A stretch of DNA of 64,000 nucleotides from Proteobacteria bacterium UBA6503 (GTDB lineage: Bacteria > Pseudomonadota > Alphaproteobacteria > UBA1280 > UBA6503): positions 782,001 to 846,000 of the forward strand of contig DJLZ01000001.1 in the NCBI GenBank assembly GCA_002436405.1, written 5' to 3'. Both the position numbers and the translations under genes were made by a program. This document shows, in pieces, positions 1 to 64,000 of this stretch. Numbering within the stretch: position 1 is the first letter of the stretch; each line of letters opens with the position of its first letter. The notes beneath the pieces are model-generated. The model was given only the letters and a program-made list of their open reading frames with translations. It was not told the origin of the DNA and searched no databases.

Positions 1-328
1 GGTGAAATTTAAGAACATCCCCACCCGTGAAGACGCTGAGGAATTTCGTGGTACAGCATTGTTTGTCCCTCGTGAGGAATTTCCTGAGCTTGAAGAAGAC
101 GAGCTTTACTACTCTGACCTTGAAGGCATGACTGTGCTGAACCACAAAGGCGATAAGATTGGTAAAGTCGGGAGCGTATTCTCAAACGGGGCGCAGGATG
201 TTTTTACCGTATTCGGTAAAGGGAACGAAGTTTTGTTGCCTTATACTGACGACACTATTGCGACCTCTGACCTTGAGGCCAAAACCATTACACTGACCGA
301 ATTTGCTGATGAGTTCTTCAATCTTTAA
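1..328 (+). CDS. rimM: 16S rRNA processing protein RimM, C-terminal part (5' truncated by window edge)
   Basis: The ORF runs off the window start. PRC-barrel-like C-terminus ('GDKIGKVGSVFSNGAQDVFTV'). Sits in the conserved rimM-trmD-rplS synteny. Confidence 0.8.
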   Translation, partial: VKFKNIPTREDAEEFRGTALFVPREEFPELEEDELYYSDLEGMTVLNHKGDKIGKVGSVFSNGAQDVFTVFGKGNEVLLPYTDDTIATSDLEAKTITLTEFADEFFNL

Positions 329-1013
329 AGCACACATCTTGACGCTGTTCCCTGAATTATTCCCGGGGCCGATGGGCCACTCTATTACGGGCCGTGCACT
401 TAGCGAGGGCAAATGGTCATGTACCGCCACTGATATTCGCGACTTTGCAACCGACAAACGCAAAACCGTTGATGACACTCCGTACGGCGGTGGTGCCGGT
501 ATGGTTATGCGTGCTGATGTTGTGGCAGAGGCTATTGAACACGCCAAAAAAGAAACCCCAAACGCCCCCGTTGTGTTTATGACGCCAACAGGCACACCTT
601 TTAACCAAGGTATGGCCAACCGCTGGGCGGCAGGCGAGGGTGTTATTTTGCTGTGCGGCCACTACGAAGGTATTGACCAACGCGTGCTTGATGCGCTGGT
701 AGATGAAGAAGTTTCAATTGGTGATTATGTGCTGACTGGCGGCGAAATTGCCGTTTACCCTGTGCTTGATGCCACAATTCGCCAGCTGCCTGGTGTGTTG
801 GGGAATGATGAGACCCTTGCCGAAGAGTCATTCTCGCCGGCGCTTGAAGGGCTTTTAGAGTACCCGCATTACACCCGCCCTGAAGAATGGCGCGGCCAAA
901 CTGTGCCTGAGGTTTTAAAGTCAGGCCACCATGCAAAGATTGATGCGTGGCGTAAAGAGCAGTCAATTGCTAAAACTCAGAAGGTTCGCCCTGAACTTTT
1001 GAAGAAAAAATAA
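309..1013 (+). CDS. trmD: tRNA (guanine37-N1)-methyltransferase TrmD
   Basis: N-terminus 'MSSSIFKAHILTLFPELF' is TrmD-like. Start taken at the ATG at 309 (an upstream TTG at 303 is possible), overlapping the rimM stop. Followed by rplS. Confidence 0.9.
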   Translation: MSSSIFKAHILTLFPELFPGPMGHSITGRALSEGKWSCTATDIRDFATDKRKTVDDTPYGGGAGMVMRADVVAEAIEHAKKETPNAPVVFMTPTGTPFNQGMANRWAAGEGVILLCGHYEGIDQRVLDALVDEEVSIGDYVLTGGEIAVYPVLDATIRQLPGVLGNDETLAEESFSPALEGLLEYPHYTRPEEWRGQTVPEVLKSGHHAKIDAWRKEQSIAKTQKVRPELLKKK

Positions 1014-1095
1014 AGCCCCAGACCTTCACAAGGCTTGATTTTTACGTATTCATCATTAGGTTATGTACTGTTGTACCGTAAGGGGCATCAAAAAA

Positions 1096-1120
1096 AGAGC
1101 CGAAAAGGCTCGTTTTTTCC
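1096..1120 (+). terminator. Rho-independent terminator after trmD
   Basis: gagcc-gaaaa-ggctc hairpin followed by TTTTTT. Confidence 0.6.
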
Positions 1121-1283
1121 GTCATAGGCAAAAAATGTTGAAAAAAACCCCTTTGTGGCTTATTTAACACTTTGCAAAACGGATTTTGTCGGTTATAAAC
1201 ACCGAACACGCCCAAAAGGGGCTGGCTTTTTAATAGTGTTTAATGAGCCAAAAGAGATTTAGAAATTCATACCAAACAAGTAG

Positions 1284-1742
1284 GTGGCCACGATGAACAT
1301 CATCGATCAACTGAACAAAGAACAAATTGAAAAGCTGGGCAAAGACATTCCTGAGTTTGGCGCTGGTGATACTCTTCGCGTTCACGTTAAAGTGACAGAA
1401 GGTACCCGTGAGCGTATCCAGGTGTTCGAAGGCATTTGCATCGCCCGCAAAAACAACGGCCTACAATCATCATTCACCGTACGTAAGATTTCTTTCGGTG
1501 AAGGCGTAGAGCGTATTTTCCCACTATACTCACCAACACTTAGCCGTATTGAGCTAGTGCGTCGCGGTGATGTACGTCGTGCGAAACTATACTACCTACG
1601 TGGTCGTACTGGTAAATCAGCTCGTATCGCTGAGAAGAAAACCGACCGTACTGCTAAAGGTACAGTTGAAAAACTTCCAGAAGCTAAGACTGAAGCACCA
1701 GCTGCAACAACCGAGACCAAAAAGGTTGCTGCTGAAGCGTAA
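1284..1742 (+). CDS. rplS: 50S ribosomal protein L19 with a C-terminal Ala/Lys/Glu-rich extension
   Basis: L19 core ('[19 protein letters not shown]...[24 protein letters not shown]'). Position after trmD. ~30 aa low-complexity tail. Confidence 0.92.
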
Positions 1743-1760
1743 GTTTCATCATTTTAAAAA

Positions 1761-1790
1761 GGTCGGTGCAAGCCGGCCTTTTTTGTTTTT
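1761..1790 (+). terminator. Rho-independent terminator after rplS
   Basis: ggtcgg-tgcaag-ccggcc hairpin followed by a T-run. Confidence 0.7.
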
Positions 1791-1868
1791 GTAAGGTGTG
1801 GTAATGTGCTGCTATACTGCTAAGGCTCGTATAAACACGGGCTTACCAAGAAAGGTTTAAAGCTCTAA

Positions 1869-2552
1869 ATGTCATCAAAAGCTACGACGAAATCGTCTCC
1901 AAAAATTCCGGTTCTTCCTGCTGAGTTGGTGTTGCTACCTGGCACCCAAATTATGCTGCGCATGAAGGACGAACAATACAAGAAAATGGTTGATGACTGC
2001 ATCCGTGACGAAATGCCATTCGGTGTGATGTTCTGTAGCGATGCTGACCATCCGTTGGCTACTATTTCTATGGTTGGCTGCCTTGCAAACATCCTTGATT
2101 TTGAAGCTGAAGACGACGGCACCTACGTGACCCGCGTTGAAGGCGGCGAACGCTTTATGGCAAAAGCCATTAGCAAAGCGGACGAAGGCTACTTTTTAGC
2201 TGAATACACGCACCTGCCTGAAGATGTTGATATTGCACTGGACGAAAACCTATTCGATAGCATTCTAAACCTGCTTGAAATCTACTTTGAGCTTCTTGAA
2301 ATGATTGACCCTGAGCTTGTTGAAGAGCTGCCAAACGATCTTTCTCGTTACGACCTTACCTTCCTTGCACTAGACCACATGGCCGTGGGCGATAGTGTGC
2401 GCCAAGAAGGCCTAGAAATGCCATCAGTTAAAGAGCGTGGCCGTTTTTGTATCAAGATTTTGCGCCAAGAGATTGAGCGTCTTAAATTCCTTCTTTCTGC
2501 CTCAGATGACGAGGATGAAGACGAATTTGAAATGCCACAGCGAATGAACTAA
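1869..2552 (+). CDS. Stand-alone Lon protease N-terminal (LON/PUA-like substrate-binding) domain protein
   Basis: 'LPVLPAELVLLPGTQIMLRMKDEQY...' resembles a Lon N-domain. No AAA+ or protease part. Acidic C-terminus. Confidence 0.7.
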   Translation: MSSKATTKSSPKIPVLPAELVLLPGTQIMLRMKDEQYKKMVDDCIRDEMPFGVMFCSDADHPLATISMVGCLANILDFEAEDDGTYVTRVEGGERFMAKAISKADEGYFLAEYTHLPEDVDIALDENLFDSILNLLEIYFELLEMIDPELVEELPNDLSRYDLTFLALDHMAVGDSVRQEGLEMPSVKERGRFCIKILRQEIERLKFLLSASDDEDEDEFEMPQRMN

Positions 2553-2565
2553 TTATAGCTTTTTC

Positions 2566-3381
2566 ATGGACTTAGCTTTCTTAAATACTCTTACAGATGC
2601 CCAGCGCGCCGCGCTTGCAATTCTTGCTGAGGATTTGCAAAACTTTGGCGTATCTGACAGCCTGACCGATACACCTATCGGCCTGAATAATATGGTGAAA
2701 GCGCCAAAGGCCGAGGCGTCACCACAAGCCTCAACACAAGCTTCAACACAAGCGACCCAAGCACCTGCGCAAACCGCAGCGCCAGCAGCTAAGCCAACCC
2801 AATCATCATCGCAACCAGCAGCCCAGCAGCGCACCGTTAAGCCTGCGGCTTCAATGCCGACCCCTGCGCCTAAGCACTCAGCAAAGCCATTTGTGCTTGA
2901 TGATTACCTTAAAGTTATTAAAGGCACCTTGCCGTTTACCGTTGTAATGAATGCCACCGATGGCACGAATATATGGTCAGGCGCCGAACAAACCCTATGG
3001 ACCAACATGATGCGTGCCATGGGCTACGAGGCTGAAGTACAGCCTACATTTATGCTTTTAACAGGCGATGCGGCTGATGATGTGCCGCTGGCCTCAAACC
3101 ATGAAGCCAGCTTGCTAAGCGGTGTGCTTCAAAAACTTAAAGACCAGCCCATTTTGGTTATGGGGCATCGTGGCTTGCAGCTGTTGTCAGAAGGCAAGGG
3201 AAATGCAGCGTCAGTGCGCCGTGGAGACTGGGAATTAGAAAAAATCAATAATAAGGGTTGTTTTTTCACGTTAGTGGCCACATATCATGCCAACACGTTA
3301 TTACGACAGCCATTCCTAAAAAGACAAACATGGGCTGACTTATTAAGCTTGAAACAAGCATTGAAAGAAGGCACGAAATGA
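2566..3381 (+). CDS. Uracil-DNA glycosylase superfamily (family 4/5-like) protein with a low-complexity N-terminal linker and non-canonical motif A
   Basis: The C-terminal 170 aa align by pattern to UDG family 4: 'ATYHANTLLRQP' corresponds to motif B HPSxLLR. Motif A GEAPG is replaced by 'NATDG'. N-terminal Q/A/S/T/P-rich stretch. Confidence 0.6.
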   Translation: MDLAFLNTLTDAQRAALAILAEDLQNFGVSDSLTDTPIGLNNMVKAPKAEASPQASTQASTQATQAPAQTAAPAAKPTQSSSQPAAQQRTVKPAASMPTPAPKHSAKPFVLDDYLKVIKGTLPFTVVMNATDGTNIWSGAEQTLWTNMMRAMGYEAEVQPTFMLLTGDAADDVPLASNHEASLLSGVLQKLKDQPILVMGHRGLQLLSEGKGNAASVRRGDWELEKINNKGCFFTLVATYHANTLLRQPFLKRQTWADLLSLKQALKEGTK

Positions 3382-5174
3382 TGTTTTTAACAAAGAAGGT
3401 AAGTAGTTTTGCGCTGCTCATCTGCTGCATGGCAGTGGTGACGCTTTCAGCCAGTTACGCTGATGCAAGCCTTCCGAAGAAAAGCAAAGCCGAAGTTGCA
3501 AAGAATGTTCCTAAAATTCTAAGCGATAACGACGTTAACATTTACCGCAAAATGTTTGCCCTACAACGTAAACTCGACCGTGACGGTGTTGTGGCGCTTA
3601 TCCCGAAACTTGACGATAAAGAAATTTTGATGGGCCACTTGGTTGCCGAGCGTATTTTGCACCCACGCACCAAAACCCCATACGCTGATATGCAGGACTG
3701 GTTGAGCAAATACAATGACCACCCGCAATCACGTACCATTTACCGCCTAGCAAACCGCCGTGCTGCGGACGGTGCTACCCACGACCGCCCAGCTATTGGT
3801 CGTGTGAGCAGTATTGCTAAATACTCTGACCCTGACGAAGAGCTAAACTCAATGAAAAGCTCGGGCCGCAGTGCTAAAGCAAGCCGTGCCCGCACACAAA
3901 AGCTCCGTCAGCTGGGTTCATACCGTAAGCAGCGTTACTACAACGCCGCAATCGCCGAATACATGAAGCCTGCAACTCGTAAGCTTTTGGGTGAAGATAC
4001 CTACAACAACGTAACGCTACGTTTGGCGCAGCAGTTGCTAAACGAAGGGTTTTTCCCACGTGCAACAAAGCTCGCCCAGCACGTATTTGATACCAGTGAG
4101 CGCAAGCAACCTGACGCCCTTTGGATTATTGGCTTTGCTGCCTACCAAGACGGCGACCTTGAGCGTGCTGCTGCCACATTCCGCCAAATGGCATACACTG
4201 TGCCGCAGCAAAGTACACAGTATGCCCGTGCTGCTTTTTGGGCTGCCTACAGCTACGACCAGCTAAAGCGTGCTTCGATGGCGCGTGTGTTCTACAACAT
4301 GGCCGCACAGCAGCCATTGTCATACTACGGTATGCTGGCGCACCAACGCATGAACGAAAGCCTGCCATTTACTTGGGATAAACCAAACACTGACCCTAAC
4401 CACATGGTTGAGCTGTTAAAGGACGAAGGCGTGCGCCGTACTATTGCTCTTGTGCAAATTGGCGAACATGACCTTGCTCAAGACGAGCTAAAGTCATCAT
4501 ATAGCCGTATTCCGTATGGTATGGATGAAAGCCTGCTTGCCTTTGCGCTTGAGCTGCAATTGCCAGCCGTTTCTCTAACGCTTGCCCGTAACCTGCACGA
4601 GCGTAACCAAACATACCTGGTAGGTTTGTTCCCTGAACCTCATTGGATGCCACAAGAAGGCTATAAGGTTGATAAAGCTTTGCTATTCTCAATCATCCGC
4701 CAAGAAAGTGCATTCTCGCCTGATGTGAAGTCATACGCGGGGGCACGTGGTTTGATGCAAATTATGCCGAACACTGCACGCCACATCCGTGATATGCAGC
4801 GTAAGCAACGCTTTGCCACAAACGACCTTTACAAGCCATCAATCAACATGTCGCTTGGTCAAGACTACGTTGAACACTTGGCCGAGGTTTTTGACGGTAA
4901 CCTTATTAAGATGATTGCGGCCTACAACGCTGGCCCAGGTAACGTGAATAAATGGAAAGAAAAAGGCCTTCACCAAGAAGAACCTTTGATTTTTGTTGAG
5001 CGTATTCCGTTTGAAGAAACCCGTAAATACGTGATGGCTGTACTTTCAAACCTATGGATTTACCGTACGCATGAGTATGGTGTATCGCCAAGCTTAGCCT
5101 CAATGGCGAAGGGTGTATGGCCGACAGGCGATAAAACCTACGTGATGGCTGGCGCTGCAGGCGAAGCGCACTAG
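3378..5174 (+). CDS. slt: Soluble lytic murein transglycosylase (Slt family) with signal peptide
   Basis: SLT catalytic motif ('SIIRQESAFSPDVKSYAGARGLMQIMP...AAYNAGPGNV'). N-terminal signal peptide. Superhelical N-terminal domain. Confidence 0.88.
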   Translation: MMFLTKKVSSFALLICCMAVVTLSASYADASLPKKSKAEVAKNVPKILSDNDVNIYRKMFALQRKLDRDGVVALIPKLDDKEILMGHLVAERILHPRTKTPYADMQDWLSKYNDHPQSRTIYRLANRRAADGATHDRPAIGRVSSIAKYSDPDEELNSMKSSGRSAKASRARTQKLRQLGSYRKQRYYNAAIAEYMKPATRKLLGEDTYNNVTLRLAQQLLNEGFFPRATKLAQHVFDTSERKQPDALWIIGFAAYQDGDLERAAATFRQMAYTVPQQSTQYARAAFWAAYSYDQLKRASMARVFYNMAAQQPLSYYGMLAHQRMNESLPFTWDKPNTDPNHMVELLKDEGVRRTIALVQIGEHDLAQDELKSSYSRIPYGMDESLLAFALELQLPAVSLTLARNLHERNQTYLVGLFPEPHWMPQEGYKVDKALLFSIIRQESAFSPDVKSYAGARGLMQIMPNTARHIRDMQRKQRFATNDLYKPSINMSLGQDYVEHLAEVFDGNLIKMIAAYNAGPGNVNKWKEKGLHQEEPLIFVERIPFEETRKYVMAVLSNLWIYRTHEYGVSPSLASMAKGVWPTGDKTYVMAGAAGEAH

Positions 5175-5191
5175 TCTGAGTGGGGTTTTAA

Positions 5192-5869
5192 ATGCCAAAA
5201 GTTAATTCAACCAATGCTGATGCCTTCTCGCTGCTCGACTTTAGCTATGAGCAAAGCCTTTTAGGGCAATACAAAGCCATTGTTGGTATTGACGAGGTTG
5301 GCCGAGGCCCATTGGCAGGCCCAGTTACCGCTGCCGCCGTGGTCATTAAAAACCCTGAGCCTTTGCTGATGGTGAATGATTCTAAAACCCTTAGTGCTAA
5401 GAAACGCGATACCCTCTACGATCTTATTTGGCAAAATGCGCACGTTGCTGTAGCACACGCTAGCGTGGCTGAAATTGATAGCCTCAACATTCTACAAGCG
5501 ACCTTTGTTGCCATGTGCCGTGCGGTTGAAAAACTGCAGGTTAAACTAGCTGAAGAAGGCGCAAGCCTTGGTGACTACGCTATTATTGATGGCAATAAAA
5601 TCCCCCAAGAGATGCCTCTACCTGCCGAATGCGTGGTGAAGGGGGATGCTAAAGTCCTTTCAGTGGCGGCGGCTTCAATTATCGCTAAAGTTACCCGTGA
5701 CCGTATTATGGCTAAACTTGCACAAGAGCACCCGCACTTTGGGTGGGAGAGTAACGCAGGTTATGGCTCAAAAATCCATATGGACGCATTAAAAGAACAT
5801 GGCCCAACCCCGTGGCATCGCCACAGTTTTGCGCCAGTGGCGAGTGCCGCAGAGCTACACAATTCATAG
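5192..5869 (+). CDS. rnhB: Ribonuclease HII
   Basis: 'GIDEVGRGPLAGPVTAAAV...DSKTLSAKKR' RNase HII signature. Confidence 0.92.
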   Translation: MPKVNSTNADAFSLLDFSYEQSLLGQYKAIVGIDEVGRGPLAGPVTAAAVVIKNPEPLLMVNDSKTLSAKKRDTLYDLIWQNAHVAVAHASVAEIDSLNILQATFVAMCRAVEKLQVKLAEEGASLGDYAIIDGNKIPQEMPLPAECVVKGDAKVLSVAAASIIAKVTRDRIMAKLAQEHPHFGWESNAGYGSKIHMDALKEHGPTPWHRHSFAPVASAAELHNS

Positions 5870-5880
5870 AAATTAAAAAC

Positions 5881-5914
5881 AAAACCCCCGCACCAAAAGT
5901 GCGGGGGTTTTTTC
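5881..5914. terminator. Bidirectional rho-independent terminator between rnhB and the convergent small-membrane-protein genes
   Basis: aaaa-cccccgcac-caaaa-gtgcggggg-tttttt, flanked by an A-run and a T-run. Confidence 0.75.
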
Positions 5915-5935
5915 GTTATTTATTCGTCTGGTAGC

Positions 5936-6232
5936 TTACTTACCTTTTTTCCGAGCACGCTCGGTCAGGTAAAAGGTTACCAGCAGCGGTACCGAAAGCC
6001 CCACCATAGGGGGGATAAACAGTGCCGCCGGAATGGTGCCCATCATCAGCGGGATAAGAACACCCACTACCGATGCAATCACCACACTGGGGTACAAAAC
6101 GCGGTTGCGCTTGATGCCCAGTTTGGGCCGTTCGTTGATGAAGGCTTTTTCCCACATGACCGAAAAGAACACCGTGAACAGGGTGTTCAAAAGCAGTCCG
6201 CAGGCTAAAGCCCCGATGAAGTATCCCGTCAT
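5936..6232 (-). CDS. Small integral membrane protein (3 predicted TM helices, basic C-terminus), paralog 1 of 3
   Basis: Hydrophobic 98 aa ORF with a C-terminal 'ERARKKGK'. Tandem with two similar ORFs. Confidence 0.55.
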   Translation of the reverse strand: MTGYFIGALACGLLLNTLFTVFFSVMWEKAFINERPKLGIKRNRVLYPSVVIASVVGVLIPLMMGTIPAALFIPPMVGLSVPLLVTFYLTERARKKGK

Positions 6233-6233
6233 A

Positions 6234-6533
6234 CTAGTCCTTCATAAAGACAGAGGCGAAAAGCGAAAGCAGGCTAAACACCGCATAAGCGATGAGCATG
6301 GCCCACATGGGGTACAAAAACAGTGCCCAACCCGTTGCCGATGAAAACATACCGACCACAAGGCCAATAAGTTCAAAAGGCACGGCAATGAAGCACCAAA
6401 GCAGTGCACCAGAGCCGCCAACGGGGCAGGTGCTGCCAATGGTTTCGGCGACGGCCTCAAAGATTGCAGAAATGATGAAGCTGGCCACAATGGCGGCCGC
6501 AACACCCACGAGGAGTATCAGGAAAGAAAGCAT
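6234..6533 (-). CDS. Small integral membrane protein, paralog 2 of 3
   Basis: 99 aa hydrophobic ORF. N-terminus similar to paralog 3 ('VAAAIVASFIISAIFEAVAETIG' vs 'LILAAVCSVVLSIAAEMLLSIGE'). Confidence 0.55.
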   Translation of the reverse strand: MLSFLILLVGVAAAIVASFIISAIFEAVAETIGSTCPVGGSGALLWCFIAVPFELIGLVVGMFSSATGWALFLYPMWAMLIAYAVFSLLSLFASVFMKD

Positions 6534-6536
6534 AAT

Positions 6537-6842
6537 TTAGCCTTTCTTTTTACCGCGCAGCTTCTCAAGAAACCCAAGGGCCGTGAGAATACCAAGAACA
6601 GTCAGCACGCCCAAAAGGGGGCTAAAGAACAGGGCAAAGCCTGTATCTCCGCTGGTGTAAGACATAAAGGTTGAAACCGCACCGCCAACCATGGCAATGG
6701 GCGCCAGAAAGAAGAAGCCGAAGCCACCCCAAACGGCGTGAAGTTCACCAATCGAGAGCAGCATTTCAGCCGCGATTGACAACACAACACTACAAACTGC
6801 AGCCAGGATTAAACCTGCCACAATAGTGAGAACGATAGACAT
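6537..6842 (-). CDS. Small integral membrane protein, paralog 3 of 3
   Basis: 101 aa hydrophobic ORF. C-terminal 'LRGKKKG' resembles paralog 1. Gaps between the three genes are 1-3 nt. Confidence 0.55.
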   Translation of the reverse strand: MSIVLTIVAGLILAAVCSVVLSIAAEMLLSIGELHAVWGGFGFFFLAPIAMVGGAVSTFMSYTSGDTGFALFFSPLLGVLTVLGILTALGFLEKLRGKKKG

Positions 6843-6912
6843 ATAAAGTCCTTAATCTGAAAGGGAGAGAGGAAGATAAATAAAAGTATTCAGAATGTAT
6901 ACATCAGCAGGC

Positions 6913-7986
6913 TTATGCCGTCAACACGCCTGCTTGTTGCAAAACTTTTTTCATCAGCGTTGGTAGCGGCTTTGTATGAAGGTCAGCCACGTTTACCCAT
7001 TCACCCTGTTCGGGGTTAAGGCCATTGGGGGCGGTGATGGTGTGCACCTCAAGGGTTAACTTAAAGTGGGTAAACACATGCACAATAGGGCCGTGGTTTT
7101 GTTGGTCCAAGCCTTTAATATCAATGGGTAGGTCGTCATGCTCCCACCCCGTGTGCGGCACTTCCCAAAGGTGGGCAAGCAGGCCCTTGTTAGGGCGGCG
7201 ACGGAGTAGGATTTGCTGCTTTTCATTAATAATACAGTAAGCAGCGCCATGTTTTTCTGGGCGCTTGGCTTTTGGTTTTTTACGAGGAAGCTCAGCCTCT
7301 AAGCCTTTATCACGTGCGGTACAAAGGTCGTGCAGCGGGCACAGCAAACACTTGGGCGACTTTGGCGTACAAATGGTGGCGCCAAGATCCATCATCGACT
7401 CAGCGTAATCACCAGCACGTTCATTGGGCGTAAGTTTTTCAGCATAGTTGCGGATTTCGGGGCGGCTATCAGGGAGCGGTGTTTCGATGGCAAAAAGGCG
7501 GCTAATAACACGCTCAACGTTGCCGTCTACAACGGTGGCGGCTTCGTTAAAGGCAATCGATGCAATAGCGGCTGACGTATAAGGCCCAATGCCGGGGAGT
7601 TTTTGCAATTCAGCAGCGGTTTTCGGGAAATTTCCGCCGTGGTCTTGAACAACCGCTTGGGCGCACTTATGTAGGTTGCGGGCACGGCTGTAATAGCCTA
7701 AGCCTTGCCATAAATGCAGCACATCTTCGAGTGGGGCATTGGCAAGAGCTTCAACAGAGGGGAACTGAGCCAAAAAGCGCTTATAGTAATCCTTCACGGT
7801 GGCGACAGTTGTTTGCTGAAGCATAATTTCAGCCAGCCAAACAGAGTAGGGTGAACGCCCACGGCGCCATGGTAGGTCACGCTTATGGGTATCAAACCAC
7901 GCCAATAACTGCGCTGAATAATCAGCGGCATTTTTCACCTTAATAGGCGCTTTTTTAGCAGTTTTAGGGCGTTTTAAAGTGGTCAC
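6913..7986 (-). CDS. mutY: A/G-specific adenine DNA glycosylase MutY
   Basis: HhH-GPD plus 4Fe-4S cluster cysteines ('CTPKSPKCLLCPLHDLC'). C-terminal NUDIX-like domain. Confidence 0.92.
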   Translation of the reverse strand: MTTLKRPKTAKKAPIKVKNAADYSAQLLAWFDTHKRDLPWRRGRSPYSVWLAEIMLQQTTVATVKDYYKRFLAQFPSVEALANAPLEDVLHLWQGLGYYSRARNLHKCAQAVVQDHGGNFPKTAAELQKLPGIGPYTSAAIASIAFNEAATVVDGNVERVISRLFAIETPLPDSRPEIRNYAEKLTPNERAGDYAESMMDLGATICTPKSPKCLLCPLHDLCTARDKGLEAELPRKKPKAKRPEKHGAAYCIINEKQQILLRRRPNKGLLAHLWEVPHTGWEHDDLPIDIKGLDQQNHGPIVHVFTHFKLTLEVHTITAPNGLNPEQGEWVNVADLHTKPLPTLMKKVLQQAGVLTA

Positions 7987-8086
7987 AGTTGGTTAGGTAA
8001 TCTCGTGGTTGTATACGTTTTTGCCCTTTACTTTTAACTTAAAAATGCTATGGTTTAAACACAAATTCTCAAGAGGTGTCGCACAC

Positions 8087-8533
8087 ATGAAAACCCTAAG
8101 CCGCAGTTTGCATAAGCTTTTGAAGCCTTTGGCTTCAGCGCAAGGGTTTGCTGATGCCCGTATTCTAAGTAGCTGGCGCCAAATCGTAGGCGATGAGTTT
8201 TACCAGCACGCCCAACCCCAACAGCTTAAAAATGGTGTTCTGACAGTTTCAGTATGTCATGGGGCGGTTGCTATGCAGCTGCAACATATGGCACCTATGA
8301 TTATTGAGCGTATTAACCGTTACTTTGGTTTTGCCGCCGTTAAGGGGATTCGCCCTCAGCAAACGTATTTTGATATGGAGCCTCCAAAAACACGCACAAA
8401 TATTGTGCCTGATGCAGGGGCTGAAACCCGTGCCGAAGCGCAAGTACAAGGCGTTAAAGATGATAGCCTGCGCGAAGCTTTGAAAAAATTAGGGGCCCAA
8501 GTGGAAACGCGCCACTCGAACCCAACCACATAA
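8087..8533 (+). CDS. dciA: DUF721/DciA-like protein (DnaC/DnaI-antecedent helicase-loader family)
   Basis: The conserved alphaproteobacterial DUF721 gene sits divergent from mutY. Start moved to the ATG at 8087, which has an AAGAGG RBS (the long ORF starts at 8009). Confidence 0.7.
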   Translation: MKTLSRSLHKLLKPLASAQGFADARILSSWRQIVGDEFYQHAQPQQLKNGVLTVSVCHGAVAMQLQHMAPMIIERINRYFGFAAVKGIRPQQTYFDMEPPKTRTNIVPDAGAETRAEAQVQGVKDDSLREALKKLGAQVETRHSNPTT

Positions 8534-8565
8534 GTATATAGAACCGAGAATAAGGAAAACTAAGA

Positions 8566-9210
8566 ATGAAAAACCTTGGCCTAAAAATTTCAACATTCAT
8601 GATGCTGGCTGCACTTGTGGCTTCACCTGCGTTTGCGGGTATTTCACAAGCTGATGACGCTGCCAAAAGCCCACTAGACATTCAAGAAAACGAGCTTGTA
8701 CTTGGTGACGCTGATGCCCCTGTAACAATTATTGAGTATGCCTCGATGACATGTGGCCACTGCGCACACTTCCACAACGACACTTTTGGCCAAATTAAAG
8801 AAAACTACATCGAGACTGGCAAAGTTAAGTTTGTTCTACGTAGCTTGCCATGGGATGGCCTAGCTGCTGCCGTAACTAAAATTATGCACTGCGCCCCTGA
8901 TGACGGTTACTACAACTTTGCAGACGCTTACTTTAGCACTCAGCAAACTTGGACTCGCTCAGATGATCCAGTAGCTGAACTGAAGAAAATTGCCCGCCTT
9001 GGCGGTATGGACGGTGAAGCTGTAGACGCTTGCATAATGAACCAAGAAGTTCAAAAACGCGTGCTAGACGATAAAGCCACTGCACTTGAGACATTGAACA
9101 TCCGTTCAACACCTACATTCTACATCAACAAAAAGATTGTAGTTGCAGGTGCTCAGCCTTACGAAGTAATGAAAGAAAAAATCGAGCAGGCCCTAAAAGA
9201 TGCCAAGTAA
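8566..9210 (+). CDS. Periplasmic thiol:disulfide interchange protein (DsbA-like thioredoxin fold)
   Basis: Signal peptide plus CGHC active site ('SMTCGHCAHF'). Confidence 0.85.
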   Translation: MKNLGLKISTFMMLAALVASPAFAGISQADDAAKSPLDIQENELVLGDADAPVTIIEYASMTCGHCAHFHNDTFGQIKENYIETGKVKFVLRSLPWDGLAAAVTKIMHCAPDDGYYNFADAYFSTQQTWTRSDDPVAELKKIARLGGMDGEAVDACIMNQEVQKRVLDDKATALETLNIRSTPTFYINKKIVVAGAQPYEVMKEKIEQALKDAK

Positions 9211-9529
9211 GAAAAAAGACACTAAAAAAGAACCTAAATCAATGGGTCAGCGTAGCTTTAACAGTGGTTACAGTGTAGGCCTTAACCTGATGTCATGCGT
9301 GATTGTGGGTATGGCGATTGGTTACGGTATTGATGTTTACTTTGATACCAAGCCAGCGTTTTTCCTACTCTTTATGTTTTTGGGGATTGCCGCAGGCTTC
9401 CGTAGCATTTGGTATTTCATGAATGCACAGGCCCCAGCTAAGCCATCATCTAAGGTGGGTGAGGCCGATGGCCATGACCCGGGCGAGGGTGATGCAACGG
9501 CTGATGACGAGAACCAGCAAAGCAATTAA
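9200..9529 (+). CDS. atpI: ATP synthase protein I (AtpI/AtpZ-like F0 accessory membrane protein)
   Basis: Small two-TM protein immediately upstream of atpB ('AtpZ/AtpI' family pattern 'VGLNLMSCVIVGMAIGYGID'). Confidence 0.7.
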   Translation: MPSKKKDTKKEPKSMGQRSFNSGYSVGLNLMSCVIVGMAIGYGIDVYFDTKPAFFLLFMFLGIAAGFRSIWYFMNAQAPAKPSSKVGEADGHDPGEGDATADDENQQSN

Positions 9530-9557
9530 GGGTTCACTTTTTTAGCAAACATTTTAA

Positions 9558-9583
9558 AGGGGCGTGAAAACGCCCTTTTTTTG
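9558..9583 (+). terminator. Hairpin plus T-run between atpI and atpB (possible attenuator or terminator)
   Basis: aggggcg-tgaaaa-cgccct followed by TTTTTTT. Confidence 0.45.
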
Positions 9584-9623
9584 TATTTAAACGCTTGACG
9601 AAAATGCCCTTTTAAGGGTAAAA

Positions 9624-10415
9624 GTGCCCTGCAAAGACCTTAAAAAAGAAAGGGCCGTAACCGTGGCATTGGATCCGCTTCATCAGTTTGAAATTCGCCA
9701 GATTGGCACACTTGCGCTTGGTCAGTTTGAACTTGCTGTTACAAACCAAGCTGTTTGGATTATGAGCTCAACCGCATTTTTGTGCGCGTTGCTAGTGCTT
9801 GCTGCTCGCCCTAAAGCTTTGGTGCCAGGCCGCCTACAAGGCATGCTTGAAGTCACCTACGGCTTTGTTGAAGAAATGGTAACCTCAGCCTCAGGTAAGG
9901 CTGGCATGCGTTTCTTTCCATTTGTATTTACGCTTTTCACATTTATCGCCATTTCAAACCTTTCAGGTATGATTCCTGGTTCATACACAACAACTTCACA
10001 GCTTACTGTGACAGCCACTTTCGCGCTGATTGTTTTTGGTATGGTTTGGGTTGTTGGCTTTTTGACCCACGGTCTTAAGTTCCTAAAACTTTTTGCACCA
10101 TCAGGTGTACCGCTACCACTGCTATTCTTGTTGGTACCGCTAGAGATTATTTCATTCTTTGCACGCCCGCTTACACTATCAGTGCGTTTGATGGCGAACA
10201 TGTTGGCAGGTCACATTCTGCTTAAAGTGTTTGCTGGCTTCGCTGTGATGATGGTGGGTGCTATGGGCTTCACTGGCCTAGCAACTGGCCTTGTACCAGG
10301 TGTTTTCTTGGTGGCACTATCTGCACTTGAGCTATTTGTGGCTTTGATTCAGGCTTACATTTTTGCGCTACTGACTTGCGTATATCTGAATGACGCCCTG
10401 CACATGCACCACTAA
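9624..10415 (+). CDS. atpB: F0F1 ATP synthase subunit a
   Basis: Conserved 'LSVRLMANMLAGH' with the essential Arg. The true start may be the in-frame GTG near 9663 ('VALDPLHQFEI'). Confidence 0.9.
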   Translation: MPCKDLKKERAVTVALDPLHQFEIRQIGTLALGQFELAVTNQAVWIMSSTAFLCALLVLAARPKALVPGRLQGMLEVTYGFVEEMVTSASGKAGMRFFPFVFTLFTFIAISNLSGMIPGSYTTTSQLTVTATFALIVFGMVWVVGFLTHGLKFLKLFAPSGVPLPLLFLLVPLEIISFFARPLTLSVRLMANMLAGHILLKVFAGFAVMMVGAMGFTGLATGLVPGVFLVALSALELFVALIQAYIFALLTCVYLNDALHMHH

Positions 10416-10551
10416 TAGACGGAAAAGTTTAAGAAATTAGCCTCAATCGGGTAGACATATTGACCGAGATAGGCTATAAGTTTGGGCAAATGGGGTTGAT
10501 AACAAATTTGCCTTATAAATAAAACAACATGAAAATAAGGATACTCTGATA

Positions 10552-10788
10552 ATGGAAGGTACAGATCTTACTATGCTTAAAGCAATCGGCGCTGGCTTGG
10601 CAGCCATGGGTATGATTGGCTCAGGTCTAGGTTTGGGTAACGTATTCGGCAAATACTTTGAAGCCGTAGCTCGTCAGCCAGAAGTTGAAGGCTCACTAAA
10701 AACTATGCTTTTCCTAGGCATGGCTCTAGTTGAAGCGATTGCTCTATTTGCATTCGTTATCGCTGCAATCATTCTGTTTGTTATCTAA
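10552..10788 (+). CDS. atpE: F0F1 ATP synthase subunit c
   Basis: 78 aa helical hairpin with the conserved carboxylate ('LVEAIALFAFV'). Confidence 0.92.
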   Translation: MEGTDLTMLKAIGAGLAAMGMIGSGLGLGNVFGKYFEAVARQPEVEGSLKTMLFLGMALVEAIALFAFVIAAIILFVI

Positions 10789-10816
10789 TAACCAAACGTA
10801 ATTCGAGGGAATAAAC

Positions 10817-11347
10817 ATGGCGTCATCAGCACACACAGCCGCAAGCTCAGCTCAAGAGCAACTATTCAACCTATCAATGGCTGAATCTACACTGTTCTGG
10901 ACAGGGCTTTCATTTTTCGTACTGCTTGTTGTTGTATGGCGCTATGTTGCCCCGGTTGTAAGCGACATCTTGGACCAGCGTTCTGCACGCATTCAAGAAG
11001 ACATGGATAAAGCGGCCTCACTACGTGAGCAAGCGCAACAAGCTTTGGCTGAGTACGAAACTCGCCTTAAGCTTGCTAAAAAAGAAGCACAAGAAATTGT
11101 GGCCCATGCAAAAACTGAAGCAGAAAGCATGATTGCTACTAAAACAGCTGAACTTGAGCGCGACATTGCACGCCGCTCAGAAGAAGCTAAAGTTGCAATC
11201 GAGCAAGCTAAGTCAAAAGCAATGCGCGACGTTCGTGCTGAGCTTGTTGACCTAGCTGTTGTAGCAGCAGAAAAAATCATCACTTCAGAAGTTGATAAGA
11301 AAAAAGCTTCTAAACTGACTGATGATTTGTTGAAGGAAATGCACTAA
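10817..11347 (+). CDS. atpF: F0F1 ATP synthase subunit b (or b')
   Basis: Single N-terminal TM followed by a long charged coiled coil. Position after atpE. Confidence 0.85.
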   Translation: MASSAHTAASSAQEQLFNLSMAESTLFWTGLSFFVLLVVVWRYVAPVVSDILDQRSARIQEDMDKAASLREQAQQALAEYETRLKLAKKEAQEIVAHAKTEAESMIATKTAELERDIARRSEEAKVAIEQAKSKAMRDVRAELVDLAVVAAEKIITSEVDKKKASKLTDDLLKEMH

Positions 11348-11451
11348 CACTTAAATAAAGTGTTGCATTGATTGATTTTCGGCGTTATCTTGCGCATTGG
11401 TTTGAAGCACAAAGCACTAAAACCACGAGATTTTAAAAGAGGTACATACCA

Positions 11452-11667
11452 ATGAAACAAGGCATTCACCCAGACTACCACGATATTAAAGTGGTAATGA
11501 CCGACGGTACAGAGTACACCACCCGTTCTACATGGGGCAAAGAAGGTGAAGAGATGAAGCTGTTGATCGACTCTAAGTCACACCCAGCTTACACCGGCAA
11601 ACGCCGTAACATCGACTCTCTTGGTCGTATTGAGAAGTTCAACAAGCGTTACGGCCGTAAATCATAG
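11452..11667 (+). CDS. rpmE: 50S ribosomal protein L31 (cysteine-less alphaproteobacterial type)
   Basis: '[32 protein letters not shown]' L31 signature. Confidence 0.92.
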
Positions 11668-11684
11668 GCTCTGCTTGCAGAATT

Positions 11685-11716
11685 TAAAAAACCCAGCCAA
11701 CGGCTGGGTTTTTTGT
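11685..11716. terminator. Bidirectional rho-independent terminator between rpmE and cheW
   Basis: aaaaaa-cccagcc-aacg-gctgggt-tttttt. Confidence 0.8.
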
Positions 11717-11744
11717 GTTTGCTTAAGCGCTGGTGTATTAAAAA

Positions 11745-12284
11745 TTACTCACCAACGTGGTCGAGAGTTTCCATCTCTTCTGAATTAAACACCTTGTGCA
11801 GATCAATCAGAATAATCATACGCTCGTTATAGTAGGCAATGCCTTTAATATATTCGGCACCAATACCGCCCGAGATCAGCGCAGGGGCTGGCTTTACAAA
11901 ATCGGTTGGAATACGCAGCACTTCAGAGTCACCATCTACAATAAGGCCAAGTACACTGTTGGCAACTTCAACCACAACAATACGGTTTTTGTCAGAGTCT
12001 GATTTACTTTCAAGCTTAAAGCGCTTACGCAAATCTACAATCGGGATAATCTGACCACGAAGGTTAATCACACCTTCAACAAACTCAGGTGCGTTTGGCA
12101 CTGGCGTTACGTCAGACATTAGAATAATTTCGCGGACGTCCAAAATCGGCACACCGAACTCTTCGCCCATTAGGTCAAAGGTTACAAGGTGGAGGAGGAC
12201 ATCAGATGCACGTGCACCAACCTCAGAGCCTGAGTGTTGTGCGGCAACGTTTTTGTTTTCAGTAGATGGAACAAGCTCATTCAT
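11745..12284 (-). CDS. cheW: Chemotaxis coupling protein CheW
   Basis: CheW domain ('EFGVPILDVREII...VPNAPEFVEGVINLRGQIIPIVDLR'). Confidence 0.9.
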   Translation of the reverse strand: MNELVPSTENKNVAAQHSGSEVGARASDVLLHLVTFDLMGEEFGVPILDVREIILMSDVTPVPNAPEFVEGVINLRGQIIPIVDLRKRFKLESKSDSDKNRIVVVEVANSVLGLIVDGDSEVLRIPTDFVKPAPALISGGIGAEYIKGIAYYNERMIILIDLHKVFNSEEMETLDHVGE

Positions 12285-12451
12285 AATCTGGCAAAGCCTT
12301 TTTTGTTATTTGTGTAAGTACCCATATTCTAATGGTAGACACCACGAAAATAAAATGACACTTACCCTGACAGGCGTTTATAGGTCGAATTTTGCTAAAC
12401 CCTTGTGTATACTATACATCATTAATCTAATTTAACGTTGAGGCCGCACCA

Positions 12452-13840
12452 ATGGTTGACCCTTTTAAAACCGCAACTGAACACCTTGAAGATGTTGCCC
12501 TAAGCCGCACTTTTGGCAAGGTTGTGGGGGTTTCTGGGTTGGTGATTCAGTGTGAAGGCCTTGACGATACAGCCATTGGCAGCCGCTGCCTTGTTCAAAC
12601 CCGCCAGAATGATGAATTTACAGCCGAAGTGGTTGGCTACAAAGATGGCCAAGTACTGCTGATGCCATTTGCACCCATCGAAGGCGTGGGTCCAGGTTGC
12701 CGTGTGTACACCCTTTCTGACCAGCCTGTTATTAAAGTGAATAACAGCTTCATTGGCCGTGTGATCGATGGCCTTGGTAACCCTATTGATGGCAAAGGCC
12801 CTATTGCTTTGGGTGGCGAAAGTCGCCAACTAAAAGCTGCGCCACCAGCCCCAGGCATGCGTAAGCCTATTGGTAAAAAGCTTGATGTGGGCGTACGTGC
12901 CCTTAATACATTTATTCCGCTTTGCCGTGGCCAGCGTATGGGTATCTTCTCAGGCTCTGGTGTTGGTAAATCAACCCTGCTGGGGATGATTGCCAAATTT
13001 GCTGATGCAGAAGTGAACGTGATTGCCCTAACCGGTGAGCGTGGCCGTGAGGTGATGGAGTTTATCCATAACAGCCTAGGTGAAGAAGGCTTGCGTAAGT
13101 CAGTTGTGGTTGTAGCAACAGGTGATGAGCCACCACTGATGCGCCGTCAGGCCGCATTTACAGCCATGGCTGTTGCCGAATACTTTCGTGATTGCGGATT
13201 CCAATGTTTGATGATGATGGACTCAGTGACTCGTTTTGCAATGGCTCAGCGTGAAATTGGCCTATCAGCAGGCGAACCACCAACCACCCGTGGTTACACA
13301 CCATCAGTATTCTCAGAGCTTCCACGCCTTCTTGAGCGTGCAGGCACCTGTGAAGGTAAGGGGACAATTACAGGACTGTTTACCGTGCTTGTAGAAGGTG
13401 GAGACCTTGATGAACCTGTGGCGGATGCTGTACGTGGTATTTTGGATGGTCACATCGTGCTCGACCGTGCGCTGGCTGAACAAGGGCACTTTCCCTCAAT
13501 TAATATTCTAAAGTCAGTTTCACGTGCGATGCCGCAGTGTAATACCGCTGAAGAAAATAAATTGGTAACCATGGCTCGCCGTCATTACGCGACTTTTGAC
13601 AACATGGCTGAGCTTATTCGCTTGGGTGCCTACAAGAAGGGCAGCGATAGCGATGTTGATACCGCTATTTTCTATCATGATTCCCTCGAGAAGTTTTTAA
13701 CCCAAGAGCCTGAAGAGTCAGCCTCAATGGATGGGGGCTATAACGCCCTTGCTGAAATTTTGGGTGAGGAAGCACCAGCAACACCAGCTGATGGGCAAGA
13801 TGATACTCAACCTAATGATAAAGCGCCTCAGGAAGCCTAA
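12452..13840 (+). CDS. fliI: Flagellum-specific ATP synthase FliI
   Basis: Walker A 'GSGVGKST'. F1/T3SS-ATPase fold. Followed by fliJ. Confidence 0.93.
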   Translation: MVDPFKTATEHLEDVALSRTFGKVVGVSGLVIQCEGLDDTAIGSRCLVQTRQNDEFTAEVVGYKDGQVLLMPFAPIEGVGPGCRVYTLSDQPVIKVNNSFIGRVIDGLGNPIDGKGPIALGGESRQLKAAPPAPGMRKPIGKKLDVGVRALNTFIPLCRGQRMGIFSGSGVGKSTLLGMIAKFADAEVNVIALTGERGREVMEFIHNSLGEEGLRKSVVVVATGDEPPLMRRQAAFTAMAVAEYFRDCGFQCLMMMDSVTRFAMAQREIGLSAGEPPTTRGYTPSVFSELPRLLERAGTCEGKGTITGLFTVLVEGGDLDEPVADAVRGILDGHIVLDRALAEQGHFPSINILKSVSRAMPQCNTAEENKLVTMARRHYATFDNMAELIRLGAYKKGSDSDVDTAIFYHDSLEKFLTQEPEESASMDGGYNALAEILGEEAPATPADGQDDTQPNDKAPQEA

Positions 13841-13845
13841 CCTCT

Positions 13846-14274
13846 ATGGCGGACACAATCAAAACACTTGATAACCTTGTGCGTTTAGCCAAAAAAAACG
13901 TTGAGGATATTCAAAAGCAAATCGCTGAAGTGCAAACCGCTATTGAAGGCCACGTGCTGAAAATCCGCAGTCTACAAAAGAAGATTGAAGACGAGGGCGA
14001 GGCCGCTGGCACTGACCCTATGCTTTTAACAGCCCTTTCACGCTTTACCGAAAAGACCGAAAAAGACATTAAAGAGCGTCAAGGCAAAGTGCAGGCGCTG
14101 CGTCAACACGAAGCACAGCTGCGCGACCAGTTGACTGAAGAGTTTGCCACTCAAAAACGCTATGAAATTTTGTATGAACGCAAGCTACTAGAAGAAAAGC
14201 AGCGTATTCAAAAAGCCCAGCAAGACCAACTGGACGAAGTTGCTGCAACTAGCCAGCGTAATAAAATTTCATAA
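13846..14274 (+). CDS. fliJ: Flagellar export protein FliJ
   Basis: 142 aa all-coiled-coil protein immediately after fliI. Confidence 0.8.
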   Translation: MADTIKTLDNLVRLAKKNVEDIQKQIAEVQTAIEGHVLKIRSLQKKIEDEGEAAGTDPMLLTALSRFTEKTEKDIKERQGKVQALRQHEAQLRDQLTEEFATQKRYEILYERKLLEEKQRIQKAQQDQLDEVAATSQRNKIS

Positions 14275-14363
14275 TATAACAACCGCCTACTTGAATATAC
14301 CATGTGCGCCCCCTATAAAAAGGGGGTGTGTTATGGTAACCTATTCAAAAATAAGAGAAAATA

Positions 14364-15467
14364 ATGCCTAAAGTTGTTATTGTATCAGGAACTCGTCCAG
14401 AGGTTGTAAAGCTTGCGCCAGTGTTGCAGGCCTTGCGTAATATTCCAACGTTAACTGCCGAATGGCATAGTACTGGCCAACACCGCGAAATGCTTGACCA
14501 GGCCGAGGCTGTTTTTGGGATTACACCAGATGCTGACTTTGACGTTATGCAGCCAAACCAAACACCGCTTGATGTTGTGACCCGTATTTCAAAAGAGCTT
14601 GAGCAACATTGGAGTAAAGATAAGCCCGACTTTGTTGTGGTCCAGGGTGATACTGCCACAACGTTTGCTGCAGCATTAACAGCGTTTTACATGCGCATTC
14701 CGGTCGGCCACGTTGAGGCTGGCTTGCGGAGTTACAACCCGCAAGAGCCATTCCCCGAAGAAGCGCACCGCCGCATGATTGGGCCTCTAACAACATTGCA
14801 CTTCCCGCCGACGGCTATGTCGCAGCGCAATTTGGTGATGGAACACTTTGCCCCTGAAGATATTCATACTGTAGGCAATACCGTGGTAGATGCCTTGCTC
14901 AGCATTCCTGATGATCCTGAATTTGTGGTTGGCGATAATGTTGACCCCAATAAACGCCTTATTTTGGTAACGGCACACCGCCGTGAGAACCACCAACAGC
15001 TAACTGATATTTGCAAAGCACTGAAGCAAATTCGTGATGCAAACGATGATGTGGAAATTGTCTTCCCTGTTCACCTAAACCCTAATGTACGGAAGGTGAC
15101 TGACGCTGAACTTAAGGATGAAGAGCGTATTCACCTGCTTGACCCTATGGGATACTTTGATTTTGTGCAGCTGATGCGCCGTGCTCAGCTTATTCTGACA
15201 GACAGTGGTGGCATTCAAGAAGAAGCCCCAACTTACAAGATCCCGACCCTTGTTTTACGCCGCCAAACCGAGCGCCCTGAAGCGGTAAACGCAGGCATGG
15301 CACGCCTTGTGGGGACGGACACTAAAACAATTGTAGATAATGCAAACGAATTGCTGCAAAATGCAGATTCATACGACGCAATGCGTAAGGGTGAGAACCC
15401 CTTTGGGGATGGCCTAAGCGGCCAACGAATTGCCGAGATTATTAATGATTTTCTAGCTAAAGGCTAA
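14364..15467 (+). CDS. wecB: UDP-N-acetylglucosamine 2-epimerase (non-hydrolysing); WecB/NfrC homolog
   Basis: 'KVVIVSGTRPEVVKLAPV...HVEAGLRS...DSGGIQEEAP' epimerase signature. Confidence 0.88.
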   Translation: MPKVVIVSGTRPEVVKLAPVLQALRNIPTLTAEWHSTGQHREMLDQAEAVFGITPDADFDVMQPNQTPLDVVTRISKELEQHWSKDKPDFVVVQGDTATTFAAALTAFYMRIPVGHVEAGLRSYNPQEPFPEEAHRRMIGPLTTLHFPPTAMSQRNLVMEHFAPEDIHTVGNTVVDALLSIPDDPEFVVGDNVDPNKRLILVTAHRRENHQQLTDICKALKQIRDANDDVEIVFPVHLNPNVRKVTDAELKDEERIHLLDPMGYFDFVQLMRRAQLILTDSGGIQEEAPTYKIPTLVLRRQTERPEAVNAGMARLVGTDTKTIVDNANELLQNADSYDAMRKGENPFGDGLSGQRIAEIINDFLAKG

Positions 15468-15471
15468 CGCA

Positions 15472-17157
15472 TTGCTACTCATCGACTTTGTTGCATTTTA
15501 TATGTTCTTCCTTAAAGGCCTGTTGGTCTTTACGGCGACGGTTATTATTATCTCAAGCCTTGATGACTTGTTTTTTGACCTTGTATATTGGGTACGTGTG
15601 ACCCACCGCTGGTTTGTGTTCCGTCATAAGTATAAGCCGCTTGAGGCTGAGGCCTTGTTTGTGCCAGCACAAAAGCCTTTTGCTGTTATGGTGCCTGCCT
15701 GGCAAGAGAGTGACGTTATTGCCCATATGGTCAACAACACGCTGCGTACGTTTGACTATGACAACTACCAGATTTTTATCGGGTGCTACAAAAACGACCC
15801 CGCCACCCAAGCCGAAGCCGATAAACTGGCAGAACAATACCCACAAGTACATAAAGTGGTGGTGCCACACGATGGCCCAACCTGTAAGGCTGACTGCCTA
15901 AACTGGCTGATTCAGGGTGTGAAACTTCAAGAGAAAAAGCAAGGCGAAGAGTTTGCTGGCATCGTGATGCACGATGCTGAAGATGTTGTGCACCGCCTAG
16001 AGCTACGCCTTTTTAACCACCTTGTTGATCGTAAAGACCTTATGCAGCTGCCTGTATTTTCGCTTGAGCGTAAATGGTACGAGTTTACTGCCGGCCACTA
16101 CATTGACGAATTTGCTGAAGCCCATACAAAAGATATGCTCGTCCGTGAAGAGCTTATTGGCGAAGTGCCAAGCGCTGGTGTGGCAACGTGTTTTTCACGC
16201 CGTGCAATTGAAGCTCTGGCTGCTGAGAATAACAACATCGTCTTTAACACCGATAGCCTGACTGAAGACTATGACATTAGCTTCCGTCTAAAGTCATTGG
16301 GGATGAGTCAAATTTTCTTACGTTATGGGGTGATGGCCACCATACGTAAAACCTCGCCATTTACGGGCAAGGTGCGTACGGTGCGCCAACGCGATTACGT
16401 TGCCACGCGTGAGTACTTCCCGAACAGCATTACAACAGCTAAGCGCCAAAAGTCTCGCTGGATTTTGGGGATTGTGTTTCAAGGGTGGCGCACCATGGGC
16501 TGGCACGGCAATATTGTGATGCGCTATGTGCTGTTCCGTGACCGTAAGGCGCTGATTACATCGCTTGCCACATTCTGCGCCTACTTTATTTTTGCGAACA
16601 TTTTAACGCTACGTACGCTTGATTACCTGTTTGGTGATGCCTACCAATTCCCAAGTATTGTTGAGATTGGTACATTCCCTTGGTGGTTGATTCTGTTTAA
16701 CATCTTCTTTTTAGCAAACCGTATCTTCCACCGTATGTTGTTTACCACACGCATCTACGGGTGGGAGCAGGGCTTGTTGTCATTCCCACGCATGATTGTG
16801 GGGAACTACGTTAACTTTTTGGCAACGTCACGTGCGCTACGCTTGTTTATTATGCATGTGTTCTTTGGCCAAAAATTGGTGTGGGATAAAACCGACCACG
16901 CATATCCTTCGGCTGATGAGCTGGCCCACATGAAGCAACGCTTGGGTGAGCTGCTTATTGAGCGTCGCCTGATTACACAGCATGCGCTGGCACAAGCTTT
17001 GAAAAAGCAAAAAGATGCGAAACGCCCACTGGGTGAAATTTTGCTTGATATGGAAGCGATTACAATTGACGATTTGGCCAATGCCCTTGCCCAAAACCTT
17101 GGCATTTCTGTAGGTGAGGCACGCCAAAAACTTACTGCAAAGGAAGCGACAGCATAA
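15472..17157 (+). CDS. nfrB: NfrB-like membrane-anchored family-2 glycosyltransferase with a C-terminal MshEN (T2SSE_N-like) c-di-GMP-binding domain
   Basis: N-terminal TM helices. GT2 core ('VMVPAWQESDVIAHMV...VVVPHDGPTCKADCLNW...VMHDAEDVVH'). C-terminal tandem MshEN motif ('RLGELLIERRLITQHALAQAL...PLGEILLDMEAITIDDLANALAQNLGI'). TTG start at 15472 (alternative ATG at 15502). Confidence 0.8.
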   Translation: MLLIDFVAFYMFFLKGLLVFTATVIIISSLDDLFFDLVYWVRVTHRWFVFRHKYKPLEAEALFVPAQKPFAVMVPAWQESDVIAHMVNNTLRTFDYDNYQIFIGCYKNDPATQAEADKLAEQYPQVHKVVVPHDGPTCKADCLNWLIQGVKLQEKKQGEEFAGIVMHDAEDVVHRLELRLFNHLVDRKDLMQLPVFSLERKWYEFTAGHYIDEFAEAHTKDMLVREELIGEVPSAGVATCFSRRAIEALAAENNNIVFNTDSLTEDYDISFRLKSLGMSQIFLRYGVMATIRKTSPFTGKVRTVRQRDYVATREYFPNSITTAKRQKSRWILGIVFQGWRTMGWHGNIVMRYVLFRDRKALITSLATFCAYFIFANILTLRTLDYLFGDAYQFPSIVEIGTFPWWLILFNIFFLANRIFHRMLFTTRIYGWEQGLLSFPRMIVGNYVNFLATSRALRLFIMHVFFGQKLVWDKTDHAYPSADELAHMKQRLGELLIERRLITQHALAQALKKQKDAKRPLGEILLDMEAITIDDLANALAQNLGISVGEARQKLTAKEATA

Positions 17158-19175
17158 TGCGCACATTTGTTCTAACAGCTTTAACTTTAAGTGTTTTTGC
17201 AACAGGGCTTCATGCCCTGCCTGAGGTTGCTCATGCTGAAAGCTCACTTGCGAACTTTCGCTCATACCCCCTAGCAAGCCGTGGCTATAACCTAATTGAG
17301 CAGCGCCGTTATGAAGATGCTCGTAAAATGTTTGAGCGTGCCGTACAAATTATGCCCTCAAACATCGACTACCGCTTGCAGCTGGCAAACTTGCTGGTGA
17401 CTGAAAAGCGCTTTGCTAAAGCGCACCAAGTGGTGCTTGAAGGCCTAAAGCTTACACCAAACCACCGTGGTTTGATTGTGCTTGAAGATAATCTACGCAA
17501 AGAACTTGCCGCCCTTGAGGTGAACTTACCTCCATTGCCTGAAGACCCTAACGCCAAGGCACGTTTTATTACGTCGCCGTATACCGAGCGTCAACGTGCT
17601 GTTGTTGAAAGTACAGTGGATGGTCAGCTTGCAGGCTCAAGTTCTGAAAGCTACTGCGAAACATTGCTTACCGATAGCTATAACGACCTCGCCGATAGCG
17701 CTGCCTTAAATGCGGGCTACTGCGCACTAGATGCAAAAGAAAACGCTAAGGCTATTAAACTTTTTGAAAATGCAAGCTACAGCAAAGATAGTGCTATTGC
17801 GGTGCAGGCGTTAAACCAGTTGGGCTTTATTTACACCGATAAAAACCAACACGCTAAAGCCGCCCAATACTGGCGCAAGTCAGTGGCGATGGAGCCGAAC
17901 ACCGGGATTGAGATTAACATTGCCCGTGCGTACCGCCTATCAGGCGAGCTAGAAAAGGCCCATAAGGCCCTTACACCTATTGCTGAGGGTACTGACACTA
18001 CCGCCGAGAATAAAGTGGCTGCAATGCGCGAATTGGCCCTTATGTTTGATGACCAAGACAATACCCCCGAAGCCTATGAAGCAGGCGAAGACATTATTGC
18101 CCTCAAACCTATTGCCTCAGATTATTACTACCAAGCTTTGCGCGCCCAACGTATGGGTGATTATGACCAAGCGCTAGACTACCTAGAGCAGGCCAACCAA
18201 ATGCAGCCCGATACATTTATTTACATGTACAGCCTTGCTTATGCCTACCGAGCCGATGGCCAGTTTGAGAATGCAGCCAACATGTTTGAAAAAGCATTGG
18301 GTAAAGAAGACTCAACCGACCTGCGCCTTGACTATGCCTACAGCCTTAAAGAAATTGGCGAGCGTAAAAAGGCTGCCGAGCAGTTTGTGATTGTGCAAAA
18401 CCAAATTGATGATGTTGAAAAAGAAGACCCTATGCGCCGCGAAGTGCGTGATCTGAACCGTGAATGGACGACTTTCGGCAGCATTAGTTACCGTGATGGT
18501 GTTTACAGCGGTATCGATTCAACAGGTTCGCAGCTTTATGACGATAGCTTCCAGTACGGTATCGAAACTGTATATAGCCCTGAAAAATGGCAGCGTAATG
18601 GCCGCCGTGTTCAGCTTTACGGTCAAATTTTTGCGTCATCTGATAGCAGCACGTTTAACTGGAACCAAGACTCAACCCAAGGGGCTATTGGTGCCCGCGT
18701 TACACCACTGCGAGATACCGAGTGGTACCTTTACATCGCACGTCTTGTGGCACTGGGTGATGATGCTCTAAACGATACGCAACTACGTACGACATTTAGC
18801 AACACCGATGGCTTTGAGTACGAGGCCACCGAAAACGATTGGGAATATAAGTTCTTTAACGTTGATTTGTCATACCTGATTGAAGAAGACCAAATCTTTG
18901 CAACATCTGAAGCCCGCTATGGTCGCTCATACAAACGAGGGACTGACCTTGTGTTGACGCCGCACGTGGTGCTTGCAGGCTCAGTAATTGAAAATGACAT
19001 CCGTGACAGCCAAAACCTTGAGGCAGGCTTAGGTGTGAGTGCTAAGCTTTGGAAAGGGGAAACGGAAACCCAATACCCCGATAAAAGCCTTGAGCTTATT
19101 GTGCAGTGGCGCCAACCCATTAGCAGTGACGATAATAAATCAGGCCCATTTATCCGCCTTGTGGGCCAGTTTTAA
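17157..19175 (+). CDS. nfrA: NfrA-like outer-membrane protein: signal peptide, N-terminal TPR array, C-terminal beta-barrel ending in Phe
   Basis: ATG overlaps the nfrB stop (taATGc). Signal peptide 'MRTFVLTALTLSVFATGLHALPEVAHA'. TPR-like repeats in residues ~40-400. The C-terminal ~270 aa have an alternating hydrophobic pattern ending in '...IRLVGQF'. Confidence 0.7.
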   Translation: MRTFVLTALTLSVFATGLHALPEVAHAESSLANFRSYPLASRGYNLIEQRRYEDARKMFERAVQIMPSNIDYRLQLANLLVTEKRFAKAHQVVLEGLKLTPNHRGLIVLEDNLRKELAALEVNLPPLPEDPNAKARFITSPYTERQRAVVESTVDGQLAGSSSESYCETLLTDSYNDLADSAALNAGYCALDAKENAKAIKLFENASYSKDSAIAVQALNQLGFIYTDKNQHAKAAQYWRKSVAMEPNTGIEINIARAYRLSGELEKAHKALTPIAEGTDTTAENKVAAMRELALMFDDQDNTPEAYEAGEDIIALKPIASDYYYQALRAQRMGDYDQALDYLEQANQMQPDTFIYMYSLAYAYRADGQFENAANMFEKALGKEDSTDLRLDYAYSLKEIGERKKAAEQFVIVQNQIDDVEKEDPMRREVRDLNREWTTFGSISYRDGVYSGIDSTGSQLYDDSFQYGIETVYSPEKWQRNGRRVQLYGQIFASSDSSTFNWNQDSTQGAIGARVTPLRDTEWYLYIARLVALGDDALNDTQLRTTFSNTDGFEYEATENDWEYKFFNVDLSYLIEEDQIFATSEARYGRSYKRGTDLVLTPHVVLAGSVIENDIRDSQNLEAGLGVSAKLWKGETETQYPDKSLELIVQWRQPISSDDNKSGPFIRLVGQF

Positions 19176-19196
19176 TAAAAAAGCTTAAAAAAAGCA

Positions 19197-19237
19197 GAGG
19201 GTTGTATACAGTTTTTGTTGCAACCCTTTGTTTTTTG
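19197..19237 (+). terminator. Rho-independent terminator after nfrA
   Basis: gagggttg-(16 nt loop)-caaccct followed by ttgttttttg. Confidence 0.7.
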
Positions 19238-19305
19238 CGTATCATGCAGTCAAACACTCTATCTTTCTTTCCCTTTTCTTAAGACATCCCACAGGAGAAC
19301 TACTT

Positions 19306-19659
19306 ATGTTCGACTTCCGTTCGCTTGCCGTGTTTTTCGGCGCTTTCATTGTTTCGATGTTCACTGGTCCCATGCTCGGCGCCATGATCGGCCTCGCCGG
19401 CGTTATCGCCGCTGTTGCCGCCCCCAAGGTGCTGAATGTCATTTCGGCAACGCCGTATGCCCAGTACCTGACCTTCACGTTCTTCGCCGTACTGTTCGCA
19501 CTGACCGGCTCGACCGTGCTGGCCGTTCTCGCCTTCGTCGCGATGGGCCTGGCGCCTGCAGGCATGGGTCTGATCATCGTCGACTTCGCGCTGTTCTTCG
19601 GCTTCTACATCGGCCTGATCAGCTACGTCTTCCCGAAGATGATTCAGCCGAAGCTGTAA
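19306..19659 (+). CDS. Orphan small membrane protein (117 aa, ~3 TM) with anomalously GC-rich codon usage
   Basis: AGGAGA RBS 7 nt upstream of the ATG. Third codon positions are almost all G/C (ctc/gcc/ggc/ttc), whereas flanking genes prefer A/T-ending codons. All six frames are open across it. Terminators lie on both sides. Confidence 0.6.
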   Translation: MFDFRSLAVFFGAFIVSMFTGPMLGAMIGLAGVIAAVAAPKVLNVISATPYAQYLTFTFFAVLFALTGSTVLAVLAFVAMGLAPAGMGLIIVDFALFFGFYIGLISYVFPKMIQPKL

Positions 19660-19674
19660 TCAGCCTTTAACGAA

Positions 19675-19715
19675 TAAAAACACCCCAGCTTTTTGCTGGG
19701 GTGTTTTTTGTTTTT
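19675..19715. terminator. Bidirectional rho-independent terminator
   Basis: aaaa-acaccccagc-ttttt-gctggggtgt-tttttg. Serves the GC-rich gene (+) and the convergent minus-strand operon. Confidence 0.8.
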
Positions 19716-19724
19716 CTAATAGCT

Positions 19725-20126
19725 TTAGTTTTCGATAGCGGGGGGGCCAGGTTGGTTATGGCGCACTTCAAAACTTTCAACCATGCCATCATGCTCAATA
19801 TCAAGATGCAGCGTCAGGGCGTAGGGTAGGCCGTGGTCATAAAGGTCACCCGCTACATCGTGGGCAAAAGCACTGGCTGAAGGCCAGCTTTGGCTAATCA
19901 CATGCTCAAGGTAGGCATTCATGCTTTTGGCCGAGAATGTGTTTTTCTCGGGCTGGTAAATCACATATAAAATTGCGGGGCACTGTGCGCCATCAATATG
20001 GAGTGTACATTCTTTTTCAACGCCAATATCGGTCACAGCACCTTGGCCATGATGCTCTAGCAGGTCGAGCATTTTTTGGCGGTGCTGGCGTTGTTCCGCT
20101 GGGCTAAGTTCTTGTAGGTTAGACAT
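19725..20126 (-). CDS. Hypothetical protein (133 aa), last gene of the flhA-flhF-tag-fliK'-cheR operon
   Basis: ATG at 20126 with a GGAGA RBS, overlapping the cheR stop by 8 nt (the longer ORF to 20237 would lie inside cheR). No recognisable domain. Confidence 0.5.
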   Translation of the reverse strand: MSNLQELSPAEQRQHRQKMLDLLEHHGQGAVTDIGVEKECTLHIDGAQCPAILYVIYQPEKNTFSAKSMNAYLEHVISQSWPSASAFAHDVAGDLYDHGLPYALTLHLDIEHDGMVESFEVRHNQPGPPAIEN

Positions 20127-20994
20127 GTAATTTCTCCGTCCCAGCTGGGGCCTTATGGTAGGCAAAGGCACTGGCCAGTTTGTTATCGGCTTTAAAAATG
20201 TGCTTATAGGCGTATAGGTTTTCTGAGTGGCCAACAATCAAAAGGCTGTCATCGTCCATGGTATCGTAGATATTCCAAAGTACTTGCTCTTTTGACTTAT
20301 CATCAAAGTAAATCAGCACGTTGCGGCAAATCACTACATCAAACTTACCAAGGCGGCGAATCTCAGAAGGTTCTTTTAAGTTTGCAGGCTTAAAGGTGGC
20401 AAACTTTTTGATTTCATCACTGATTTTTGAGGTTTGCTCATCCACTTGCGTAAAGTATTTACTCATCATATCAGCGGGGATGTTACGAATAGCATATTTA
20501 CTATAAACACCGGCTTGTGCATCACGGATAGACTGCTGCGAGATGTCAGTCCCCACAAATTCCCAGTTAATGTCGGTCCAGTTGTTTTTAAGCACCTGCA
20601 AAATGGTGGTGTAAACCTCGTCTCCGGTTGAGCAAGCTGCACTCCAAATACGGATGCGTTTATTCCCTGAAAGGCGCTTGGCGTTTACAAGCGGCGTTAA
20701 AATATCACGCTCAAAGGCGTTCAGCTGCGGCTCATTACGGAAGAAGAAGGTTTCATGGATGGTAATGGCATCTACAAAATGGGGCAGTTCACCGTGGCGC
20801 TGGGGGCCTGAGGTAATGTAGTTGAAATAATCTTGTGCTGAGCTTAACCCTAAAGCTTCACAGCGGCGGCCAACTTTTGAAGCAATAAAGTAGTTTTTAT
20901 TATCTTCAAAGCGAATGCCCGTATGGTCGTAGATAAAATCTACGTACTTTTTAAACAGTTCGGGTTCAACCGAAGGGCGGGCTGTGGCGTCCAT
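20119..20994 (-). CDS. cheR: Chemotaxis protein methyltransferase CheR
   Basis: CheR N-terminal helical domain plus SAM-dependent methyltransferase domain ('DIRIWSAACSTGDEVYT'). Confidence 0.9.
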   Translation of the reverse strand: MDATARPSVEPELFKKYVDFIYDHTGIRFEDNKNYFIASKVGRRCEALGLSSAQDYFNYITSGPQRHGELPHFVDAITIHETFFFRNEPQLNAFERDILTPLVNAKRLSGNKRIRIWSAACSTGDEVYTTILQVLKNNWTDINWEFVGTDISQQSIRDAQAGVYSKYAIRNIPADMMSKYFTQVDEQTSKISDEIKKFATFKPANLKEPSEIRRLGKFDVVICRNVLIYFDDKSKEQVLWNIYDTMDDDSLLIVGHSENLYAYKHIFKADNKLASAFAYHKAPAGTEKLHV

Positions 20995-21003
20995 TATTAT
21001 ATC

Positions 21004-23070
21004 TTAGGCCTCAACGTTTAATTGGTGTTCTGGAGCATCGTCAGTTATTGGGGCCAACATGTCGTGCAGTGGGTCGGTTTCAAAAAAGCTGACTGTTTCA
21101 ATTTGTAGGGTGCCGCGCAAGCCAACGGCTGAAAGGCTGTTTTGAACAAGCTCTTCTAGGCCTTTATGCTCAGCTTCGCTGATACCCTGCGTCATGCGGA
21201 TTTTAATATGCATCACGTCTTTGCCCTGCATTAAGCCATCAAGCTGGATGGGACCAAGCTCACTCATTTTAACATTCAAAACAAAGCGGAGTGAATCACC
21301 ATCGTCTGGGTTTTGCTTTTTGTGCTTACGCCAAAAAAAGCTGCCTTGCTGTAATGTTTGGTTTTGGTCATCAAGGTAGGGGAACATCAGCGCACGCCAA
21401 CCGTCAGGTGCATCTGGCTTTTGATGAAGGTTATTGAGCTGGGCAGCGTCTGACTGCAGCATACCATCAAGGCCAAGGGCACGTAGCATGTTCAGAACGT
21501 CATCACCAAAGAATGAGCGCATGTTTTGCGTTGTAATGCTATGGCTCAGCTGTAAAAGCTTCGGCAATAGTTTTTCATTGGCCTCGGGAAGCACGCTTTT
21601 TAGTTTTTCAGCCCCTTCAGGGTTGCTGTCTTCAAGGTTGCTCATGGCTTGGGCGAGGGTGTCCCATGACAGTGAAAAACGAAGCAGCGCGTTACTGCGG
21701 TCACTGCCCTTAGGCATCACAATATCTAGAATTTCAGCATGGCCATCAGGCATAATATGTACGCTGATATGACTACCCACAGGTAGCATGCGCTGTGCAA
21801 TAACAGGCGTACGTACATCTTTACCAAATTGCAAAATAACTTCACCGCCTGGGCGTTGTTCAACAACGGTACCCGTGGCAATTTGACCCACGCTAAGCTC
21901 AGGTGTTTTGGCAGCAATTGACCCTTGTTGGCTTGACTGTTGTGCCCCTGTTTGCTGGGTTTGGCGGGCAGCAGCATCTTGCTGTGATTGATGCTCAGGG
22001 TTACGGCCTGCAACTGACTGTGGCGCACGAGCGCTTACGGTACTTAGTACCTCAAGCACGCCTGAGTCTGTAAAGCGAATAGCCATTTGTTGTACACCTT
22101 GTGAGTTTGAATTTTGGCCCGAACCTAACGTGCTTTGAAAGCCAAGCTGTTGCAGCGTTTGTTCAGGAATATCAAAGGTTAATAATACCCCATTTTGCAA
22201 CCCGATAGTAACGCTATTTGGTTGGAACTGCTGCACCGTCACAAGCTGTGGGCTTGTGTTACGTAGCAATGCCGTTGGAATAGGGCTTTGCGATTTAAGC
22301 TTTATAGGGGTGGGCAATAGCACGCGCCCTTCGGTGGTAAGTTTACCTGTGCCCTCAATAACCACCTGACGGGGGAATGACCCACGAGTTTCGTTGGTTA
22401 GCTCAGGCGCATCCGAAAGTGTGGCTTGCGGCAGTTGCGGTACGGGCAAGCGCAGCTTATCAATAACGGCTGTTTGGTTTTGGCCAATTTTTAAAACAAC
22501 TTCTGAGTTAACTTCAAACACAGGCGGCAGCAGCAACGTAAGTTGATGCCCGTTGGTAAGGTTCAAGGTTTGGCCACCACTTTGAGGGGGTGTGAGGGTA
22601 CGGCCCATCACGCTCATACCGGGGCTTGGCATAAAGATTGAGTTTTGTGGCCCGCTCATGTTTACACGAGGTGCCGTAAACTGAATGGTTTGTCCTTCTT
22701 TTGCCATAGCGTTTTTCGCAATATCGAGCAGCACTGAGGGCGTGCTTGAAGGGCGGATTTGCGCAGGCTGTTCAGGGGTTTTTGGTAGTAAAACACGCAA
22801 AATCTCTGGTGGTTGGTCGCCTTTCATTTGCAATAAAAGCTGACTGCCCGGAGGAATATTCTCAGGCACGTCAGCGGTAATGATTTGCCCTGATGGTAAC
22901 TGTAGCTGGGCTTGGCCATTGGCTGCTCGTTGTGCCAGAACCTCAACCTTCAATAAGCCTTGGCGGTGCTTAGGCGGGACGTCTTTCGCATTCTGCAATT
23001 GCTCGTTCTGCTTTTCACCACGGTCACGTGGCTCAAGCAAAATCAGCGTGTTCTGTGAGAGCAGTTGCAT
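21004..23070 (-). CDS. Second FliK-family protein: long Q/P/S/T-rich protein with a C-terminal Flg_hook (FliK C-terminal) domain
   Basis: C-terminus 'LRFVLNVKMSELGPIQLDGLMQGKDVMHIKIRMTQGISEAEHKGLEELVQNSLSAVGLRGTLQIETV' follows the FliK C-domain pattern. Compare the canonical fliK at 53651. Confidence 0.6.
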   Translation of the reverse strand: MQLLSQNTLILLEPRDRGEKQNEQLQNAKDVPPKHRQGLLKVEVLAQRAANGQAQLQLPSGQIITADVPENIPPGSQLLLQMKGDQPPEILRVLLPKTPEQPAQIRPSSTPSVLLDIAKNAMAKEGQTIQFTAPRVNMSGPQNSIFMPSPGMSVMGRTLTPPQSGGQTLNLTNGHQLTLLLPPVFEVNSEVVLKIGQNQTAVIDKLRLPVPQLPQATLSDAPELTNETRGSFPRQVVIEGTGKLTTEGRVLLPTPIKLKSQSPIPTALLRNTSPQLVTVQQFQPNSVTIGLQNGVLLTFDIPEQTLQQLGFQSTLGSGQNSNSQGVQQMAIRFTDSGVLEVLSTVSARAPQSVAGRNPEHQSQQDAAARQTQQTGAQQSSQQGSIAAKTPELSVGQIATGTVVEQRPGGEVILQFGKDVRTPVIAQRMLPVGSHISVHIMPDGHAEILDIVMPKGSDRSNALLRFSLSWDTLAQAMSNLEDSNPEGAEKLKSVLPEANEKLLPKLLQLSHSITTQNMRSFFGDDVLNMLRALGLDGMLQSDAAQLNNLHQKPDAPDGWRALMFPYLDDQNQTLQQGSFFWRKHKKQNPDDGDSLRFVLNVKMSELGPIQLDGLMQGKDVMHIKIRMTQGISEAEHKGLEELVQNSLSAVGLRGTLQIETVSFFETDPLHDMLAPITDDAPEHQLNVEA

Positions 23071-23084
23071 AATCAGTTAATACC

Positions 23085-23681
23085 TTACAGGCCGTACTTT
23101 TGGCCTTTAGTTTGTTCAATAATTTCAGTGTAACGCGGGCAGGTGGTTAGATGGTCATTCACCATGCCACTGGCCTGCATGTGGGCATACATAACCGTAG
23201 GGCCTAAAAACTTAAAACCACGTTTTTTAAGGTCCTTACTAATAGCTAATGCAAGATCCGTGACAGCTGGGACATCTGCCATAGTTTTTGGCGCATTATT
23301 TAGAGGTTTATGATCCATAAACTGCCAAAGGTAGGTACTAAAGCGGCCAAATTCTTTCTGCACTTCTAAAAAACGCTGGGCGTTGTTTATGGTTGCATCA
23401 ATTTTAAGGCGGTTCCGCACAATGCCAGCATCGGCCAGTAGGCGCTGTTTATCAGCGTCCGTAAACTGGGCAACTTTTACAGGGTCAAATTGGGCAAAGG
23501 CTTTACGAAAGTTTTCACGCTTTTTAAGGATGGTTAACCAGCTTAAACCAGCTTGAAAAGCCTCAAGGCTTAGAAACTCAAAAAAGCGCTGGTCGTCATC
23601 AACGGGTACGCCCCATTCTTGATGGTGGTATTGCTCATAAATATCATGGCCTACGCACCAAGGGCATACCGCTTTCGTCAT
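23085..23681 (-). CDS. tag: DNA-3-methyladenine glycosylase I
   Basis: Collinear with E. coli Tag ('YHHQEWGVPVDDDQRFFEFLSLEAFQAGLSWLTILKKRENFRKAF...KKRGFKFLGPTVMYAHMQASGMVNDH'). Confidence 0.9.
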   Translation of the reverse strand: MTKAVCPWCVGHDIYEQYHHQEWGVPVDDDQRFFEFLSLEAFQAGLSWLTILKKRENFRKAFAQFDPVKVAQFTDADKQRLLADAGIVRNRLKIDATINNAQRFLEVQKEFGRFSTYLWQFMDHKPLNNAPKTMADVPAVTDLALAISKDLKKRGFKFLGPTVMYAHMQASGMVNDHLTTCPRYTEIIEQTKGQKYGL

Positions 23682-23691
23682 TTAAACAGCC

Positions 23692-24759
23692 TTAGTGGGT
23701 TGTTTCGTCAGTAAGGTCCCATGGTAGGGTTGGGGCCATCAGTAGGCGGCGGCTCATGGTTTTGGCATCAAGCTGCAGCAAGTCTTGTGGTACACGCTGG
23801 CCATCGGTTGCAAAGCAAAGCGGTAGGCCGCTTTCGATGGCGGTATTTACCATGCCACCTAGGAATGATGTTTCATCCATTTTACTAAACAACAGGTGCT
23901 TTGGCTTCAAGGCGCCAAAGGCCTTTGGTAGGGCTGTCATTTCAGCGGCGTTAAGGTTGCTTGGCAGCATGAGGGCTACGGTGGCATCAACCGCGTCTAG
24001 CTGTTTTGCAATATCAGCCATACGTGTGCGCTCGTAAGGGTTTACGCCAGCACTATCAACCAAAATCAGATCGTAGCCTTTAATTTTCTCTAGGGTTTGG
24101 CCAAGGGTTTGGCCGCTCTTTACAACGTGTAGGCTTTCTTTAAGAGCGTCAGCGTAAATATCAAGCTGTTCAACGCCACCAATTTTGTAGGTATCCATAG
24201 TTACCAATGCCACTTTGCGGCCGTGCATACGCTCGGTTACGGCAATTTTAGCAAGGGTTGTGGTTTTGCCTGCACCTGTTGACCCTACAAGTACAAAAGG
24301 TTTGCCTGCTTCAAGCAGTTCACCCGGTGTACGGAAGTTAATCAGTTTGCTAAGCACCATCTCAAGGCCATCTTCTTCCGAGAAGCCAGTTTCCATAAGC
24401 GCCTTAACTGCTTTTTGCAGTTTTTGTGCAATGGCTGAGGTTACGCCGTGGGCCATAAGCTGGTCGGCCAGGGTACCTTCTCCATTGTTAGCAGGCTCAA
24501 GGTCAAAGTCGGCCGTTGTGGTGCCTGTGGCGGTGCGTACTTCTTCAGTGCGTGGGCCTGAAGTGCGGCGGTCTTCTTTAGGGGCATCCGCTTTAGCAGG
24601 GGCAATTTGCTCAATGGCAGCTGTTACTTCAAGCGTAGGCTTGCCGTCGTTCCCCTTAATTTTGCGGGTCGACAGAATTACAGCATCGTCACCCAGCTCG
24701 GCTTTAACCGCTTTAAGGGCTGCACTCATGTTTGGGGCTGTAAAACGCTTCAGTTTCAT
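23692..24759 (-). CDS. flhF: Flagellar biosynthesis SRP-type GTPase FlhF
   Basis: Basic N-domain. GTPase motifs ('GSTGAGKTTTLAKIA', 'DSAG'). Directly downstream of flhA. Confidence 0.88.
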   Translation of the reverse strand: MKLKRFTAPNMSAALKAVKAELGDDAVILSTRKIKGNDGKPTLEVTAAIEQIAPAKADAPKEDRRTSGPRTEEVRTATGTTTADFDLEPANNGEGTLADQLMAHGVTSAIAQKLQKAVKALMETGFSEEDGLEMVLSKLINFRTPGELLEAGKPFVLVGSTGAGKTTTLAKIAVTERMHGRKVALVTMDTYKIGGVEQLDIYADALKESLHVVKSGQTLGQTLEKIKGYDLILVDSAGVNPYERTRMADIAKQLDAVDATVALMLPSNLNAAEMTALPKAFGALKPKHLLFSKMDETSFLGGMVNTAIESGLPLCFATDGQRVPQDLLQLDAKTMSRRLLMAPTLPWDLTDETTH

Positions 24760-24786
24760 AATTTACCAACTTTCTCGTTTAGTCTT

Positions 24787-26859
24787 TTAAACAGTGCCAA
24801 CTGTTTTGATTTTAATTTTGGGGTGTAGCTCTTGCTGACTTAATACAGGGATTGTCGGCATGCTACGTTCTAGCACTGAGCGCACATAAGGGCGGCTGCT
24901 TGGTGCTGTAAGTAGGATAGGCTGGCCACCGGCCGCCATTGTTTTTTCAAACGTGTCTTTTACCGTGCGCAAGAAGTTTTGAACCTTGCTTGGCTCCATT
25001 GCTAGGTGACGGTCTTCACCATCGGCCACCAAAGCGTTTGAGAATTCTTTTTCCCAGCCAGTTGAGAGTGAAATAATCTGCACGTGACCATCATGGCCCA
25101 AGTGTGCCGCTGTAATCTGACGGCTTAGGCGTGCACGCACAAGCTCGGTAATGTGCTGTAGGTTTTTCGTCACCGTAATGGCATCAGCCGATGCTTCAAT
25201 AATTGTAAGCAGGTCACGGATAGACACACGCTCGGCCAGTAGGTTTTGCAATACCTTTTGCAGCAAACCAATGCTGACTTGGTCTGGCACAAGCTCTTGC
25301 GCCACGGCTTTTTGATCTTGCGGTAGTTCTGACAACAGCTTCTGCACTTCTTGGCGTGTCAGTAGCTCTGACAAGTTGTCTTTAATCACTTCTGTTAGGT
25401 GCGTCACAATAACGGTTGAGTTATCAACCACGGTGTAACCGTTGAATGAGGCTTCCTCACGTAGGCGTTCCTGAATCCAGCGGGCAGGTAGGCCAAAGGT
25501 AGGCTCAATTGTTTCTTCACCTTCAATTGGTGGGGCTTGGCCTGTGGCGTCCATCGCTAGCAGCATGCCTGGGCGCAGGTTGCCTTTTGCAACTTCAACA
25601 TCTTTAATGGCAACGCTGTAGCCGCCTGATTCAAGCTGCATGTTATCTTGAATACGGATGCTAGGCACAACAAAGCCAATTTCTTTCGCCAGCTGACGGC
25701 GCATGGCTTTAATTTGTTCAGTCAGGCGACCGCCCTTAGATTCATCAATCAAGCCCAGTAGGCCGTAACCTAGTTGCAAACGAAGGGTATCAATTTGCAA
25801 GATGCTTGATAGAGGCTCTTCGGATGGTTTTTCCTCTTCTTCAGCTTGCTGTTGCTCGGCAATAATTTCGGCCTGTTCTTGCTCAGCCATAACGCTAATA
25901 AGGTAACCGCTACCACCTGCTGCCATGGCCAATAGCCAAAATGGAATCAAAGGAATACCTGGTAGCAAACCGAGTAGAGCCATCATACCTGCAAGCACGT
26001 AAAGCGCTTTAGGGTACTTCGCAAACTGTTTGAATAGCAACGTGCCTGAGGCTTGCGCATGACGTGCTTTTGAAACAAGGAAACCAGCTGAAAGTGAGAT
26101 AATCAGCGCTGGTACCATCGCAACCAGACCATCACCCACTGTCAAAATAATGTAGCGGTCAGCAGCTTCGGCAAAGCCCATATCGTGGATGGTCATACCT
26201 GCGGCAACACCTGCCACAATGTTAATGGCGGTAATAATTAGGCCGGCAATGGCATCACCACGCACAAACTTACTAGCACCATCCATCGCCCCGTAGAAGC
26301 TTGTTTCGTACTCAAGGTCGGTACGGCGGTCACGGGCTTGTTCTTCGTTAATTAGGCCAGCGTTAAGGTCGGCATCGATGGCCATCTGCTTACCCGGGAG
26401 TGAGTCCAAGCTAAAGCGGGCTGCAACTTCAGCAATACGGGTGGCACCCTTTGTGATAACCACAAAGTTAAACACAAGGTAAATGATGAAAATCATGATA
26501 CCGACGAGAAACTCGCCGCTCATGATGATTTGACCAAACGCCTCAATAATCTGACCCGCAGCATCGGTGCTGGCGTGACCGTTGGTCAAAATCAAACGGG
26601 TTGAGGCCACGTTTAGCGCCAAGCGCATCAAGGTGGTCACAAGCAAAATGGTTGGGAATGAGCTAAAGTCCATGGCCTTTTCGGTCATCAAAACGTTAAG
26701 CATTACCAAAATCGCAATGGCGATACTGATGCTGAACATGATGTCGAGGATGGCCGCAGGCAGCGGAATGAACAACAGCGCCACAATAAACATAACACCA
26801 AGCGGTAGTGCAAGTTCACTACGCTTGAGCATGCTGATAATGCGGTCAAACTGGTTCAT
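24787..26859 (-). CDS. flhA: Flagellar export apparatus protein FlhA
   Basis: 690 aa. N-terminal 8-TM domain plus cytoplasmic FlhA-C. 'FIPLPAAILDIMFSISIA' etc. Confidence 0.95.
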   Translation of the reverse strand: MNQFDRIISMLKRSELALPLGVMFIVALLFIPLPAAILDIMFSISIAIAILVMLNVLMTEKAMDFSSFPTILLVTTLMRLALNVASTRLILTNGHASTDAAGQIIEAFGQIIMSGEFLVGIMIFIIYLVFNFVVITKGATRIAEVAARFSLDSLPGKQMAIDADLNAGLINEEQARDRRTDLEYETSFYGAMDGASKFVRGDAIAGLIITAINIVAGVAAGMTIHDMGFAEAADRYIILTVGDGLVAMVPALIISLSAGFLVSKARHAQASGTLLFKQFAKYPKALYVLAGMMALLGLLPGIPLIPFWLLAMAAGGSGYLISVMAEQEQAEIIAEQQQAEEEEKPSEEPLSSILQIDTLRLQLGYGLLGLIDESKGGRLTEQIKAMRRQLAKEIGFVVPSIRIQDNMQLESGGYSVAIKDVEVAKGNLRPGMLLAMDATGQAPPIEGEETIEPTFGLPARWIQERLREEASFNGYTVVDNSTVIVTHLTEVIKDNLSELLTRQEVQKLLSELPQDQKAVAQELVPDQVSIGLLQKVLQNLLAERVSIRDLLTIIEASADAITVTKNLQHITELVRARLSRQITAAHLGHDGHVQIISLSTGWEKEFSNALVADGEDRHLAMEPSKVQNFLRTVKDTFEKTMAAGGQPILLTAPSSRPYVRSVLERSMPTIPVLSQQELHPKIKIKTVGTV

Positions 26860-27065
26860 TGTTTAGGGTTTCTCTGCTCTTTAGCTGTTTTAAAATCTTC
26901 TGTGGCGGGTAAAACGATACACGCCTCCAACTTCAGTATAGATTCTTGCAGAGGTGGGGGCGAGCAGAAGCCCCACAAAGTGTGGTATTCAGGGCTATGG
27001 GTGTGGCTTAATTACACGCTTTTTGCGTGGTAATCTTTTGGTCGGGGAGAGGGGGTATTGCTAAG

Positions 27066-28511
27066 TTATTTAGCAGCTTGCTGTTTTGGCGAATCATCAA
27101 ACGCCTGAAGCTTATCACGCAGCACTTTAATTGAAATACCAAGCATGTTAGCTGCTTGGTTACGGTTACCACCGCAGTAGTCCAGCGTACCCAGAATAAG
27201 CTCTTTTTCAACTTCGTGCATTTGGCGGCCAATCATGCCCCCAGTATTTGTAATGCCGCCTTGTTGGTAGCCGCCTTGTGCCGCCGCATAAGCGCCTGTG
27301 GCACCCATGTTTGGGTTAGGGGCTTGCTGTTGTGGGGTTTGTTGTGCAGCTTCTGCCGGTGCTTCAACTTCAGCAGGTGCATTCGCCTCGGCCGCTTCAC
27401 GGCTCATGGCTGAAATTTCAATGTTTTCGGCTTTAAGTTCTTCACCTGTCATCAGCAAAATAGCACGGTGGAGGGTGTTCTCAAGCTCGCGCACGTTACC
27501 TTTCCAGTAGGCTGAGGTCAGCTTTTCTTTGGCATCATCAGCAATGGTAATGCGAGGTAGCTCGTATTGCTCAGCAAATTTTTGGGCAAAGTGTTCACTT
27601 AGGGCCAAAATATCGGCAGGGCGTTCACGTAGGGCTGGTAGCTCGATAGCGGCTACGTTCAGACGGAAGTATAAATCCTCACGGAAGTTCCCTTCACGGA
27701 CGTGATCTTCAAGGTTACGGTTGGTGGTGGCCACCAAACGAATATCAACAGGCACGGGCTTTGTTGCACCCACAGGGTCAATCACACGTTCCTGAATAGC
27801 ACGGAGTAGTTTTGCCTGTAGTGACAAATCCATCTCTGAAATCTCATCAAGCAATAGCGTGCCGCCATCAGCTTGCTGGAACTTACCTAGGCGTTTGTTT
27901 ACAGCACCTGAAAAAGCACCTTTTTCGTGGCCAAAAAGCTCACTCTCAAGAAGGTTTTCAGGGATAGCTGCACAGTTAACGCTAATAAACGGGGCATTTT
28001 TACGTGGGCTGTTATCGTGAATAAAGCGGCTTAGCACCTCTTTACCCGTACCAGACTCACCACGCAGCAGAACAGTTGCGTTTGACGCTGCAAACTTTTT
28101 AGCAAGGGCTAGCATAGCAGTGGTTTTGTCATCACGTGCAATTGGGCCGCCTTGGTTTGGGTTATCTGCAAGTTCGTCAAGAAGTTCGCCAAGTTGTTTT
28201 TCATCGATAGGGGTGGTGAGGTATTCAATTGCGCCTAGACGGATTGACATCACGGCGTTTTGCACGCTATCAGCGCCACCAACACTTACGACAGGTGTAT
28301 TAAGGCGTGCTTCGTTGTAAGCCCCAAAGAAGTCTGTTTGTTCAAGGTCGGCGCTTAAAAAGGCCATGTCTACACGTTGTTGGCACAGAACTTCAACAGC
28401 AGAGGTAATGTCCTTTGCCGTCAGCACGTCCATCTTCAGCTTTTTGGCATACTTCGCCACAGCGCCTGAAGCGCCAGCAAGATCACCAATAAGAAGAATT
28501 TGTGCAGTCAT
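27066..28511 (-). CDS. flbD: Sigma-54-dependent flagellar transcriptional activator (FlbD/FleQ family)
   Basis: FleQ-like N-domain. AAA+ sigma-54 interaction domain ('GESGTGKE', GAFTGA-type 'GHEKGAFSGA'). C-terminal Fis-type HTH. Confidence 0.9.
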   Translation of the reverse strand: MTAQILLIGDLAGASGAVAKYAKKLKMDVLTAKDITSAVEVLCQQRVDMAFLSADLEQTDFFGAYNEARLNTPVVSVGGADSVQNAVMSIRLGAIEYLTTPIDEKQLGELLDELADNPNQGGPIARDDKTTAMLALAKKFAASNATVLLRGESGTGKEVLSRFIHDNSPRKNAPFISVNCAAIPENLLESELFGHEKGAFSGAVNKRLGKFQQADGGTLLLDEISEMDLSLQAKLLRAIQERVIDPVGATKPVPVDIRLVATTNRNLEDHVREGNFREDLYFRLNVAAIELPALRERPADILALSEHFAQKFAEQYELPRITIADDAKEKLTSAYWKGNVRELENTLHRAILLMTGEELKAENIEISAMSREAAEANAPAEVEAPAEAAQQTPQQQAPNPNMGATGAYAAAQGGYQQGGITNTGGMIGRQMHEVEKELILGTLDYCGGNRNQAANMLGISIKVLRDKLQAFDDSPKQQAAK

Positions 28512-28521
28512 TAATCGTCCC

Positions 28522-29292
28522 TTAGTTAAATACGTTTACGCGGCCTGCTGGTGGCAAAATAGCATTCAGCATAACTTCAAGCTGGCGTGGGTTTTCTTGC
28601 TTAGCAACCGATTGTACAGTGGTTGCGTAAATACGGCGTAGCTCAACTTCAGCGCGGCTGTTTTTTTCCATTTTCGAGGCTAGTGGTGTAAACACCATGT
28701 TTGCCAAAATCGCACCGTAAAGGGTGGTCAAAAGGGCAACCGCCATCGCAGGGCCAATAGCTGATGGGTCAGACAGATTCCCCAACATTTGTACCAGACC
28801 AATCAACGTACCAATCAGACCCATAGCAGGGGCAAGCTCAGCACTGCGGCGCAGGATTGAAATTGTGCGTTCGTGGCGTTCCATCATGCTTTCGGTGTCG
28901 TCTTCCATAATGGTGGCAACAGCTTCTGGGTTAACGCCGTCAATGGCCAGCATTAGGCCTTGCTGAACGTAAGTATCGTTCAAGGCGTCAATATCGGCTT
29001 GGATGTTCAAAATACCGTTCACACGGGCTTTTTGTGCAAGCTCAACCATGCTTTTTGCTTCTTCTGAGGCATTAGGTAGTTTGAAAACCAACATACGGGC
29101 CACAATACCTTGGGCGCGCATAATTTCAGGGATTGTAAAGCTTACAGTCGTGATGGCAAATGTACCGCCGATAACAATCAAGATTGATGGCGGGTTAATA
29201 AAGCCAGCAACGTCGCCGCCCAATGCAATTGCAATGGCAACGAAAACAAAGCCAATCAGCAGGCCAAAGATGGTTGCTAGGTCTAAGTTCAA
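28522..29292 (-). CDS. motA: Flagellar stator protein MotA/PomA
   Basis: 256 aa, 4 TM. 'AMGLIGTLIGLVQMLGNL' MotA/TolQ/ExbB signature. Confidence 0.88.
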   Translation of the reverse strand: MNLDLATIFGLLIGFVFVAIAIALGGDVAGFINPPSILIVIGGTFAITTVSFTIPEIMRAQGIVARMLVFKLPNASEEAKSMVELAQKARVNGILNIQADIDALNDTYVQQGLMLAIDGVNPEAVATIMEDDTESMMERHERTISILRRSAELAPAMGLIGTLIGLVQMLGNLSDPSAIGPAMAVALLTTLYGAILANMVFTPLASKMEKNSRAEVELRRIYATTVQSVAKQENPRQLEVMLNAILPPAGRVNVFN

Positions 29293-29329
29293 AGCTCTAC
29301 CCTTTTATTCTTTTTATATGTGGGGTGGG

Positions 29330-29692
29330 TTACTTAACTGATTTAACAATCTCGGTCATGGTTACGCCGAGTTTGTCTTCGTCAGTAATAACAACTTCAC
29401 CACGGGCAACCAAACGGTCGTTTACGTAGATGTCGATGGCTTCACCAATTTTACGGTCAAGTTGAACCACAGCACCACGGCCTAGTTTTAGAAGTTTGTT
29501 AATTTCCATTTGGGTTTCACCCAATACAGCGCTTACACGCACTGGAATATCGTAAACGGCTTCAAGGCCAGCATCGCTTGAGGCTTCTGCTGCCGGAGTG
29601 CTTTTGGCAACGTCGGCTACGTCAAGTTCGTCAAGGCTAAGACCCTTCTTCTCAGGGGCTTCAGTGGCTTCTGTTTTTGGCGTATCTGTCAT
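29330..29692 (-). CDS. fliN: Flagellar motor switch protein FliN
   Basis: SpoA domain ('VRVSAVLGETQMEINKLLKLGRGAVVQLDRKIGEAIDIYVNDRLVARGEVV'). Confidence 0.92.
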   Translation of the reverse strand: MTDTPKTEATEAPEKKGLSLDELDVADVAKSTPAAEASSDAGLEAVYDIPVRVSAVLGETQMEINKLLKLGRGAVVQLDRKIGEAIDIYVNDRLVARGEVVITDEDKLGVTMTEIVKSVK

Positions 29693-29768
29693 GTTTTTGG
29701 CCTTTTTCTTTGTTAAGTCTTTTTATTATACGTTTTCTTAGCGGTAACGCAAAATCTATTGGCAAAAC

Positions 29769-30758
29769 CTATTCTTTTGGTTCTGGCTGTTTAATTTCTT
29801 CAGAGGGTTGAGCTTCGTCGGTTTCAGGTGTTTCTGATACGTCAGGCGCAGCTGGCTCTAAATCTTCTTGAGCTGGGCCTACCTGTTGTTCAATCTGTTG
29901 CTCTGCCTGTTGCTCGGCTTGTTGTTCAGTGGCCTGTTGAGGTTCTTGCTCTGCCTCTTCTTTAATAAGGTCTTGTGCTTTTACGGCTTCTTTTTGCTTC
30001 TTTTTGTAAGAAGGTGAGGCCGCAAGCAGAATATCAGTCAGTTGTTGCAAAATGTCGGCCTGGCTTAGGGTAAGGCCGCCATTTTCCCATTCAATAATGC
30101 AGTCGCCAATCTCTAGCTCAGGGCTTTCTTTAAAGTGCTCGGGCTTAAGGTTGGTTTTTAGGCCTTCAGCTTCTGCAATGTGGTTTAGCAAAAACTCTTT
30201 AGTGTCAGGGGCTGTTTTAACCGCCAATACTTTTTCTTCACGCAGGGTATCTAGTAGTTTATCTGCTGTGCGCTTAAGGATGGTCTCAGGGTAGTTTTCC
30301 TGAGCATCAGCCATAAGGCTTGGCAGTAGGCCAGCTAGTAGGCGCACGGCCTTTTGGCTCATCTCGGCACTGAGCTCTTCCTTTAATAGGTCAATTTGTT
30401 TCAGCGATTCAGCAAAGGCACCAACGTGGGTGTTGATTTGCTGCTTAAAATCTTCCGAAGCTTGGGCCTTACCATCGGCAAGGCCTGCGGCGTAACCAGC
30501 AGATTCTGCTTGTGCAAGGTCTTCTTTAGTAATGGCAGGGGGTTGGGCAGGTTCAAGCTGGTCGTTGCTTGCTTCCATACCTTCAGCAGTTTGGTTGCCA
30601 TCTGGGTTGGCTTCATTGCTTGCTTCGGCAATGGCTTGGTCAATCAAGGCTTTTTCTTCGGCTGCGGCCACATCAATCTCGAAAAAGTCGGTATCAAAAA
30701 GGTACCGATCAAAAGATCGGGACTCTTCTCGAGAAATCACTTTATCGTTATTTGCCAT
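29769..30758 (-). CDS. fliH: Flagellar assembly protein FliH (FlbE-like) with a Glu/Gln-rich C-terminal tail
   Basis: Position between fliG and fliN. FliH-like central coiled coil. Low-complexity C-terminus. Confidence 0.7.
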   Translation of the reverse strand: MANNDKVISREESRSFDRYLFDTDFFEIDVAAAEEKALIDQAIAEASNEANPDGNQTAEGMEASNDQLEPAQPPAITKEDLAQAESAGYAAGLADGKAQASEDFKQQINTHVGAFAESLKQIDLLKEELSAEMSQKAVRLLAGLLPSLMADAQENYPETILKRTADKLLDTLREEKVLAVKTAPDTKEFLLNHIAEAEGLKTNLKPEHFKESPELEIGDCIIEWENGGLTLSQADILQQLTDILLAASPSYKKKQKEAVKAQDLIKEEAEQEPQQATEQQAEQQAEQQIEQQVGPAQEDLEPAAPDVSETPETDEAQPSEEIKQPEPKE

Positions 30759-30802
30759 GGGGCATACCTTTAATTAATAGTTCTATTTATTAGTAGAGAA
30801 GC

Positions 30803-31807
30803 TTAGTAAACAAAGTCGTCTTCGCCGCCTTCTTCACTAATAATAATTTCACCAGCGTCAGCTAGGTCTTTCGCAACCACAACAATCGCTTGTTGGGCTT
30901 CATCAACATCTTTCACGCGAACAGGGCCCATAACATCCATGTCTTCTTGCAGGATTTTCGCTGCACGCTCCGACATGTTTGAAAGGAACTTCTCTTTAAG
31001 TTCGTCGCCGGCACCTTTAAGGGCAACAGCAAGTTGGTCTTTGTCCAAATCGCGAAGTAGAGTCTGGATGCCTTTGTCGTCGGTTTTCATTAGATCTTCG
31101 AATGTGAACATCAATGAACGAATGCGTGTGGCATCTTCTGCACGGCGTGCTTCAAGCATTTCCATAAACTTGCCTTCGGTACCACGGTCAAAGCTGTTAA
31201 AGATTTCAGCCATCATCTCGTGGGTGTCGCGCTTGTTACGGGCAGCTAGGTTCTTCATAAATTCAGAACGTAGCGTTTCTTCAACAGTATCAACAACCTC
31301 ACGCGGGACGTTATCAATAAGGAGAATACGCTCAATAACCTCGTAGGCAAATTCACTTGGCAGCATAGCTAAAACTTTAGCGGCGTGCGTTGGGCGAATC
31401 TTCGACATAATCACCGCGACAGTTTGCGGGTATTCGTTCTTAAGGTAGTTGGCCAAAATGTCTTCACTTACGTTTGACAGTTTTTCCCACATGGTACGAC
31501 CAGCAGGGCCACGCATTTCTTCAAGAATATCGCCAACCTGTTCTTCGGTCATGAATGACTTAAGAATACGTTCGGTCGCCTGAAGTGAACCCACCAAATC
31601 GCCGCCTGAGGCCACGTCGTCTGTGAACTCAGCCATCACGCGCTCAACATCGTCGCTTGAAACACGGCCCAAAAGCGCCATTTCACGAGAAATGTCGCGG
31701 ATTTCGTGTTCTTCGAGCATGCTGAACATCTGCGCTGCTTTCTCTTCACCGATCGAAAGCATAAAAATCGCTGCGTTGCGTGCGCCTTGTTTTACTACAC
31801 GAGCCAT
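30803..31807 (-). CDS. fliG: Flagellar motor switch protein FliG
   Basis: 334 aa FliG with the C-terminal torque helix motif. Confidence 0.95.
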   Translation of the reverse strand: MARVVKQGARNAAIFMLSIGEEKAAQMFSMLEEHEIRDISREMALLGRVSSDDVERVMAEFTDDVASGGDLVGSLQATERILKSFMTEEQVGDILEEMRGPAGRTMWEKLSNVSEDILANYLKNEYPQTVAVIMSKIRPTHAAKVLAMLPSEFAYEVIERILLIDNVPREVVDTVEETLRSEFMKNLAARNKRDTHEMMAEIFNSFDRGTEGKFMEMLEARRAEDATRIRSLMFTFEDLMKTDDKGIQTLLRDLDKDQLAVALKGAGDELKEKFLSNMSERAAKILQEDMDVMGPVRVKDVDEAQQAIVVVAKDLADAGEIIISEEGGEDDFVY

Positions 31808-31849
31808 TGGCTTATAGGTTCCTTATTAATAATTAATACTCTGTTCCCC

Positions 31850-33460
31850 TTATGGGGTTGACTCTGGTGCCAACCAGCTACGAATAACTGACACACTCTG
31901 GTCTGGGTTGTTATCAATGATTTCGGTCACTTTCTTAATGGTTGACTGTCGTACGCGACCCTCAACCTTCGCAAGGTCAATCATAGTTTCTTCATCTGAG
32001 CCTGCGGCTACGCTATCGCCGCCTGCAGGTTCAAGGGCGTTTTGTAGCTGCTGAGCTGATTTAGCTGCAGCTTCACGCTGGGCTTGGCTTGCTTTTTGTG
32101 AGGCCTTCAAGATTGGGCGTACTACAAATAGCAAGATCATCGCTAGGCCAGCAAACAGTAGGCCGTATTCTGTTAGGCGCAAAATGTCGTCACGGCTAAG
32201 GAGAGGCGGCTCGTAGAACTCGGCACTATCCATAGCTTGGAATGGCATATCAATAAGTTCAATTTGGTCGCCACGCTCTTGGTCAAAGCCAATGGCGCGC
32301 ATTACAAGCGCTTGTAGTTTTTCACGTGTGGCATCGGCCATCGGCACGTATTGCTCTTCACCGTCAATGGTGGTGTAGTCGCCTTCAACCAAAACAGCCA
32401 CGCTTAGGTTTTCAATCTCGCCACCTTCACGAACAAAGGTACGTACGGTACGTGAAATTTCGTAGTTAATGGTCTCTTCAGTACGGCCATCGCTTTCAGT
32501 ACGTGAAACCTGGAAGCCTTGTGGGTCTTGCCCCGGTACGTTGGCGGCAAGGCCAGCTGGTGGGCCTGGTTCTGTGTTTTCAGCGTTGCGTTGTTCTTCT
32601 ACACGCTGCTCAGAGCGCACAACTTGTTGCTCTGGGTTAAAAATCTCTGCGTTTTCTTCAACACGGTCAAAGTTAACGTCGGCGTTTACTTGGGCAATCA
32701 CGTTACCTTGGCCTACAACACGCTCAAGCAAGCGGACGATGCTTGCTTCGTATTCTTCTTCCAAGCGGTCACGGAATTTAGCAGCGGCACTGTTGGCGGC
32801 GGTGCCGTCTTCTTTTGCCGTATCAGATGAAAGTAGGTTACCGCGGTTATCAACCACCGTTACGCTTTTAGGGCTAAGGTCTGGCACGGCAGCGGCAACA
32901 AGGTGAACAATGCTGTTCACTTGCTCGTTTTCAAGCATGCGGTTGCCAAGGTCTAGCGTTACAGATGCTGTAGCCTTTACTTGGTTGCGTGAGAAGAGTT
33001 GGCGCTTAGGCAGTACAATATGTACACGGGCACCCTTAACCATCGGGATAGAAACAATCGTACGGGCAAGCTCACCCTCAAGGGCACGGCGGGCGTTAAT
33101 ATCTTGGACGAGGGCGGTGGTACCAAAGCTTGAGGTGTTATCAAAAATCTCGTAGCCAGTGGTGTTGTTACCCACAAGGCCTTCACCTGCCATTTGTAGA
33201 CGAAGCATACCAACCTGAGAACGCGGTACGAAAATTTGGCTATCACCGCGAAGTTCAAAATTAACATCCATTGCAGCAAGGCGGTTTACAACCTCGCTCG
33301 CTTCAGAAGCTTCAAGGCCGCCGTAAAGAAGTGCTAAGTTTTGCTGGCTCAAGCGTGAAGACACAGCCAGCATAAAGCCAATCAACATCACGGTAACAAG
33401 GCCCATGGCAATGAGGCGCGCTGCGCCGATGTTCTTGATGAAGTTGTTTAATCCGTCCAT
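31850..33460 (-). CDS. fliF: Flagellar MS-ring protein FliF
   Basis: FliF/YscJ domain. Start placed at the Met of 'MDGLNNFIKN' (33460) because a sigma-54 promoter lies at 33501-33516; the longer ORF to 33517 would include the promoter. Confidence 0.9.
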   Translation of the reverse strand: MDGLNNFIKNIGAARLIAMGLVTVMLIGFMLAVSSRLSQQNLALLYGGLEASEASEVVNRLAAMDVNFELRGDSQIFVPRSQVGMLRLQMAGEGLVGNNTTGYEIFDNTSSFGTTALVQDINARRALEGELARTIVSIPMVKGARVHIVLPKRQLFSRNQVKATASVTLDLGNRMLENEQVNSIVHLVAAAVPDLSPKSVTVVDNRGNLLSSDTAKEDGTAANSAAAKFRDRLEEEYEASIVRLLERVVGQGNVIAQVNADVNFDRVEENAEIFNPEQQVVRSEQRVEEQRNAENTEPGPPAGLAANVPGQDPQGFQVSRTESDGRTEETINYEISRTVRTFVREGGEIENLSVAVLVEGDYTTIDGEEQYVPMADATREKLQALVMRAIGFDQERGDQIELIDMPFQAMDSAEFYEPPLLSRDDILRLTEYGLLFAGLAMILLFVVRPILKASQKASQAQREAAAKSAQQLQNALEPAGGDSVAAGSDEETMIDLAKVEGRVRQSTIKKVTEIIDNNPDQSVSVIRSWLAPESTP

Positions 33461-33500
33461 ACCCAACCTGAAGCATAAAATTATTGTTATAGTGAATGCT

Positions 33501-33516
33501 AGCACAAACCGTGCCA
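33501..33516 (-). promoter_or_regulatory. Sigma-54 (-24/-12) promoter of the fliF-fliG-fliH-fliN-motA-flbD operon
   Basis: Minus strand reads TGGCAC-ggttt-gTGCt (GG and GC spaced exactly as in the TGGCAC-N5-TTGCA consensus), ~30 nt upstream of the fliF ATG. Confidence 0.7.
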
Positions 33517-33650
33517 ACCCACCAAGAGCGGGGCACTTAAAGTGTGGTATTTAGGGTGCAAGGGGTGTGGTATGATTACCTCAATTGATATTCCTGAAGA
33601 AGGCACTATAATAAACATATGCCCTATGCAGGGGTGGCATTTTTCAGAGA

Positions 33651-33670
33651 TGTCAGAAAATGTCAGAAAA
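33651..33670. repeat. Perfect tandem direct repeat (tgtcagaaaa x2) in the fliF/flagellin divergent control region
   Basis: tgtcagaaaa-tgtcagaaaa, preceded by tcagaga. Candidate regulator-binding site. Confidence 0.5.
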
Positions 33671-33878
33671 AATATGGAATTTATTTCGTATTAAATACAA
33701 TGACTTACAGGTATAAATTTAATTTTGTCAGATTTTTTACAGGCAAAAATTTGTAAGGCAGTGTATAAAAGAAACGTGACGGCAAGGCTATAAGAATGAA
33801 TCTTAACGACCAGCCCCGACACAATGTGAGCATGTAGGCTCCACTAAAACATTAAATCCATGTAGGAGAATAAATATC

Positions 33879-35105
33879 ATGACTCTGTCTATTAACACAA
33901 ACGTAAGTGCACTAACCGCGCAACGTAACCTTTCTACTTCAAGCAACCGTTCAGCAACATCTATTGCTAAGCTATCATCAGGCTCTCGTATTACGACTGC
34001 TAAAGATGACGCTGCTGCTTTGGCTATTGCTTCAGGTCTAAAGCTTGACTTGGCTTCATTGCGTGCTGCACAGTCAAACGTATCACAGGCAACTGCTATT
34101 CTACAGATTGCTGATGGTGGTTACTCACAGCTTGGTGAAGTATTCAACCGTCTACAAACTCTAGCAACATCTGCTCAGTCTGACCAGATTTCTGCTACAG
34201 AGCGTGGCTTCTTGAACACTGAATACCAACAGCTTCTAAGCGAGATTGACCGTATTGCCGACTCAACCGAATTTAACGGTATTGAGCTACTTGGTGGTGC
34301 TGCTAGTCTTGACATTGACCCTGGTACTCTAGGTACAGACATGGTTCCTGCTAACGGTTTCGTTGGTTTCGAATTCAACGCTTCTGTACGTACAGCTGGT
34401 GAATCACTTGAAGTAACCTACGATGAAGTAACACAAGTATTCAGCGTAAGCGTATACGATGCTGCTGGTGGTTCAGGTGCAGGTAACCTTGTTGCAAGTC
34501 AGTCAGTTGATCTGAACGACTTGGCAGGTGACCCATTTAACCTAGGTGGTACAGGTACACTTGATGCTGGTAACACATTCGAAATCAACTTCGGCTCAAT
34601 CGGTCTTAACATGACTGTGAACAGCGACTTTGATACAGCTGCTGCTGGTGGTTTCGGTGGTGACTTCGCAACTGGTGGTGTTGACATCCTAGCGGGTGCC
34701 GGTACTACAGCTACCAACCTTAACTTCCTAGTAGGTGTAGCCACAACCGACGTAGTAAGCATTACGCTTCAAGTTGGTAACGCTGCGGCCCTAGGTGTAG
34801 GTGGTACTTCAGTTGACAACATTGCCAACGCTCAAGGTGCTGCTACAGCGATTGATACTGCTGTACAGAACTTGAACACCGCTCGTGCGACTTTGGGTGC
34901 AACCCTAAGCCGTCTAGAGTTCGCTGGCTCAAACGTAGCCATTCAGGTTGAAAACTCAGAAGCTGCTCGTTCTACTCTAGAAGACGTGAACGTAGCTGAA
35001 GAGTTCACTAACTTCACAAGCTCTCAGGTTCTTGTGCAGGCTGGTGTATCAATCTTGGCTCAGGCTAACCAGCAGCCTTCACTATTGCTACAGCTTCTAC
35101 AGTAG
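33879..35105 (+). CDS. fliC: Flagellin (copy 1)
   Basis: Conserved flagellin N-terminus ('LSINTNVSALTAQRNL') and C-terminus ('QVLVQAGVSILAQANQQPSLLLQLLQ'). Confidence 0.93.
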   Translation: MTLSINTNVSALTAQRNLSTSSNRSATSIAKLSSGSRITTAKDDAAALAIASGLKLDLASLRAAQSNVSQATAILQIADGGYSQLGEVFNRLQTLATSAQSDQISATERGFLNTEYQQLLSEIDRIADSTEFNGIELLGGAASLDIDPGTLGTDMVPANGFVGFEFNASVRTAGESLEVTYDEVTQVFSVSVYDAAGGSGAGNLVASQSVDLNDLAGDPFNLGGTGTLDAGNTFEINFGSIGLNMTVNSDFDTAAAGGFGGDFATGGVDILAGAGTTATNLNFLVGVATTDVVSITLQVGNAAALGVGGTSVDNIANAQGAATAIDTAVQNLNTARATLGATLSRLEFAGSNVAIQVENSEAARSTLEDVNVAEEFTNFTSSQVLVQAGVSILAQANQQPSLLLQLLQ

Positions 35106-35144
35106 TAACTGGACGAAGCTTCTCAATAGAGGAAGCATACTAAA

Positions 35145-35179
35145 GGGAAGGGGCGCATCAGCGCCCCTTCTTCTTTTTG
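35145..35179 (+). terminator. Rho-independent terminator after flagellin 1
   Basis: gaaggggcgc-atca-gcgccccttc followed by a T-run. Confidence 0.8.
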
Positions 35180-35308
35180 CATTTTGTTTGGGCGACTAAG
35201 CTCCTCTGCTTGTGTTCGTGTATTGATATACACTTCACACGGCGCAAAGAAACTTATTCATCCCAAACAAAGATGCAAAAAACATCTTTCCCTCCTGACT
35301 TCAGATTT

Positions 35309-35324
35309 TGGCATGGTTCATGCA
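35309..35324 (+). promoter_or_regulatory. Sigma-54 promoter of flagellin 2
   Basis: TGGCAT-ggttc-aTGCA matches the TGGCAC-N5-TTGCA spacing exactly, 64 nt upstream of the ATG. Confidence 0.7.
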
Positions 35325-35387
35325 ACTACTCCTATATAAGTGCGGCGAAGGTATGCAGCACAAACCAATTAAAAAGGGGAAAGAACC

Positions 35388-36572
35388 ATGGTTCTATCAA
35401 TCTTATCAAACTCAGCAGCGACAGTAGCTCAGCGTAACATGCAGCTTACTGAACGCAGTGTAGAGCGTACATTTACTCGAATTAGTTCAGGTCAACGCGT
35501 ATTTAGTGCACGTGAAGATGCGGCATCTCTTGCTATCGGTACAGGTCTTCGTATCGATGTTGCGGCCCTTCGTTCAGCACAGATTAACGCAGCAACCGGT
35601 ATTTCAACTCTTCAAGTTGCCGATGGTGGCCTAGGTGAAATTGCAAGCTTGCTTTCACGTATGGGTGCATTGGCATCACAAGCGCAGAACGAGGCAATCT
35701 CAGATACTGAGCGTGGCTTCCTTGATAACGAGTACCAACTTCTAAAAGAAGAAGTAACACGTATCACAGCGCAAACACAGTTTAACGGCCAGCCCCTACT
35801 AGGTGGCGCAAGTGGCGTAGGTATTAACACACAAGGTGCCAACGTTGATGCAGCTGCTGGTTTTGCAGCCTTCGAACTTGACCCTGATAAAGTAGCGGGT
35901 GGTGATCAGTTTACCGTTGAGTACGATGCTTCAATCGGCATCATGCGTCTAAACAACGTAACGCAAGGCCGCTTCCAGGATGTATTGATTCCAGCGGGCC
36001 CAGCGCCAGGTTTCACAAGCTCTTACAACTTCGGTGACCTTGGTGTGCAAATTACCTTCTCAAGTGCCTTTAACGCGGCAGCTTCAATTGGTAACCCACC
36101 AATTGGCGTAGCCCCAGGGCCAGGTGCCACTGAAACTTTTGACACTGTTGCAACCGCAACAGCCGTACCAGCAACGCTTGAGTTCCAAATTGGCCCAGGT
36201 ACCGCTGCTGCTGACCGTATTCAGGTAACATTGCCGCTGGTAACACTATCTGGCCTAGGTTTGGCAACAACAGACATTACCTCACGCTCAAACGCTGAGT
36301 TTGCTTTCCAGCAGCTTGAATTGGCTGTGGATTCAGTAAGTGCCTCACGTGCACAACTGGGTGCTAACCTTTCACGTATGGAAGCGGCAATCTCATCAAT
36401 TGATGTTGCGGTAGAAAACACTGAAGCTGCCCGCTCACGCATGCTAGACGCTAACGTAGCGGAAGAAGCCAGCAACCTAGCCTCACAACAGGTGTTGCTA
36501 CAGGCTGGTGCAGCCATTCTAGCGCAGGCTAACCAGCGCCCAGAAGTGTTGCTACGCCTACTAGAAGCATAA
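35388..36572 (+). CDS. Flagellin (copy 2)
   Basis: Flagellin D0/D1 termini with a divergent central region; ~45% identical by eye to copy 1. Confidence 0.93.
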   Translation: MVLSILSNSAATVAQRNMQLTERSVERTFTRISSGQRVFSAREDAASLAIGTGLRIDVAALRSAQINAATGISTLQVADGGLGEIASLLSRMGALASQAQNEAISDTERGFLDNEYQLLKEEVTRITAQTQFNGQPLLGGASGVGINTQGANVDAAAGFAAFELDPDKVAGGDQFTVEYDASIGIMRLNNVTQGRFQDVLIPAGPAPGFTSSYNFGDLGVQITFSSAFNAAASIGNPPIGVAPGPGATETFDTVATATAVPATLEFQIGPGTAAADRIQVTLPLVTLSGLGLATTDITSRSNAEFAFQQLELAVDSVSASRAQLGANLSRMEAAISSIDVAVENTEAARSRMLDANVAEEASNLASQQVLLQAGAAILAQANQRPEVLLRLLEA

Positions 36573-36694
36573 GCGACTACTTTGATAAAGAGTACGATAC
36601 AGAGTACAAAGCAGACTGACGGCCAAGGGTATTAAACCACTTGGCCATCGTCTGAAAAAATTAGAGACCATAACCAAAAGAAGGAAGAACGGAT

Positions 36695-37126
36695 ATGCAA
36701 TTGCCATCTCTTTTGCAAGGGCTGACGACTGCCACACCAAACGGTGGGGTGGACGGGCTTGAGCAACAAGGTGTTGGCCAAAGCAAACAGCAGCAACAGG
36801 CGCAAAGTTTAAGTAAAAGTGCCCAAATTTTAAATAATCCTGCTGATCCTAAACCTAATGGCAAGGATATTGACTACAGGTTTAGGCTAAACCCCGTTTT
36901 GTTCGAGGCGTTGGATAAGGCTGTCAGTTATATGAACCGCGTTCTAGAGCCCGATGGTTTGCAGATGGAAGTCCAGAGAAATGAGGACGATACCCACATT
37001 GCAGCTATTGTTAAGGACTTGAAAAACGAAGGGAATATTTTAAAGGAATACAGTCCCCATGATGTGCTAAGATTCTATGCAGATAGTGGTTATGGCACAG
37101 GCGTTGTTGTTGACGGTAAAATTTAA
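36695..37126 (+). CDS. flaG: Flagellar protein FlaG
   Basis: FlaG-family C-terminal pattern ('LQMEVQRNEDDTHIAAIVKDLKNEGNILKEYSPHDVLRF'). Position between flagellin and fliD. Confidence 0.65.
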   Translation: MQLPSLLQGLTTATPNGGVDGLEQQGVGQSKQQQQAQSLSKSAQILNNPADPKPNGKDIDYRFRLNPVLFEALDKAVSYMNRVLEPDGLQMEVQRNEDDTHIAAIVKDLKNEGNILKEYSPHDVLRFYADSGYGTGVVVDGKI

Positions 37127-37230
37127 CAACAACTGACAGTTATTTTAGTTAAAATTAATGCCTGCCCCTATAAGGTATTAGGAAGCAAGGTAGGCTTTTA
37201 ATAAATGAGGCAAGATGCCGGAGGACACAA

Positions 37231-39018
37231 ATGGTTGATAGTACCAATTTCTTTACACAGCTTAATGGCGGTTCAAGCCAGATTTTAGGCTTGTCATCAG
37301 GGCTTAATACACAGGAAATCGTGCAAGCGCTGGTCGCGGCACGTCGTCAGCCTGCCGTGCAGCTTGAAAGCAAGGTAACCGCAAACGAAGCGCGCCTTGA
37401 AGCATACTCAGAGCTGACCGGACTTATTACAGATTTTAAAGCCTCGCTAGACGGTCTACGCGGTGAGGTAGGCTTTTTCGCCGATTCAATTTTCGATAAC
37501 AAAGTAGCGTTTACGCAGTCACGCCCAACAACAACTGCTCCGGGTGGCCATGTGGCCTCTCAGGCTGACAGTATTTTAGGTGTATCAGTAACCGATAAGG
37601 CCGAGCCTGGTGTACACACTGTAGAAGTTGTATCACTTGCCCGCTCGCACCAAATCCGTACGGATGCTGTGGCTGACCGTTCAGCGTCACTTGCGAGCCA
37701 AGGTATTGCCATTGGTACATTTGATGTGAACGGCCAAACCATTAACGTTGATGGTGACGATAGCCTGCTTGACCTGCGTGACAAGATTAACGCTTCAGGT
37801 TCAGGTGTGCGTGCAACTGTTGTATCAGCTTCACCAACCCAGAATTTCTTGGTACTTAACGCCGAAGAAACTGGTGTGATTAACACCATTGATCTTGCGG
37901 GTGGCACAGGCACAAGTGATAGCCTAGGCCTAACCGATACAGGTGCGATTAAAAACGAACTTCAAGCCGCAACAGATGCGACGATCCGAGTGAACAACTT
38001 GGGTGTAGACGTAACACGTTCATCAAACACATTTGACGATGTGATTGAGGGTGTAACGATTGACTTGTTCCGTGCTGAGCCGAACACCGAGATTGAAATC
38101 GAGATTGAAAACGACCTTGGTACCGTTAAAGAAAGTATCATCAGCTTTGTAGATGCCTACAACGCCTTGAAAGACTTTGTTGACGACCAACGTAAAGAAA
38201 TTGTGCGTACCGAAGGTGGCGAAGCTGAATACGGCCCGCTTGCATTCGATACAACGCTACGTTCAATGATGACTCAGGTTGACCAATTGGTTGGTCGTAT
38301 TATTCCGGGTCAGCCAACAGGTGCCCAAACAATTGGCCAGATTGGTATTGAGTTGAACGACAACTACCGTCTTGAAATTGACGATGACACACTTGATAAC
38401 CAGCTATTGACCAACTTCCAGAACATTCGTGGTCTATTCGAATTTAACTTCGAAAGTAACGACTCACGCGTGACCTTGGCAGGCTTTAACGGTCAGGTTG
38501 CGGGTCAGGTTGATGCGTCAGGTAACCCAATTCCATACTACTTGAACGTTGGCCCGACTGATGCTTCAGGTAATTTGACCTCAGCAAACATTCAAACTAC
38601 GGCTGGTGCCGGTGCGGGTGGTGGTGCTGACGGCACAACCACAGTAAATGGCCAACAGGTGACTGCGCTTGATACAACTGGCGCTAACGGCTTGCGCGTA
38701 TTCTACGATGGGGGTGCATCAATGCCAGGTGTTGATAACATCGAGGTTACTGTAACCCGTGGTTTTGCTGACCAACTGTTCTACGTGCTTGACCGTTACG
38801 TTAACGAACAAGGCGGCGGTACAATTTCAGAAAACACGCAAAACATTGTGCGCCAAAACGACAACTACAACCGTCGTATTGGTGATATTGAGTCACGTGT
38901 TGAGTTGTTCCGTGCTCGTACTGTGGCCCGCTTTGCCGCAATGGAGCAAGCTGTACTAACAGCGAACAACTTGAGTGAAAGCCTATCAAGTGCGTTTGAA
39001 AGCGCAAACAGCGACTAG
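37231..39018 (+). CDS. fliD: Flagellar filament cap protein FliD
   Basis: FliD N- and C-terminal coiled coils ('...ISENTQNIVRQNDNYNRRIGDIESRVELFRARTVARFAAMEQAV'). Confidence 0.9.
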   Translation: MVDSTNFFTQLNGGSSQILGLSSGLNTQEIVQALVAARRQPAVQLESKVTANEARLEAYSELTGLITDFKASLDGLRGEVGFFADSIFDNKVAFTQSRPTTTAPGGHVASQADSILGVSVTDKAEPGVHTVEVVSLARSHQIRTDAVADRSASLASQGIAIGTFDVNGQTINVDGDDSLLDLRDKINASGSGVRATVVSASPTQNFLVLNAEETGVINTIDLAGGTGTSDSLGLTDTGAIKNELQAATDATIRVNNLGVDVTRSSNTFDDVIEGVTIDLFRAEPNTEIEIEIENDLGTVKESIISFVDAYNALKDFVDDQRKEIVRTEGGEAEYGPLAFDTTLRSMMTQVDQLVGRIIPGQPTGAQTIGQIGIELNDNYRLEIDDDTLDNQLLTNFQNIRGLFEFNFESNDSRVTLAGFNGQVAGQVDASGNPIPYYLNVGPTDASGNLTSANIQTTAGAGAGGGADGTTTVNGQQVTALDTTGANGLRVFYDGGASMPGVDNIEVTVTRGFADQLFYVLDRYVNEQGGGTISENTQNIVRQNDNYNRRIGDIESRVELFRARTVARFAAMEQAVLTANNLSESLSSAFESANSD

Positions 39019-39079
39019 TCTTAATAACTAGTTTAGAAATTTAATTTAAAACAATACAACCGAAGGGAGCTTCAGGCCC

Positions 39080-39544
39080 ATGAATGAGCCAAAGAATGCA
39101 GCCAAAGAATATCTTGAGCGTCAGGTACAAAGTGCCTCTCCTGTCGAGCGTGTTGTTTTAGCATACGATGGGGCAATCCGCTTTTTGCTAGCGGCACGCC
39201 GTGCTATTGACGAAGGAAACATTGAGGTTCGCTTTAAGAATAATAAAAAAGCGGCGGACATTATCTCATACCTAATGGAAACACTAGACATGGAGCAGGG
39301 CGGTGAAGTTGCTGAACGCCTACAGCGTTTGTACTTCTACATGCTTCGTAAACTTGTTGAGGTTGATGTTAAAAACTCAACCGAAGCCATTGATGATGTG
39401 ATTGGTCACCTTAAAAAGCTACGTGCCTCGTGGGAACAGCTTTCACGCGGTGGCGGAGCATCAGCGCAGCCGGCCCCAAAAGGTGAGGCTGGCAGCGCTG
39501 ACACAGATGAGCGTGCGCCAGTTAGAATCTCCGCAACGGCTTAA
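39080..39544 (+). CDS. fliS: Flagellin-specific chaperone FliS
   Basis: FliS four-helix bundle signature ('AYDGAIRFLLAARRAIDEGN...RLQRLYFYMLRKLVEVDVKN'). Confidence 0.88.
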   Translation: MNEPKNAAKEYLERQVQSASPVERVVLAYDGAIRFLLAARRAIDEGNIEVRFKNNKKAADIISYLMETLDMEQGGEVAERLQRLYFYMLRKLVEVDVKNSTEAIDDVIGHLKKLRASWEQLSRGGGASAQPAPKGEAGSADTDERAPVRISATA

Positions 39545-39611
39545 GTGCTCTTCGTAAAGGTGTTATATCTGACTTAAAAGACACAGCGCCTTTATTAAAA
39601 GCGATTAATAT

Positions 39612-39646
39612 AAAAAACACCCTTCAATTGAGGGGTGTTTTTATTG
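39612..39646 (+). terminator. Rho-independent terminator after fliS
   Basis: aacaccct-tcaattg-aggggtgtt followed by a T-run. Confidence 0.7.
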
Positions 39647-39706
39647 TTATAGTGCTTAAGTACTCGTATCGAGTTTAAAAGAATTTATAAAACGGATTAT
39701 TGACGC

Positions 39707-40219
39707 ATGGCTGAAGAAAAAGATCAAGTTACCGAAGCAGGAACCGAAGGCGAAGGCCAAGAAGGCGGCGGTAAAAAGAAACTCGTCATTATTCTAGTTG
39801 TAGGCCTGTTGGTTGTTTGTATTGCAGCAGCTGCTGGTTTTTACTTCCTTAAAGGTGGCGATGATCATGCCGCTGAAGAAGCGCATGTTGCTGAAGATGT
39901 GGCCCCAATGCCAACCGAAAGCCACTACTTCGAATTGCCTGACCTTACCGTTAACCTTGCCTCAGCCGGTGGTAACCGCTTCCTTCGTTTGAAGGTTGTT
40001 CTTGAAGTTGGTAGCGCTGAAGACCTTGCACGCCTAGAACAAGTGCGCCCACGTATTGTGGATGACTTCCAAGTTTACCTGCGTGAGTTGCGCCCTGAAG
40101 ATTTGCGCGGTTCTGCTGGCTCTTACCGTTTGCGCCACGACTTGTTGCTACGTGCAAACCAAGCGGCACAGCCTGCCCGTGTGGTGAATGTACTGTTCAA
40201 AGAGTTTTTGGTTCAGTAG
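39707..40219 (+). CDS. fliL: Flagellar basal-body-associated protein FliL
   Basis: Single TM plus FliL domain ('FELPDLTVNLASAGGNRFLRLKVVLEV'). Confidence 0.88.
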   Translation: MAEEKDQVTEAGTEGEGQEGGGKKKLVIILVVGLLVVCIAAAAGFYFLKGGDDHAAEEAHVAEDVAPMPTESHYFELPDLTVNLASAGGNRFLRLKVVLEVGSAEDLARLEQVRPRIVDDFQVYLRELRPEDLRGSAGSYRLRHDLLLRANQAAQPARVVNVLFKEFLVQ

Positions 40220-40235
40220 GTTTAAACCCTCATTT

Positions 40236-40267
40236 AAAAAGCCGCCCAAGTTTGGGCGGCTTTTTGT
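40236..40267 (+). terminator. Rho-independent terminator after fliL
   Basis: aaaaa-gccgcccaa-g-tttgggcggc-ttttt. Confidence 0.8.
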
Positions 40268-40335
40268 TTGTGTGATGTTTGACCAAAAGCGTTGCGTAAA
40301 AGCCACAAGCAAAAGCAAACTCCCATATACATCAG

Positions 40336-40351
40336 GGGGGTATGTGTTGCT
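40336..40351 (+). promoter_or_regulatory. Candidate sigma-54 promoter upstream of fliM
   Basis: gGGggt-atgtg-TTGCt: correct GG/GC spacing but a weaker -24 element. Confidence 0.4.
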
Positions 40352-40411
40352 GTGCATGCCCATAAGGGGTAAGATGATAAGACCAGTAATATTACTTGAA
40401 AGCGCACTTTA

Positions 40412-41512
40412 ATGGCTGATGATGTAAAAACACCGACAGAAGCAGAAAACGCCCAAGCTAAGGGTGAAGATGAACTGCTGGATGAGTGGATGAACATGGC
40501 ATCTGGCGAAGGGGACGACGCTGACGCTGCCCCGATGGATGATAAAATCCTCGACCAGAACGAAATTGATTCTCTGCTTGGTGTCGACAACGGTAACGAC
40601 GACGGCCAGACCGGCGGCGTACGTGTTTTGCTGAACAACAGCATTATTAGCTACGAGCGCTTGCCACTTCTTGAAATTGTTTTTGACCGCTTTGAGCGCT
40701 TGATGTCAACCAGCTTGCGTCAGTTCACGGCTGATAACGTAGATATCAGCATTGAGAACATGACCTCAGTTCGCTACGGCGAATACATGGATTCTATCCC
40801 GCTACCTGCTGGTTTGGTGGTTGTGAACGCCCGCGGTTTGGATGACTACATCCTGCTGACCTACGAAAGCCGCCTTATTTACGCAATTGTTGATATTTTG
40901 CTTGGGGGCCGTAAGGCACGCCCGGCACGTATTGAAGGCCGTAACTTCACAACGATTGAGCGTAAGATTGTTGAAAAACTTTCACAGGTTGTACTAGAAG
41001 GCCTTGCTGAAGCCTTTGCACCTGTTGCCCCAATTAACTTCGATTTTGAGCGTATGGAATCAAACCCACGCTTTGCCACGGTAACCCGTGAAGGTAACGC
41101 CTGTATTTTGGTAACTGTGCGTGTAAACCTTGAAGAACGTGATGGTATTATGCAGTTCTGCCTACCATACGCCACGCTTGAGCCAATCCGTGATCAGCTA
41201 TTGCAGCAGTTTATGGGTGAAAAATTTGGCCACGATAACATCTGGGAAAACCACTTGGCGAAAGAACTATACGCCACAAACACCAAAATTAAGGCTGTGC
41301 TTGACGAGCAAACACACATGCTAAGCGAGGTTCTTGAATGGCGCTTGGGCGATACCATTGTGTTTAATGCAAAACAAGGCGCACCGGTACGTATTAAAAT
41401 GGGCCCAGAAACCAAGATGGTTGGCATGATGGGCCGCGCCGATGACCGATTGGCCGTTAAAATTACAAAGAATATCGCTGACGTAAACGACAGCAAAAAC
41501 GAAGGGGACTAA
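40412..41512 (+). CDS. fliM: Flagellar motor switch protein FliM
   Basis: CheY-P-binding N-terminus ('LDQNEIDSLLG'), FliM middle domain, C-terminal SpoA. Confidence 0.93.
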   Translation: MADDVKTPTEAENAQAKGEDELLDEWMNMASGEGDDADAAPMDDKILDQNEIDSLLGVDNGNDDGQTGGVRVLLNNSIISYERLPLLEIVFDRFERLMSTSLRQFTADNVDISIENMTSVRYGEYMDSIPLPAGLVVVNARGLDDYILLTYESRLIYAIVDILLGGRKARPARIEGRNFTTIERKIVEKLSQVVLEGLAEAFAPVAPINFDFERMESNPRFATVTREGNACILVTVRVNLEERDGIMQFCLPYATLEPIRDQLLQQFMGEKFGHDNIWENHLAKELYATNTKIKAVLDEQTHMLSEVLEWRLGDTIVFNAKQGAPVRIKMGPETKMVGMMGRADDRLAVKITKNIADVNDSKNEGD

Positions 41513-41515
41513 TCA

Positions 41516-42199
41516 ATGACAGGATTTATGATTGATCTTGTACTTATGCTAACAATGGCTGGCCTATTGGGCGTGGTGCTTGTTTTGCATTTTAAACTAA
41601 AAGAATTTGGCCGCGATGCCATGCGTGTTCCTGCACTTGCTGATGACCTTACAACAGCCATTACAACCAGCCGCACTGCAATGCAAGAGCTTGCAAAGTC
41701 AGCCCGTACTGATGGTGCACTGCTTGAAGAATACACAAGTAAAGCCGCACGTAATATTCAGGAGCTTACTTTCCTAATCGACCGTGCTGAAAAAGTACTT
41801 GAGCGTTTTGATAACCACATTAGCAACGGTGCAATGCGCTTGAGTGAAGCACAGGTAACGCCTGCACAAGCTGCTCATACTCAAACGACACCTCAGCCTG
41901 AACTTTCAGCCCCAACGGCAACACCAACTTCTGCCCAGCGACCAATGAACCGTCCTGCACAAAATACAAGCGCTTCAAGTCAGGCGGCGATTATGCCTGG
42001 CCGCTATAAGAAAGAGATGGCAACACCACAAAACAGCGAGCCTTCAGCACAAAAACCATTTAAGCCAACAAGCTTTGGTGCCTCTGCTGCGGCCTACGGT
42101 TCAGCAAGTACTGTGATGAACAACACAACTGTTGATGACACACCTGCTGTTGCAAGCGAAGCCGAGCGAGAACTACGCCGTGCGCTTGGTGGCGTATAA
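41516..42199 (+). CDS. Hypothetical flagellar-operon membrane-anchored protein (N-terminal TM, coiled coil, Q/T/P/A-rich tail)
   Basis: Tightly coupled after fliM (3 nt gap). No recognisable domain. Confidence 0.5.
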   Translation: MTGFMIDLVLMLTMAGLLGVVLVLHFKLKEFGRDAMRVPALADDLTTAITTSRTAMQELAKSARTDGALLEEYTSKAARNIQELTFLIDRAEKVLERFDNHISNGAMRLSEAQVTPAQAAHTQTTPQPELSAPTATPTSAQRPMNRPAQNTSASSQAAIMPGRYKKEMATPQNSEPSAQKPFKPTSFGASAAAYGSASTVMNNTTVDDTPAVASEAERELRRALGGV

Positions 42200-42216
42200 A
42201 AATTAAAAGGGATACC

Positions 42217-42819
42217 TTGTCTGTGAAAAAGTTTGGCCTAACCACAATGCTACTGCCTCTGCTATGCGGGGGCTTTGTGTTGCTTTGTGGGGCAAATGCA
42301 TATGCCGCTGAAGATCGTGGTATTAGCCAGCTAGATGCAGCACCACAAGCCCGTGGCGATCTTTTGCCAACCCCTGAAAACGTAAGCCTAGAGAGCAGCC
42401 GTCGCTTATTTTCTGAAGCTGAAATCAAGCTTTTACAAGAACTAGACATCCGCCGTATTGAGCTTGAGCGCCGTGAACAAGCCCTACGTGTGCGTGAAAA
42501 ACTAGCCGACCTTGCCGAAGCTGAGCTTAAAGACCGAGTGGAAAAAATGAACGAGCTGCAAAAACAGCTAACTGTTCTGCTGAAAAATCTTTCAAACAAA
42601 GAAGAAGCTGAGCTTGTTCAACTCGCTAAGATTTACGAAGAAATGCGCCCGAACAATGCTGCTATCGTTTTGAACAAACTTGACGATAACATCGTGTTTG
42701 ATTTGTTTAAGCGCATGAACCGTAAAGACACTGCCAAGATTATGGAGAAAATGGATCCAATCAAGGCACGACGAATTTCGAAGATGCTCGCAGAAAAAAG
42801 TGATCTTCCCCAGTTTTAA
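42217..42819 (+). CDS. motE: MotE-like periplasmic protein with MgtE_N-type helical domain and signal peptide
   Basis: 'LAKIYEEMRPNNAAIVLNKLDDNIVFDLFKRMNRKDTAKIMEKMDPIKARRISKML' matches the MgtE_N / FlbB-MotE pattern. Confidence 0.65.
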   Translation: MSVKKFGLTTMLLPLLCGGFVLLCGANAYAAEDRGISQLDAAPQARGDLLPTPENVSLESSRRLFSEAEIKLLQELDIRRIELERREQALRVREKLADLAEAELKDRVEKMNELQKQLTVLLKNLSNKEEAELVQLAKIYEEMRPNNAAIVLNKLDDNIVFDLFKRMNRKDTAKIMEKMDPIKARRISKMLAEKSDLPQF

Positions 42820-42864
42820 TACAAATAACAAACTTTAATAAATCTAAATAAGGGACACTTAAAA

Positions 42865-43251
42865 ATGGCCGTAAATAAGAACATGCGCATCCTAGTTGTG
42901 GACGACTTTTTGACCATGCGCCGCATTATCATCAACTTGCTACGTCAGCTTGGTTTTAACAATGTTGTTGAAGCTGCAGACGGTAAGCAAGCCCTTGATA
43001 AAGTTCATGAAGAAGAGATTGATCTGATTGTTTCTGACTGGAACATGCCGAACATGACAGGTATTGAGTTTTTGAAGCACGTCCGTGCAGATGAAAAAAC
43101 AAAAGCGATTCCATTCATCATGGTGACAGCCGAAGGTAAAAAAGAAAACGTGATTGCTGCTGTGCACGCAGGTGTGAGTAACTACATCGTGAAGCCATTT
43201 AACGCGGCGACCTTGAAAGAGAAAATGTCGAAAGTAATTGGTGAGTTTTAA
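42865..43251 (+). CDS. cheY: Chemotaxis response regulator CheY
   Basis: 128 aa receiver domain ('ILVVDDFLTMRRI...DLIVSDWNMPNMTGIEFL...MVTAEGKKENV'). Confidence 0.93.
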   Translation: MAVNKNMRILVVDDFLTMRRIIINLLRQLGFNNVVEAADGKQALDKVHEEEIDLIVSDWNMPNMTGIEFLKHVRADEKTKAIPFIMVTAEGKKENVIAAVHAGVSNYIVKPFNAATLKEKMSKVIGEF

Positions 43252-43282
43252 TCCCACTAGTTTGTAAGTAAGGAGCATCCTC

Positions 43283-44008
43283 ATGAGTGAAAACGGCATG
43301 AAGCTACTACAAGATCAACTTAACGCCCTAGAAGACAACATTAAAGGCGATACCGTACCAGCAGAAGACGTACGTGCATTCGTTGCCTTGGTAAAGCAGT
43401 TCTTTGGTGGCCATTTTGAGCAAACAGCTAAAGATGGCGAAGCCTTTGACCCACGCCTATACGGCGAATTGGGCGAGCTTGCTAAGTTTATTAATGCCGC
43501 ACGCCACGAGTTTGCTGACGTAAGCCCAGGCATGCTGCAAGAAGAGCAGCTTCCTGAAGCTTCAGACCAGTTGGACGAAATTGTAAAAACAACTGAAGCT
43601 GCAACACACAAAATTATGGACTCATGCGAACAGCTACAAGGTGTGAACCAACGTATTCGTGACCGTATGATGACTATTGATCCACCGCTTGACCCTGATG
43701 TTGCTATGAGCATTGAAGATGCCCTCAACGAAGGTGATACTCACGTTACAAACATTTACGAAGCCTGTAACTTCCAAGATATTACTGGTCAGCGTATTCA
43801 GAAGATTATTAAGGTTCTACGTGAGATTGAGCGTCAGGTTTTCCGTATGGTTATTGTATTTGGTCTACGCAACAAGGGTGAGGCTCTTGAAGAAAAAGAC
43901 CGCACGGCACTTGCCGAAACTGAGGCCGCGCTTCTTAATGGCCCGCAAAAGACTGGCGAAGGTCTAGACCAAGACGATGTTGACGATATTCTAGCTAAAT
44001 TGCTGTAA
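43283..44008 (+). CDS. cheZ: CheY-P phosphatase CheZ
   Basis: CheZ catalytic helix motif 'ACNFQDITGQRIQKII'. Follows cheY. Confidence 0.8.
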   Translation: MSENGMKLLQDQLNALEDNIKGDTVPAEDVRAFVALVKQFFGGHFEQTAKDGEAFDPRLYGELGELAKFINAARHEFADVSPGMLQEEQLPEASDQLDEIVKTTEAATHKIMDSCEQLQGVNQRIRDRMMTIDPPLDPDVAMSIEDALNEGDTHVTNIYEACNFQDITGQRIQKIIKVLREIERQVFRMVIVFGLRNKGEALEEKDRTALAETEAALLNGPQKTGEGLDQDDVDDILAKLL

Positions 44009-44010
44009 AG

Positions 44011-45099
44011 ATGACGAGTGGGGTGGCTATGACAAACAGTAATGTACTACGCGTCCTTGTGGTCGATGATTCGGCCTTTATGCGCAGTACGTTAACGCGT
44101 TTTTTCAATAGCGACGAACGTTTTGAAGTTATTGGTAGTGCTGCTAACGGCGACGAAGCAGTTAAAATGGCAGCCGACCTTAAGCCCGATGTTATGACCC
44201 TTGATATTGAGATGCCTGTTAAAAACGGTATCGAGGCGTTGGAAGAAATTATGCAAAAGTCACCAACCCGTGTGGTGATGGTTTCTAGCTTAACAGAGGC
44301 GGGTGCTACAGCGACTATGAAAGCACTAGAACTTGGCGCTGTTGATTTTATTCCAAAAGCAATGGAAGACAGCTCGCGCAACATTTTTAGCCAGTCAAAA
44401 CAGTTGTGCGACAAGGTTTTTGCGGCCGCACAAGCTGAAATTGTTAAGCAGCCAACTCAAAGTGCATCGCAACCATCAGAAAGCAGCGAGCCGCAAAAGC
44501 CACAACCTGGCAGCCATTTGCGTTTCAGACATGCCGAAGCTGTGCTTATTGGTATTAGCACGGGTGGGCCAAAGGCGCTGCAACAAATTATTGCTGATTT
44601 CCCGCGTACGACAAATGTGCCAATTATTATTGTGCAGCATATGCCGCCTAACTTCACAAAAGCGATGGCTGAACGCCTTGACCAAAGCTGCCCCCTAAAG
44701 GTGGTTGAGGGTACAGACGGCCAAAAGCTAGAAGCTAATCATATTTACATTGCGCCCGGCGGCATGCAGTGCCGCGTTAAAAAGGCATCTTCAGGGCTTG
44801 TATTCAGTGTGTCAGAAGATGAGGGTGAATCATTGTACAAACCATCGGTAGAAGTGATGGGAGAGTCACTCTTAGAGGCTGTTGGCGGTAAGGTGCTTGC
44901 CATGATGATGACCGGTATGGGCAATGATGGTGTTAAAGTTTACGAAAAACTGAAGGTCGCAGGTGCATACGTTATTGCGCAAGATGAAGCCACATCAGTT
45001 GTTTACGGGATGCCACGTGCCGTGGTCGAAAAGGGGATTGCCAACGAGGTACTACCGCTTGACCGCTTGGCCCCAACCATTGAACGCTTACTAGGTTAA
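44011..45099 (+). CDS. cheB: Chemotaxis methylesterase/response regulator CheB
   Basis: N-terminal receiver ('VLVVDDSAFMR...DVMTLDIEMP') plus CheB methylesterase domain. Confidence 0.93.
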   Translation: MTSGVAMTNSNVLRVLVVDDSAFMRSTLTRFFNSDERFEVIGSAANGDEAVKMAADLKPDVMTLDIEMPVKNGIEALEEIMQKSPTRVVMVSSLTEAGATATMKALELGAVDFIPKAMEDSSRNIFSQSKQLCDKVFAAAQAEIVKQPTQSASQPSESSEPQKPQPGSHLRFRHAEAVLIGISTGGPKALQQIIADFPRTTNVPIIIVQHMPPNFTKAMAERLDQSCPLKVVEGTDGQKLEANHIYIAPGGMQCRVKKASSGLVFSVSEDEGESLYKPSVEVMGESLLEAVGGKVLAMMMTGMGNDGVKVYEKLKVAGAYVIAQDEATSVVYGMPRAVVEKGIANEVLPLDRLAPTIERLLG

Positions 45100-45110
45100 A
45101 GGGGACACCC

Positions 45111-47324
45111 ATGGAAATTGATCAGGAAATTTTAGATGAGTTTCATACAGAGGCTGAGGAAAGCCTTGATGCCCTTGAAGCTGACCTGATTACCCTTGAA
45201 GGCGTTGCCGAAGCGGGTGACTCTGACCCTGACCTTATTGACCGTCTATTCCGTGTATTGCACACCCTAAAAGGTGGTGCGGGCTTTCTAGGCCTTGAGA
45301 AAATGAACAAGCTTGCCCACGCAGGTGAAAACTTGCTGGATGAAGTGCGTGCGGGCAATGTGCCTATTACTACCGAGGTAATGGATGCCTTGCTTGAAAC
45401 TAATGACACGCTAAAAGACCTTTTGGATTGTTCAAAAACAGGTGAAAGCCCTGATAATATTGACTTTAAGCCCCTTGCAGATCGTCTTGATAAGCTTTCA
45501 GCCCCTGGTGGCGTAGCTGCACCTGAGGCACCAAAAGCTGAGGAGCCACAAACTGAAGAAACTGCAGCCCCAGCAGTTGAAACACCTGAGCCTACAGGCA
45601 TTGAAATTAACGAAGACCTTCTTGCTGAGATTCAAGCTGATGACCGCCTATCTGGCCCTGCTGGTGATGATGACGCTGTGCCAACACCAGAAGCCCCAGC
45701 TATTGAAATTAATGAAGACCTTCTTGCTGAGATTCAGGCTGATGACCGCCTAACAGGCCCCGCTGGTGAAGACGATGCTGTGCCAACACCAGAAGCCCCA
45801 GCTATTGAGATTAACGAAGAGCTTCTTGCTGAAATTCAAGCCGATGACCGCCTGACGGGCCCTGCAAGCAGCGATGATGACATTGAAACTGTTGAAGCTG
45901 AACCTGTTACCCCTAAACAGGACGCTAAAACAGAAGAGCCAACAAAAAAAGCAGAACAACCTAAGGCCGAAGCCTTTGACCGTCGTGGCGCTGACCGCCG
46001 TGACCGTGTGGGCGACCGCCGCAAAAAACCAGGCCGCCGCGACCATGACCCTAAAGAGGTAACAATCCGTGTGGATACTGCACGTCTAGATGCAGTAATG
46101 AACCTAGTGGGTGAGCTTGTGCTTGCACGTAACACACTTGTGCGCCAGATGGAGCGTGAGGATACCATTGAGCGCCTACAGGGCAGCGAATATCAAGGGA
46201 TTATTGAGTCAACGCTAGAGTCGCTAACACGTGTTTCAAAAGACTTGCAAATGTCAGTACTGCGCACACGTATGCAACCGATTAAGCGTGTATTTGATAA
46301 AATTCCACGTCAGGTACGTGAGCTTAAAAACAAACTTGGTAAAGAAATTAACCTTGTGATTGAAGGCGAGGGCACCGAGGTTGACCGTAGCTTGGTTGAA
46401 GAGCTTGCCGATCCAATGGTCCACCTTATCCGTAATGCTCTAGACCATGGCCTTGAAGGCCCCGAAGAACGTACCGAAGTTGGTAAAAAGTCAGAAGGCA
46501 CCTTGGCTATCCGTGCGTTTTACGAAGGGAACAACGTTGTGATTCAGGTGCAGGATGATGGCCGTGGGATTGACCCTATGCGCATCCGTGCCAAAGCCGT
46601 TGAAAAAGGCCTACTGACTGAAGAGGCTGCACATGCCCTACCAGATAGCGAAGCTATTAAGCTGATTATGGCAGCGGGTTTCTCGACAGCTGAAACCATT
46701 AGTGATGTTTCAGGCCGTGGTGTGGGTATGGACGTTGTGAACGACAAAATTAACAAGATTAAAGGCACCATTGAGCTTGAGTCTCAGTTTGGTGCGGGCA
46801 CAACAGTTTCAATTTACCTGCCCCTTACACTTGCTATTGTGCAGGCCCTTATTGTTGAGGCGAATGACGAAGGCTTTGCTGTACCAATTGGCACAGTGTC
46901 TGAGGTTATTCAGTTCCGCCCGCTTATGTGCCACAAGGTAAACAACGAAGACGCCATTGAACTGCGTGAAGAAATTGTGCCAATCAAATACCTTTCTGAG
47001 CTTACATCAAAAGGTAAGAAAGACTATACCGAAGGCTTGAAGGATAAAAACGAGCAAAACGGTTACGTGATGATTGTGCGTGACGGCAGCCTTACAGTTG
47101 GTCTTGTGATTGATGAGCTTCTGGGCCAAGAAGAAGCCGTTGTAAAATCAATTACCAGCGCGTTTGACTATAACCCTGCAATCTCAGGTGCAACAATCTC
47201 CGGCGATGGTAAAGTGCATATGATTTTGGATGTGCCATACTTCATGCGTGATATTGTGCAAAAGCAAAAGTCACTCACCGCCGAAGCCCGTAAAGCTGCC
47301 ATGAAACTTGTGGCATCAGAATAG
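45111..47324 (+). CDS. cheA: Chemotaxis histidine kinase CheA with a 3 x 34 aa tandem-repeat linker in place of a canonical P2 domain
   Basis: P1 HPt ('RVLHTLKGGAGFLG'), P3, P4 ('DHGLEGPEER', 'DDGRGID', 'GRGVGMD') and P5 CheW-like domains. Confidence 0.93.
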   Translation: MEIDQEILDEFHTEAEESLDALEADLITLEGVAEAGDSDPDLIDRLFRVLHTLKGGAGFLGLEKMNKLAHAGENLLDEVRAGNVPITTEVMDALLETNDTLKDLLDCSKTGESPDNIDFKPLADRLDKLSAPGGVAAPEAPKAEEPQTEETAAPAVETPEPTGIEINEDLLAEIQADDRLSGPAGDDDAVPTPEAPAIEINEDLLAEIQADDRLTGPAGEDDAVPTPEAPAIEINEELLAEIQADDRLTGPASSDDDIETVEAEPVTPKQDAKTEEPTKKAEQPKAEAFDRRGADRRDRVGDRRKKPGRRDHDPKEVTIRVDTARLDAVMNLVGELVLARNTLVRQMEREDTIERLQGSEYQGIIESTLESLTRVSKDLQMSVLRTRMQPIKRVFDKIPRQVRELKNKLGKEINLVIEGEGTEVDRSLVEELADPMVHLIRNALDHGLEGPEERTEVGKKSEGTLAIRAFYEGNNVVIQVQDDGRGIDPMRIRAKAVEKGLLTEEAAHALPDSEAIKLIMAAGFSTAETISDVSGRGVGMDVVNDKINKIKGTIELESQFGAGTTVSIYLPLTLAIVQALIVEANDEGFAVPIGTVSEVIQFRPLMCHKVNNEDAIELREEIVPIKYLSELTSKGKKDYTEGLKDKNEQNGYVMIVRDGSLTVGLVIDELLGQEEAVVKSITSAFDYNPAISGATISGDGKVHMILDVPYFMRDIVQKQKSLTAEARKAAMKLVASE
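45600..45905 (+). repeat. Three tandem 102-nt (34-aa) in-frame repeats inside cheA
   Basis: Units begin at 45600, 45702 and 45804 ('IEINEDLLAEIQADDRLSGPAGDDDAVPTPEAPA'). The third unit is degenerate. Confidence 0.9.
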
Positions 47325-47332
47325 GCTTAACC

Positions 47333-48019
47333 ATGGCAAAGCAACTTAAAGATAAAGCAAAAGGTGGGGACAGTAGCGGTACTATTGTACTGATGTTGGG
47401 TCTGTACCTTATTTTGCTGGCTTTCTTTATTTTGCTGAATGCAATTTCAGAAGTGGCGATTGATAAGTTTGAGCGTGCGAGCCAAAGTATTGCCTCAGGG
47501 TTTGGTTTTCGTGCCGCACAAACTGTTATTAAAGACGACCCCGACGAAGCCCTTGTGAACGAGTTTTACGAGAAAATTGCCGATGACATTCAAGAGGTAT
47601 TCTCGGCGTATATTTCAAACAGTCAGTTTGAAGTTGAAAGCACCCGCGACACCATGATTGTGCGCCTTCGTGCCCCCGCCTTTTTTGATGAAGGCGAGTG
47701 GAAGATTATCTCAAGCCAAGCCTCATTCTTTACCGACCTTGCTGATTTGATGAATGAAAAACGCCCCGGTGCGCGCATTATTTTGGATATTCGTGTGCCT
47801 AGCAGCATTGAAGAGGCACCTGACCCGGTTGAACTTAATGGCCTGCGCGCAAGCCAATTTGCCCGTGCCCTTGATGAGCGTGGCGTAAACTCAAACTTTA
47901 TTACCTCGGCCGTAACAGAACAAGAAGGTGACCGTATTGTGTTGCTCTTCACCACACAAATTATTGACCGTGTTGCCGTTGTGGCTCAAGCCCGAATTGA
48001 CAGTAAGGGAGGGAAGTAA
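47333..48019 (+). CDS. MotB-like membrane protein with a degenerate OmpA-like C-terminal region
   Basis: N-terminal TM similar to the MotB plug/TM region. C-terminus ('GLRASQFARALDERGVNSNFITSAVTEQE') is a weak OmpA-like pattern. Immediately upstream of motB. Confidence 0.55.
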   Translation: MAKQLKDKAKGGDSSGTIVLMLGLYLILLAFFILLNAISEVAIDKFERASQSIASGFGFRAAQTVIKDDPDEALVNEFYEKIADDIQEVFSAYISNSQFEVESTRDTMIVRLRAPAFFDEGEWKIISSQASFFTDLADLMNEKRPGARIILDIRVPSSIEEAPDPVELNGLRASQFARALDERGVNSNFITSAVTEQEGDRIVLLFTTQIIDRVAVVAQARIDSKGGK

Positions 48020-48021
48020 CT

Positions 48022-48732
48022 ATGCCTCTCCGTAAAAAAAGTGGCCCACCGTCAGATGCTTGGCTTGTGACTTTTGCCGACCTTGTGAGCTTGCTTATTA
48101 CATTTTTCGTGTTGTTATTCTCAATGAAAAACATCAACACCCAACGCTGGCAGGATATTCGTGGTGCGCTTTCGGGTGCTCTTGCCTTTGAAGAAATTAA
48201 CCAGCAAAACGTTGATACCGACAACATTGAAACCATTAACATTACCCAAGCAGATGACCTAACTTACCTCAAGGCTATTTTGGGGCAGCGCTTTAAAAGC
48301 GATGATGTTTTAAAAGAAGCCACCATGGTGATCCGTGACCGTGGTGATGAGCTTCGCATTACGGTGCCTAGCCGTTTGCTGTTCAAAACAGGCTCAGCAA
48401 GCCTAATGCCGCAAGGGGATGATGCCATTGGCCGCCTTGGCGATATGCTACGTAATATTGATAACAGTATTATTATTGCAGGCCACACTGACCCTGTGCC
48501 GATTCAAGGTGGGGTATACGAAAGCAACTGGGAACTTTCAATGTTGCGTGCCGTAGGTGTGCTTAAAAAGTTACGGGCCACAGGTGTTGTTTCACCTATG
48601 CAGGCGCTAGGTTATGCAGATAGCCGGTTTGATATGATACAATCAGACTTACCGGTTACAATGCGTTACCTCAAAGCGCGACGTGTTGAAATTATTATCG
48701 GTAAGGCAACAACCAACCAAAGGTTACCGTAA
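48022..48732 (+). CDS. motB: Flagellar stator protein MotB
   Basis: TM with the conserved Asp ('WLVTFADLVSLLITFFVLLF') plus OmpA-like peptidoglycan-binding domain ('IIIAGHTDPVPIQGGVYESNWELSMLRAVGV'). Confidence 0.88.
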   Translation: MPLRKKSGPPSDAWLVTFADLVSLLITFFVLLFSMKNINTQRWQDIRGALSGALAFEEINQQNVDTDNIETINITQADDLTYLKAILGQRFKSDDVLKEATMVIRDRGDELRITVPSRLLFKTGSASLMPQGDDAIGRLGDMLRNIDNSIIIAGHTDPVPIQGGVYESNWELSMLRAVGVLKKLRATGVVSPMQALGYADSRFDMIQSDLPVTMRYLKARRVEIIIGKATTNQRLP

Positions 48733-51579
48733 GTGCTACCGAAGCTTTTGCTTTTATCAACAATCATTCTGGGGCTTTCGCCCCTTGCCGCGTCTGTGGC
48801 GGATGCTGCTGATATTCAGTATGTTGATGCACCAGCCCCGCACTTTACTGTACCTGCCGATACACCGCTTGCCGTATTTCAGCGCCTTGAAGATATTTGG
48901 ATTGTAACGACCGAAGATAGCCTTAATCTTCCGTCACTCCCTGAAAGCCTAGCTGTTATTGAAACTGAAAACCTGTACGTGCCTGATGGTGCGGGTGTGC
49001 GGGTGTCACTTTCAGTGCTTAAAGGCCTACGTGTTGAGCGTGATAGTGAAAACTGGCGTATTTACATTAACCAACTAGGCGCCCCGCAAACACTTGCGCT
49101 ACCGCTTGATATTTCGGGCGATATTGTGACGCTTAATAGCGGTGCTTACAGCCCACGCCGTGCCACAAGTTTTGATACCCGTGAAACGTATACCGCTGTG
49201 CCATCACTGGCAGCTCGTGGTTTTTCATCACCTGAAAATATTGGTATTTTGCGCCGCCTTGAAACTGCAGCTGGTGCTGCATTTGTAAGTAGCAATGGTG
49301 CGCCACTTGGCATGACCACCGAAGACGGCAAAACAACTTTTAGAACCCTAAATAACGCTATTTCAGCGGCCGTAGCCCGCCGTGAAGGGCCTATTAACCT
49401 TTCAGTGGTTGATAGCCTGCTGCAAGCCGCACGCGATGCTGACGGTAACATTATTCGTACTGTGCCGGCAGGCCAAACCGCCTACCATGGTGGTATGAAC
49501 ATCCCATCGATTGACCCTGAAAATGAATCAACCGTTGATGATGCCGTAACACAGATGAACCGTGCCCTTGATCAAGTAGGGCGTTTGTCATACCCACTTC
49601 CAACCGACCCTCGTGAGCAAGAGCAAGTGCCTGACCTACCATCAATACAAACACCTGAGCTTGATGACGCCATTATTGCAGCGCTTGCCGCCCGTGATGA
49701 AGCCACCGTGCCAATGACGAAACAAGAGGTTGAGCAAGCCCTCCCAGAAAACCGCATTCTGCCTGATTTTGGTGACCGTACACGCCGTGAGCTTGATGCC
49801 CTTGAGCGTCGCCTTGGCCAGCGCTGGTACTTTACCGAGAAAAACACCGATAAAATTAGCGCCGCTAACCGCTTTGCAGGTCTGAAAATCTTTATGCAGC
49901 AATACCCTGAAGCCCTTGGTATTTTGCAAACCGTTATTCATAACAACGAGAACACTGACCCAGCACTTGTTGAAGATACAAAGCTACTTGAAGCCATTAG
50001 CCTAGCTTTGATGGAACGCTACCCAGAAGCCCAAGAGAAGATGGAAAAAATCACCACACCATCAGTCGATAAAGCCATTTGGTCTGGCTACATCCAAGAA
50101 GGTTTGGGCGAGCACAAAAAAGCAGCTGATATGCTAGAAGATAGCATTGAAAAGTCAGCTTCGTACCCGCCACTAATTACGCAAAAGGTACGCTACGCCT
50201 ACGCAAAAGCACTGTTTGAAGAAGGCCGCATGAACGAAGCCTTGAACCAAATTGACCGCCTTGCTCTACTAGGTGGTCGTGGCCGCGTGCTGCCAAAAGC
50301 ACAGCTTTTGATGGGCCGTATTTACAAAGAACAAGGCCAAAAAGACCTTGCAGAACAAGTATTTATTACGCTGGCCTCTAACAGCGATATGGAAGTTTCA
50401 AGCCATGCGCTATACCACTTCCTTGACCTGTTGGTTGAGCGTGGTGACCTAACCCCTGAAGCCGCTGCCATTCGTTTTGAGAACCTACGCTTCTTGTGGC
50501 GTGGGGACGAGGTTGAAGAAAACACCTTGTTTAAATTGGCGAACCTTTACATCCAAAGCAAGCAGTACAAAAACGCCCTTGAACGCTTGAAGTACCTAAC
50601 GGTAAACTTCCCTGAAAGTGAGTATGTGCCGCAAGCAGCTGCGATGATGACTAAGATTTTTGGTGACCTGTTTATGGACCGCCGTACGGATGCAGAGCTT
50701 GACCCTATCGGTATGCTTGGCCTGTACTACGACTTCCGTGAGTTGACACCAGCTAACGAAGAAGGCGACCGTGTTGTGATGAACGTGGCCAACCGTTTGG
50801 CGACCCTTGGCCTTTACGACCGTGCCGTTGAAACGCTAGAGCGTCAACTTAAGTTCCGTGCAAATAACCCTGCAGCTGTAGGCTTGCTAGGGCTAGAGCT
50901 TGCAAAGCTACACTTCCAAAACTACTCAGTGGGTGAGGGGCTAGAGGCACTTAACCGTACAGCTTCAAAAGACCTAGCACCGTCACTACAAAATGACCGT
51001 AAGATTATGCGTGCCAAACTATTGGGCCTTGCCATGAAGTATGAAGGTGCCCTTGAAGTGGCAAAAGAGGCAACAGGCACTGAAGCTCAAGACCTTCAAG
51101 CCGAGTTTGCTTGGGAACTTGGCGAATTTAAAGCCGTTGTTGACGCGATGAAGCCAATGTTTGATGCAGCTGGTGGTAGCGAGTGGACAGGCACTGACGT
51201 AACACGTTTCTTACGCCTAGCAACAGCACAGGCGGCGCTAGGCCAAGCTGATGACTTGCAGGACCTTGCCATCCGTTACGAACAAGGTATTGCCCTACAC
51301 GAGCTTACTGAACAAGTAGACTTTTTGATTCAATCTGCCCGCTCAGAATCGCCAGCAGAATCACGTGTTGAAGATGAACTACGTACGAACCCGAACGAAG
51401 TACCCGCAGGTTCGTCAGTATGGCTACGTGGTGAAAAGGGCCTTGAAGAGCAAAACGACTTTAACCGTGACTACCGCCGTACTCGCCAACGCTGGCGCCT
51501 TGAAAATGAAGAGGCTGACCGAAGTGAAATGCGTGGGTTGCAGCAGGAAATTCAGAACCGTCAAAACCGCTTCCGCTAA
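48733..51579 (+). CDS. Large (948 aa) secreted TPR-like repeat protein of unknown function, translationally coupled to motB
   Basis: GTG start immediately after the motB stop. Signal peptide 'MLPKLLLLSTIILGLSPLAASVADA'. Helical-repeat-rich middle. Charged C-terminus. Confidence 0.6.
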   Translation: MLPKLLLLSTIILGLSPLAASVADAADIQYVDAPAPHFTVPADTPLAVFQRLEDIWIVTTEDSLNLPSLPESLAVIETENLYVPDGAGVRVSLSVLKGLRVERDSENWRIYINQLGAPQTLALPLDISGDIVTLNSGAYSPRRATSFDTRETYTAVPSLAARGFSSPENIGILRRLETAAGAAFVSSNGAPLGMTTEDGKTTFRTLNNAISAAVARREGPINLSVVDSLLQAARDADGNIIRTVPAGQTAYHGGMNIPSIDPENESTVDDAVTQMNRALDQVGRLSYPLPTDPREQEQVPDLPSIQTPELDDAIIAALAARDEATVPMTKQEVEQALPENRILPDFGDRTRRELDALERRLGQRWYFTEKNTDKISAANRFAGLKIFMQQYPEALGILQTVIHNNENTDPALVEDTKLLEAISLALMERYPEAQEKMEKITTPSVDKAIWSGYIQEGLGEHKKAADMLEDSIEKSASYPPLITQKVRYAYAKALFEEGRMNEALNQIDRLALLGGRGRVLPKAQLLMGRIYKEQGQKDLAEQVFITLASNSDMEVSSHALYHFLDLLVERGDLTPEAAAIRFENLRFLWRGDEVEENTLFKLANLYIQSKQYKNALERLKYLTVNFPESEYVPQAAAMMTKIFGDLFMDRRTDAELDPIGMLGLYYDFRELTPANEEGDRVVMNVANRLATLGLYDRAVETLERQLKFRANNPAAVGLLGLELAKLHFQNYSVGEGLEALNRTASKDLAPSLQNDRKIMRAKLLGLAMKYEGALEVAKEATGTEAQDLQAEFAWELGEFKAVVDAMKPMFDAAGGSEWTGTDVTRFLRLATAQAALGQADDLQDLAIRYEQGIALHELTEQVDFLIQSARSESPAESRVEDELRTNPNEVPAGSSVWLRGEKGLEEQNDFNRDYRRTRQRWRLENEEADRSEMRGLQQEIQNRQNRFR

Positions 51580-51604
51580 ATTTTGCACTTTCAGGCGGTT
51601 AAAG

Positions 51605-51654
51605 CCTTTAGCTTGTACTCGTGTATTATTCATACACATCGTACTGCACTAAAG
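51605..51654. repeat. Structured intergenic palindromic element, copy A
   Basis: Outer inverted repeat ctttag/ctaaag flanking the core TGTATTATTCATACAC, itself a TGTAT/ATACA palindrome. Lies between the convergent TPR-protein and fliP genes. Confidence 0.65.
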
Positions 51655-51728
51655 ACTTTACGCATCCCAAATATCATAAAGTGAGCTGCCTGCAATAAGC
51701 TGCAAGCTTTGCTCGGCGAAGGGTTTAG

Positions 51729-52505
51729 TTATTGCACTACGTTGAATGACTGTACAAGCGAGCCTGTAAGCAGCGACCAGCCGTCAATCAGCACGAAGAA
51801 TACAATCTTGAAGGGGAGTGAGATAATCACCGGTGGTAGCATCATCATACCCATACTCATCAGGATAGAGGCTACGGCAAGGTCAATCACCAAGAACGGC
51901 AAGAATAGCAAGAAGCCAATCTCAAACGCACGGCGAAGCTCGGTAATCATAAACGCAGGGATAAGCGCCTGCAGGGGCACATCACGTGCGCTTTCAACAG
52001 TTTCTGGTGGTTCACGTAGCATGCCCACAAAAAGGTCAAGCTCACGCTCGCCCACTTGGGTACCCATAAAATCACGGAATGGATCAATGGTACGGTCTAT
52101 GGCTGTTTGCTCGTCAATACGTTCTTCAATGTAAGGGCCAATGCCTTCTTCGTAGGCTTTTTCAAAAGTAGGGGCCATTACGAACATAGTTAGGAACATG
52201 GCAAGCGCAATAAGCACTGGGTTCGGCGGCGTGTTTTGCAGACCCATTGCCGTACGCAAGAATGAAAGCACAATCACAATACGGGTGAATGAGGTCACCA
52301 TCATCACAATTGATGGCGCAAGCGAAAGGACTGTTACCAACATAAATAGTTGGAAAAGACGACGAGATGACAGAATGTCATCATCCACGTTGATGTTCAG
52401 TAGGTTTGTGCTGTCTTGCGCAAAGGCCATATCGGCACCCACAAGTAAGCCGCCTACAACAGTAAGGGCAAACATAAATAGGGCAATGGTCTTTGTGTGG
52501 AACAT
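51729..52505 (-). CDS. fliP: Flagellar export apparatus protein FliP
   Basis: Signal peptide plus FliP signature ('LSLAPSIVMMVTSFTRIVIVLSFLRTAMGLQNTPPN'). Confidence 0.93.
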   Translation of the reverse strand: MFHTKTIALFMFALTVVGGLLVGADMAFAQDSTNLLNINVDDDILSSRRLFQLFMLVTVLSLAPSIVMMVTSFTRIVIVLSFLRTAMGLQNTPPNPVLIALAMFLTMFVMAPTFEKAYEEGIGPYIEERIDEQTAIDRTIDPFRDFMGTQVGERELDLFVGMLREPPETVESARDVPLQALIPAFMITELRRAFEIGFLLFLPFLVIDLAVASILMSMGMMMLPPVIISLPFKIVFFVLIDGWSLLTGSLVQSFNVVQ

Positions 52506-52853
52506 CTAGCTAGCTTTTTTCGCTTTAGGTTTGGTTGTCTTTTTAGCAGGTGTTGTTTTAGGGCTTGCGGCCTTTTGACCTACTGGACGAGAACTTACCA
52601 GAAGTTCTTGGGTTGTGCCTAGTAAAATGACGTGTTCTTCGGTGCCATCTTCCACGATAATAAGTTTACGGCGGCTATCAACTTGTAAGGTTTCAGTCAC
52701 TTGAAGGCGGCCTTGCGGGCGCAAACCTTTAAATGTGCCTGTGAACTGGCCGTTTTCTTGAAGGCGGCGCAGCACCAAAATAAGGCCACCAAACATCAGG
52801 ATGAGCGAAAGAACGCCCAACATCCAGCGGACCATATTTACATCATCAAACAT
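52506..52853 (-). CDS. fliO: Flagellar export protein FliO
   Basis: Single-TM small protein immediately upstream of fliP with a lysine-rich tail. Confidence 0.7.
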   Translation of the reverse strand: MFDDVNMVRWMLGVLSLILMFGGLILVLRRLQENGQFTGTFKGLRPQGRLQVTETLQVDSRRKLIIVEDGTEEHVILLGTTQELLVSSRPVGQKAASPKTTPAKKTTKPKAKKAS

Positions 52854-53242
52854 TATTTTTTGTCCTCTTCCATTGCGGCAGGGGCAATGGTTTCGTTTTC
52901 AGCATTAGGGTCTTGCTGGTTTTCAGGTTGGTCATAAGCCGCATAAAGCTTTTGCGCTTTGCTGCGGTTTGAAAGTTGGCTGAGCTCATCTCGCGATTTT
53001 TCATACTCACGGGTGAGGGCTGTTTGCATGCTATCAAGGTTAGCCGAAAGGCCTAGAATATCGTTACGGGCTTGCTGCCATTCAGCGTCTGGGTGTTCAC
53101 GCATTTCGGCAATCTTGGCTTCAAGGTTGTTCATACGGCTGGTGAGGCCTTCGGCAGTGGTGTCGGGGTTAGAGGCCATCTTGGTAATTTCGTCAATTAA
53201 GCCATTAACCTCGTGAATGAGTTTGTTGAGCGTGTCGGCCAT
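52853..53242 (-). CDS. Hypothetical coiled-coil protein in the fliO/fliP operon
   Basis: 129 aa, entirely helical and charged. Start overlaps the flhB-C-like stop. Confidence 0.5.
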   Translation of the reverse strand: MADTLNKLIHEVNGLIDEITKMASNPDTTAEGLTSRMNNLEAKIAEMREHPDAEWQQARNDILGLSANLDSMQTALTREYEKSRDELSQLSNRSKAQKLYAAYDQPENQQDPNAENETIAPAAMEEDKK

Positions 53243-53529
53243 TAGAAGTCAGCTTTCTTCTTTTTGTTCATTCTGTAAATATACGCAAAAACTTCAGCAA
53301 CGACAGTATAAACTTCAAGCGGGATTTCTTGATCCAATTCTACGGCGTTCAAAACTTCAACCAGGTCAGCGTCCTGATGTACCGGAATGCCATACTCAGC
53401 GGCCACTTCAAGAATACGCTCAGCTACTTGTTGTTGGCCTTTTGCCACCACTCTAGGTACCGCTTCGCGGGAGGTGTCGTAGCGCAGTGCGACTGCGGTT
53501 CTGTTTGATTTTTCAGTTTTTTCAGCCAT
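53242..53529 (-). CDS. Small stand-alone FlhB C-terminal-domain (YscU/FlhB autocleavage domain-like) protein
   Basis: 'TAVALRYDTSREAVPRVVAKGQQQVAERILEVAAEYGIPVHQDADLVEVLNAVELDQEIPLEVYTVVAEVFAYIY' follows the FlhB-C/YlqH pattern. Confidence 0.7.
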   Translation of the reverse strand: MAEKTEKSNRTAVALRYDTSREAVPRVVAKGQQQVAERILEVAAEYGIPVHQDADLVEVLNAVELDQEIPLEVYTVVAEVFAYIYRMNKKKKADF

Positions 53530-53539
53530 GGGCCCTCAA

Positions 53540-53555
53540 ATTGGCAGATTTCTTG
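53540..53555 (+). promoter_or_regulatory. Sigma-54 promoter of the fliK-flgD-flgE operon
   Basis: TGGCAG-atttc-TTGCA, a perfect match to the -24/-12 consensus, ~95 nt upstream of fliK. Confidence 0.75.
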
Positions 53556-53650
53556 CAACGTACCTTTTGTACACAAGTTTCCCCAACTTATGCGCAACCG
53601 GTTAATCCATTTGGAATTGTAACAGAAAATTAAAAAAAAGGGCCCTATAA

Positions 53651-55390
53651 ATGATGATACCTGATCTTTCGCAACTTCTTTCATTCTCACCATCAGCCAC
53701 AGGTTTTGGTGGTCTTTTTGGTGCTCAAACAGCTAGCCAAGGCGGCGGTTTGTTTGGTGGACTTATGGGTGAGGGTGTCTCAGGCGAAGGGAGTTTGTTT
53801 GGTAACGTCCTCAGCAGTATGCTGGGTGAAAGCGGTCTTGTAGAAACCCTTTCGGCTGCGGAAGAGCTTAACCTAGAAGAGCTCGAAAACTCAGAAGAAG
53901 CTGAACTTGCTATTATTCAGGTGACACAAGTTGTGACCGTCGTTTACGAAGAATTTACAATGCTATCGTCATCAGGGGTAAACTTTGATGACCTTAATAG
54001 CGTTGATTCGTTGTCAGCTGCGTACCAACAACTTGGTATGTCACAAGAAGAAGCTGATAGCCGTGCCACACGCCTAACCGTTATGTTTATGCTGCTTGAT
54101 AACCGTATTTCAACGGCTGATCTTGTAGCGGGTCTAAGCACCGATCAAATCGCTGTAAAACAACAGCGTACATTTATTCAAATTGAACAATCAATCCAAG
54201 CGTTTTCAGTGGCGAGCGTAGGCTCATCTGGACAGTTGTCATCACTATTGGCGGAAGGCCAAAGCCTGATGAATGGTGGCCTTTCAGATGCTGAGCTTCA
54301 AGCGGCCCTTGCTGGTGCAGGCGAAGTACAGTCAGACGCTGACCTAGCCTTGGCATCAACCGATGGCGAAAACCCACTCGAAGGCAACTTGTTTGGCCGT
54401 GTAAGTGAGATTTTTAATAAACTAGCCGACCGTGCAAGCCAGCACCCAGAAGGTAAACAACTTGCAGCTCAATTGCAGGAGATTGCCCAAGCGACGCAAA
54501 ATATTTCAGACAAAGTGGTGAAAGATGGCGGTTTGCAAAATGTGCAAAAAGCCCTTGAAACACCAACTTTGCAAAGTAATTCGCAGCAAGCGGTACAGGC
54601 GCAAATCGCCGAAGATCGCCCACTGCCATCAGCAAAAGCTGAACGTGAAATTCAAGCCAATGCCCGTGCGCAAGAGGTTGCTGCAGATGAAGCAAACCTT
54701 GGTAAAGGTGCCGGCGATAAACCAGCTGATGCTGCACGTAATAATACAGCTATGGTTGGTAACGGTCGCCCACAAGCACTGCCTGAACCACCTGTGCCAA
54801 CATTTGTTATGCGCCCAACGGCCGATGGTGGCGTTGAAGTGGTTGACCCTGCAACAGGTGAAGTTATTCAAAGTAGTCAAGGTAACCTAGCAAACGCATC
54901 AAATACGCAAGCGGCTGATGGCCCAATGGCGCAAAGCCGTGGTCTAGAAACTGCACAACAAGTACGCCTTGCCCAGCAAGTGCGTGTGCATGTGCGTACC
55001 CTTGCGGCACACAACGGCGGCCAGATTGTCGTGAACCTTAACCCTAAAGAACTTGGCCGCGTGCAAGTGCGCCTTGAGATTGAAGAGGGTGTTGTGAAAG
55101 GGGCTATTACAGTTCAGCGCCCTGACGTTGCAGAATCTATCGCAAAAGACATGCGTGCCCTTGAGCAAGCCCTTGCCGATGTTGGCCTAGAGTTGGCCCA
55201 AGATGGTATTGCGATTCAGCTTGAGAACCACTCAGCTGGTGACAGTAATAGCCAGGATTCTGAAGGGAAACGACAAACTGGCACAGGTTTTGCAAATACA
55301 TCTAGTGAGGCTCTATCAGGGGCTGTGGACGGCGAAGAGAGTGCCGGCCGCTGGATGAACCCTGACCGTCTTCTAGACGTTGAAGCCTAA
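53651..55390 (+). CDS. fliK: Flagellar hook-length control protein FliK
   Basis: C-terminal Flg_hook domain ('VRVHVRTLAAHNGGQIVVNLNPKELGRVQVRLEIEEGVVKGAITVQRPDVAESIAKDMRALEQALADVGLEL'). Upstream of flgD-flgE. Confidence 0.85.
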   Translation: MMIPDLSQLLSFSPSATGFGGLFGAQTASQGGGLFGGLMGEGVSGEGSLFGNVLSSMLGESGLVETLSAAEELNLEELENSEEAELAIIQVTQVVTVVYEEFTMLSSSGVNFDDLNSVDSLSAAYQQLGMSQEEADSRATRLTVMFMLLDNRISTADLVAGLSTDQIAVKQQRTFIQIEQSIQAFSVASVGSSGQLSSLLAEGQSLMNGGLSDAELQAALAGAGEVQSDADLALASTDGENPLEGNLFGRVSEIFNKLADRASQHPEGKQLAAQLQEIAQATQNISDKVVKDGGLQNVQKALETPTLQSNSQQAVQAQIAEDRPLPSAKAEREIQANARAQEVAADEANLGKGAGDKPADAARNNTAMVGNGRPQALPEPPVPTFVMRPTADGGVEVVDPATGEVIQSSQGNLANASNTQAADGPMAQSRGLETAQQVRLAQQVRVHVRTLAAHNGGQIVVNLNPKELGRVQVRLEIEEGVVKGAITVQRPDVAESIAKDMRALEQALADVGLELAQDGIAIQLENHSAGDSNSQDSEGKRQTGTGFANTSSEALSGAVDGEESAGRWMNPDRLLDVEA

Positions 55391-55411
55391 TTTAAAGAGA
55401 GAGATTTTATA

Positions 55412-56143
55412 ATGGTAGATACAATTGCCCCAAGCTTAGCATCAGCCCAAGAAAGCGTGACAAAGTCACAAAGTGCGCAGGCGTCAGCCTCAGCTAACTT
55501 TGACACCTTCTTGCAGCTACTTGCCGCACAGCTTCAAAACCAGGACCCGCTAGATCCGCTAGATGGTACCCAGTTTACCGAGCAGATTGCGTCATTCTCG
55601 GCAGTGGAACAGCAAATTGCTACAAACTCTAACCTTGAAAAGCTATTGCAGAACGAAAGTTACGCACAGCAGTCAATGGCGATTGGTTTTGTTGGTAAGG
55701 AAGTTCTTTCAGCTGGTGATGTAGCCCCACTTAAGGGCGGCCAAATGGAGCTGACATATGTTCTACCAGAAGACGCTGTTTCAAACGTGATTGAAATTTA
55801 CGATGGCGACGGCGTGAAGATTAAAACCATTGAAGGTGAAGTTAACCAAGGTCAGTACGCTTACCTATGGGACGGCACCAACGACGCGGGCGAAGCCATG
55901 CCAGAAGGTAACTACTTTATTGATATTAGTGCCTTTGATTCTGAAGGTGTGAGCGTAAACCCACGTACATTTGTTTACCAAAAAGTTACTGGTGTTCGCA
56001 GTGACGGCGAGGGCGGTATTTTCCTCGGTCTAGCGAATGGCCAAGAAGTTTCATTGTCAGAAGCGTTTACTCTACGCGAAGCCTACGAAGATGCTGTTGC
56101 ATCAGGCGATAGCGCAGAAGACGACAGCAATGACGATGTTTAA
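55412..56143 (+). CDS. flgD: Flagellar hook capping protein FlgD
   Basis: 'FDTFLQLLAAQLQNQDPLDPLDGTQFTEQIASFSAVEQ' FlgD signature plus Ig-like C-domain. Confidence 0.92.
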   Translation: MVDTIAPSLASAQESVTKSQSAQASASANFDTFLQLLAAQLQNQDPLDPLDGTQFTEQIASFSAVEQQIATNSNLEKLLQNESYAQQSMAIGFVGKEVLSAGDVAPLKGGQMELTYVLPEDAVSNVIEIYDGDGVKIKTIEGEVNQGQYAYLWDGTNDAGEAMPEGNYFIDISAFDSEGVSVNPRTFVYQKVTGVRSDGEGGIFLGLANGQEVSLSEAFTLREAYEDAVASGDSAEDDSNDDV

Positions 56144-56191
56144 TCAGCAGTAAATATACTTAACTGCGAAAAATAAAAAGGAGAGAGTACC

Positions 56192-57943
56192 ATGAGTCTA
56201 TACGGTGCATTAGGAGCAGGTGTTACTGGTCTAGGTGTTCAGGGCGAAGCATTGAGCGTAGTTTCTGATAACTTGGCGAACGTAAACACTGTAGGTTACA
56301 AACGAAACCGCGTTTTGTTTGAACAACTAGTAACAAGTTCGGGCCTTTCGGGCACAACCTTTAACGCTGGTGGTGTGGGTAACGACGTTATTCGCTCACA
56401 GGGTGTTCAGGGTAGCTTGAACTCAACCGATCGTACAACTGACCTGGCGCTATCGGGTAACGGTTTCTTCGTTACAGTAAGCGATAGTAACATTACAGGT
56501 AACACACAACAATTTTACACACGTGCAGGTGCCTTTGGTGAAGATAACCTAGGTTTCTTGCGTCATACGTCAAACACCTACCTACTAGGTTGGCGTACTG
56601 ACTCTGACGGTACAATTCAGGACCTTCAGAACCCAGAAGCTGTTGAACTACAATCAGTAGGTTCATCAGCCCGTGCCACAACACGTTTGGACCTTGGTGC
56701 AAACTTGAATGCGGCCACAGCTAACTTTAACTTTGACACTGGTCTTGCCCCATACGCGCCACTAGGCCCGGGTGTTGGCCCTGACCAAGGTCTTATCCTT
56801 GCAAACTTGGACGCAGTTGTTGCGGACCCAACGCAGGCTGACTTTATTACCTCGTCTCGATTCTTCGATTCACAGGGTGAGTCACACGATATCTCAGTTG
56901 CTTACGTAAAACGTGGTGACAACATGTGGGATTACGTAGCCTTTGCTGACGGTGGCGACATTGTTAACCAAGCCGCTGGTACAAACGTACGTATTGGTTC
57001 AGGTACTGTTGAGTTTAATGCCGACGGTAGCATTAAAGCCCAAACAGTACGCGCCATCGACGGTACAATTTCAGCCACTAACGAGCTGCAAGTTGAATGG
57101 TCAGGCGGTGTAGACCAAGGGACTATTAACCTTAACTTTGGTGACCTTACTGGTGGTCTAAGCTTTGCTGAGTCTGACCTTGATGCCGCTGGCCTATACG
57201 CTTCGGAAGGCTACATGAGCATTATCGTTGATGACCAAGCAGCCGCTGATGCTGGTATTGACCCAACATTGCCATTCCAGGTGCACTCAGATGGTGCTGG
57301 TGGTCTGTTCGTAGTGAACGACCCTGCTGGTGTGAACGGTGGTCCTTACACATCATCAACCATTAACATCCCAACGCCATTGCTAGAGGCGCAGACTTTT
57401 GAGTTTGATAACGGTATGTCAATTACCCTAGACGATGGTTACGCTGTTCCTGCAGCTGCTGGCCAAATTGGTGCCAACATCACTGCTGTGAACAACGATC
57501 CTATTGGTACAGGTGTGGGTACAGATGGTGTTGTACAGTTCTCATCACCAAACAACACACGCTTTGTAAACCAGAACGGTTTTGGTTCAGGCACCTTGGC
57601 TAACGTAACAGTCGACGAAGAAGGTTTCGTGGTCGGTGCGTTTACCAACGGTGAAACCCAGAAACTGTTCAAGCTGGTTATTGCGGTATTCCAAGACCCT
57701 GTGGGCCTAGACCCAGTAAGTGGTAACTTGTACCGTCAAACTGACCAGTCAGGTGAACCATTGTTCAAAGAAGCGGGTATCGGTAACACTGCTACAGTAG
57801 TATCAGGTGCTCTAGAACAATCAACAGTCGATATTGCGAACGAGTTCAGTAATATGATTGTGACCCAGCGAGCATTCTCAGCCAGTTCGAAAATTATTTC
57901 GACAGTTGACCAGATGCTGGCGGAACTTCTAAACCTTCGTTAA
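56192..57943 (+). CDS. flgE: Flagellar hook protein FlgE (long form)
   Basis: N-terminal 'MSLYGALGAGVTGLGVQGEALSVVSDNLANVNTVGYK' and C-terminal 'ALEQSTVDIANEFSNMIVTQRAFSASSKIISTVDQMLAEL' rod/hook domains. Confidence 0.92.
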   Translation: MSLYGALGAGVTGLGVQGEALSVVSDNLANVNTVGYKRNRVLFEQLVTSSGLSGTTFNAGGVGNDVIRSQGVQGSLNSTDRTTDLALSGNGFFVTVSDSNITGNTQQFYTRAGAFGEDNLGFLRHTSNTYLLGWRTDSDGTIQDLQNPEAVELQSVGSSARATTRLDLGANLNAATANFNFDTGLAPYAPLGPGVGPDQGLILANLDAVVADPTQADFITSSRFFDSQGESHDISVAYVKRGDNMWDYVAFADGGDIVNQAAGTNVRIGSGTVEFNADGSIKAQTVRAIDGTISATNELQVEWSGGVDQGTINLNFGDLTGGLSFAESDLDAAGLYASEGYMSIIVDDQAAADAGIDPTLPFQVHSDGAGGLFVVNDPAGVNGGPYTSSTINIPTPLLEAQTFEFDNGMSITLDDGYAVPAAAGQIGANITAVNNDPIGTGVGTDGVVQFSSPNNTRFVNQNGFGSGTLANVTVDEEGFVVGAFTNGETQKLFKLVIAVFQDPVGLDPVSGNLYRQTDQSGEPLFKEAGIGNTATVVSGALEQSTVDIANEFSNMIVTQRAFSASSKIISTVDQMLAELLNLR

Positions 57944-57982
57944 TCGATAGTTTAGAAAACTAAATACTCTCTCCCTCTTGAA

Positions 57983-58014
57983 AGGGGCAGCGCAAGCTGC
58001 CCCTTTCTGCTTTT
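57983..58014 (+). terminator. Rho-independent terminator after flgE
   Basis: aggggcagc-gcaa-gctgcccct followed by ttctgctttt. Confidence 0.7.
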
Positions 58015-58137
58015 AAAATGTACACTCAAAAAAACTTACACCCTAGGGGCCTGAATTTATAGGGCTTTTGTGGTGTGCTTGCTAAACGGGCTTGTGCGGG
58101 TTAACATATTATAAAAGCAATAAAAAATGGGTACTCT

Positions 58138-59496
58138 ATGCAGCACGAAGCAGACTTGGTTATTGTTGGCGGCGGCCTGGTAGGCATGCTTACCGCCCTT
58201 GAAGCGCAGCGCGCTGGGCTTGATGTTTGCTTGGTGGATAAAAACTTTTCTAAATCGGGCGACCATGCCCCATCGGTTTTGGTAAGTATGGGTATCCCCG
58301 GTGTTGTGAATCCTATTTTCAATTACAGCTTAAAACAATGGGCCGCTCTTGCTGAGTCAGTAGATGAGCCTATTGGCCTTAACCGCAATGGCGTGGGCTT
58401 TGTAAGTTTAAGCGAAGTACAAACCAATCAGTTTGAAGGCGTTGCAAATACTAAGGCTGAATTTACCCTTTTAAAAACACCAGAAGACATGGCAAAGGCC
58501 TTGAACGTTCCTCAGGTGGGGAATATCCATAGCTTACTGATGGAGTCGGATGGGTTTCATATTTACTCAAGCATGACGCACGATGCCCTGCGCCGCGACC
58601 TTGTTAAAGGTGGCGCCCGTGTATTTGGTAGTGATGCCGTGGCTGAGCTTTTAATCGATAATGAAAAAGTTGTGGGTATTAAAACTAAGGACGATGAAAT
58701 TCGTGCAAAGCACGTGGCACTGTGTGCCGGTGCATGGACGGGTAAGCTATTAAAGCAGTTTGGCCTAAACCTGCCAATGCGCCCAGCACGTAGCCACCGT
58801 ATTGAACTTTCAGTTACCGGTGAAATGCCAAAACAACCACTCATGTATTTACTGCGTGAGGGGAATATTCTTATCCGCCCGATGCGCAATGGCCGCGTAC
58901 TTGTGGTTTACACGGGCCTTTCGGATGACAACCAAGCCACGTGGAGCACCCATGTTGACCACCCAACCGTTAAAGGCGTGGTAAGTGCCGTTGCCCGTAT
59001 TTTGCCAGCCCTTGCCAATGCCAAAGTGCAAGAGGTTGAGGCGAGCACCCTTGCCGTAACGCCCGACATGCTGCCTTACCTTGGCCGTGTGGCGAGTATG
59101 GAGGGTTTGTATGTGGCGGCAGGCATGAACAGCCAAACGTTTATGTATGCGCCAGCGGTGGCAAAGTCAGTCGCGCTTTTGGTTAAAGGTGAAGCCCCTG
59201 AAATAGACCTTACGCCCTTTAGCCCTGACCGCTATATCCTAAAAGACTTAACAGCCCAAGCGGCCGCAGCTGCCGCAAACGGCGATGACCAAGAGTCTGA
59301 AGTTGAAGCCGCCCTACGTGCTGAGCTTGAAGGCCTAGACCCTGCCGAAATTGAGCGCCAAATTGCAGCGTCTATCGCTGAGCGTAAGGCACGTTACGAA
59401 GCGGGTAACCTGAAAGACCAAGGCCAAAAACTGGTTGATAAGGATGGCCACGTGGAATATGCCAAGGTTAAGGACGATACGACAGCCGGCGAATAA
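58138..59496 (+). CDS. FAD-dependent oxidoreductase (DAO family) with an ~80 aa acidic/helical C-terminal extension
   Basis: Rossmann 'VIVGGGLVGMLTALEAQRAGLDVCLVDK'. DAO-like body. Unusual tail rich in A/E/K. Confidence 0.75.
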   Translation: MQHEADLVIVGGGLVGMLTALEAQRAGLDVCLVDKNFSKSGDHAPSVLVSMGIPGVVNPIFNYSLKQWAALAESVDEPIGLNRNGVGFVSLSEVQTNQFEGVANTKAEFTLLKTPEDMAKALNVPQVGNIHSLLMESDGFHIYSSMTHDALRRDLVKGGARVFGSDAVAELLIDNEKVVGIKTKDDEIRAKHVALCAGAWTGKLLKQFGLNLPMRPARSHRIELSVTGEMPKQPLMYLLREGNILIRPMRNGRVLVVYTGLSDDNQATWSTHVDHPTVKGVVSAVARILPALANAKVQEVEASTLAVTPDMLPYLGRVASMEGLYVAAGMNSQTFMYAPAVAKSVALLVKGEAPEIDLTPFSPDRYILKDLTAQAAAAAANGDDQESEVEAALRAELEGLDPAEIERQIAASIAERKARYEAGNLKDQGQKLVDKDGHVEYAKVKDDTTAGE

Positions 59497-59554
59497 AACT
59501 ATCGACTGACAAAATTCTCTCCTCACGCTATAGTGCTTTTAAGGAGAAATTCAA

Positions 59555-61366
59555 ATGGCTGACGCACAAGTAACACCCCAAGACCTACCTCAAAATGCTT
59601 CAGATGCTCTATCTGTGACGGGCAAGCGTTGGCAATGGCGCCACAATAAAATGGCCCACGGTATTGGTCTAGCCCAGCGCCTTCAGGTGCCTGAAATTGT
59701 TGGCCAAATTTTGGCCTCACGCATCGAAACACCCGAAGAAGGCCGCATCTTCCTTGAGCCTAACCTACGTAACCTACCTGACCCGCTTGAACTAAAAGAC
59801 ATGGATAAAGCGGTTGAGCGTTTGGTCAAAGCCGTAACCGATAAAGAACAAATCACCATTTTTGGCGATTACGACGTTGACGGCAGCTGCGGTAGCGCCC
59901 TGCTGATGAAATACTTCGGTTGGCTTGGGTGTGGCCCGCATCTTTACATCCCCGACCGTATGAGTGAAGGCTACGGCCCAAACCCTGGCGCGATGGAAAA
60001 AATCCACGAAGCGGGTGGCAAGGTGATTGTTACTGTTGATACGGGTAGCCTTGCTTTTGATGCCTTTAACCGTGCAAAAGAACTTGGCCTTGATGTTGTG
60101 ATTACCGATCACCACCAAACCCAAAGCGATTTTCCGCCGTGTGTAGCCTTGGTCAACCCTAACCGTATGGATGAAACCTCAGACCTTACAAACCTAGCAG
60201 GCGCAGGCGTAGCCTTTATGCTTGTGATGGCCGTAAACCGTGGCCTACGTGAAGCAAACTATTTTGAAGGTAAGCAAGAGCCTGACCTACGCCAACTGCT
60301 TGACCTTGTGGCTGTTGCCAGTGTGTGCGACATGGTGCCTCTAACTGGTATTAACCGTATTCTGGTTGATCGTGGCCTTAAGGTTATGGGCCAGCGCAGT
60401 AATATGGGCTTAACCGCATTGGCTGATGTTTCAGGCCTTGATACCAAGCCTGGGACATACCACGCAGGCTTTATGGTGGGTCCCCGTATTAACGCAGGCG
60501 GCCGTATTGGCGCGTGCGACCTTGGCGCAAACTTGCTACTAACCCAAGTGCCAGAAGAAGCCCGCTCGATGGCGGCGCACCTGAATGCCCTTAACGAAGA
60601 ACGTAAAGAAATTGAGCAACAAGTACTAACCCAAGCGCTTGATAAAGCCGATGAAATTATGAAGCAAAACCCAGCCTCACTTGTGGTGGCAGGCGAGGGG
60701 TGGCACCCCGGTGTGATTGGTATTGTGGCCGCTCGCATCAAAGAAGTACACCACCGCCCGATTTTTGTAGTCAGCTTTGATGAAGACGGTGTGGGCAAAG
60801 GCTCAGGCCGCTCAATTACTGGTATTGATTTAGGTAAGGCTGTGATTTCAGCCAAAGAAGCTGGCTTGCTAGAGTCTGGCGGCGGGCACAAAATGGCCGC
60901 TGGCCTTACCGTGTTGAAAGACAAATTTAACCACTTTGTAAAACACCTAGAAGAGCACATCCAAGCCCAAGTTGATAAAGTTGGCGCCGATGTGTTTACC
61001 CCATGCCTTAAGGTTGATGGTACGCTAAGCCCTAAAGGTGCAACCCTTGCCCTACTTGATGATGTTGAAAAACTAGAGCCTTACGGCGCAGGCAACCCTG
61101 AACCACGCTTTGTACTGCCAAGCGTACGTGCCGACGGTATGCGTGTTGTGGGTGAGAATCACCTGAAGTTTCGTCTGACTGATGGCGCAGGCTCTATTGA
61201 TGTAATTGCCTTCCGTGCCATGGCAACGCCCCTTGGCCCATGGCTGATGAACCTGCAAGGCCGCACCGCCACTTTCTGCGGTAAGCTACGCCGCAACGTA
61301 TGGCAAAACCGCGAAAGCATCCAGCTTCAACTTGATGACGCTTATGATGGCAGCTGGGGCTCTTAA
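59555..61366 (+). CDS. recJ: Single-stranded-DNA-specific exonuclease RecJ
   Basis: DHH motifs ('IFGDYDVDGSCGSALL', 'VITDHHQ') plus DHHA1 and an OB-fold C-terminus. Confidence 0.92.
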   Translation: MADAQVTPQDLPQNASDALSVTGKRWQWRHNKMAHGIGLAQRLQVPEIVGQILASRIETPEEGRIFLEPNLRNLPDPLELKDMDKAVERLVKAVTDKEQITIFGDYDVDGSCGSALLMKYFGWLGCGPHLYIPDRMSEGYGPNPGAMEKIHEAGGKVIVTVDTGSLAFDAFNRAKELGLDVVITDHHQTQSDFPPCVALVNPNRMDETSDLTNLAGAGVAFMLVMAVNRGLREANYFEGKQEPDLRQLLDLVAVASVCDMVPLTGINRILVDRGLKVMGQRSNMGLTALADVSGLDTKPGTYHAGFMVGPRINAGGRIGACDLGANLLLTQVPEEARSMAAHLNALNEERKEIEQQVLTQALDKADEIMKQNPASLVVAGEGWHPGVIGIVAARIKEVHHRPIFVVSFDEDGVGKGSGRSITGIDLGKAVISAKEAGLLESGGGHKMAAGLTVLKDKFNHFVKHLEEHIQAQVDKVGADVFTPCLKVDGTLSPKGATLALLDDVEKLEPYGAGNPEPRFVLPSVRADGMRVVGENHLKFRLTDGAGSIDVIAFRAMATPLGPWLMNLQGRTATFCGKLRRNVWQNRESIQLQLDDAYDGSWGS

Positions 61367-61388
61367 TTGTTCTTAGGGCGATAAAACT

Positions 61389-61437
61389 CCCTTTCTTGAG
61401 TTTATGTATTATTCATACACGTCACTCTGCGAAAGGG
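61389..61437. repeat. Structured intergenic palindromic element, copy B
   Basis: Outer inverted repeat ccctttc/gaaaggg flanking the same core TGTATTATTCATACAC. Lies between the convergent recJ and ATP-grasp genes. Confidence 0.65.
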
Positions 61438-61493
61438 AATTTTCTCATCCCTAATCCCTGCTTAAGAAAAGTCTCCACACATATTGTGCATAA

Positions 61494-62972
61494 TTATGAC
61501 TTTAGCTCTAACTCCGTGCGGCGGAGGAGTTCAGCCATAATGGTTTTATAAAGGTCAAGGCCGTAAATTTCGTCCTCGGCGCCTTTATAGCCAGTGTCCA
61601 CGTTGGGGTTATCGTTAATTTCAATCACAAAAACACCACGGTCGTTTTGCTTAAGGTCAACGCCGTAAAGGCCATTGCCAATAAGATTTGCGGCTTTAAG
61701 TGCAGTTTCGAGCACGTCTTTAGGTGTGTCTTCAATACGCACGGCACGGGCATCACCTTCGGCGGCCTTACCCTTTTTCTCGTTATTCACAATTTGCCAG
61801 TGGCCTTTGGCCATGAAGTATTGGCATACAAAAATCACCTTGCCGTTTAAAACGCCCACGCGCCAATCATAGTCAGAGGGCATAAACTCCTGCGCCAAAA
61901 TAATGTCACTTTCAGCCAGCAGTTTGTTCGCTTTAGTCATAAAGTCAGCTGGGTCCGTGGCTTTAAATACACCGCGACTAAACGAGCCTTCAGGGAGTTT
62001 AAGCACCACAGGGTAATCAGTTTTTTCTGCAAAAACTTTGCAGCCCTTGCGGTCAAGAACCGTAGTTTTTGGGGTGGCCACTTTGTGAGCATTTAAAAGC
62101 TCAAACATATACACCTTATTGCAGCAACGCATGATAGACGCTGGGTCGTCAATCACGGGGATACCTTCACCCTCGGCCTTTTTAGCAAAGCGGTAGGTAT
62201 GGTGGGCAATGGCTGTGTTTTCACGAATAAACAAAGCGTCATACTCCATCAAACGGGGCAGGTCAGCGCGGGTAATAAGCTCAGCTTCGGCGCCCAATTG
62301 GTTTGCAGCTTGTACAAACTTTTTAAGGGCTGCTGGGTTTGACGGGCTCATTTTTTCGTGGGGGTCATGCAAAATAGCAATCCACTTTGGGGCACGTTTT
62401 TTTGATTTTTTATCAACCCAAGCCGAGCCTGTAAAAACATCAAGCGCCGCATTAAAGGCGGTAAGTTGTTCTGTGTTTAAGCTGCCTACTGTTAAAGGCT
62501 CAACCGAGATGATTTCCCACTTGTTTTTGTACTTAATTTCAACTTCCAGAATAGGGCAGCGGAAGGTATCAAAAATACGTTTTGAAACATCCTCAAGGGC
62601 GGCAACTTCAGTACGGCCAAAGTAAATATGGAAGGTGTGTGATGAAAAACCACCAGCTGGCTCTTTAAAGCTTTTTTCCAAACGCTCGTTCAGGTCAGCC
62701 ATGTTGGTTTGGTAAAGGCGCTTCCAGTTCAACTCAAGCGCAATTTCAGCCGTCGGAATACAGCGCTGGCCACGGGCTTCGGCCATGAGTGAAACATAGT
62801 AGCCTTTGGCTAGGTATTCATACGGGGCACATAGGTTAATCACACGGGTATGGCGCATGCGTTTTTCGGTGCTATTGGCACGGCTAATAAACTCGGTCGA
62901 GGTCAGCAGCTCGCGGTCGGGCGAGGGGTTAAGTTGAATCTTGTCGTTATCAAGGATGATGTAGTGCTTCAT
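61494..62972 (-). CDS. RimK-type ATP-grasp ligase with an N-terminal RLAN (RimK-like ATP-grasp N-terminal) domain
   Basis: C-terminal ATP-grasp ('VVLKLPEGSFSRGV...IILAQEFMPSDYDWRVGVLNGKVI...GLYGVDL'). ~250 aa N-terminal domain typical of the RLAN family. Confidence 0.7.
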   Translation of the reverse strand: MKHYIILDNDKIQLNPSPDRELLTSTEFISRANSTEKRMRHTRVINLCAPYEYLAKGYYVSLMAEARGQRCIPTAEIALELNWKRLYQTNMADLNERLEKSFKEPAGGFSSHTFHIYFGRTEVAALEDVSKRIFDTFRCPILEVEIKYKNKWEIISVEPLTVGSLNTEQLTAFNAALDVFTGSAWVDKKSKKRAPKWIAILHDPHEKMSPSNPAALKKFVQAANQLGAEAELITRADLPRLMEYDALFIRENTAIAHHTYRFAKKAEGEGIPVIDDPASIMRCCNKVYMFELLNAHKVATPKTTVLDRKGCKVFAEKTDYPVVLKLPEGSFSRGVFKATDPADFMTKANKLLAESDIILAQEFMPSDYDWRVGVLNGKVIFVCQYFMAKGHWQIVNNEKKGKAAEGDARAVRIEDTPKDVLETALKAANLIGNGLYGVDLKQNDRGVFVIEINDNPNVDTGYKGAEDEIYGLDLYKTIMAELLRRTELELKS

Positions 62973-62992
62973 GGGTTTAACCTTTGATGATG

Positions 62993-63484
62993 TTATTTAA
63001 GGTGCATACGCATCTTAAGCGCCGTCATACCATCGGCGTAATAGTTAGGGGCAGTCGCAAAGGTGGTAAACCCTTTGTGGGTATAAAACTGGATAGCATG
63101 GGTATTGTCTTCACGAACTTCGAGGCGAAACTCAGTGATATTTAAAGCTTTAAGGTGCTGGCTTGCGGCTTCAAGCAGTTTGGCCGCAAGGCCCTTGCCT
63201 TGAAAATGCGGCGAAACAGCAATTGAATAAATACGCCCCATGTGCGGGCGGCCTTTATGTAGTAGCACCCAAATATAGCCTGCGGGTTGGCCTTCAAACT
63301 CAGCCATCAGTATGATGTTGCGGCCTTTTGTAAGCGCAGCACGAAATTGGCTTAGGTGAAAGCCATCGGTGGTAAAGCTTTGTTGTTCAATAGAGTTTAT
63401 AGCCGAGAGGTCAGCTAAAGTTGCGGTGCGTATAACGACAGTTTGGGCCGTAGCCTCAACTGTACCAAATGTTACGGTTGGCAA
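62993..63484 (-). CDS. GNAT family N-acetyltransferase (RimI-like)
   Basis: Acetyl-CoA binding motif 'IAVSPHFQGKGLAAKLLE'. Immediately upstream of the ATP-grasp gene. Confidence 0.85.
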   Translation of the reverse strand: MPTVTFGTVEATAQTVVIRTATLADLSAINSIEQQSFTTDGFHLSQFRAALTKGRNIILMAEFEGQPAGYIWVLLHKGRPHMGRIYSIAVSPHFQGKGLAAKLLEAASQHLKALNITEFRLEVREDNTHAIQFYTHKGFTTFATAPNYYADGMTALKMRMHLK

Positions 63485-64000
63485 ACGCGGTTGCGGCCTC
63501 CACGCTTAGCTGCGTAAAGTTGCTCATCGGTTGAAACGATAAGTGCTTCGGCTGTTGTAGGCTCATCTTGGTGGGCCGTGCGCACACCAACTGAGATTGT
63601 AATCGGGAAGGGTTGTTCTTCTGCTTTAAAGAAGTTTTCAACGTTCTGGCGCAGACGCTCAGCAAAAATGAAGGCGGCTTGTTGCTCAACTTCAGGCAAA
63701 ATAATGGCAAACTCTTCACCACCGTAACGGGCGGCGGTATCCATCAAACGGACTTGTTGGCGCAGTACGTCCGCCACTTGGCGAAGTACGCGGTCACCCT
63801 CGGCGTGGCCGTAGGTGTCGTTCACTTTTTTAAAGTGGTCAATGTCAAACATCACAAGGCTAATAGGGCTACCGTAACGCATTTGGCGCTCAAGCTCTTC
63901 TTTGAGGCGGTGCTTAAAGCTTGTTTGGTCAAACAAACCAGTGAGGCCATCACGTGTGGCCACGTTGGCAAGCGAGGCCATTTTAGTTTCTTCAATAATG
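63472..64000 (-). CDS. GGDEF-domain diguanylate cyclase, C-terminal part (5' end lies beyond the window)
   Basis: 'DIDHFKKVNDTYGHAEGDRVL...RYGGEEFAIILP' GGDEF with the RxxD I-site context. The ORF runs off the window end. Confidence 0.85.
   Translation of the reverse strand, partial: IIEETKMASLANVATRDGLTGLFDQTSFKHRLKEELERQMRYGSPISLVMFDIDHFKKVNDTYGHAEGDRVLRQVADVLRQQVRLMDTAARYGGEEFAIILPEVEQQAAFIFAERLRQNVENFFKAEEQPFPITISVGVRTAHQDEPTTAEALIVSTDEQLYAAKRGGRNRVCQP

What the first reader, a model, noticed from the sequence alone, without database searches (positions are those of the whole stretch)
14364..19175. Complete nfrC(wecB)-nfrB-nfrA-type module in one operon, directly after fliI-fliJ
In E. 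coli, phage N4 adsorption needs three components. NfrC is the UDP-GlcNAc 2-epimerase WecB. NfrB is an inner-membrane GT2 with a C-terminal c-di-GMP-binding MshEN domain. NfrA is an outer-membrane TPR/beta-barrel protein. Together they make and export a ManNAc-based exopolysaccharide. In E. coli, wecB sits apart in the ECA cluster. Here the three are contiguous and translationally coupled (the nfrA ATG overlaps the nfrB stop). They start 89 nt after fliJ and end at a strong terminator. The system is little characterised outside enterics. Its placement inside a polar-flagellum regulon suggests motility-coupled surface polysaccharide production, or a flagellum-proximal phage receptor. That placement and coupling appear undescribed.
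Basis: partly seen in the sequence, partly recalled or inferred. Interest (0 to 1): 0.82.

Follow-up and report, generated by a model that had tools for sequence, protein, structure and literature searches.

The report
Nfr-type polysaccharide cassette inside flagellar cluster
Three adjacent genes for making and exporting a surface sugar polymer (the Nfr system known from E. coli) are really there, wedged between flagellar operons of an uncultured marine bacterium, but this is a new member of an already described system, and only its location is new.

Summary
Window 14364-19175 encodes a non-hydrolysing UDP-GlcNAc 2-epimerase (WecB/NfrC, 367 aa), an NfrB-like membrane GT2 synthase (561 aa) and an NfrA-like TPR + beta-barrel outer-membrane protein (672 aa). 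The module starts 89 nt after fliJ, has a TAATG nfrB/nfrA overlap, and ends at a strong terminator.

The novelty claim is overstated. Junkermeier & Hengge 2021 (PMC8669469) already describe direct wecB-nfrB linkage in other bacteria. [quoted passage not shown]

What is new is modest:
- The cassette is physically inserted at the convergent fliIJ/cheR junction. This holds in one narrow clade only: three lineages with NfrB 77-100% identical. A FliI-73% relative lacks it, and none of 15 other nfr loci has flagellar neighbours.
- NfrB is a short form that keeps only the 53-residue c-di-GMP motif and has lost both turn glycines.
- There is no YbcH.
- The predicted barrel has 12 strands.

A promoter-like element conserved in the fliJ-wecB spacer suggests the cassette has its own promoter. 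Functional coupling to the flagellum is unproven.

The parts
12452..14274 (+). fliI (12452-13840) and fliJ (13846-14274). This is the upstream flagellar export ATPase operon, given as context and not part of the cassette.
   Evidence: FliI: TIGR03498 596 bits, above the cut-off of 587. FliJ: PF02050 37.5 bits, above the cut-off of 28.4.
14275..14363 (+). fliJ-wecB spacer. It holds a promoter-like element (CTTGAAT at about 14290, CCCCCTATAAA at about 14309-14319) that is conserved in the three lineages carrying the cassette. It also holds a hairpin at 14291-14348 that is specific to the window. There is no U-tract terminator.
   Evidence: In the alignment of three lineages, ACTTG.AT, CCC and ATA are invariant while the rest of the spacer diverges. 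The hairpin folds at -29.8 kcal/mol (z -5.1) in the window but is not significant in L020 or L021 (z -1.2 and +0.4). There is no sigma-28 or sigma-54 consensus in the spacer.
14364..15467 (+). wecB/nfrC: non-hydrolysing UDP-GlcNAc 2-epimerase, inferred to supply UDP-ManNAc.
   Evidence: TIGR00236 439 bits (cut-off 210); NeuC TIGR03568 only 108 bits (cut-off 236). PF02350 E 1.7e-111. Best solved relatives are E. coli WecB 1F6D and 1VGV at E 5e-101.
15472..17157 (+). nfrB-like inner-membrane processive GT2 synthase, short form of 561 aa.
   Evidence: 44% identical to E. coli NfrB over residues 4-544. NF012033 725 bits. D168, T264-E265-D266 and Q326-K-S-R-W330 are present and invariant in a 51-sequence alignment. 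AF2 model has pLDDT 85.4 and pTM 0.78. The closest solved folds are BcsA, hyaluronan synthase and chitin synthase.
16939..17097 (+). Region encoding the 53-residue tandem MshEN-type c-di-GMP motif of NfrB (aa 490-542: RLGELLIERRLITQHALAQALKKQ-KDAKR-PLGEILLDMEAITIDDLANALAQN).
   Evidence: NF053729 55.4 bits, above the cut-off of 38, at aa 490-541. phmmer against the PDB gives MshE N-domain 5HTL at E 2.3e-7 and PilF 6F8L at E 1.8e-12. The four helices 491-497, 503-516, 520-526 and 532-543 appear in the model. The motif is conserved across the short subfamily.
17157..19175 (+). nfrA-like outer-membrane exporter. Signal peptide aa 1-27 (17157-17237), TPR solenoid aa about 30-434 (17244-18458), 12-strand beta domain aa 435-672 (18459-19172), C-terminal Phe.
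19189..19238 (+). Intrinsic terminator closing the cassette. It looks bidirectional: A-run, stem, U-run.
   Evidence: -25 kcal/mol, z -5.68, 0 of 200 shuffles fold as well; sequence.
19306..19659 (+). 117-aa hydrophobic ORF with atypical GC3 of 0.81. It co-occurs with the cassette only in the flagellar-embedded clade. It is a separate transcription unit and probably not part of the Nfr machinery.
   Evidence: It has its own promoter-like site at 19218-19245 and its own terminator at 19676-19708.

Best explanation
This is a self-contained Nfr-type, synthase-dependent exopolysaccharide cassette.

How it most likely works (all inferred by homology):
- WecB converts UDP-GlcNAc to UDP-ManNAc.
- The NfrB-like GT2 synthase in the inner membrane polymerises a ManNAc-containing glycan.
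- The synthase is probably switched on when c-di-GMP binds its minimal C-terminal MshEN motif.
- The NfrA-like protein receives the polymer in the periplasm with its TPR solenoid and passes it through a C-terminal beta-barrel in the outer membrane.

The gene content, motifs, predicted folds and operon structure are shown here.

Where it sits: the cassette, together with a neighbouring 117-aa ORF, lies as an insertion at the junction of two convergent flagellar/chemotaxis operons. These are fliIJ on one side and orf133-cheR-orf688-tag-flhF-flhA on the other. The insertion is seen only in one narrow clade of an uncultured marine proteobacterium.

How it is expressed: it most likely has its own promoter in the fliJ-wecB spacer. 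Read-through from fliIJ is possible, because no conserved terminator separates them. The flagellar location may give some co-expression, echoing the FliA-dependent nfr operon of E. coli, but that is not shown.
For: Identity of the three genes:
- Family scores are above curated cut-offs.
- NfrB is 44% identical to EcNfrB. Every residue whose mutation abolished function in E. coli (D169, D267, W330, L490, G491, L537; PMC8669469) is conserved, here as D168, D266, W330, L491, G492 and L539.
- The NfrB model resembles BcsA, HAS and chitin synthase.
- The C-terminus matches the MshE-c-di-GMP structure 5HTL.
- The NfrA model shows a signal peptide, a TPR solenoid and a 12-strand barrel.
- WecB's closest solved relative is E. 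coli WecB.

The trio is a conserved unit: wecB-nfrB-nfrA are adjacent in all seven related loci L016-L022.

Insertion:
- L025 (FliI 73%, CheR 49%, orf688 32%, Tag) has fliJ overlapping the convergent orf133-like gene, with no cassette.
- L020 (NfrB 90%) and L021/L022/L024 (NfrB 77%, FliI 85%) keep fliJ-wecB-nfrB-nfrA-small ORF-orf133-cheR.

Own promoter and terminator.

Published precedent for linkage and flagellar co-regulation: PMC8669469.
Against: - No biochemical step is tested. The polymer is unknown even in E. coli.
- The MshEN module is reduced to the 53-residue core. Pfam PF05157 is not detected, whereas most of the 700-760-aa homologues listed carry it.
- Both turn glycines (MshE G18 and G47) are replaced, by R499 and E528. 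Each motif therefore fails the relaxed pattern of Wang et al. 2016 at position 10 (PMC5013675). E. coli NfrB motif 1 fails it too and still binds c-di-GMP.
- The strict NfrB and NfrA equivalog cut-offs are not reached: 646 against 1170, and 52.6 against 1223.
- No diguanylate cyclase is adjacent, unlike in L016 and L017. The nearest GGDEF ORF is 44 kb away.
- YbcH is absent.
- The NfrA model rests on a 7-sequence alignment.
- The promoter call is a consensus resemblance only.
Confidence: 0.72

Rival explanations
1. The flagellar placement is functional. The cassette is co-transcribed with fliIJ, or otherwise belongs to the flagellar regulon. Its polymer acts at the flagellated pole as a c-di-GMP-triggered motility brake or polar adhesin.
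For: - Same strand as fliIJ, an 89-nt gap, and no conserved terminator between fliJ and wecB.
- The arrangement is kept in three lineages whose synonymous sites are saturated (dS 1.3-2.9).
- In E. coli, nfrBA-ybcH is FliA-dependent and its product impedes motility at high c-di-GMP (PMC8669469).
Against: - The arrangement is restricted to one narrow clade. It is absent from L025.
- None of the 15 other nfr loci examined has flagellar genes within about 10 kb.
- The spacer has a conserved promoter-like element and no sigma-28 or sigma-54 consensus.
- The same cluster also carries an unrelated passenger gene, tag.
- Convergent operon junctions are permissive insertion sites (general knowledge).
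Confidence: 0.25
2. The short NfrB has lost c-di-GMP control. The truncated, glycine-less MshEN remnant is a structural relic, and the synthase is constitutive or regulated only at the level of transcription.
For: - Both turn glycines are lost. The motif-2 glycine is present in most long NfrBs but replaced throughout the ~560-aa subfamily.
- The C-terminal ~150-220 aa seen in long forms is missing.
- No adjacent DGC in the window.
Against: - The ligand-contacting positions are kept and are nearly invariant across the family: R/L/G of both motifs, the LxxxL pairs and Q513.
- The 53-residue motif HMM is passed at 55 bits against a cut-off of 38.
- According to Wang et al. 2016, the 53-residue unit is the complete binding domain.
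- Two short-form relatives have a GGDEF gene directly upstream of wecB.
- nfrB has dN/dS 0.028, so there is strong purifying selection.
Confidence: 0.2
3. The epimerase and glycosyltransferase serve flagellin glycosylation or a flagellar sheath or collar rather than a secreted exopolysaccharide.
For: Position next to flagellar genes. A weak TPR-level hit of NfrA to the flagellar collar protein FlcA (32 bits against a cut-off of 300).
Against: - The epimerase is the WecB type, not the hydrolysing NeuC type.
- The GT is a membrane-embedded processive synthase with TED and QxxRW motifs.
- The partner protein has an NfrA_C barrel.
- The same trio occurs without any flagellar genes in 4 of 4 subfamily relatives.
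Confidence: 0.02

Closest known systems
E. coli NfrB-NfrA-YbcH with WecB/NfrC (N4 glycan receptor / Nfr exopolysaccharide system; Junkermeier & Hengge 2021 PMC8669469; Sellner et al. 2021 PMC8669472)
   Same: GT2 synthase with the same catalytic residues, 44% identical. C-terminal tandem MshEN-type c-di-GMP motif. OM partner with signal peptide, TPR and NfrA_C. nfrB and nfrA overlap. The system depends on a WecB-type epimerase. There is a link with flagella, regulatory in E. coli and positional here.
   Different: NfrB is 561 aa against 745 aa. It lacks the ~200-aa C-terminal extension and both turn glycines. NfrA is 672 aa against 990 aa and only 23% identical in the C-terminal half. There is no YbcH. 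wecB is inside the operon instead of in the ECA cluster. No sigma-28-type promoter was recognised. The E. coli locus is not near flagellar genes.
wecB-linked nfr operons outside enterics (e.g. Pseudomonas soli SJ10, Fig. 7 of PMC8669469)
   Same: Direct genomic association of nfrC(wecB) with nfrB and nfrA. Some carry an associated GGDEF gene, as do relatives L016 and L017 here.
   Different: Those are described without a flagellar context. Here the cassette is embedded between fliIJ and cheR, in an uncultured marine lineage.
Synthase-dependent EPS systems Bcs (BcsA/BcsC) and Pga (PgaCD/PgaA)
   Same: An inner-membrane processive GT2 gated by c-di-GMP, plus an outer-membrane protein with a periplasmic TPR and a beta-barrel. 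The NfrB model's best solved matches are BcsA structures.
   Different: The c-di-GMP receptor is MshEN-type, not PilZ (Bcs) and not the PgaC-PgaD interface. NfrB has only about 3-4 predicted membrane helices. The predicted barrel has 12 strands, against the 16 I recall for BcsC and PgaA (from my own knowledge, not checked here). There is no polymer-modifying enzyme.
MshE N-terminal domain (V. cholerae, PDB 5HTL; Wang et al. 2016 PMC5013675)
   Same: Tandem 24-residue motifs with a 5-residue linker, 53 residues in all. RLG, LxxxL and Q positions are conserved.
   Different: It is fused to a glycosyltransferase rather than an ATPase. Position-10 glycines are replaced by R and E. Motif 2 starts PLG and ends QN.

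Membership tests
Nfr exopolysaccharide system (NfrB component) | [quoted passage not shown] | tested here: met
   D168 (= EcD169), T264-E265-D266 (= EcD267) and Q326-xx-R329-W330 are all invariant in the 51-sequence alignment. PF13641 and PF13632 are matched. The fold matches BcsA and HAS.
Nfr exopolysaccharide system (NfrB component) | Curated NCBIfam equivalog score for NfrB (NF008411, cut-off 1170) or its sister model NF012033 (cut-off 537) | tested here: inconclusive
   NF008411 scores 646 bits, below its cut-off. NF012033 scores 725 bits, above its cut-off. Both alignments stop at model position about 540, because the protein lacks the C-terminal third.
Nfr exopolysaccharide system (NfrB component) | C-terminal MshEN c-di-GMP-binding motif (two 24-residue repeats plus a 5-residue linker) | tested here: met
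   NF053729 scores 55.4 bits against a cut-off of 38 at aa 490-541. 5HTL is matched at E 2.3e-7. EcNfrB L490, G491 and L537 correspond to L491, G492 and L539. Caveat: position 10 of both repeats is not Gly/Ala/Ser.
Nfr exopolysaccharide system (NfrB component) | Full-length MshEN/T2SSE_N domain (Pfam PF05157) as in E. coli NfrB | tested here: not met
   No PF05157 hit. The protein ends 19 residues after the motif, whereas long homologues carry 140-220 further residues.
Nfr exopolysaccharide system (NfrB component) | Binds c-di-GMP and is activated by it | not testable with these tools
   Needs DRaCALA, ITC or MST on the purified C-terminus, plus an activity assay.
Nfr exopolysaccharide system (NfrA component) | Sec signal peptide, TPR repeats and the NfrA_C domain | tested here: met
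   PF13283 scores 84.9 bits against a cut-off of 25, covering model positions 6-172 of 173. Several TPR families exceed their gathering scores (TPR_2 77 bits vs 27, TPR_19 72 vs 25, TPR_12 56 vs 30), with weaker hits to many more. The N-terminus MRTFVLTALTLSVFATGLHALPEVAHA|ES looks like a signal peptide. E 9e-12 against E. coli NfrA. The strict equivalog NF007302 is not reached (52.6 against 1223).
Nfr exopolysaccharide system (NfrA component) | C-terminal outer-membrane beta-barrel | tested here: met
Nfr exopolysaccharide system (NfrC component) | Non-hydrolysing UDP-GlcNAc 2-epimerase (WecB), not NeuC | tested here: met
   TIGR00236 scores 439 bits against 210. NeuC scores 108 bits against 236. 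E. coli WecB structures are the best PDB hits.
Nfr exopolysaccharide system (accessory) | YbcH periplasmic accessory protein encoded in the operon | tested here: not met
   tblastn with EcYbcH finds no homologue in the 64-kb window or in L016-L022. Six of eleven distant loci do have one next to nfrA. YbcH is dispensable for N4 infection in E. coli.
Nfr exopolysaccharide system (regulation) | Expression under the flagellar sigma factor FliA (class 3), as in E. coli | tested here: inconclusive
   No TAAA-N15-GCCGATA-type site in the fliJ-wecB spacer. The consensus for this organism is unknown. Read-through from fliIJ cannot be excluded.
Nfr exopolysaccharide system (product and phage role) | ManNAc-based secreted polymer that serves as primary receptor for N4-like phages | not testable with these tools
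   Needs glycan analysis and phage assays. The organism is uncultured.

The most novel reading that the evidence does not exclude
The insertion is adaptive rather than incidental. In this marine lineage the Nfr cassette has been recruited into the flagellar gene cluster, so that flagellar gene expression primes the cell with a c-di-GMP-gated synthase. On surface contact or a c-di-GMP rise, the synthase extrudes a ManNAc polymer near the flagellated pole. The polymer would act as a brake or polar adhesin, a motile-to-sessile switch module analogous in logic to holdfast or UPP production. A 12-strand NfrA barrel and a minimal MshEN switch would be lineage-specific adaptations.
Probability: 0.12. 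Interest if true: 0.6.

Novelty: new member of a known kind. Interest (0 to 1): 0.3.

Why it matters
It extends the little-studied Nfr exopolysaccharide system to an abundant, uncultured marine proteobacterium. The same protein is seen on 18 contigs from several ocean metagenomes, Tara Oceans among them. The locus offers a compact natural minimal version: three genes, no YbcH, and a 53-residue c-di-GMP module. That could be useful for structural and biochemical work on how NfrB is gated. The positional link to flagellar genes echoes the regulatory link already shown in E. coli and gives a second, independent hint that Nfr polymers and motility are connected. N4-like phages are common in marine bacteria (my own knowledge), so the cassette is also a candidate receptor pathway for them. 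None of this overturns current understanding.

Tried and rejected
- The genome-contig scan with NfrB found only distant relatives (35-49% identity). It did not find the source organism or any close genome, so genome-level synteny was not available.
- The profile search with the NfrA alignment was swamped by generic TPR proteins and added no NfrA homologues. The NfrA model therefore rests on 7 sequences.
- The afdb50 library was unavailable.
- phmmer of the NfrA barrel region against PDB sequences found nothing significant.
- Rfam found no RNA family in the window.
- The sigma-54 scan with 2 mismatches was too noisy to use. The sigma-28 scan gave no site in the spacer.
- The striking hairpin in the fliJ-wecB spacer was considered as an attenuator or terminator. 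I rejected it as a conserved element because L020 and L021 do not fold significantly and it lacks a U-tract.
- A sigma-32-like reading of the conserved spacer motif (CTTGAA-N13-CCCCCT) gave the only hit in 64 kb. The pattern was chosen after seeing the sequence, and it equally fits sigma-70 (TTGAAT-17-TATAAA). I keep it only as a lead.
- My first Pfam query of the small ORF used the wrong frame (19215-19670). I repeated it on 19306-19659 and found no family.
Full report
**1. Observation**

- 14364-15467, 367 aa.
- 15472-17157, 561 aa. It starts at TTG, with AAGG 9 nt upstream. An in-frame ATG at codon 11 is the alternative start, and one Tara gene call used it.
- 17157-19175, 672 aa.

The junctions also check out:
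- fliJ ends at 14274, leaving an 89-nt spacer.
- wecB and nfrB are 4 nt apart.
- nfrB and nfrA share TAATG, preceded by AAGGAAG.
- Downstream of nfrA there is an A-run, a stem and a U-run. This hairpin folds at -25 kcal/mol (z -5.7; none of 200 shuffles folds as well).

**2. What the genes are**

*WecB.* It matches the non-hydrolysing epimerase equivalog TIGR00236 at 439 bits (cut-off 210). It matches the hydrolysing NeuC model at only 108 bits (cut-off 236). Its best solved relatives are E. coli WecB 1F6D and 1VGV, at E 5e-101.

*NfrB-like protein (561 aa).*
- It is 44% identical to E. coli NfrB over residues 4-544.
- It passes NF012033 (725 bits against 537) but not the strict NfrB equivalog (646 against 1170). 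This is because it lacks the last third of that model.
- Junkermeier & Hengge showed that mutating D169, D267, W330, L490, G491 or L537 abolishes E. coli NfrB function (PMC8669469). All six are conserved here, as D168, D266, W330, L491, G492 and L539. D168, D266, W330 and G492 are invariant, and the QxxRW positions Q326 and R329 with them, across 51 homologues.
- An AF2 model (pLDDT 85.4, pTM 0.78) finds BcsA cellulose synthase, hyaluronan synthases and chitin synthases as its best solved matches.

*The c-di-GMP motif.*
- Residues 490-542 form RLGELLIERRLITQHALAQALKKQ-KDAKR-PLGEILLDMEAITIDDLANALAQN. This is the tandem 24+5+24 MshEN motif.
- It passes NCBIfam NF053729 (55.4 bits against 38).
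- It matches the MshE-c-di-GMP crystal structure 5HTL (E 2.3e-7) and PilF GSPII domains.
- In the model it forms four helices.
- Wang et al. 2016 describe these 53 residues as the complete c-di-GMP-binding unit (PMC5013675).
- Two caveats apply. First, Pfam PF05157 is not detected and the protein ends 19 residues after the motif, whereas long NfrBs carry 140-220 more residues. Second, both turn glycines (MshE G18 and G47) are replaced, by R499 and E528.
- The motif-2 glycine is present in most long NfrBs and is replaced throughout the ~560-aa subfamily.
- E. coli NfrB also lacks the motif-1 glycine and still binds c-di-GMP at 1 uM. Binding here is therefore probable but not certain.

*NfrA-like protein (672 aa).*
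- It has a signal peptide (…EVAHA|ES), TPR repeats and an NfrA_C domain (PF13283, 84.9 bits against 25; model positions 6-172 of 173).
- It aligns collinearly with the C-terminal 379 residues of E. coli NfrA (23% identity, E 9e-12).
- The AF2 model was built from only seven sequences and has pLDDT 77.7, rising to about 80-90 in the C-terminal domain. It shows a TPR solenoid (aa 30-434) followed by 12 beta-strands (aa 437-671).
- The protein ends in Phe.

**3. Context and organism**

The same proteins occur in NCBI MAG records labelled 'Magnetococcales bacterium' (MBA44744-MBA44747) and in a Tara Oceans mesopelagic scaffold. The exact NfrB sequence is seen on 18 contigs, 14 of them longer than 0.2 Mb.

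Upstream lie housekeeping genes, including atpI-B-E-F and rpmE.

From cheW (11745) to flgE (57943) the window is one flagellar/chemotaxis supercluster. It contains cheW, fliIJ, cheR, flhF, flhA, a sigma-54 activator, motA, fliN, fliH-like, fliG, fliF, two flagellins, fliD, fliS, fliL, fliM, cheYZBA, motB-like genes, fliOP, fliK, flgD and flgE.

No GGDEF, EAL or PilZ gene is adjacent to the cassette. A GGDEF ORF lies at the window's right edge, 44 kb away.

**4. Is the flagellar placement conserved?**

It is conserved only within a narrow clade.
- The order (cheW) fliI-fliJ-wecB-nfrB-nfrA-small ORF-orf133-cheR is kept in L020 (NfrB 90%, FliI 92%).
- It is also kept in L021/L022/L024 (NfrB 77%, FliI 85%, FliJ 57-59%).
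- L025 is a relative with FliI 73%, FliJ 40%, CheR 49%, an orf688 homologue and Tag. There fliJ (1178-1606) overlaps the convergent orf133-like gene (1603-2004), and there is no cassette and no small ORF.

The cassette therefore occupies the junction of two convergent operons. It is most simply explained as an insertion in the ancestor of the window's clade.

Cassettes of the same short-NfrB subfamily at 59-70% identity (L016-L019) keep wecB-nfrB-nfrA tightly linked but sit in unrelated neighbourhoods. Two of them have a GGDEF gene directly upstream of wecB.

Eleven more distant loci from genomes (35-49% identity) show no FliI, FliJ, FlhA, FliF, FliG or flagellin homologue within about 10 kb. 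Six of them carry a YbcH homologue next to nfrA, which the window and its subfamily lack.

The E. coli locus is not near flagellar genes either.

**5. Transcription**

The fliJ-wecB spacer diverges between the three lineages, except for ACTTG(A/T)AT, a CCC(C) run and ATA(A), plus the A-rich ribosome-binding region.

This conserved part reads as a sigma-70-like promoter (TTGAAT-17-TATAAA). It also reads as a sigma-32-like one (CTTGAA-13-CCCCCT), and that pattern is the only such hit in the 64 kb. I chose the pattern after seeing the sequence, so it is only a lead.

No sigma-28 or sigma-54 consensus is present in the spacer.

The window's spacer also folds into a strong hairpin (-29.8 kcal/mol, z -5.1). 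It lacks a U-tract and is not conserved in L020 or L021.

The cassette therefore probably has its own promoter, and read-through from fliIJ is not blocked by any conserved terminator. Neither point can be settled computationally.

**6. Selection**

I compared the window with L020:

| Gene | dN/dS |
|---|---|
| fliI | 0.025 |
| nfrB | 0.028 |
| wecB | 0.105 |
| nfrA | 0.115 |

All four genes are under purifying selection. nfrA has dN 0.235 and 68% amino-acid identity, and its central TPR region is the most divergent structured part. NfrA evolves about three to four times faster than NfrB. That is expected for an envelope protein, and there is no sign of positive selection at this resolution.

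**7. Comparison with what is known**

Junkermeier & Hengge 2021 report the following:
- The Nfr system restrains motility in a pdeH ycgR background.
- Every species that has an NfrB homologue but no WecB in another pathway has a wecB homologue directly associated with nfrB.
- DGC genes are linked to nfr in pseudomonads.
- 1,705 of the homologues identified (given as 1,841 or 1,842) have a conserved MshEN domain.

Sellner et al. 2021 define the product as the N4 glycan receptor.

A full-text search found no paper combining NfrB with 'flagellar gene cluster'. The physical embedding thus appears unreported, although that library is incomplete.

**8. Verdict**

This is a genuine, complete Nfr-type cassette and a new member of a known kind. 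Its minor variant features are a short NfrB with a minimal, glycine-less MshEN motif, no YbcH, a predicted 12-strand barrel, and a clade-specific insertion into a flagellar cluster.

The mechanism is inferred by homology, with confidence about 0.7. Functional coupling to the flagellum is possible but unsupported beyond position, at about 0.25.

Noticed in passing
window 19306-19659 (+): A 117-aa, very hydrophobic ORF (about 4 TM segments) directly after the nfrA terminator. Its GC3 is 0.81, against 0.42-0.52 in neighbouring genes. It has its own promoter-like site and terminator, and no Pfam or NCBIfam family. Homologues sit at the same spot in L020 (GC3 0.86) and L021 (GC3 0.68), but not in cassette-free L025 and not beside the other nfr cassettes. 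dS against L020 is only 0.46, whereas neighbours are at 1.3-2.9. The composition and the constraint on synonymous sites are unexplained.
   Followed up: partly
window 21004-23070 (-): A 688-aa ORF between cheR and tag with no hit in Pfam or NCBIfam. It is conserved in the same position in L021/L022 (66-72% identity) and L025 (32%). It may be an uncharacterised component of this lineage's flagellar/chemotaxis cluster.
   Followed up: partly
window 23085-23681 (-): A DNA-3-methyladenine glycosylase I (Tag, PF03352) sits inside the flagellar cluster between orf688 and flhF, also in L025. It is a second non-flagellar passenger in the cluster.
   Followed up: no
window 12285-12451: The divergent cheW-fliI intergenic region is 90% identical between the window and L020, although synonymous sites of the flanking genes are saturated (dS above 1.3). 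That implies dense regulatory constraint. No clear sigma-54 or sigma-28 consensus was recognised.
   Followed up: partly
window 48733-51579 (+): A 948-aa TPR-rich protein immediately after two MotB-like genes (47333-48019 and 48022-48732). It gives only weak BamD/YbgF-type TPR hits. It may be a stator- or basal-body-associated periplasmic scaffold.
   Followed up: no
window 63472-63981 (-): A GGDEF diguanylate-cyclase domain ORF cut by the window end (PF00990, E 1e-47). It is the only c-di-GMP enzyme seen in the window, about 44 kb from nfrB.
   Followed up: no
window 20184-20208 (-): The only sigma-28-like site in the window within one mismatch that lies upstream of a gene: TATAAGCACATTTTTAAAGCCGATA. 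It sits in the 3' end of cheR, just upstream of the 133-aa ORF (19725-20126), which has no known family.
   Followed up: no
L016 7114-8826 and L017 7896-8801: In two relatives of the short-NfrB subfamily, a GGDEF gene lies directly upstream of wecB-nfrB-nfrA. In L016 it is fused to an EamA membrane domain. This parallels the DGC linkage reported for pseudomonads.
   Followed up: no

What the first reader, a model, noticed from the sequence alone, without database searches (positions are those of the whole stretch)
19197..19715. GC-rich orphan membrane-protein gene bracketed by two terminators
The 117 aa ORF (19306-19659) has ~60% GC with G/C at almost every third codon position. Adjacent genes, including highly expressed rplS, atpE and flagellin, prefer A/T-ending codons at ~48% GC. 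The composition leaves all six frames open across the region. It has its own RBS (AGGAGA) and upstream promoter space, and rho-independent terminators on both sides. This signature fits a recently acquired single-gene cassette, or a gene under unusual constraint. The product is a G/A-rich three-TM protein with no obvious family.
Basis: seen in the sequence. Interest (0 to 1): 0.6.

Follow-up and report, generated by a model that had tools for sequence, protein, structure and literature searches.

The report
Old orphan membrane gene, foreign-looking codons
A small three-helix membrane-protein gene in the flagellar gene cluster of marine Magnetococcales looks like foreign DNA, but it is an old resident whose G/C-ending codons (the ones this genome avoids) have been actively kept for a very long time; why is not yet known.

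Summary
ORF 19306-19659 (117 aa) has GC3 0.805. Every other real gene in the window has 0.35-0.53, and host codon usage predicts 0.448±0.043 for this protein (z=8.5). One detail is wrong: only three of six frames are open.

The "recently acquired cassette" reading is refuted. The window is from a marine Magnetococcales MAG. The gene sits at the same position (fliI-fliJ…X→←Y133-cheR) in every related lineage found, and its divergence ranking follows that of its neighbours. GC3 is 0.80-0.92 in eight loci whose neighbours are near synonymous saturation. Its own 4-fold sites have turned over, but half of the changes are C↔G.

The bias is confined to the ORF and to synonymous sites. It points toward codons that highly expressed host genes never use (CTC, GTC, TCG).

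The extreme bias co-occurs perfectly with an invariant 23-bp element (19202-19224) overlapping the -35 box. A nested lineage without the element has GC3 0.68. Outgroup orthologues have host-like GC3.

The unit is monocistronic: σ70-like promoter, CU-rich unstructured leader, AGGAGA, ORF, covarying terminator. The protein family has about ten clusters among 5.8 billion and no known relatives.

The most likely cause is selection acting through translation. The mechanism is inferred, not shown.

The parts
19190..19235 (+). Hairpin plus T-run after nfrA. In this genome it would act as the intrinsic terminator of the wecB-nfrB-nfrA unit.
   Evidence: -23 kcal/mol, z=-6.45. The lower stem differs between lineages. 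In L006 and L010 only the core hairpin remains (-9 to -10 kcal/mol, z about -0.5) and no T-run follows.
19202..19224 (+). Invariant 23-mer TTGTATACAGTTTTTGTTGCAAC. It contains the palindromes TGTATACA and GTTGCAAC. It is a putative operator or UP-like element overlapping the -35 box.
   Evidence: It is 100% identical in W, L001-L008, L010 and L016, although the proteins share only 33-96% identity. It occurs once in the window with 0 expected by chance. It is absent from L009, L011 and the outgroups. The TGTATACA core equals the core of the GntR-type operator ATGTATACAT (PMC7797058). That resemblance is a lead only.
19218..19245 (+). σ70-like promoter: -35 TTGCAA, 16-nt spacer, -10 TATCAT.
   Evidence: Both hexamers and the 16-17 nt spacing are kept in orthologues: TATGAT in L005, L007, L010 and L016; TATGTT in L006. 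The transcription start near 19252 is inferred.
19257..19280 (+). Purine-poor CU tract of the 5' leader (CTCTATCTTTCTTTCCCTTTTCTT).
   Evidence: Such a tract precedes the SD in every family member, outgroups included. The leader plus start region is unstructured: MFE -6 kcal/mol, z=+0.46. A role as an S1-type enhancer or a Rho (rut) ligand is inferred.
19293..19298 (+). Shine-Dalgarno AGGAGA, 7 nt before the ATG.
   Evidence: GGAGA is invariant in the alignment.
19306..19659 (+). Gene X: 117-aa three-helix membrane protein (GenBank MBA44747.1, annotated 'hypothetical protein'). GC3 is 0.805.
   Evidence: It is protein-coding: variable columns by codon position are 21/15/41, dN/dS is 0.2-0.4, and indels are in-frame.
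19676..19718 (+). Intrinsic terminator with an A-tract before and a T-tract after the stem, so it is likely bidirectional. It is shared with the convergent cheR-Y133 unit.
   Evidence: -24.9 kcal/mol, z=-8.4; 13 pairs, 2 of them with compensatory double changes.
19725..20126 (-). Y133: a conserved 133-aa ORF overlapping the end of cheR by 8 nt. It is the constant convergent neighbour of X.
   Evidence: No Pfam or PDB match.

Best explanation
X is an old, vertically inherited gene restricted to marine Magnetococcales. It encodes a small inner-membrane protein with three TM helices. The positive-inside rule suggests N-out/C-in topology (my own reading of the sequence).

It sits as its own transcription unit in the flagellar/chemotaxis supercluster, between fliI-fliJ and the convergent cheR-Y133 genes. 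The unit consists of a conserved σ70-like promoter embedded in an invariant 23-bp element, an unstructured CU-rich leader, a strong SD, the ORF and a hairpin terminator.

The foreign-looking composition is not a relic of transfer. It is a shifted equilibrium at synonymous sites, held there by selection acting through translation of this ORF. The gene systematically uses C/G-ending codons (CTC, CTG, GTC, TCG, CCG, GCC, GGC, ATC, TTC, AAG, CAG). It avoids the A/T-ending codons that the host prefers, most strongly in its highly expressed genes.

The most likely effect is that elongation on this very hydrophobic message is uncoupled from the host's major tRNA pool. Decoding would be slow or condition-dependent, despite strong initiation signals. 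That would suit co-translational membrane insertion or dosage control, or it would insulate the message from competition with massively expressed genes such as flagellin.

Shown: age, synteny, maintenance of the bias, restriction to the ORF and to synonymous sites, direction against host-preferred codons, and the link with the 23-mer.

Inferred: that the force is selection on decoding, what it achieves, and what binds the 23-mer.
For: Residence and age:
- X orthologues occupy the same position in 13 ingroup loci (L001-L012 and L016; L002-L004 repeat L001, and L011/L012 carry one sequence). Positional homologues, one of them of uncertain homology, occupy it in four outgroup loci (L013-L015 and L017).
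- Its divergence ranking follows that of the neighbouring genes.

Maintenance of the bias:
- GC3 is 0.805-0.920 in 8 loci, while their neighbours have 0.43-0.61.
- Neighbouring cheR and fliI differ at 52-59% of 4-fold sites between these genomes. X differs at 33-45%. Relative to each gene's own saturation level the two are similar (about 0.7).
- About half of X's differences are C↔G exchanges, against 10-20% in the neighbours. The sites turn over but stay G/C.
- A rough F81 estimate of mine predicts that a neutral gene starting at 0.85 would now be near 0.66. That matches the 0.68 seen in the one nested lineage (L009/L011) that lost the 23-mer.

The rise happened in place:
- The outgroup orthologue L015 aligns with hhalign E=3e-5 over its full length, sharing the N-terminal DFR and C-terminal VFPxxxxP(K/R)L. 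L014, L015 and L017 have host-like GC3 of 0.52-0.64.

Translation-linked:
- GC1 and GC2 do not shift (0.50-0.60 and 0.35-0.41 in both ingroup and outgroup).
- The leader lying between the 23-mer and the ORF stays T-rich.
- The bias runs to the last sense codon and is weaker in codons 1-20 (0.65 against 0.85).
- Leu uses CTN 88 times and TTG once.

Direction of the bias:
- The six highly expressed genes (rplS, rpmE, two flagellins, atpE, atpF) use CTC, GTC, TCG and TCC at 0.00. X uses CTC at 0.21-0.33, GTC at 0.33-0.35 and TCG at 0.63-0.80.
- X has a lower codon-usage likelihood under host usage than all 56 genes compared.

Not RNA structure: shuffling synonymous codons gives z=-0.9, -0.2, +0.2 and -2.4.

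Not an overlapping gene.
Against: - There is no expression, tRNA-gene or ribosome-profiling data, so "slow or condition-dependent decoding" is untested.
- Other membrane-protein genes of the same genome (atpE 0.35, atpB 0.45, fliP 0.52, motA-like 0.48) lack the bias. A general membrane-insertion argument therefore does not explain why X is special.
- Recombination does occur inside X (a mosaic tract in L001, and all four gametes among close alleles). GC-biased gene conversion therefore cannot be formally excluded.
- The link between the 23-mer and GC3 rests on few independent lineages: about four with the element, one nested without it, and the outgroups.
- The loci are metagenomic contigs, and phylogenetic placement rests on CheR and FliJ identities only.
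Confidence: 0.6

Rival explanations
1. Selection acts on the nucleotide composition of the transcript rather than on decoding. An A-poor, GC-rich message would be globally compact and carry few sites for A/U-directed endonucleases such as RNase E, or for ribosome-dependent toxins that need A in the third codon position (HigB-type; recalled from memory). It would therefore be long-lived or able to survive toxin activity.
For: - A-ending codons are the most depleted class. At 4-fold sites A is 0.02 in X against 0.24 in the host, while T is 0.135 against 0.36.
- The A3 depletion is family-wide (0.01-0.10), even in outgroups whose GC3 is host-like.
- The leader is purine-poor in all members.
- A strong 3' hairpin is present.
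- TTG is replaced by CTG, which also raises GC at a first codon position.
Against: - The bias stops exactly at the ORF boundaries, and the leader stays T-rich.
- The arrangement of synonymous codons gives no extra folding energy.
- ACA occurs 1-3 times per ORF, which I estimate to be about what the composition predicts, so there is no MazF-type avoidance.
- The stop codon is TAA in all ingroup orthologues (TGA in L015 and L017).
Confidence: 0.17
2. GC-biased gene conversion. X would be a local recombination hotspot, perhaps because diversifying selection on its periplasmic loop favours allele exchange. Repeated conversion tracts would then drive synonymous sites to G/C without any benefit.
For: - L001 carries a ~57-nt mosaic tract (codons 74-92) in an otherwise near-identical gene.
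- Close alleles show all four gametes at residues 4, 83, 87 and 111.
- dN at short range is 10-20 times that of the neighbours.
- The C/G ratio at 4-fold sites (about 1.5) equals that of the host.
Against: - The effect is limited to 350 bp with sharp edges at the start and stop codons.
- The 80-nt promoter and leader between the 23-mer and the ORF is not GC-enriched.
- GC1 and GC2 are unchanged despite rapid amino-acid turnover.
- A is depleted far more than T (T/A is 6 against 1.5 in the host), which a strand-symmetric process does not predict.
- From my own knowledge, reported gBGC effects in bacteria are a few per cent of GC3, not +0.4.
Confidence: 0.1
3. Recent, or ancient but un-ameliorated, horizontal acquisition of a single-gene cassette from a high-GC donor.
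For: - The codon table of X resembles that of a 60-65% GC bacterium.
- The gene is bracketed by hairpins and carries its own promoter.
- The protein is an orphan.
Against: - Syntenic orthologues occur in all relatives, and their divergence ranking agrees with that of the neighbours.
- Outgroup orthologues have host-like GC3.
- Synonymous sites have turned over while GC3 stayed at 0.80-0.92.
- GC1 and GC2 are host-like, not donor-like.
- No homologue outside this clade was found among 5.8 billion clusters or 1.84 billion representatives.
Confidence: 0.04
4. Dual coding: the G/C-ending codons are kept because a second protein is read from the open +2 or antisense -0 frame.
For: - Frames +2 (a 151-aa ORF at 19215-19670) and -0 (a 111-aa ORF at 19242-19577) have no stop inside X in the window.
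- Avoiding TTA, CTA and TCA automatically keeps frame -0 open.
Against: - Frame -0 is interrupted in L008 (96% identical to W), L009 and L011. Frame +2 is interrupted in L006 and L011.
- All A-ending codons are avoided, not only the three that would create antisense stops.
- Open shadow frames are expected at GC3 of 0.8 or more.
Confidence: 0.03

Closest known systems
Compositionally atypical ORFan or genomic islet acquired by horizontal transfer (amelioration framework of Lawrence and Ochman; from my own knowledge)
   Same: It is a single short gene with GC3 and codon usage far from the host's. It is bracketed by hairpins, has its own promoter, and has no homologues outside a narrow clade.
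   Different: It is in fixed synteny across the clade. The composition is stationary through near-saturating synonymous divergence. Outgroup orthologues are host-like, GC1 and GC2 are host-like, and no donor was found.
Codon-mediated control of specific genes by rare codons, e.g. TTA codons with the bldA tRNA in Streptomyces, or 'modification-tunable transcripts' (from my own knowledge)
   Same: Use of host-rare codons in a particular gene is conserved, which implies that its translation depends on a minor part of the tRNA pool.
   Different: Here the whole ORF is recoded (about 80-90% of third positions), not one or a few sentinel codons. The direction is reversed (G/C-ending codons in a mid-GC genome). 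No dedicated tRNA or modification enzyme has been identified.
Programmed slow translation for membrane-protein targeting (Fluman et al. 2014, eLife, PMC4359368; codon bias affecting the sorting of a K+ channel, PMC8151079)
   Same: It is a very hydrophobic small membrane protein whose message carries features expected to slow elongation.
   Different: The described cases are local pauses (SD-like elements or rare-codon clusters at defined distances). Here the bias is uniform from codon ~21 to the stop, and other membrane-protein genes of the same genome lack it.
Small G/A-rich multi-TM stress proteins such as the GlsB/YeaQ/YmgE ('transglycosylase-associated') family; class I holins; type I toxins
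   Same: Size class, three TM helices, Gly/Ala-rich helices, and a monocistronic unit with its own promoter and terminator.
   Different: No Pfam, NCBIfam, PHROG or PADLOC match at E≤0.1-1. No antisense RNA or antitoxin is evident. It is longer than type I toxins. It has no phage context and no charged C-terminal tail.
GntR/FCD-type operator ATGTATACAT of Atu1419 (PMC7797058)
   Same: The invariant 23-mer contains TGTATACA, which matches the GT-Nx-AC palindrome signature, and it lies just upstream of and overlapping the -35 box.
   Different: The match covers only 8 of 10 bases. No GntR gene has been identified nearby. The invariant block is 23 bp, longer than one such operator, and it also forms a hairpin.

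Membership tests
Horizontally acquired gene cassette / genomic islet | Patchy presence: absent from the orthologous interval of close relatives | tested here: not met
   X or its positional homologue lies between fliJ and Y133-cheR in every related locus recovered. The patchy element is wecB-nfrB-nfrA.
Horizontally acquired gene cassette / genomic islet | Atypical composition that decays toward the host with time (amelioration) | tested here: not met
   GC3 is 0.80-0.92 in 8 loci, although neighbours differ at 52-59% of 4-fold sites. Half of X's 4-fold differences are C↔G.
Horizontally acquired gene cassette / genomic islet | Homologues in a plausible donor lineage, or mobility genes or repeats at the borders | tested here: not met
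   Only about 10 clusters, all from this clade, among 5.8 billion. Three representatives among 1.84 billion. No integrase or direct repeats; the flanks are a promoter and a terminator.
Real protein-coding gene (as opposed to a chance ORF in GC-rich DNA) | Purifying selection in this frame, third-position variation, in-frame indels, conserved start and stop | tested here: met
   dN/dS is 0.2-0.4. Variable columns by codon position are 21/15/41. Indels are whole codons, and the ATG, the stop codon (TAA in the ingroup) and the SD are conserved. AF2 pLDDT is 88.
Any Pfam / NCBIfam / PHROG / PADLOC family (including Transgly_assoc, holins, FliO/FliQ) | Profile match at or near the family threshold | tested here: not met
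   No family at E≤0.1 in Pfam. In NCBIfam the best hit is E=0.004 for one family member, and the best hit for X itself scores 13.8 bits against a cut-off of 825. No meaningful PHROG or PADLOC match. PDB sequence and Foldseek searches give nothing below E=0.15 and 1.5.
Codon-gated genes (bldA/TTA-like) | Conserved use of host-rare codons in the gene | tested here: met
   CTC and GTC are each 4% of Leu/Val codons in the host and 0% in highly expressed genes, but 21-35% in X across orthologues. TCG is 8% in the host and 63-80% in X.
Codon-gated genes (bldA/TTA-like) | A limiting or regulated tRNA (or tRNA modification) that decodes those codons, with expression depending on it | not testable with these tools
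   There are no tRNA genes in the window.
   Downstream: (2 compensatory pairs). Upstream: the hairpin plus T-run is strong in W and L005. In L006 and L010 only the invariant core remains, without a T-run.
GntR-type operator | Palindrome of the form GT-Nx-AC bound by a GntR-family regulator | tested here: inconclusive
   TGTATACA is present and invariant and matches the core of the Atu1419 operator. No regulator has been identified and binding was not tested.

The most novel reading that the evidence does not exclude
X and its invariant 23-bp element form a previously undescribed kind of expression module. A whole ORF would be recoded away from the host's major tRNAs, so that its translation is gated by, or insulated from, the state of the tRNA pool. 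One example is during mass synthesis of flagellin, which uses the opposite codon set. Another is starvation or a change in U34 modification. In this reading the factor that recognises the 23-mer sets the condition. Loss of the element (the L009/L011 lineage) relaxes the codon constraint, which would explain the decay to GC3 0.68.
Probability: 0.2. Interest if true: 0.75.

Novelty: new variant of a known kind. Interest (0 to 1): 0.55.

Why it matters
Compositional anomaly is routinely read as horizontal transfer. This is a clean counter-example. A gene's synonymous sites are held at a foreign-looking equilibrium (GC3 0.8-0.9 in a genome at about 0.45) across an order-level clade. An internal control exists: one lineage lost the linked 23-bp element and drifted back about as far as neutral decay predicts.

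That makes gene-specific selection on synonymous sites, directed against the host's preferred codons, directly testable. It also defines a new, very narrow family of small membrane proteins, embedded in the flagellar/chemotaxis supercluster of the largely uncultured marine Magnetococcales.

Tried and rejected
- Specific mRNA structure as the cause of the bias. Synonymous-codon shuffles fold as well as the native ORFs (z -0.9, -0.2, +0.2, -2.4). Rfam finds nothing in the window.
- Overlapping or antisense gene. The shadow frames are interrupted in close orthologues.
- Translational optimisation for high expression. X uses exactly the codons that rplS, rpmE, the flagellins, atpE and atpF avoid.
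- MazF-type ACA avoidance. ACA occurs 1-3 times per ORF, which I estimate to be about what composition predicts.
- σ54, σ28 and ECF promoter readings of the 23-mer, checked by eye against the consensus sequences. The spacing or key bases do not fit, or they are not conserved between orthologues.
- Homology to the three other small hydrophobic ORFs of the window (5936-6842): none.
- Searches that found nothing:
  - GTDB genome contigs, with the protein alignment and with the 23-mer.
  - JGI metagenome contigs with the 23-mer. Known carriers such as L004 were also missed, so this collection is incomplete for the purpose.
  - Foldseek against PDB.
  - PDB sequence search.
- Not possible:
  - The AFDB fold library was not installed.
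- L013's 121-aa positional ORF could not be shown to be homologous (hhalign probability 5%).
Full report
**Observation**

Its GC is 0.588 and its GC3 is 0.805. The other real genes of the 64-kb window have GC3 of 0.35-0.53. Examples are rplS 0.37, atpE 0.35 and the two flagellins 0.35-0.37.

I drew codons for this exact amino-acid sequence from the window's own codon usage. That gave GC3 of 0.448±0.043, with a maximum of 0.632 in 20,000 draws. The observed value is 8.5 sd away.

AGGAGA lies 7 nt before the ATG. A hairpin with a T-run lies on each side:
- Upstream: 19190-19235, -23 kcal/mol, z=-6.5.
- Downstream: 19676-19708 plus its T-run, -24.9 kcal/mol, z=-8.4.

One statement is wrong. The six frames are not all open. 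Frames +1, -1 and -2 carry 7, 3 and 7 stops inside the ORF.

**What the gene is**

The exact protein is in GenBank as MBA44747.1, [quoted passage not shown], a marine (Tara) MAG.

It has no Pfam, NCBIfam, PHROG or PADLOC family. It has no PDB relative by sequence or by fold. AlphaFold2 on eight family members gives three long helices (residues 4-38, 50-79 and 87-116) with pLDDT 88. The distribution of Lys and Arg suggests N-out/C-in topology; that is my own reading.

The family is tiny:
- Five clusters plus the query's own cluster by word-seeded search.
- Three representatives among 1.84 billion by full HMMER.
- Ten clusters in total after adding outgroup sequences to the profile.

It is a real coding gene:
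- dN/dS is 0.2-0.4.
- Variable columns by codon position are 21/15/41.
- Indels are whole codons.
- The start codon, the SD and the C-terminal VFPxxxxP(K/R)L are conserved, and the stop is TAA in all ingroup orthologues.

**Context**

The window is a flagellar/chemotaxis supercluster. The gene order is:
- atpIBEF, rpmE, cheW(-), fliI, fliJ
- wecB-like epimerase, nfrB-like glycosyltransferase, nfrA-like TPR/outer-membrane protein
- X(+), then on the minus strand Y133, cheR, a 688-aa ORF, tag, flhF, flhA, a σ54 activator, a motA-like gene, fliN, fliG, fliF
- flagellins, fliD/S/L/M, cheY/Z/B/A, motB, fliP, fliK, flgD/E

**Is it an insertion?**

No. Contigs carrying each homologue show the arrangement fliI-fliJ-(±wecB-nfrB-nfrA)-X→←Y133-cheR in every case. 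In L006, L009, L010 and L016, X directly follows fliJ. The variable cassette in this interval is therefore the nfr block, not X.

I followed CheR homologues outward to 61-66% identity. The same interval there holds a positional homologue of 125 aa (L015, L017) or a split copy (L014). It aligns to the family profile over its full length (hhalign E=3e-5) and shares both termini. The protein's divergence ranking follows that of CheR and FliJ.

**Is the composition old?**

Yes. GC3 of the X orthologues, with their neighbours at 0.43-0.61:

| Locus | GC3 |
|---|---|
| W | 0.805 |
| L008 | 0.814 |
| L001 | 0.822 |
| L007 | 0.846 |
| L005 | 0.856 |
| L006 | 0.880 |
| L010 | 0.893 |
| L016 | 0.920 |

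These genomes are far apart:
- At 4-fold sites of conserved residues, cheR and fliI differ at 52-59%. Saturation for host composition is about 73%.
- X differs at 33-45%. Saturation for its own composition is about 62%.
- Relative to its own equilibrium, X has turned over about as much as its neighbours.
- About half of X's differences are C↔G exchanges, against 10-20% in the neighbours.

The synonymous sites are therefore being replaced but kept G/C.

A rough F81 calculation of mine uses d≈1.0 per 4-fold site between W and L006, which means about half of the sites in each lineage have been resampled. A neutral gene starting at 0.85 would then now sit near 0.66.

**Where the bias arose, and a natural control**

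The outgroup orthologues have host-like GC3. L015 has 0.53 and L017 has 0.52, with neighbours at 0.51-0.62. L014 has about 0.63, with neighbours at 0.44-0.70. The rise therefore happened in place, in the ancestor of the ingroup.

Within the ingroup, one lineage (L009, L011/L012) has only 0.68. By CheR identity it is closest to L006 (82%). It is also the only ingroup lineage that lacks the 23-mer described below. Its value is close to the neutral-decay estimate.

**Nature of the force**

- It is bounded by the ORF. The promoter and leader between the 23-mer and the ATG stay T-rich, and the 3' UTR is AT-rich. The last sense codons are still G/C-ending. Codons 1-20 are less biased (0.65 against 0.85), as expected if the start region is kept unstructured.
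- It is limited to synonymous sites. GC1 (0.50-0.60) and GC2 (0.35-0.41) are the same in ingroup and outgroup despite rapid amino-acid turnover.
- It reaches synonymous first positions. Leu is CTN 88 times and TTG once.
- It is strand-specific. At 4-fold sites X has A 0.02, T 0.135, C 0.50 and G 0.34. The host has A 0.24, T 0.36, C 0.24 and G 0.16.
- It runs against host preference. The six highly expressed genes of the window use CTA/CTT, GTA/GTT, GGT, GCT, ACA/ACT, TCA, CCA and AAA, and never use CTC, GTC, TCG or TCC. X uses CTG/CTC, GTC/GTG, GGC, GCC, ACC/ACG, TCG, CCG/CCC, AAG and CAG.
- It does not reflect a specific RNA fold or a second reading frame.

Together these points favour selection acting through translation of this ORF. 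They count against gene conversion, relic composition and a DNA-level effect. What the selection achieves is not shown. The candidates are slow or tRNA-pool-independent decoding, dosage control and membrane insertion.

**The transcription unit**

A σ70-like promoter is conserved in hexamers and spacing: TTGCAA, 16-17 nt, then TATCAT, TATGAT or TATGTT.

Its -35 box lies inside an invariant 23-mer, TTGTATACAGTTTTTGTTGCAAC (19202-19224). The 23-mer is identical in all eight lineage samples with extreme GC3, although their proteins are as little as 33% identical. It contains the palindromes TGTATACA and GTTGCAAC and can form a small hairpin.

In W and L005 a lineage-specific lower stem and a T-run turn it into the terminator of the upstream unit. 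In L006 and L010 it is not a terminator. Full invariance points to sequence-specific recognition. TGTATACA is the core of a published GntR-type operator (PMC7797058), but that is only a lead.

A purine-poor CU tract of about 25 nt precedes the SD in every family member, outgroups included. The leader is unstructured. This fits an S1-type translational enhancer. A Rho-loading site is an alternative. Both are inferences.

The downstream terminator is supported by two compensatory pairs.

**Variation within the gene**

The most variable part is the short loop between helices 2 and 3. L001 carries a ~57-nt mosaic tract there. Close alleles show all four gametes at residues 4, 83, 87 and 111. Recombination inside the gene therefore occurs. 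This keeps GC-biased gene conversion alive as a minor rival.

**Verdict**

The horizontal-transfer reading is refuted, and the "unusual constraint" reading is supported.

The thing is an uncharacterised, lineage-restricted small membrane-protein gene. Its codon usage is held against the host's own preferences, and that usage is coupled in evolution to an ultraconserved promoter-proximal element. The cause of the constraint and the function of the protein remain inferred.

Noticed in passing
window 14364-19175 (+); L005, L012 against L006, L009, L010, L016, L013-L015: The wecB-like epimerase, nfrB-like glycosyltransferase and nfrA-like TPR/outer-membrane genes form a block inserted between fliJ and X. 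The block is present only in some lineages, so it is the patchy, possibly mobile element of this interval.
   Followed up: partly
window 5936-6842 (-): Three tandem ORFs of about 100 aa lie downstream of mutY. They are very hydrophobic and weakly paralogous (27% identity, E 0.002-0.009). Their GC3 (0.68, 0.62, 0.53) is raised and their A3 (0.08-0.15) is low. They show no similarity to X. Small hydrophobic genes of this genome may share a milder form of the same bias.
   Followed up: partly
window 19725-20126 (-): Y133 overlaps the end of cheR by 8 nt and is conserved next to cheR in all lineages, including outgroups (18-78% identity). It has no Pfam or PDB match, so it is an uncharacterised partner of CheR.
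   Followed up: partly
L014 9298-9675 (-): The X orthologue of this outgroup genome is split by an in-frame TAG where L015 has Gln (CAG). This could be a pseudogene, a sequencing error or read-through.
   Followed up: no
L001 239-592, codons 74-92; cluster-1 alleles P0008-P0017: A ~57-nt mosaic tract covers the end of helix 2, the loop and the start of helix 3. Close alleles show four-gamete combinations at residues 4, 83, 87 and 111. This indicates intragenic recombination and a hypervariable periplasmic loop.
   Followed up: partly
window 21004-23070 (-): A 688-aa Q/P/S-rich ORF lies upstream of cheR and has no Pfam domain. It is conserved in position in all relatives (654-771 aa). A recognisable FliK is elsewhere, at 53651-55390.
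   Followed up: no
L013 (GCA_021774615.1 contig, 39.6% GC) 9323-10150 (-): In this low-GC relative the fliJ-to-Y interval holds two hydrophobic ORFs (121 and 150 aa) instead of one. Homology of the 121-aa ORF to X could not be shown (hhalign probability 5%); the 150-aa ORF was compared only by pairwise identity (15-45%).
   Followed up: partly
window 19326-19342 (+): A small hairpin, GCCG-TGTTTTT-CGGC, lies in codons 8-13 of X. It is identical at the nucleotide level in six orthologues and contains the gene's only conserved TTT codon. It is absent from the L009, L010 and L011 lineages.
   Followed up: no

What the first reader, a model, noticed from the sequence alone, without database searches (positions are those of the whole stretch)
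20119..26859. DNA-repair glycosylase tag embedded in the flhA-flhF operon where flhG is expected
On the minus strand, flhA, flhF, tag, a FliK-like gene, cheR and a 133 aa ORF are separated by 9-27 nt or overlap, so they are almost certainly one transcript. In polar-flagellate bacteria the MinD-like ATPase flhG (fleN) normally follows flhF and restricts flagellar number. Here a bona fide 3-methyladenine glycosylase I occupies that slot and no MinD/ParA-like ORF exists in the window. That leaves FlhF apparently without its antagonist in cis, and flagellar assembly co-expressed with a base-excision repair enzyme.
Basis: partly seen in the sequence, partly recalled or inferred. Interest (0 to 1): 0.55.

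Follow-up and report, generated by a model that had tools for sequence, protein, structure and literature searches.

The report
Flagellar operon that lost flhG
In this uncultured marine bacterium the DNA-repair gene tag is a long-standing passenger of a flagellar/chemotaxis operon with its own slot, and what is unusual is that the flagellar-number regulator flhG, which sits between flhF and tag in all sister lineages, has been cleanly deleted while flhF is kept intact.

Summary
On the minus strand flhA, flhF, tag, a 688-aa gene (X), cheR and a 133-aa gene (Y) are separated by 27, 10, 14 and 9 nt, with an 8-nt cheR/Y overlap. A strong bidirectional terminator follows Y. Tag is a bona fide 3-methyladenine glycosylase I. 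No MinD/ParA-type gene lies in the 64 kb.

In four related lineages the order is flhF-flhG-tag-X-cheR-Y, so tag follows flhG and does not replace it. More distant relatives have flhF-flhG-X without tag. The window's subclade (three sequenced lineages, FlhF at least 78% identical) has lost flhG precisely.

FlhF and Tag stay under purifying selection there (dN/dS about 0.06-0.13, dS above 1). A search of 5.8 billion proteins found no relocated flhG orthologue. Every close FlhG whose context I read lies directly downstream of an flhF from another lineage.

X is not the FliK of this flagellum. A Pfam-positive fliK sits at 53651-55390. The modelled C-terminal domain of X weakly resembles a FliK/YscP-type switch domain.

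FlhF without FlhG has precedents (Bacillus cereus, Rhodospirillum rubrum). A glycosylase conserved inside a flagellar operon appears unreported, but is most simply a transcriptional hitch-hiker. Moderate-to-low interest.

The parts
24787..26859 (-). flhA (flagellar export gate, 690 aa). It is preceded by a 206-nt spacer after the flbD-like sigma-54 activator gene (27066-28511).
   Evidence: PF00771 E 2e-250; TIGR01398 870 bits
23692..24759 (-). flhF (SRP-type GTPase, 355 aa), intact and under purifying selection
   Evidence: TIGR03499 181.2 bits against a cut-off of 174.15. Best PDB hit is B. subtilis FlhF 2px0, E 3e-30. The G1-G5 regions are identical in all five sequences assigned to the flhG-less group. 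dN/dS is 0.06-0.12.
23682..23691 (-). 10-nt flhF-tag spacer: the site from which flhG (255-267 aa in relatives) is missing
   Evidence: Relatives L018, L019, L024 and L032 carry a ParA/CbiA-type FlhG with SGKGGVGKT exactly here. L021 and L023 share the deletion. No FlhG remnant was found by tblastn.
23085..23681 (-). tag (DNA-3-methyladenine glycosylase I, 198 aa)
   Evidence: PF03352 E 1e-79; TIGR00624 245 bits. E. coli TAG 1lmz E 1e-56, with zinc-snap residues C6/H19/H177/C181 and pocket residues Y18/E40/W48 aligned to E. coli C4/H17/H175/C179 and Y16/E38/W46.
21004..23070 (-). X: clade-restricted 688-aa protein. It has several small beta domains joined by P/Q-rich linkers, a helical region, and a conserved C-terminal beta/alpha domain.
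   Evidence: No Pfam or NCBIfam hit. Only 12 homologues in 5.8 billion proteins. It follows flhG or tag in every relative. AF2 models have pLDDT 59 and 63. The C-terminal domain matches the PscP T3S4 domain 5cuk with prob 1.0, TM 0.52, E 0.019.
20119..20994 (-). cheR (chemoreceptor methyltransferase, 291 aa)
   Evidence: PF03705 plus PF01739, E 2e-50
19725..20126 (-). Y: 133-aa QueF-like (T-fold) protein, last gene of the operon. Its start overlaps the cheR stop by 8 nt.
   Evidence: 3 of 7 family members hit PF14489 QueF (best E 1.6e-6). The family profile against PDB gives QueF 4fgc as best hit, E 0.029. The position of the QueF catalytic Cys is not conserved in the family alignment.
19676..19708 (.). 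Bidirectional intrinsic terminator (14-bp stem flanked by A and T runs) that closes the operon
53651..55390 (+). The canonical fliK of this flagellar system (579 aa), next to flgD and flgE
   Evidence: PF02120 Flg_hook recorded for this gene, followed by FlgD and FlgE domains

Best explanation
The window carries the flagellar/chemotaxis operon (fliF-fliG-fliH-fliN-motA-flbD)-flhA-flhF-tag-X-cheR-Y of an uncultured marine proteobacterium. NCBI labels the MAG 'Magnetococcales bacterium', GCA_002707865.1.

Inferred history:
1. The ancestral order in its clade was flhA-flhF-flhG-X-cheR-Y.
2. A normal tag gene was inserted between flhG and X long ago. It has stayed there because it has no room for signals of its own and depends on read-through transcription and translational coupling.
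3. Later, in the common ancestor of the window's subclade, flhG was deleted cleanly, bringing flhF and tag together.

Shown: the gene orders, the monophyly of the flhG-less group, the integrity and purifying selection of FlhF and Tag, and the lack of any detectable flhG orthologue.

Inferred:
- Tag still works as a housekeeping base-excision enzyme, expressed at the low level of a class II flagellar operon.
- FlhF still recruits flagellar assembly but is no longer restrained by FlhG. The lineage therefore either makes more than one flagellum per pole (the usual phenotype of flhG/fleN mutants) or controls number by another factor.
For: Gene order and family assignments in the window.

flhG and tag present together, in the order flhF-flhG-tag-X-cheR-Y:
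- L018 (FlhF 64-66% identical to the window)
- L032 (60%)
- L019 (49%)
- L024/L025 (41%)

flhG followed directly by X, without tag: L020, L028 and L031.

flhG missing, flhF abutting tag: the window, L021 (83-84%) and L023 (78-81%).

Phylogeny: in a neighbour-joining tree of the FlhF G domain, the flhG-less sequences form one group, sister to L018 and nested among flhG+ lineages.

Selection since the loss: FlhF dN/dS 0.06-0.12 and Tag 0.115-0.13 with dS above 1. The G1-G5 regions are identical in the flhG-less group, and only 3 group-specific substitutions were found.

Search for a relocated flhG: L018's FlhG was searched against 5.8 billion proteins.
- Many hits sit on contigs whose length matches that of an flhF contig from another lineage, among them P0122 and P0124-P0127.
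- The context of P0143, P0123 and P0128 was read directly, and each lies immediately downstream of a non-window flhF.
- The window species is represented in that collection by contigs up to 1.12 Mb.

Tight coupling of tag in the relatives: flhG-tag spacing runs from -11 to +12 nt.

Tag zinc-snap and pocket residues are conserved.
Against: - The complete genome of the window organism could not be scanned. A divergent MinD/ParA-type protein taking over FlhG's role cannot be excluded. Nor can a relocated flhG that the word-based search missed.
- For most close FlhG hits, the link to another lineage's flhF rests only on matching contig lengths.
- No expression data exist, so co-transcription is inferred from spacing alone. 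Internal promoters inside flhF are known for Pseudomonas putida (abstract of PMC6424431, listed) and cannot be ruled out.
- Tag is patchy in the clade: absent in L020, L028 and L031. That needs either several losses or several insertions at the same junction, which is not explained.
- The flagellation phenotype is unknown, because these are uncultured MAGs.
Confidence: 0.75

Rival explanations
1. One reading: tag has taken the place of flhG, either as a functional substitute or through a replacement event. The pairing of flhF with a repair enzyme would then be the meaningful novelty.
For: In the window, tag lies exactly where flhG is expected, 10 nt after flhF. The review PMC12826062 states that flhG is consistently encoded directly downstream of flhF.
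Against: Four related lineages have both genes side by side, as flhF-flhG-tag. Tag predates the loss of flhG and keeps every catalytic and zinc-binding residue of a normal glycosylase. It has no P-loop or any feature of a MinD-type ATPase.
Confidence: 0.03
2. flhG has not been lost but moved. An orthologue, or a MinD/ParA paralogue acting as FlhG, is encoded elsewhere in the genome, and FlhF is regulated normally.
For: Only 64 kb of a genome of more than 1 Mb was examined. In relative L009, flhF and flhG are separated by about 7 kb holding six solute-binding-protein genes, so the pair can be split in this broad group. MinD can take over flagellar regulatory functions in E. coli (PMC12826062).
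Against: No FlhG-like protein attributable to this lineage was found among the close homologues of the nearest relative's FlhG in a 5.8-billion-protein collection. That collection holds the species' Mb-scale contigs. The three close hits whose neighbourhood was read all lie immediately downstream of a different flhF.
Confidence: 0.12
3. Tag is kept in the operon for a functional reason and is not just a passenger. One possibility is that base-excision repair is timed with the cell-cycle window in which early flagellar genes are expressed. Another is a link to the SAM-using CheR in the same transcript, since SAM is a weak non-enzymatic source of 3-methyladenine.
For: The position of tag between flhG and X is kept across lineages whose FlhF is only 41% identical. 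Tag is under purifying selection there. A second purine-fold protein (QueF-like Y) closes the same operon.
Against: Tag is missing from that position in L020, L028 and L031 with no other change to the operon, so the flagellar genes do not need it. The tight packing alone explains why an inserted promoterless gene stays put. Titles and abstracts from a search for such a link showed nothing relevant.
Confidence: 0.1

Closest known systems
The flhA-flhF-flhG(fleN) operons of polar flagellates (Pseudomonas, Vibrio, Shewanella, Campylobacter)
   Same: flhA is followed by flhF in one tightly packed unit next to chemotaxis genes. FlhF is an SRP-type GTPase with a B-N-G layout and conserved G motifs.
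   Different: - No flhG follows flhF.
- No fliA follows flhF. Instead come tag, a clade-specific protein X, cheR and a QueF-like gene.
- FlhF motif II reads DTYK rather than DTYR across the whole clade.
- FlhG of the relatives has a short N-terminus with a (T/N)QL(D/N) motif in place of the DQAxxLR activator motif. That motif is described in bioRxiv 10.1101/2022.03.19.484964 (listed).
Known FlhF-without-FlhG cases: Bacillus cereus (no FlhG homologue) and Rhodospirillum rubrum (no flhG organised with flhF)
   Same: flhF is retained and presumed functional without an adjacent flhG (PMC7218170; PMC7064773).
   Different: Here the loss can be dated against sister lineages that still carry flhG in an otherwise identical operon. 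That gives a clean natural before/after comparison. The organisms are uncultured marine bacteria.
E. coli / Salmonella TAG (constitutive 3-methyladenine DNA glycosylase I; PDB 1lmz, 2ofi)
   Same: Full-length alignment at E 1e-56. The zinc-snap Cys/His residues and the 3mA pocket residues are conserved.
   Different: Genomic context only: it is embedded, with no promoter space of its own, in a flagellar/chemotaxis operon.
FliK / YscP / PscP ruler proteins with a C-terminal T3S4 switch domain (for protein X)
   Same: A long, P/Q-rich, multi-domain protein with a conserved C-terminal beta/alpha domain. The best compact structural match of the modelled domain is the PscP SS domain, with prob 1.0 and TM 0.52 over 68 columns.
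   Different: No significant sequence or profile similarity to Flg_hook or to the window's own FliK. The Foldseek E-value of 0.019 falls short of the tool's 0.001 level, and the model's pLDDT is 63. A canonical FliK already exists in the same cluster.

Membership tests
DNA-3-methyladenine glycosylase I (Tag; PF03352 / TIGR00624) | Full-length match to the family model above the curated cut-off | tested here: met
   PF03352 267 bits (cut-off 25), positions 1-176 of 177. TIGR00624 245.3 bits (cut-off 232.5).
DNA-3-methyladenine glycosylase I (Tag; PF03352 / TIGR00624) | Zinc-snap ligands (E. coli C4, H17, H175, C179) and 3mA pocket residues (Y16, E38, W46) | tested here: met
   These align to window C6, H19, H177, C181 and Y18, E40, W48 in the phmmer alignment to 1lmz. 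The residue roles are from my own knowledge of the TAG structures.
DNA-3-methyladenine glycosylase I (Tag; PF03352 / TIGR00624) | Excision of 3-methyladenine from DNA | not testable with these tools
   Needs an enzyme assay.
FlhF (SRP-type flagellar GTPase; TIGR03499) | Match above the curated cut-off, and best solved relative is FlhF rather than Ffh or FtsY | tested here: met
   181.2 bits against 174.15. 2px0 FlhF E 3e-30 against FtsY/Ffh at 1e-13 or weaker.
FlhF (SRP-type flagellar GTPase; TIGR03499) | Conserved G1-G5 GTPase motifs | tested here: met
   GSTGAGKTT, DTYKIGG (K where B. subtilis and the second solved FlhF, 8r9r, have R), DSAG, SKMDET and DGQRVPQD. The K is clade-wide, flhG+ members included.
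FlhF/FlhG pair | A MinD-type ATPase gene (flhG) directly downstream of flhF | tested here: not met
   tag starts 10 nt after flhF. There is no deviant Walker A, no tblastn hit and no HMM hit in the 64 kb. No orthologue attributable to the lineage turned up in the protein collection.
FliK (hook-length control; PF02120 Flg_hook), for protein X | Sequence or profile match to the Flg_hook/T3S4 domain | tested here: not met
   0 of 6 members pass. The best is E 0.11 in one member. hhalign against the window's FliK gives probability 0.5%.
FliK (hook-length control; PF02120 Flg_hook), for protein X | T3S4-type fold of the C-terminal domain | tested here: inconclusive
   The AF2 model has pLDDT 63. 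Foldseek hit 5cuk (PscP SS domain): prob 1.00, TMt 0.52, rmsd 2.9 A, E 0.019. No hit reached E <= 0.001.
CheR (PF03705 + PF01739) | Both CheR domains above the cut-offs | tested here: met
   171.7 and 45.7 bits, cut-off 27 for each.
QueF (PF14489), for protein Y | Family match and a conserved catalytic cysteine | tested here: inconclusive
   3 of 7 members match (best E 1.6e-6), but the window protein itself does not. The Cys position is not conserved in the family alignment. This suggests a T-fold relative, not a preQ0 reductase.

The most novel reading that the evidence does not exclude
The module flhF-(flhG)-tag-X-cheR-Y may be a functional unit, with the base-binding proteins Tag and QueF-like Y, and/or the FliK/YscP-like X, taking part in flagellar placement, number control or chemotaxis signalling. 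The subclade could then dispense with FlhG because one of these proteins restrains FlhF. That would be a new way of controlling flagellar number.
Probability: 0.07. Interest if true: 0.7.

Novelty: new variant of a known kind. Interest (0 to 1): 0.38.

Why it matters
A recent review describes FlhF and FlhG as a conserved two-part switch whose genes are "consistently encoded together" (PMC12826062). This clade offers a natural experiment. Sister lineages have the same operon with and without flhG, and flhF remains under strong purifying selection after the loss.

If representatives can be cultured or imaged, comparing flagellar number and position between the two groups would show what FlhF does on its own. 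It would also show what, if anything, replaces FlhG.

The conserved tag inside the operon is a useful caution for guilt-by-association annotation. A housekeeping repair gene can stay locked in a flagellar transcript over deep divergence without any demonstrated functional link.

X and Y are two uncharacterised, clade-specific members of a flagellar/chemotaxis operon that merit study.

Tried and rejected
1. The genome-contig scan with an FlhF alignment was swamped by P-loop patterns. It gave only one relevant locus (L009), so organism names and whole-genome context could not be obtained that way.
2. The metagenome-contig scan with the X alignment gave only 5 loci, which were useful for L025, L027, L028 and L029.
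3. Sigma-54 (TGGCAC-N5-TTGC-like) and CtrA (TTAA-N7-TTAA) motif searches on the minus strand of 19600-29400 found nothing apart from one CtrA half-site inside tag. No promoter assignment was made.
4. An Rfam scan of the whole window found no family at gathering score.
5. The full-length AF2 model of X (pLDDT 59) gave no meaningful PDB match. Only the isolated C-terminal domain gave the weak PscP hit.
6. I looked for FlhF residues that changed specifically in the flhG-less group. Only V264M, S334T and E348D turned up, all conservative, so no functional shift can be claimed.
7. I considered whether the clade's FlhG lacks the activator helix. It lacks DQAxxLR but has a conserved N-terminal (T/N)QL(D/N) motif, so no conclusion was drawn.
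8. An assembly artefact was rejected because many independent assemblies and two further species share the junction.
Full report
**1. What is in the sequence**

The minus strand of 19725-26859 carries six tightly packed genes.

| Gene | Coordinates | Evidence |
|---|---|---|
| flhA | 24787-26859 | FHIPEP E 2e-250; TIGR01398 above cut-off |
| flhF | 23692-24759 | SRP54 G domain; TIGR03499 181.2 bits vs cut-off 174.15; best solved relative B. subtilis FlhF 2px0, E 3e-30 |
| tag | 23085-23681 | PF03352 E 1e-79; TIGR00624 above cut-off |
| X | 21004-23070 | 688 aa; no Pfam or NCBIfam hit |
| cheR | 20119-20994 | CheR_N plus CheR |
| Y | 19725-20126 | 133 aa; no Pfam hit for the window protein |

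- The spacers are 27, 10, 14 and 9 nt, and cheR and Y overlap by 8 nt.
- Each start codon is preceded by a short purine-rich ribosome-binding site that partly overlaps the previous stop codon.
- The only convincing terminator is a 14-bp-stem bidirectional hairpin at 19676-19708, immediately after Y.
- Promoter-like hexamer pairs are not enriched (7 found against 10.7 +/- 3.6 in shuffles).
- Upstream, fliF-fliG-fliH-fliN-motA and a flbD-like sigma-54 activator gene lie on the same strand. A 206-nt gap precedes flhA.

The window as a whole is a large flagellar/chemotaxis island. It holds fliI and fliJ, flagellin genes, fliD, fliS, fliL, fliM, cheY, cheZ, cheB, cheA, motB, fliP, fliK, flgD and flgE.

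**2. Is Tag genuine, and is there really no flhG here?**

Tag aligns end to end with E. coli TAG (1lmz, E 1e-56). The four zinc-snap ligands and the Tyr/Glu/Trp residues of the 3-methyladenine pocket are in place.

Three independent tests found no MinD/ParA-type gene in the 64 kb:
- a six-frame search for the deviant Walker A motif;
- tblastn with four relatives' FlhG, best E 0.017;
- an FlhG HMM against every ORF of at least 60 aa.

The exact FlhF sequence is carried on 21 independently assembled contigs from NCBI, TARA/ENA and Logan. All six places shown have flhF followed by tag, so the junction is not an assembly error. NCBI names the MAG 'Magnetococcales bacterium': GCA_002707865.1, FlhF MBA44779.1, Tag MBA44778.1. 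The nearest FlhF hit that carries a Magnetococcales label, other than the window's own cluster, is only 33% identical. I therefore treat the name as provisional.

**3. The comparison with relatives changes the picture**

FlhF belongs to a distinct clade of about 40 sequences, almost all from metagenomes or MAGs, 34-99% identical to the window. I read the neighbourhoods of representatives.

| Arrangement | Loci (FlhF identity to window) |
|---|---|
| flhF-flhG-tag-X-cheR-Y | L018 (64-66%), L032 (60%), L019 (49%), L024/L025 (41%) |
| flhF-flhG-X, no tag | L020, L028, L031 |
| flhF-tag-X, no flhG | window, L021 (83-84%), L023 (78-81%) |

- In the first group, FlhG is a 255-267-aa ParA/CbiA-type ATPase with SGKGGVGKT.
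- In that group, tag either overlaps flhG or starts within 12 nt of it.
- The third group has an 8-10-nt spacer, or in L023 only 2 nt.
- In a neighbour-joining tree of the FlhF G domain, the flhG-less sequences form one group. It is sister to L018 and nested among flhG+ lineages.

The simplest history is an ancestral flhF-flhG-X-cheR-Y. An old insertion of tag between flhG and X followed, and later a single clean deletion of flhG in the window's subclade. Tag therefore does not occupy the flhG slot. It sits in its own slot, and the slot in front of it has been emptied.

**4. Has flhG moved elsewhere?**

I could not scan the whole genome. As a substitute, I searched the FlhG of the closest flhG+ relative (L018) against 5.8 billion proteins. 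That collection holds this species' contigs up to 1.12 Mb.

- The clade's FlhGs are 54-67% identical to the query, so an orthologue from the window lineage should rank near the top.
- Many of the close hits, among them P0122 and P0124-P0127, sit on contigs whose length matches that of an flhF contig from another lineage. This link is indirect.
- P0123 and P0128 had no such counterpart, and P0143 comes from a species with Mb-scale contigs. I read all three directly. Each lies immediately downstream of a non-window flhF: L030 and L031, whose FlhF C-terminal parts are 67% and 54% identical to the window's, and L024.

This is good but not conclusive evidence that the lineage has no orthologous flhG. 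A MinD or ParA paralogue acting in its place cannot be excluded.

**5. State of FlhF and Tag after the loss**

Between flhG-less lineages, synonymous sites are saturated (dS 1.0-1.9). dN/dS is 0.06-0.12 for flhF and 0.115-0.13 for tag, comparable to cheR at 0.12.

All five GTPase motif regions of FlhF are identical in the five sequences assigned to the flhG-less group. Only three conservative group-specific substitutions were found. FlhF is therefore kept functional without its usual antagonist.

A clade-wide peculiarity, present in flhG+ members too, is Lys in place of the motif II Arg (DTYK). FlhG of the relatives has a short N-terminus with a conserved (T/N)QL(D/N) motif in place of the DQAxxLR activator motif. 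I draw no functional conclusion from this.

**6. The other two genes**

*X.* X has only 12 detectable homologues, all in this clade. It always follows flhG or tag.
- It gives no significant match to Flg_hook (E 0.11 in 1 of 6 members) or to the window's own FliK (hhalign probability 0.5%).
- That FliK carries PF02120 and lies at 53651-55390, beside flgD and flgE.
- AF2 models are of modest confidence (pLDDT 59 and 63). They show several small beta domains, a helical region and a C-terminal beta/alpha domain.
- The best compact structural match of that last domain is the substrate-specificity-switch domain of the injectisome ruler PscP: 5cuk, prob 1.0, TM 0.52, E 0.019.

*Y.* Y is a fast-evolving QueF-like T-fold protein. 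Three of seven family members hit PF14489. The catalytic cysteine is not conserved.

**7. How it most likely works**

*Shown.* One compact unit from flhA, or from fliF, to Y, closed by a strong terminator. Tag has no room for signals of its own. flhG is deleted in a monophyletic subclade. FlhF and Tag are conserved.

*Inferred.*
- Tag is expressed by read-through and translational coupling as an ordinary housekeeping glycosylase. It stays in place because it depends on the operon's promoter.
- Without FlhG, FlhF-driven assembly is less restrained. These bacteria would then either carry several flagella per pole, as flhG/fleN mutants of polar flagellates do, or use another number-control factor.

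FlhF without FlhG is not unprecedented. B. cereus has no FlhG homologue (PMC7218170). Rhodospirillum rubrum lacks an flhG organised with flhF (PMC7064773). A recent review nonetheless stresses that the two genes are 'consistently encoded together' (PMC12826062). A search for papers linking tag to flagellar operons returned no relevant titles or abstracts.

**8. Verdict**

The interesting part is not a repair enzyme replacing FlhG. It is a datable natural loss of flhG, with sister lineages that keep it in an otherwise identical operon, together with an anciently embedded tag and two uncharacterised operon members. I rate it a new variant of a known kind, of moderate-to-low interest (0.38).

Noticed in passing
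window 14364-19175 (+): This stretch holds a UDP-GlcNAc 2-epimerase, a 561-aa family-2 glycosyltransferase and a 672-aa TPR/NfrA_C outer-membrane protein (PF13283 E 6e-24). It looks like an NfrAB-type exopolysaccharide export module. It sits in the flagellar cluster between Y and fliJ-fliI, and is absent from that position in L018, L019, L020 and L032. The C-terminus of the glycosyltransferase (RLGELLIERRLITQHALAQALKKQ) resembles an MshEN-type c-di-GMP-binding motif; that comparison is from memory and was not tested.
   Followed up: partly
window 19725-20126 (-) and its homologues in L018-L027: The last gene of the operon (Y) belongs to a fast-evolving family. Three of seven members hit Pfam QueF (best E 1.6e-6), and the family profile's best PDB hit is QueF 4fgc (E 0.029). 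The QueF catalytic Cys is not conserved. This is a T-fold protein of unknown role that always follows cheR.
   Followed up: partly
window 21004-23070 (-): The modelled C-terminal domain of protein X (residues about 558-658) has the PscP substrate-specificity-switch domain (5cuk) as its best compact PDB match: prob 1.0, TM 0.52, E 0.019. X may therefore be a second ruler/switch-like protein beside the canonical FliK at 53651-55390.
   Followed up: partly
L009 3419-12285: In a distant relative (alphaproteobacterial MAG JBAQUW010000198, FlhF 36% identical), flhF and flhG are separated by about 7 kb. That stretch contains six tandem paralogous ORFs of about 285-290 aa; the two I scanned match SBP_bac_3 (solute-binding proteins). 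This is another exception to 'flhG directly downstream of flhF'.
   Followed up: partly
window 47333-48019 (+): A 228-aa ORF between cheA and motB carries only a MotB_plug motif (E 2e-5) and no OmpA domain. It lies directly upstream of a full motB (48022-48732) and could be a truncated or specialised second stator B subunit.
   Followed up: no
FlhF alignment A1 (window FlhF residues about 189-193 and 235-240): The whole FlhF clade, flhG+ members included, has Lys in place of the motif II Arg (DTYK against DTYR in B. subtilis FlhF and in the second solved FlhF, 8r9r). Motif III is D[TSC][APM]Gx[NS], without the Arg seen in B. subtilis (DTAGR).
   Followed up: partly
L019 10355-10633: One relative has an extra 92-aa ORF between tag and X, with a weak Cdd1 hit (E 0.003). 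The flhG-to-X interval therefore seems to be a recurrent insertion point.
   Followed up: no
L024 / L025 (1.78-Mb contig Ga0233446_1000001): In this lineage, flhF-flhG-tag-X-cheR-Y is detached from flhA. Housekeeping genes (a 16S rRNA methyltransferase-like gene, a pseudouridine synthase and others) precede flhF instead. The six-gene module can therefore move as a unit.
   Followed up: no
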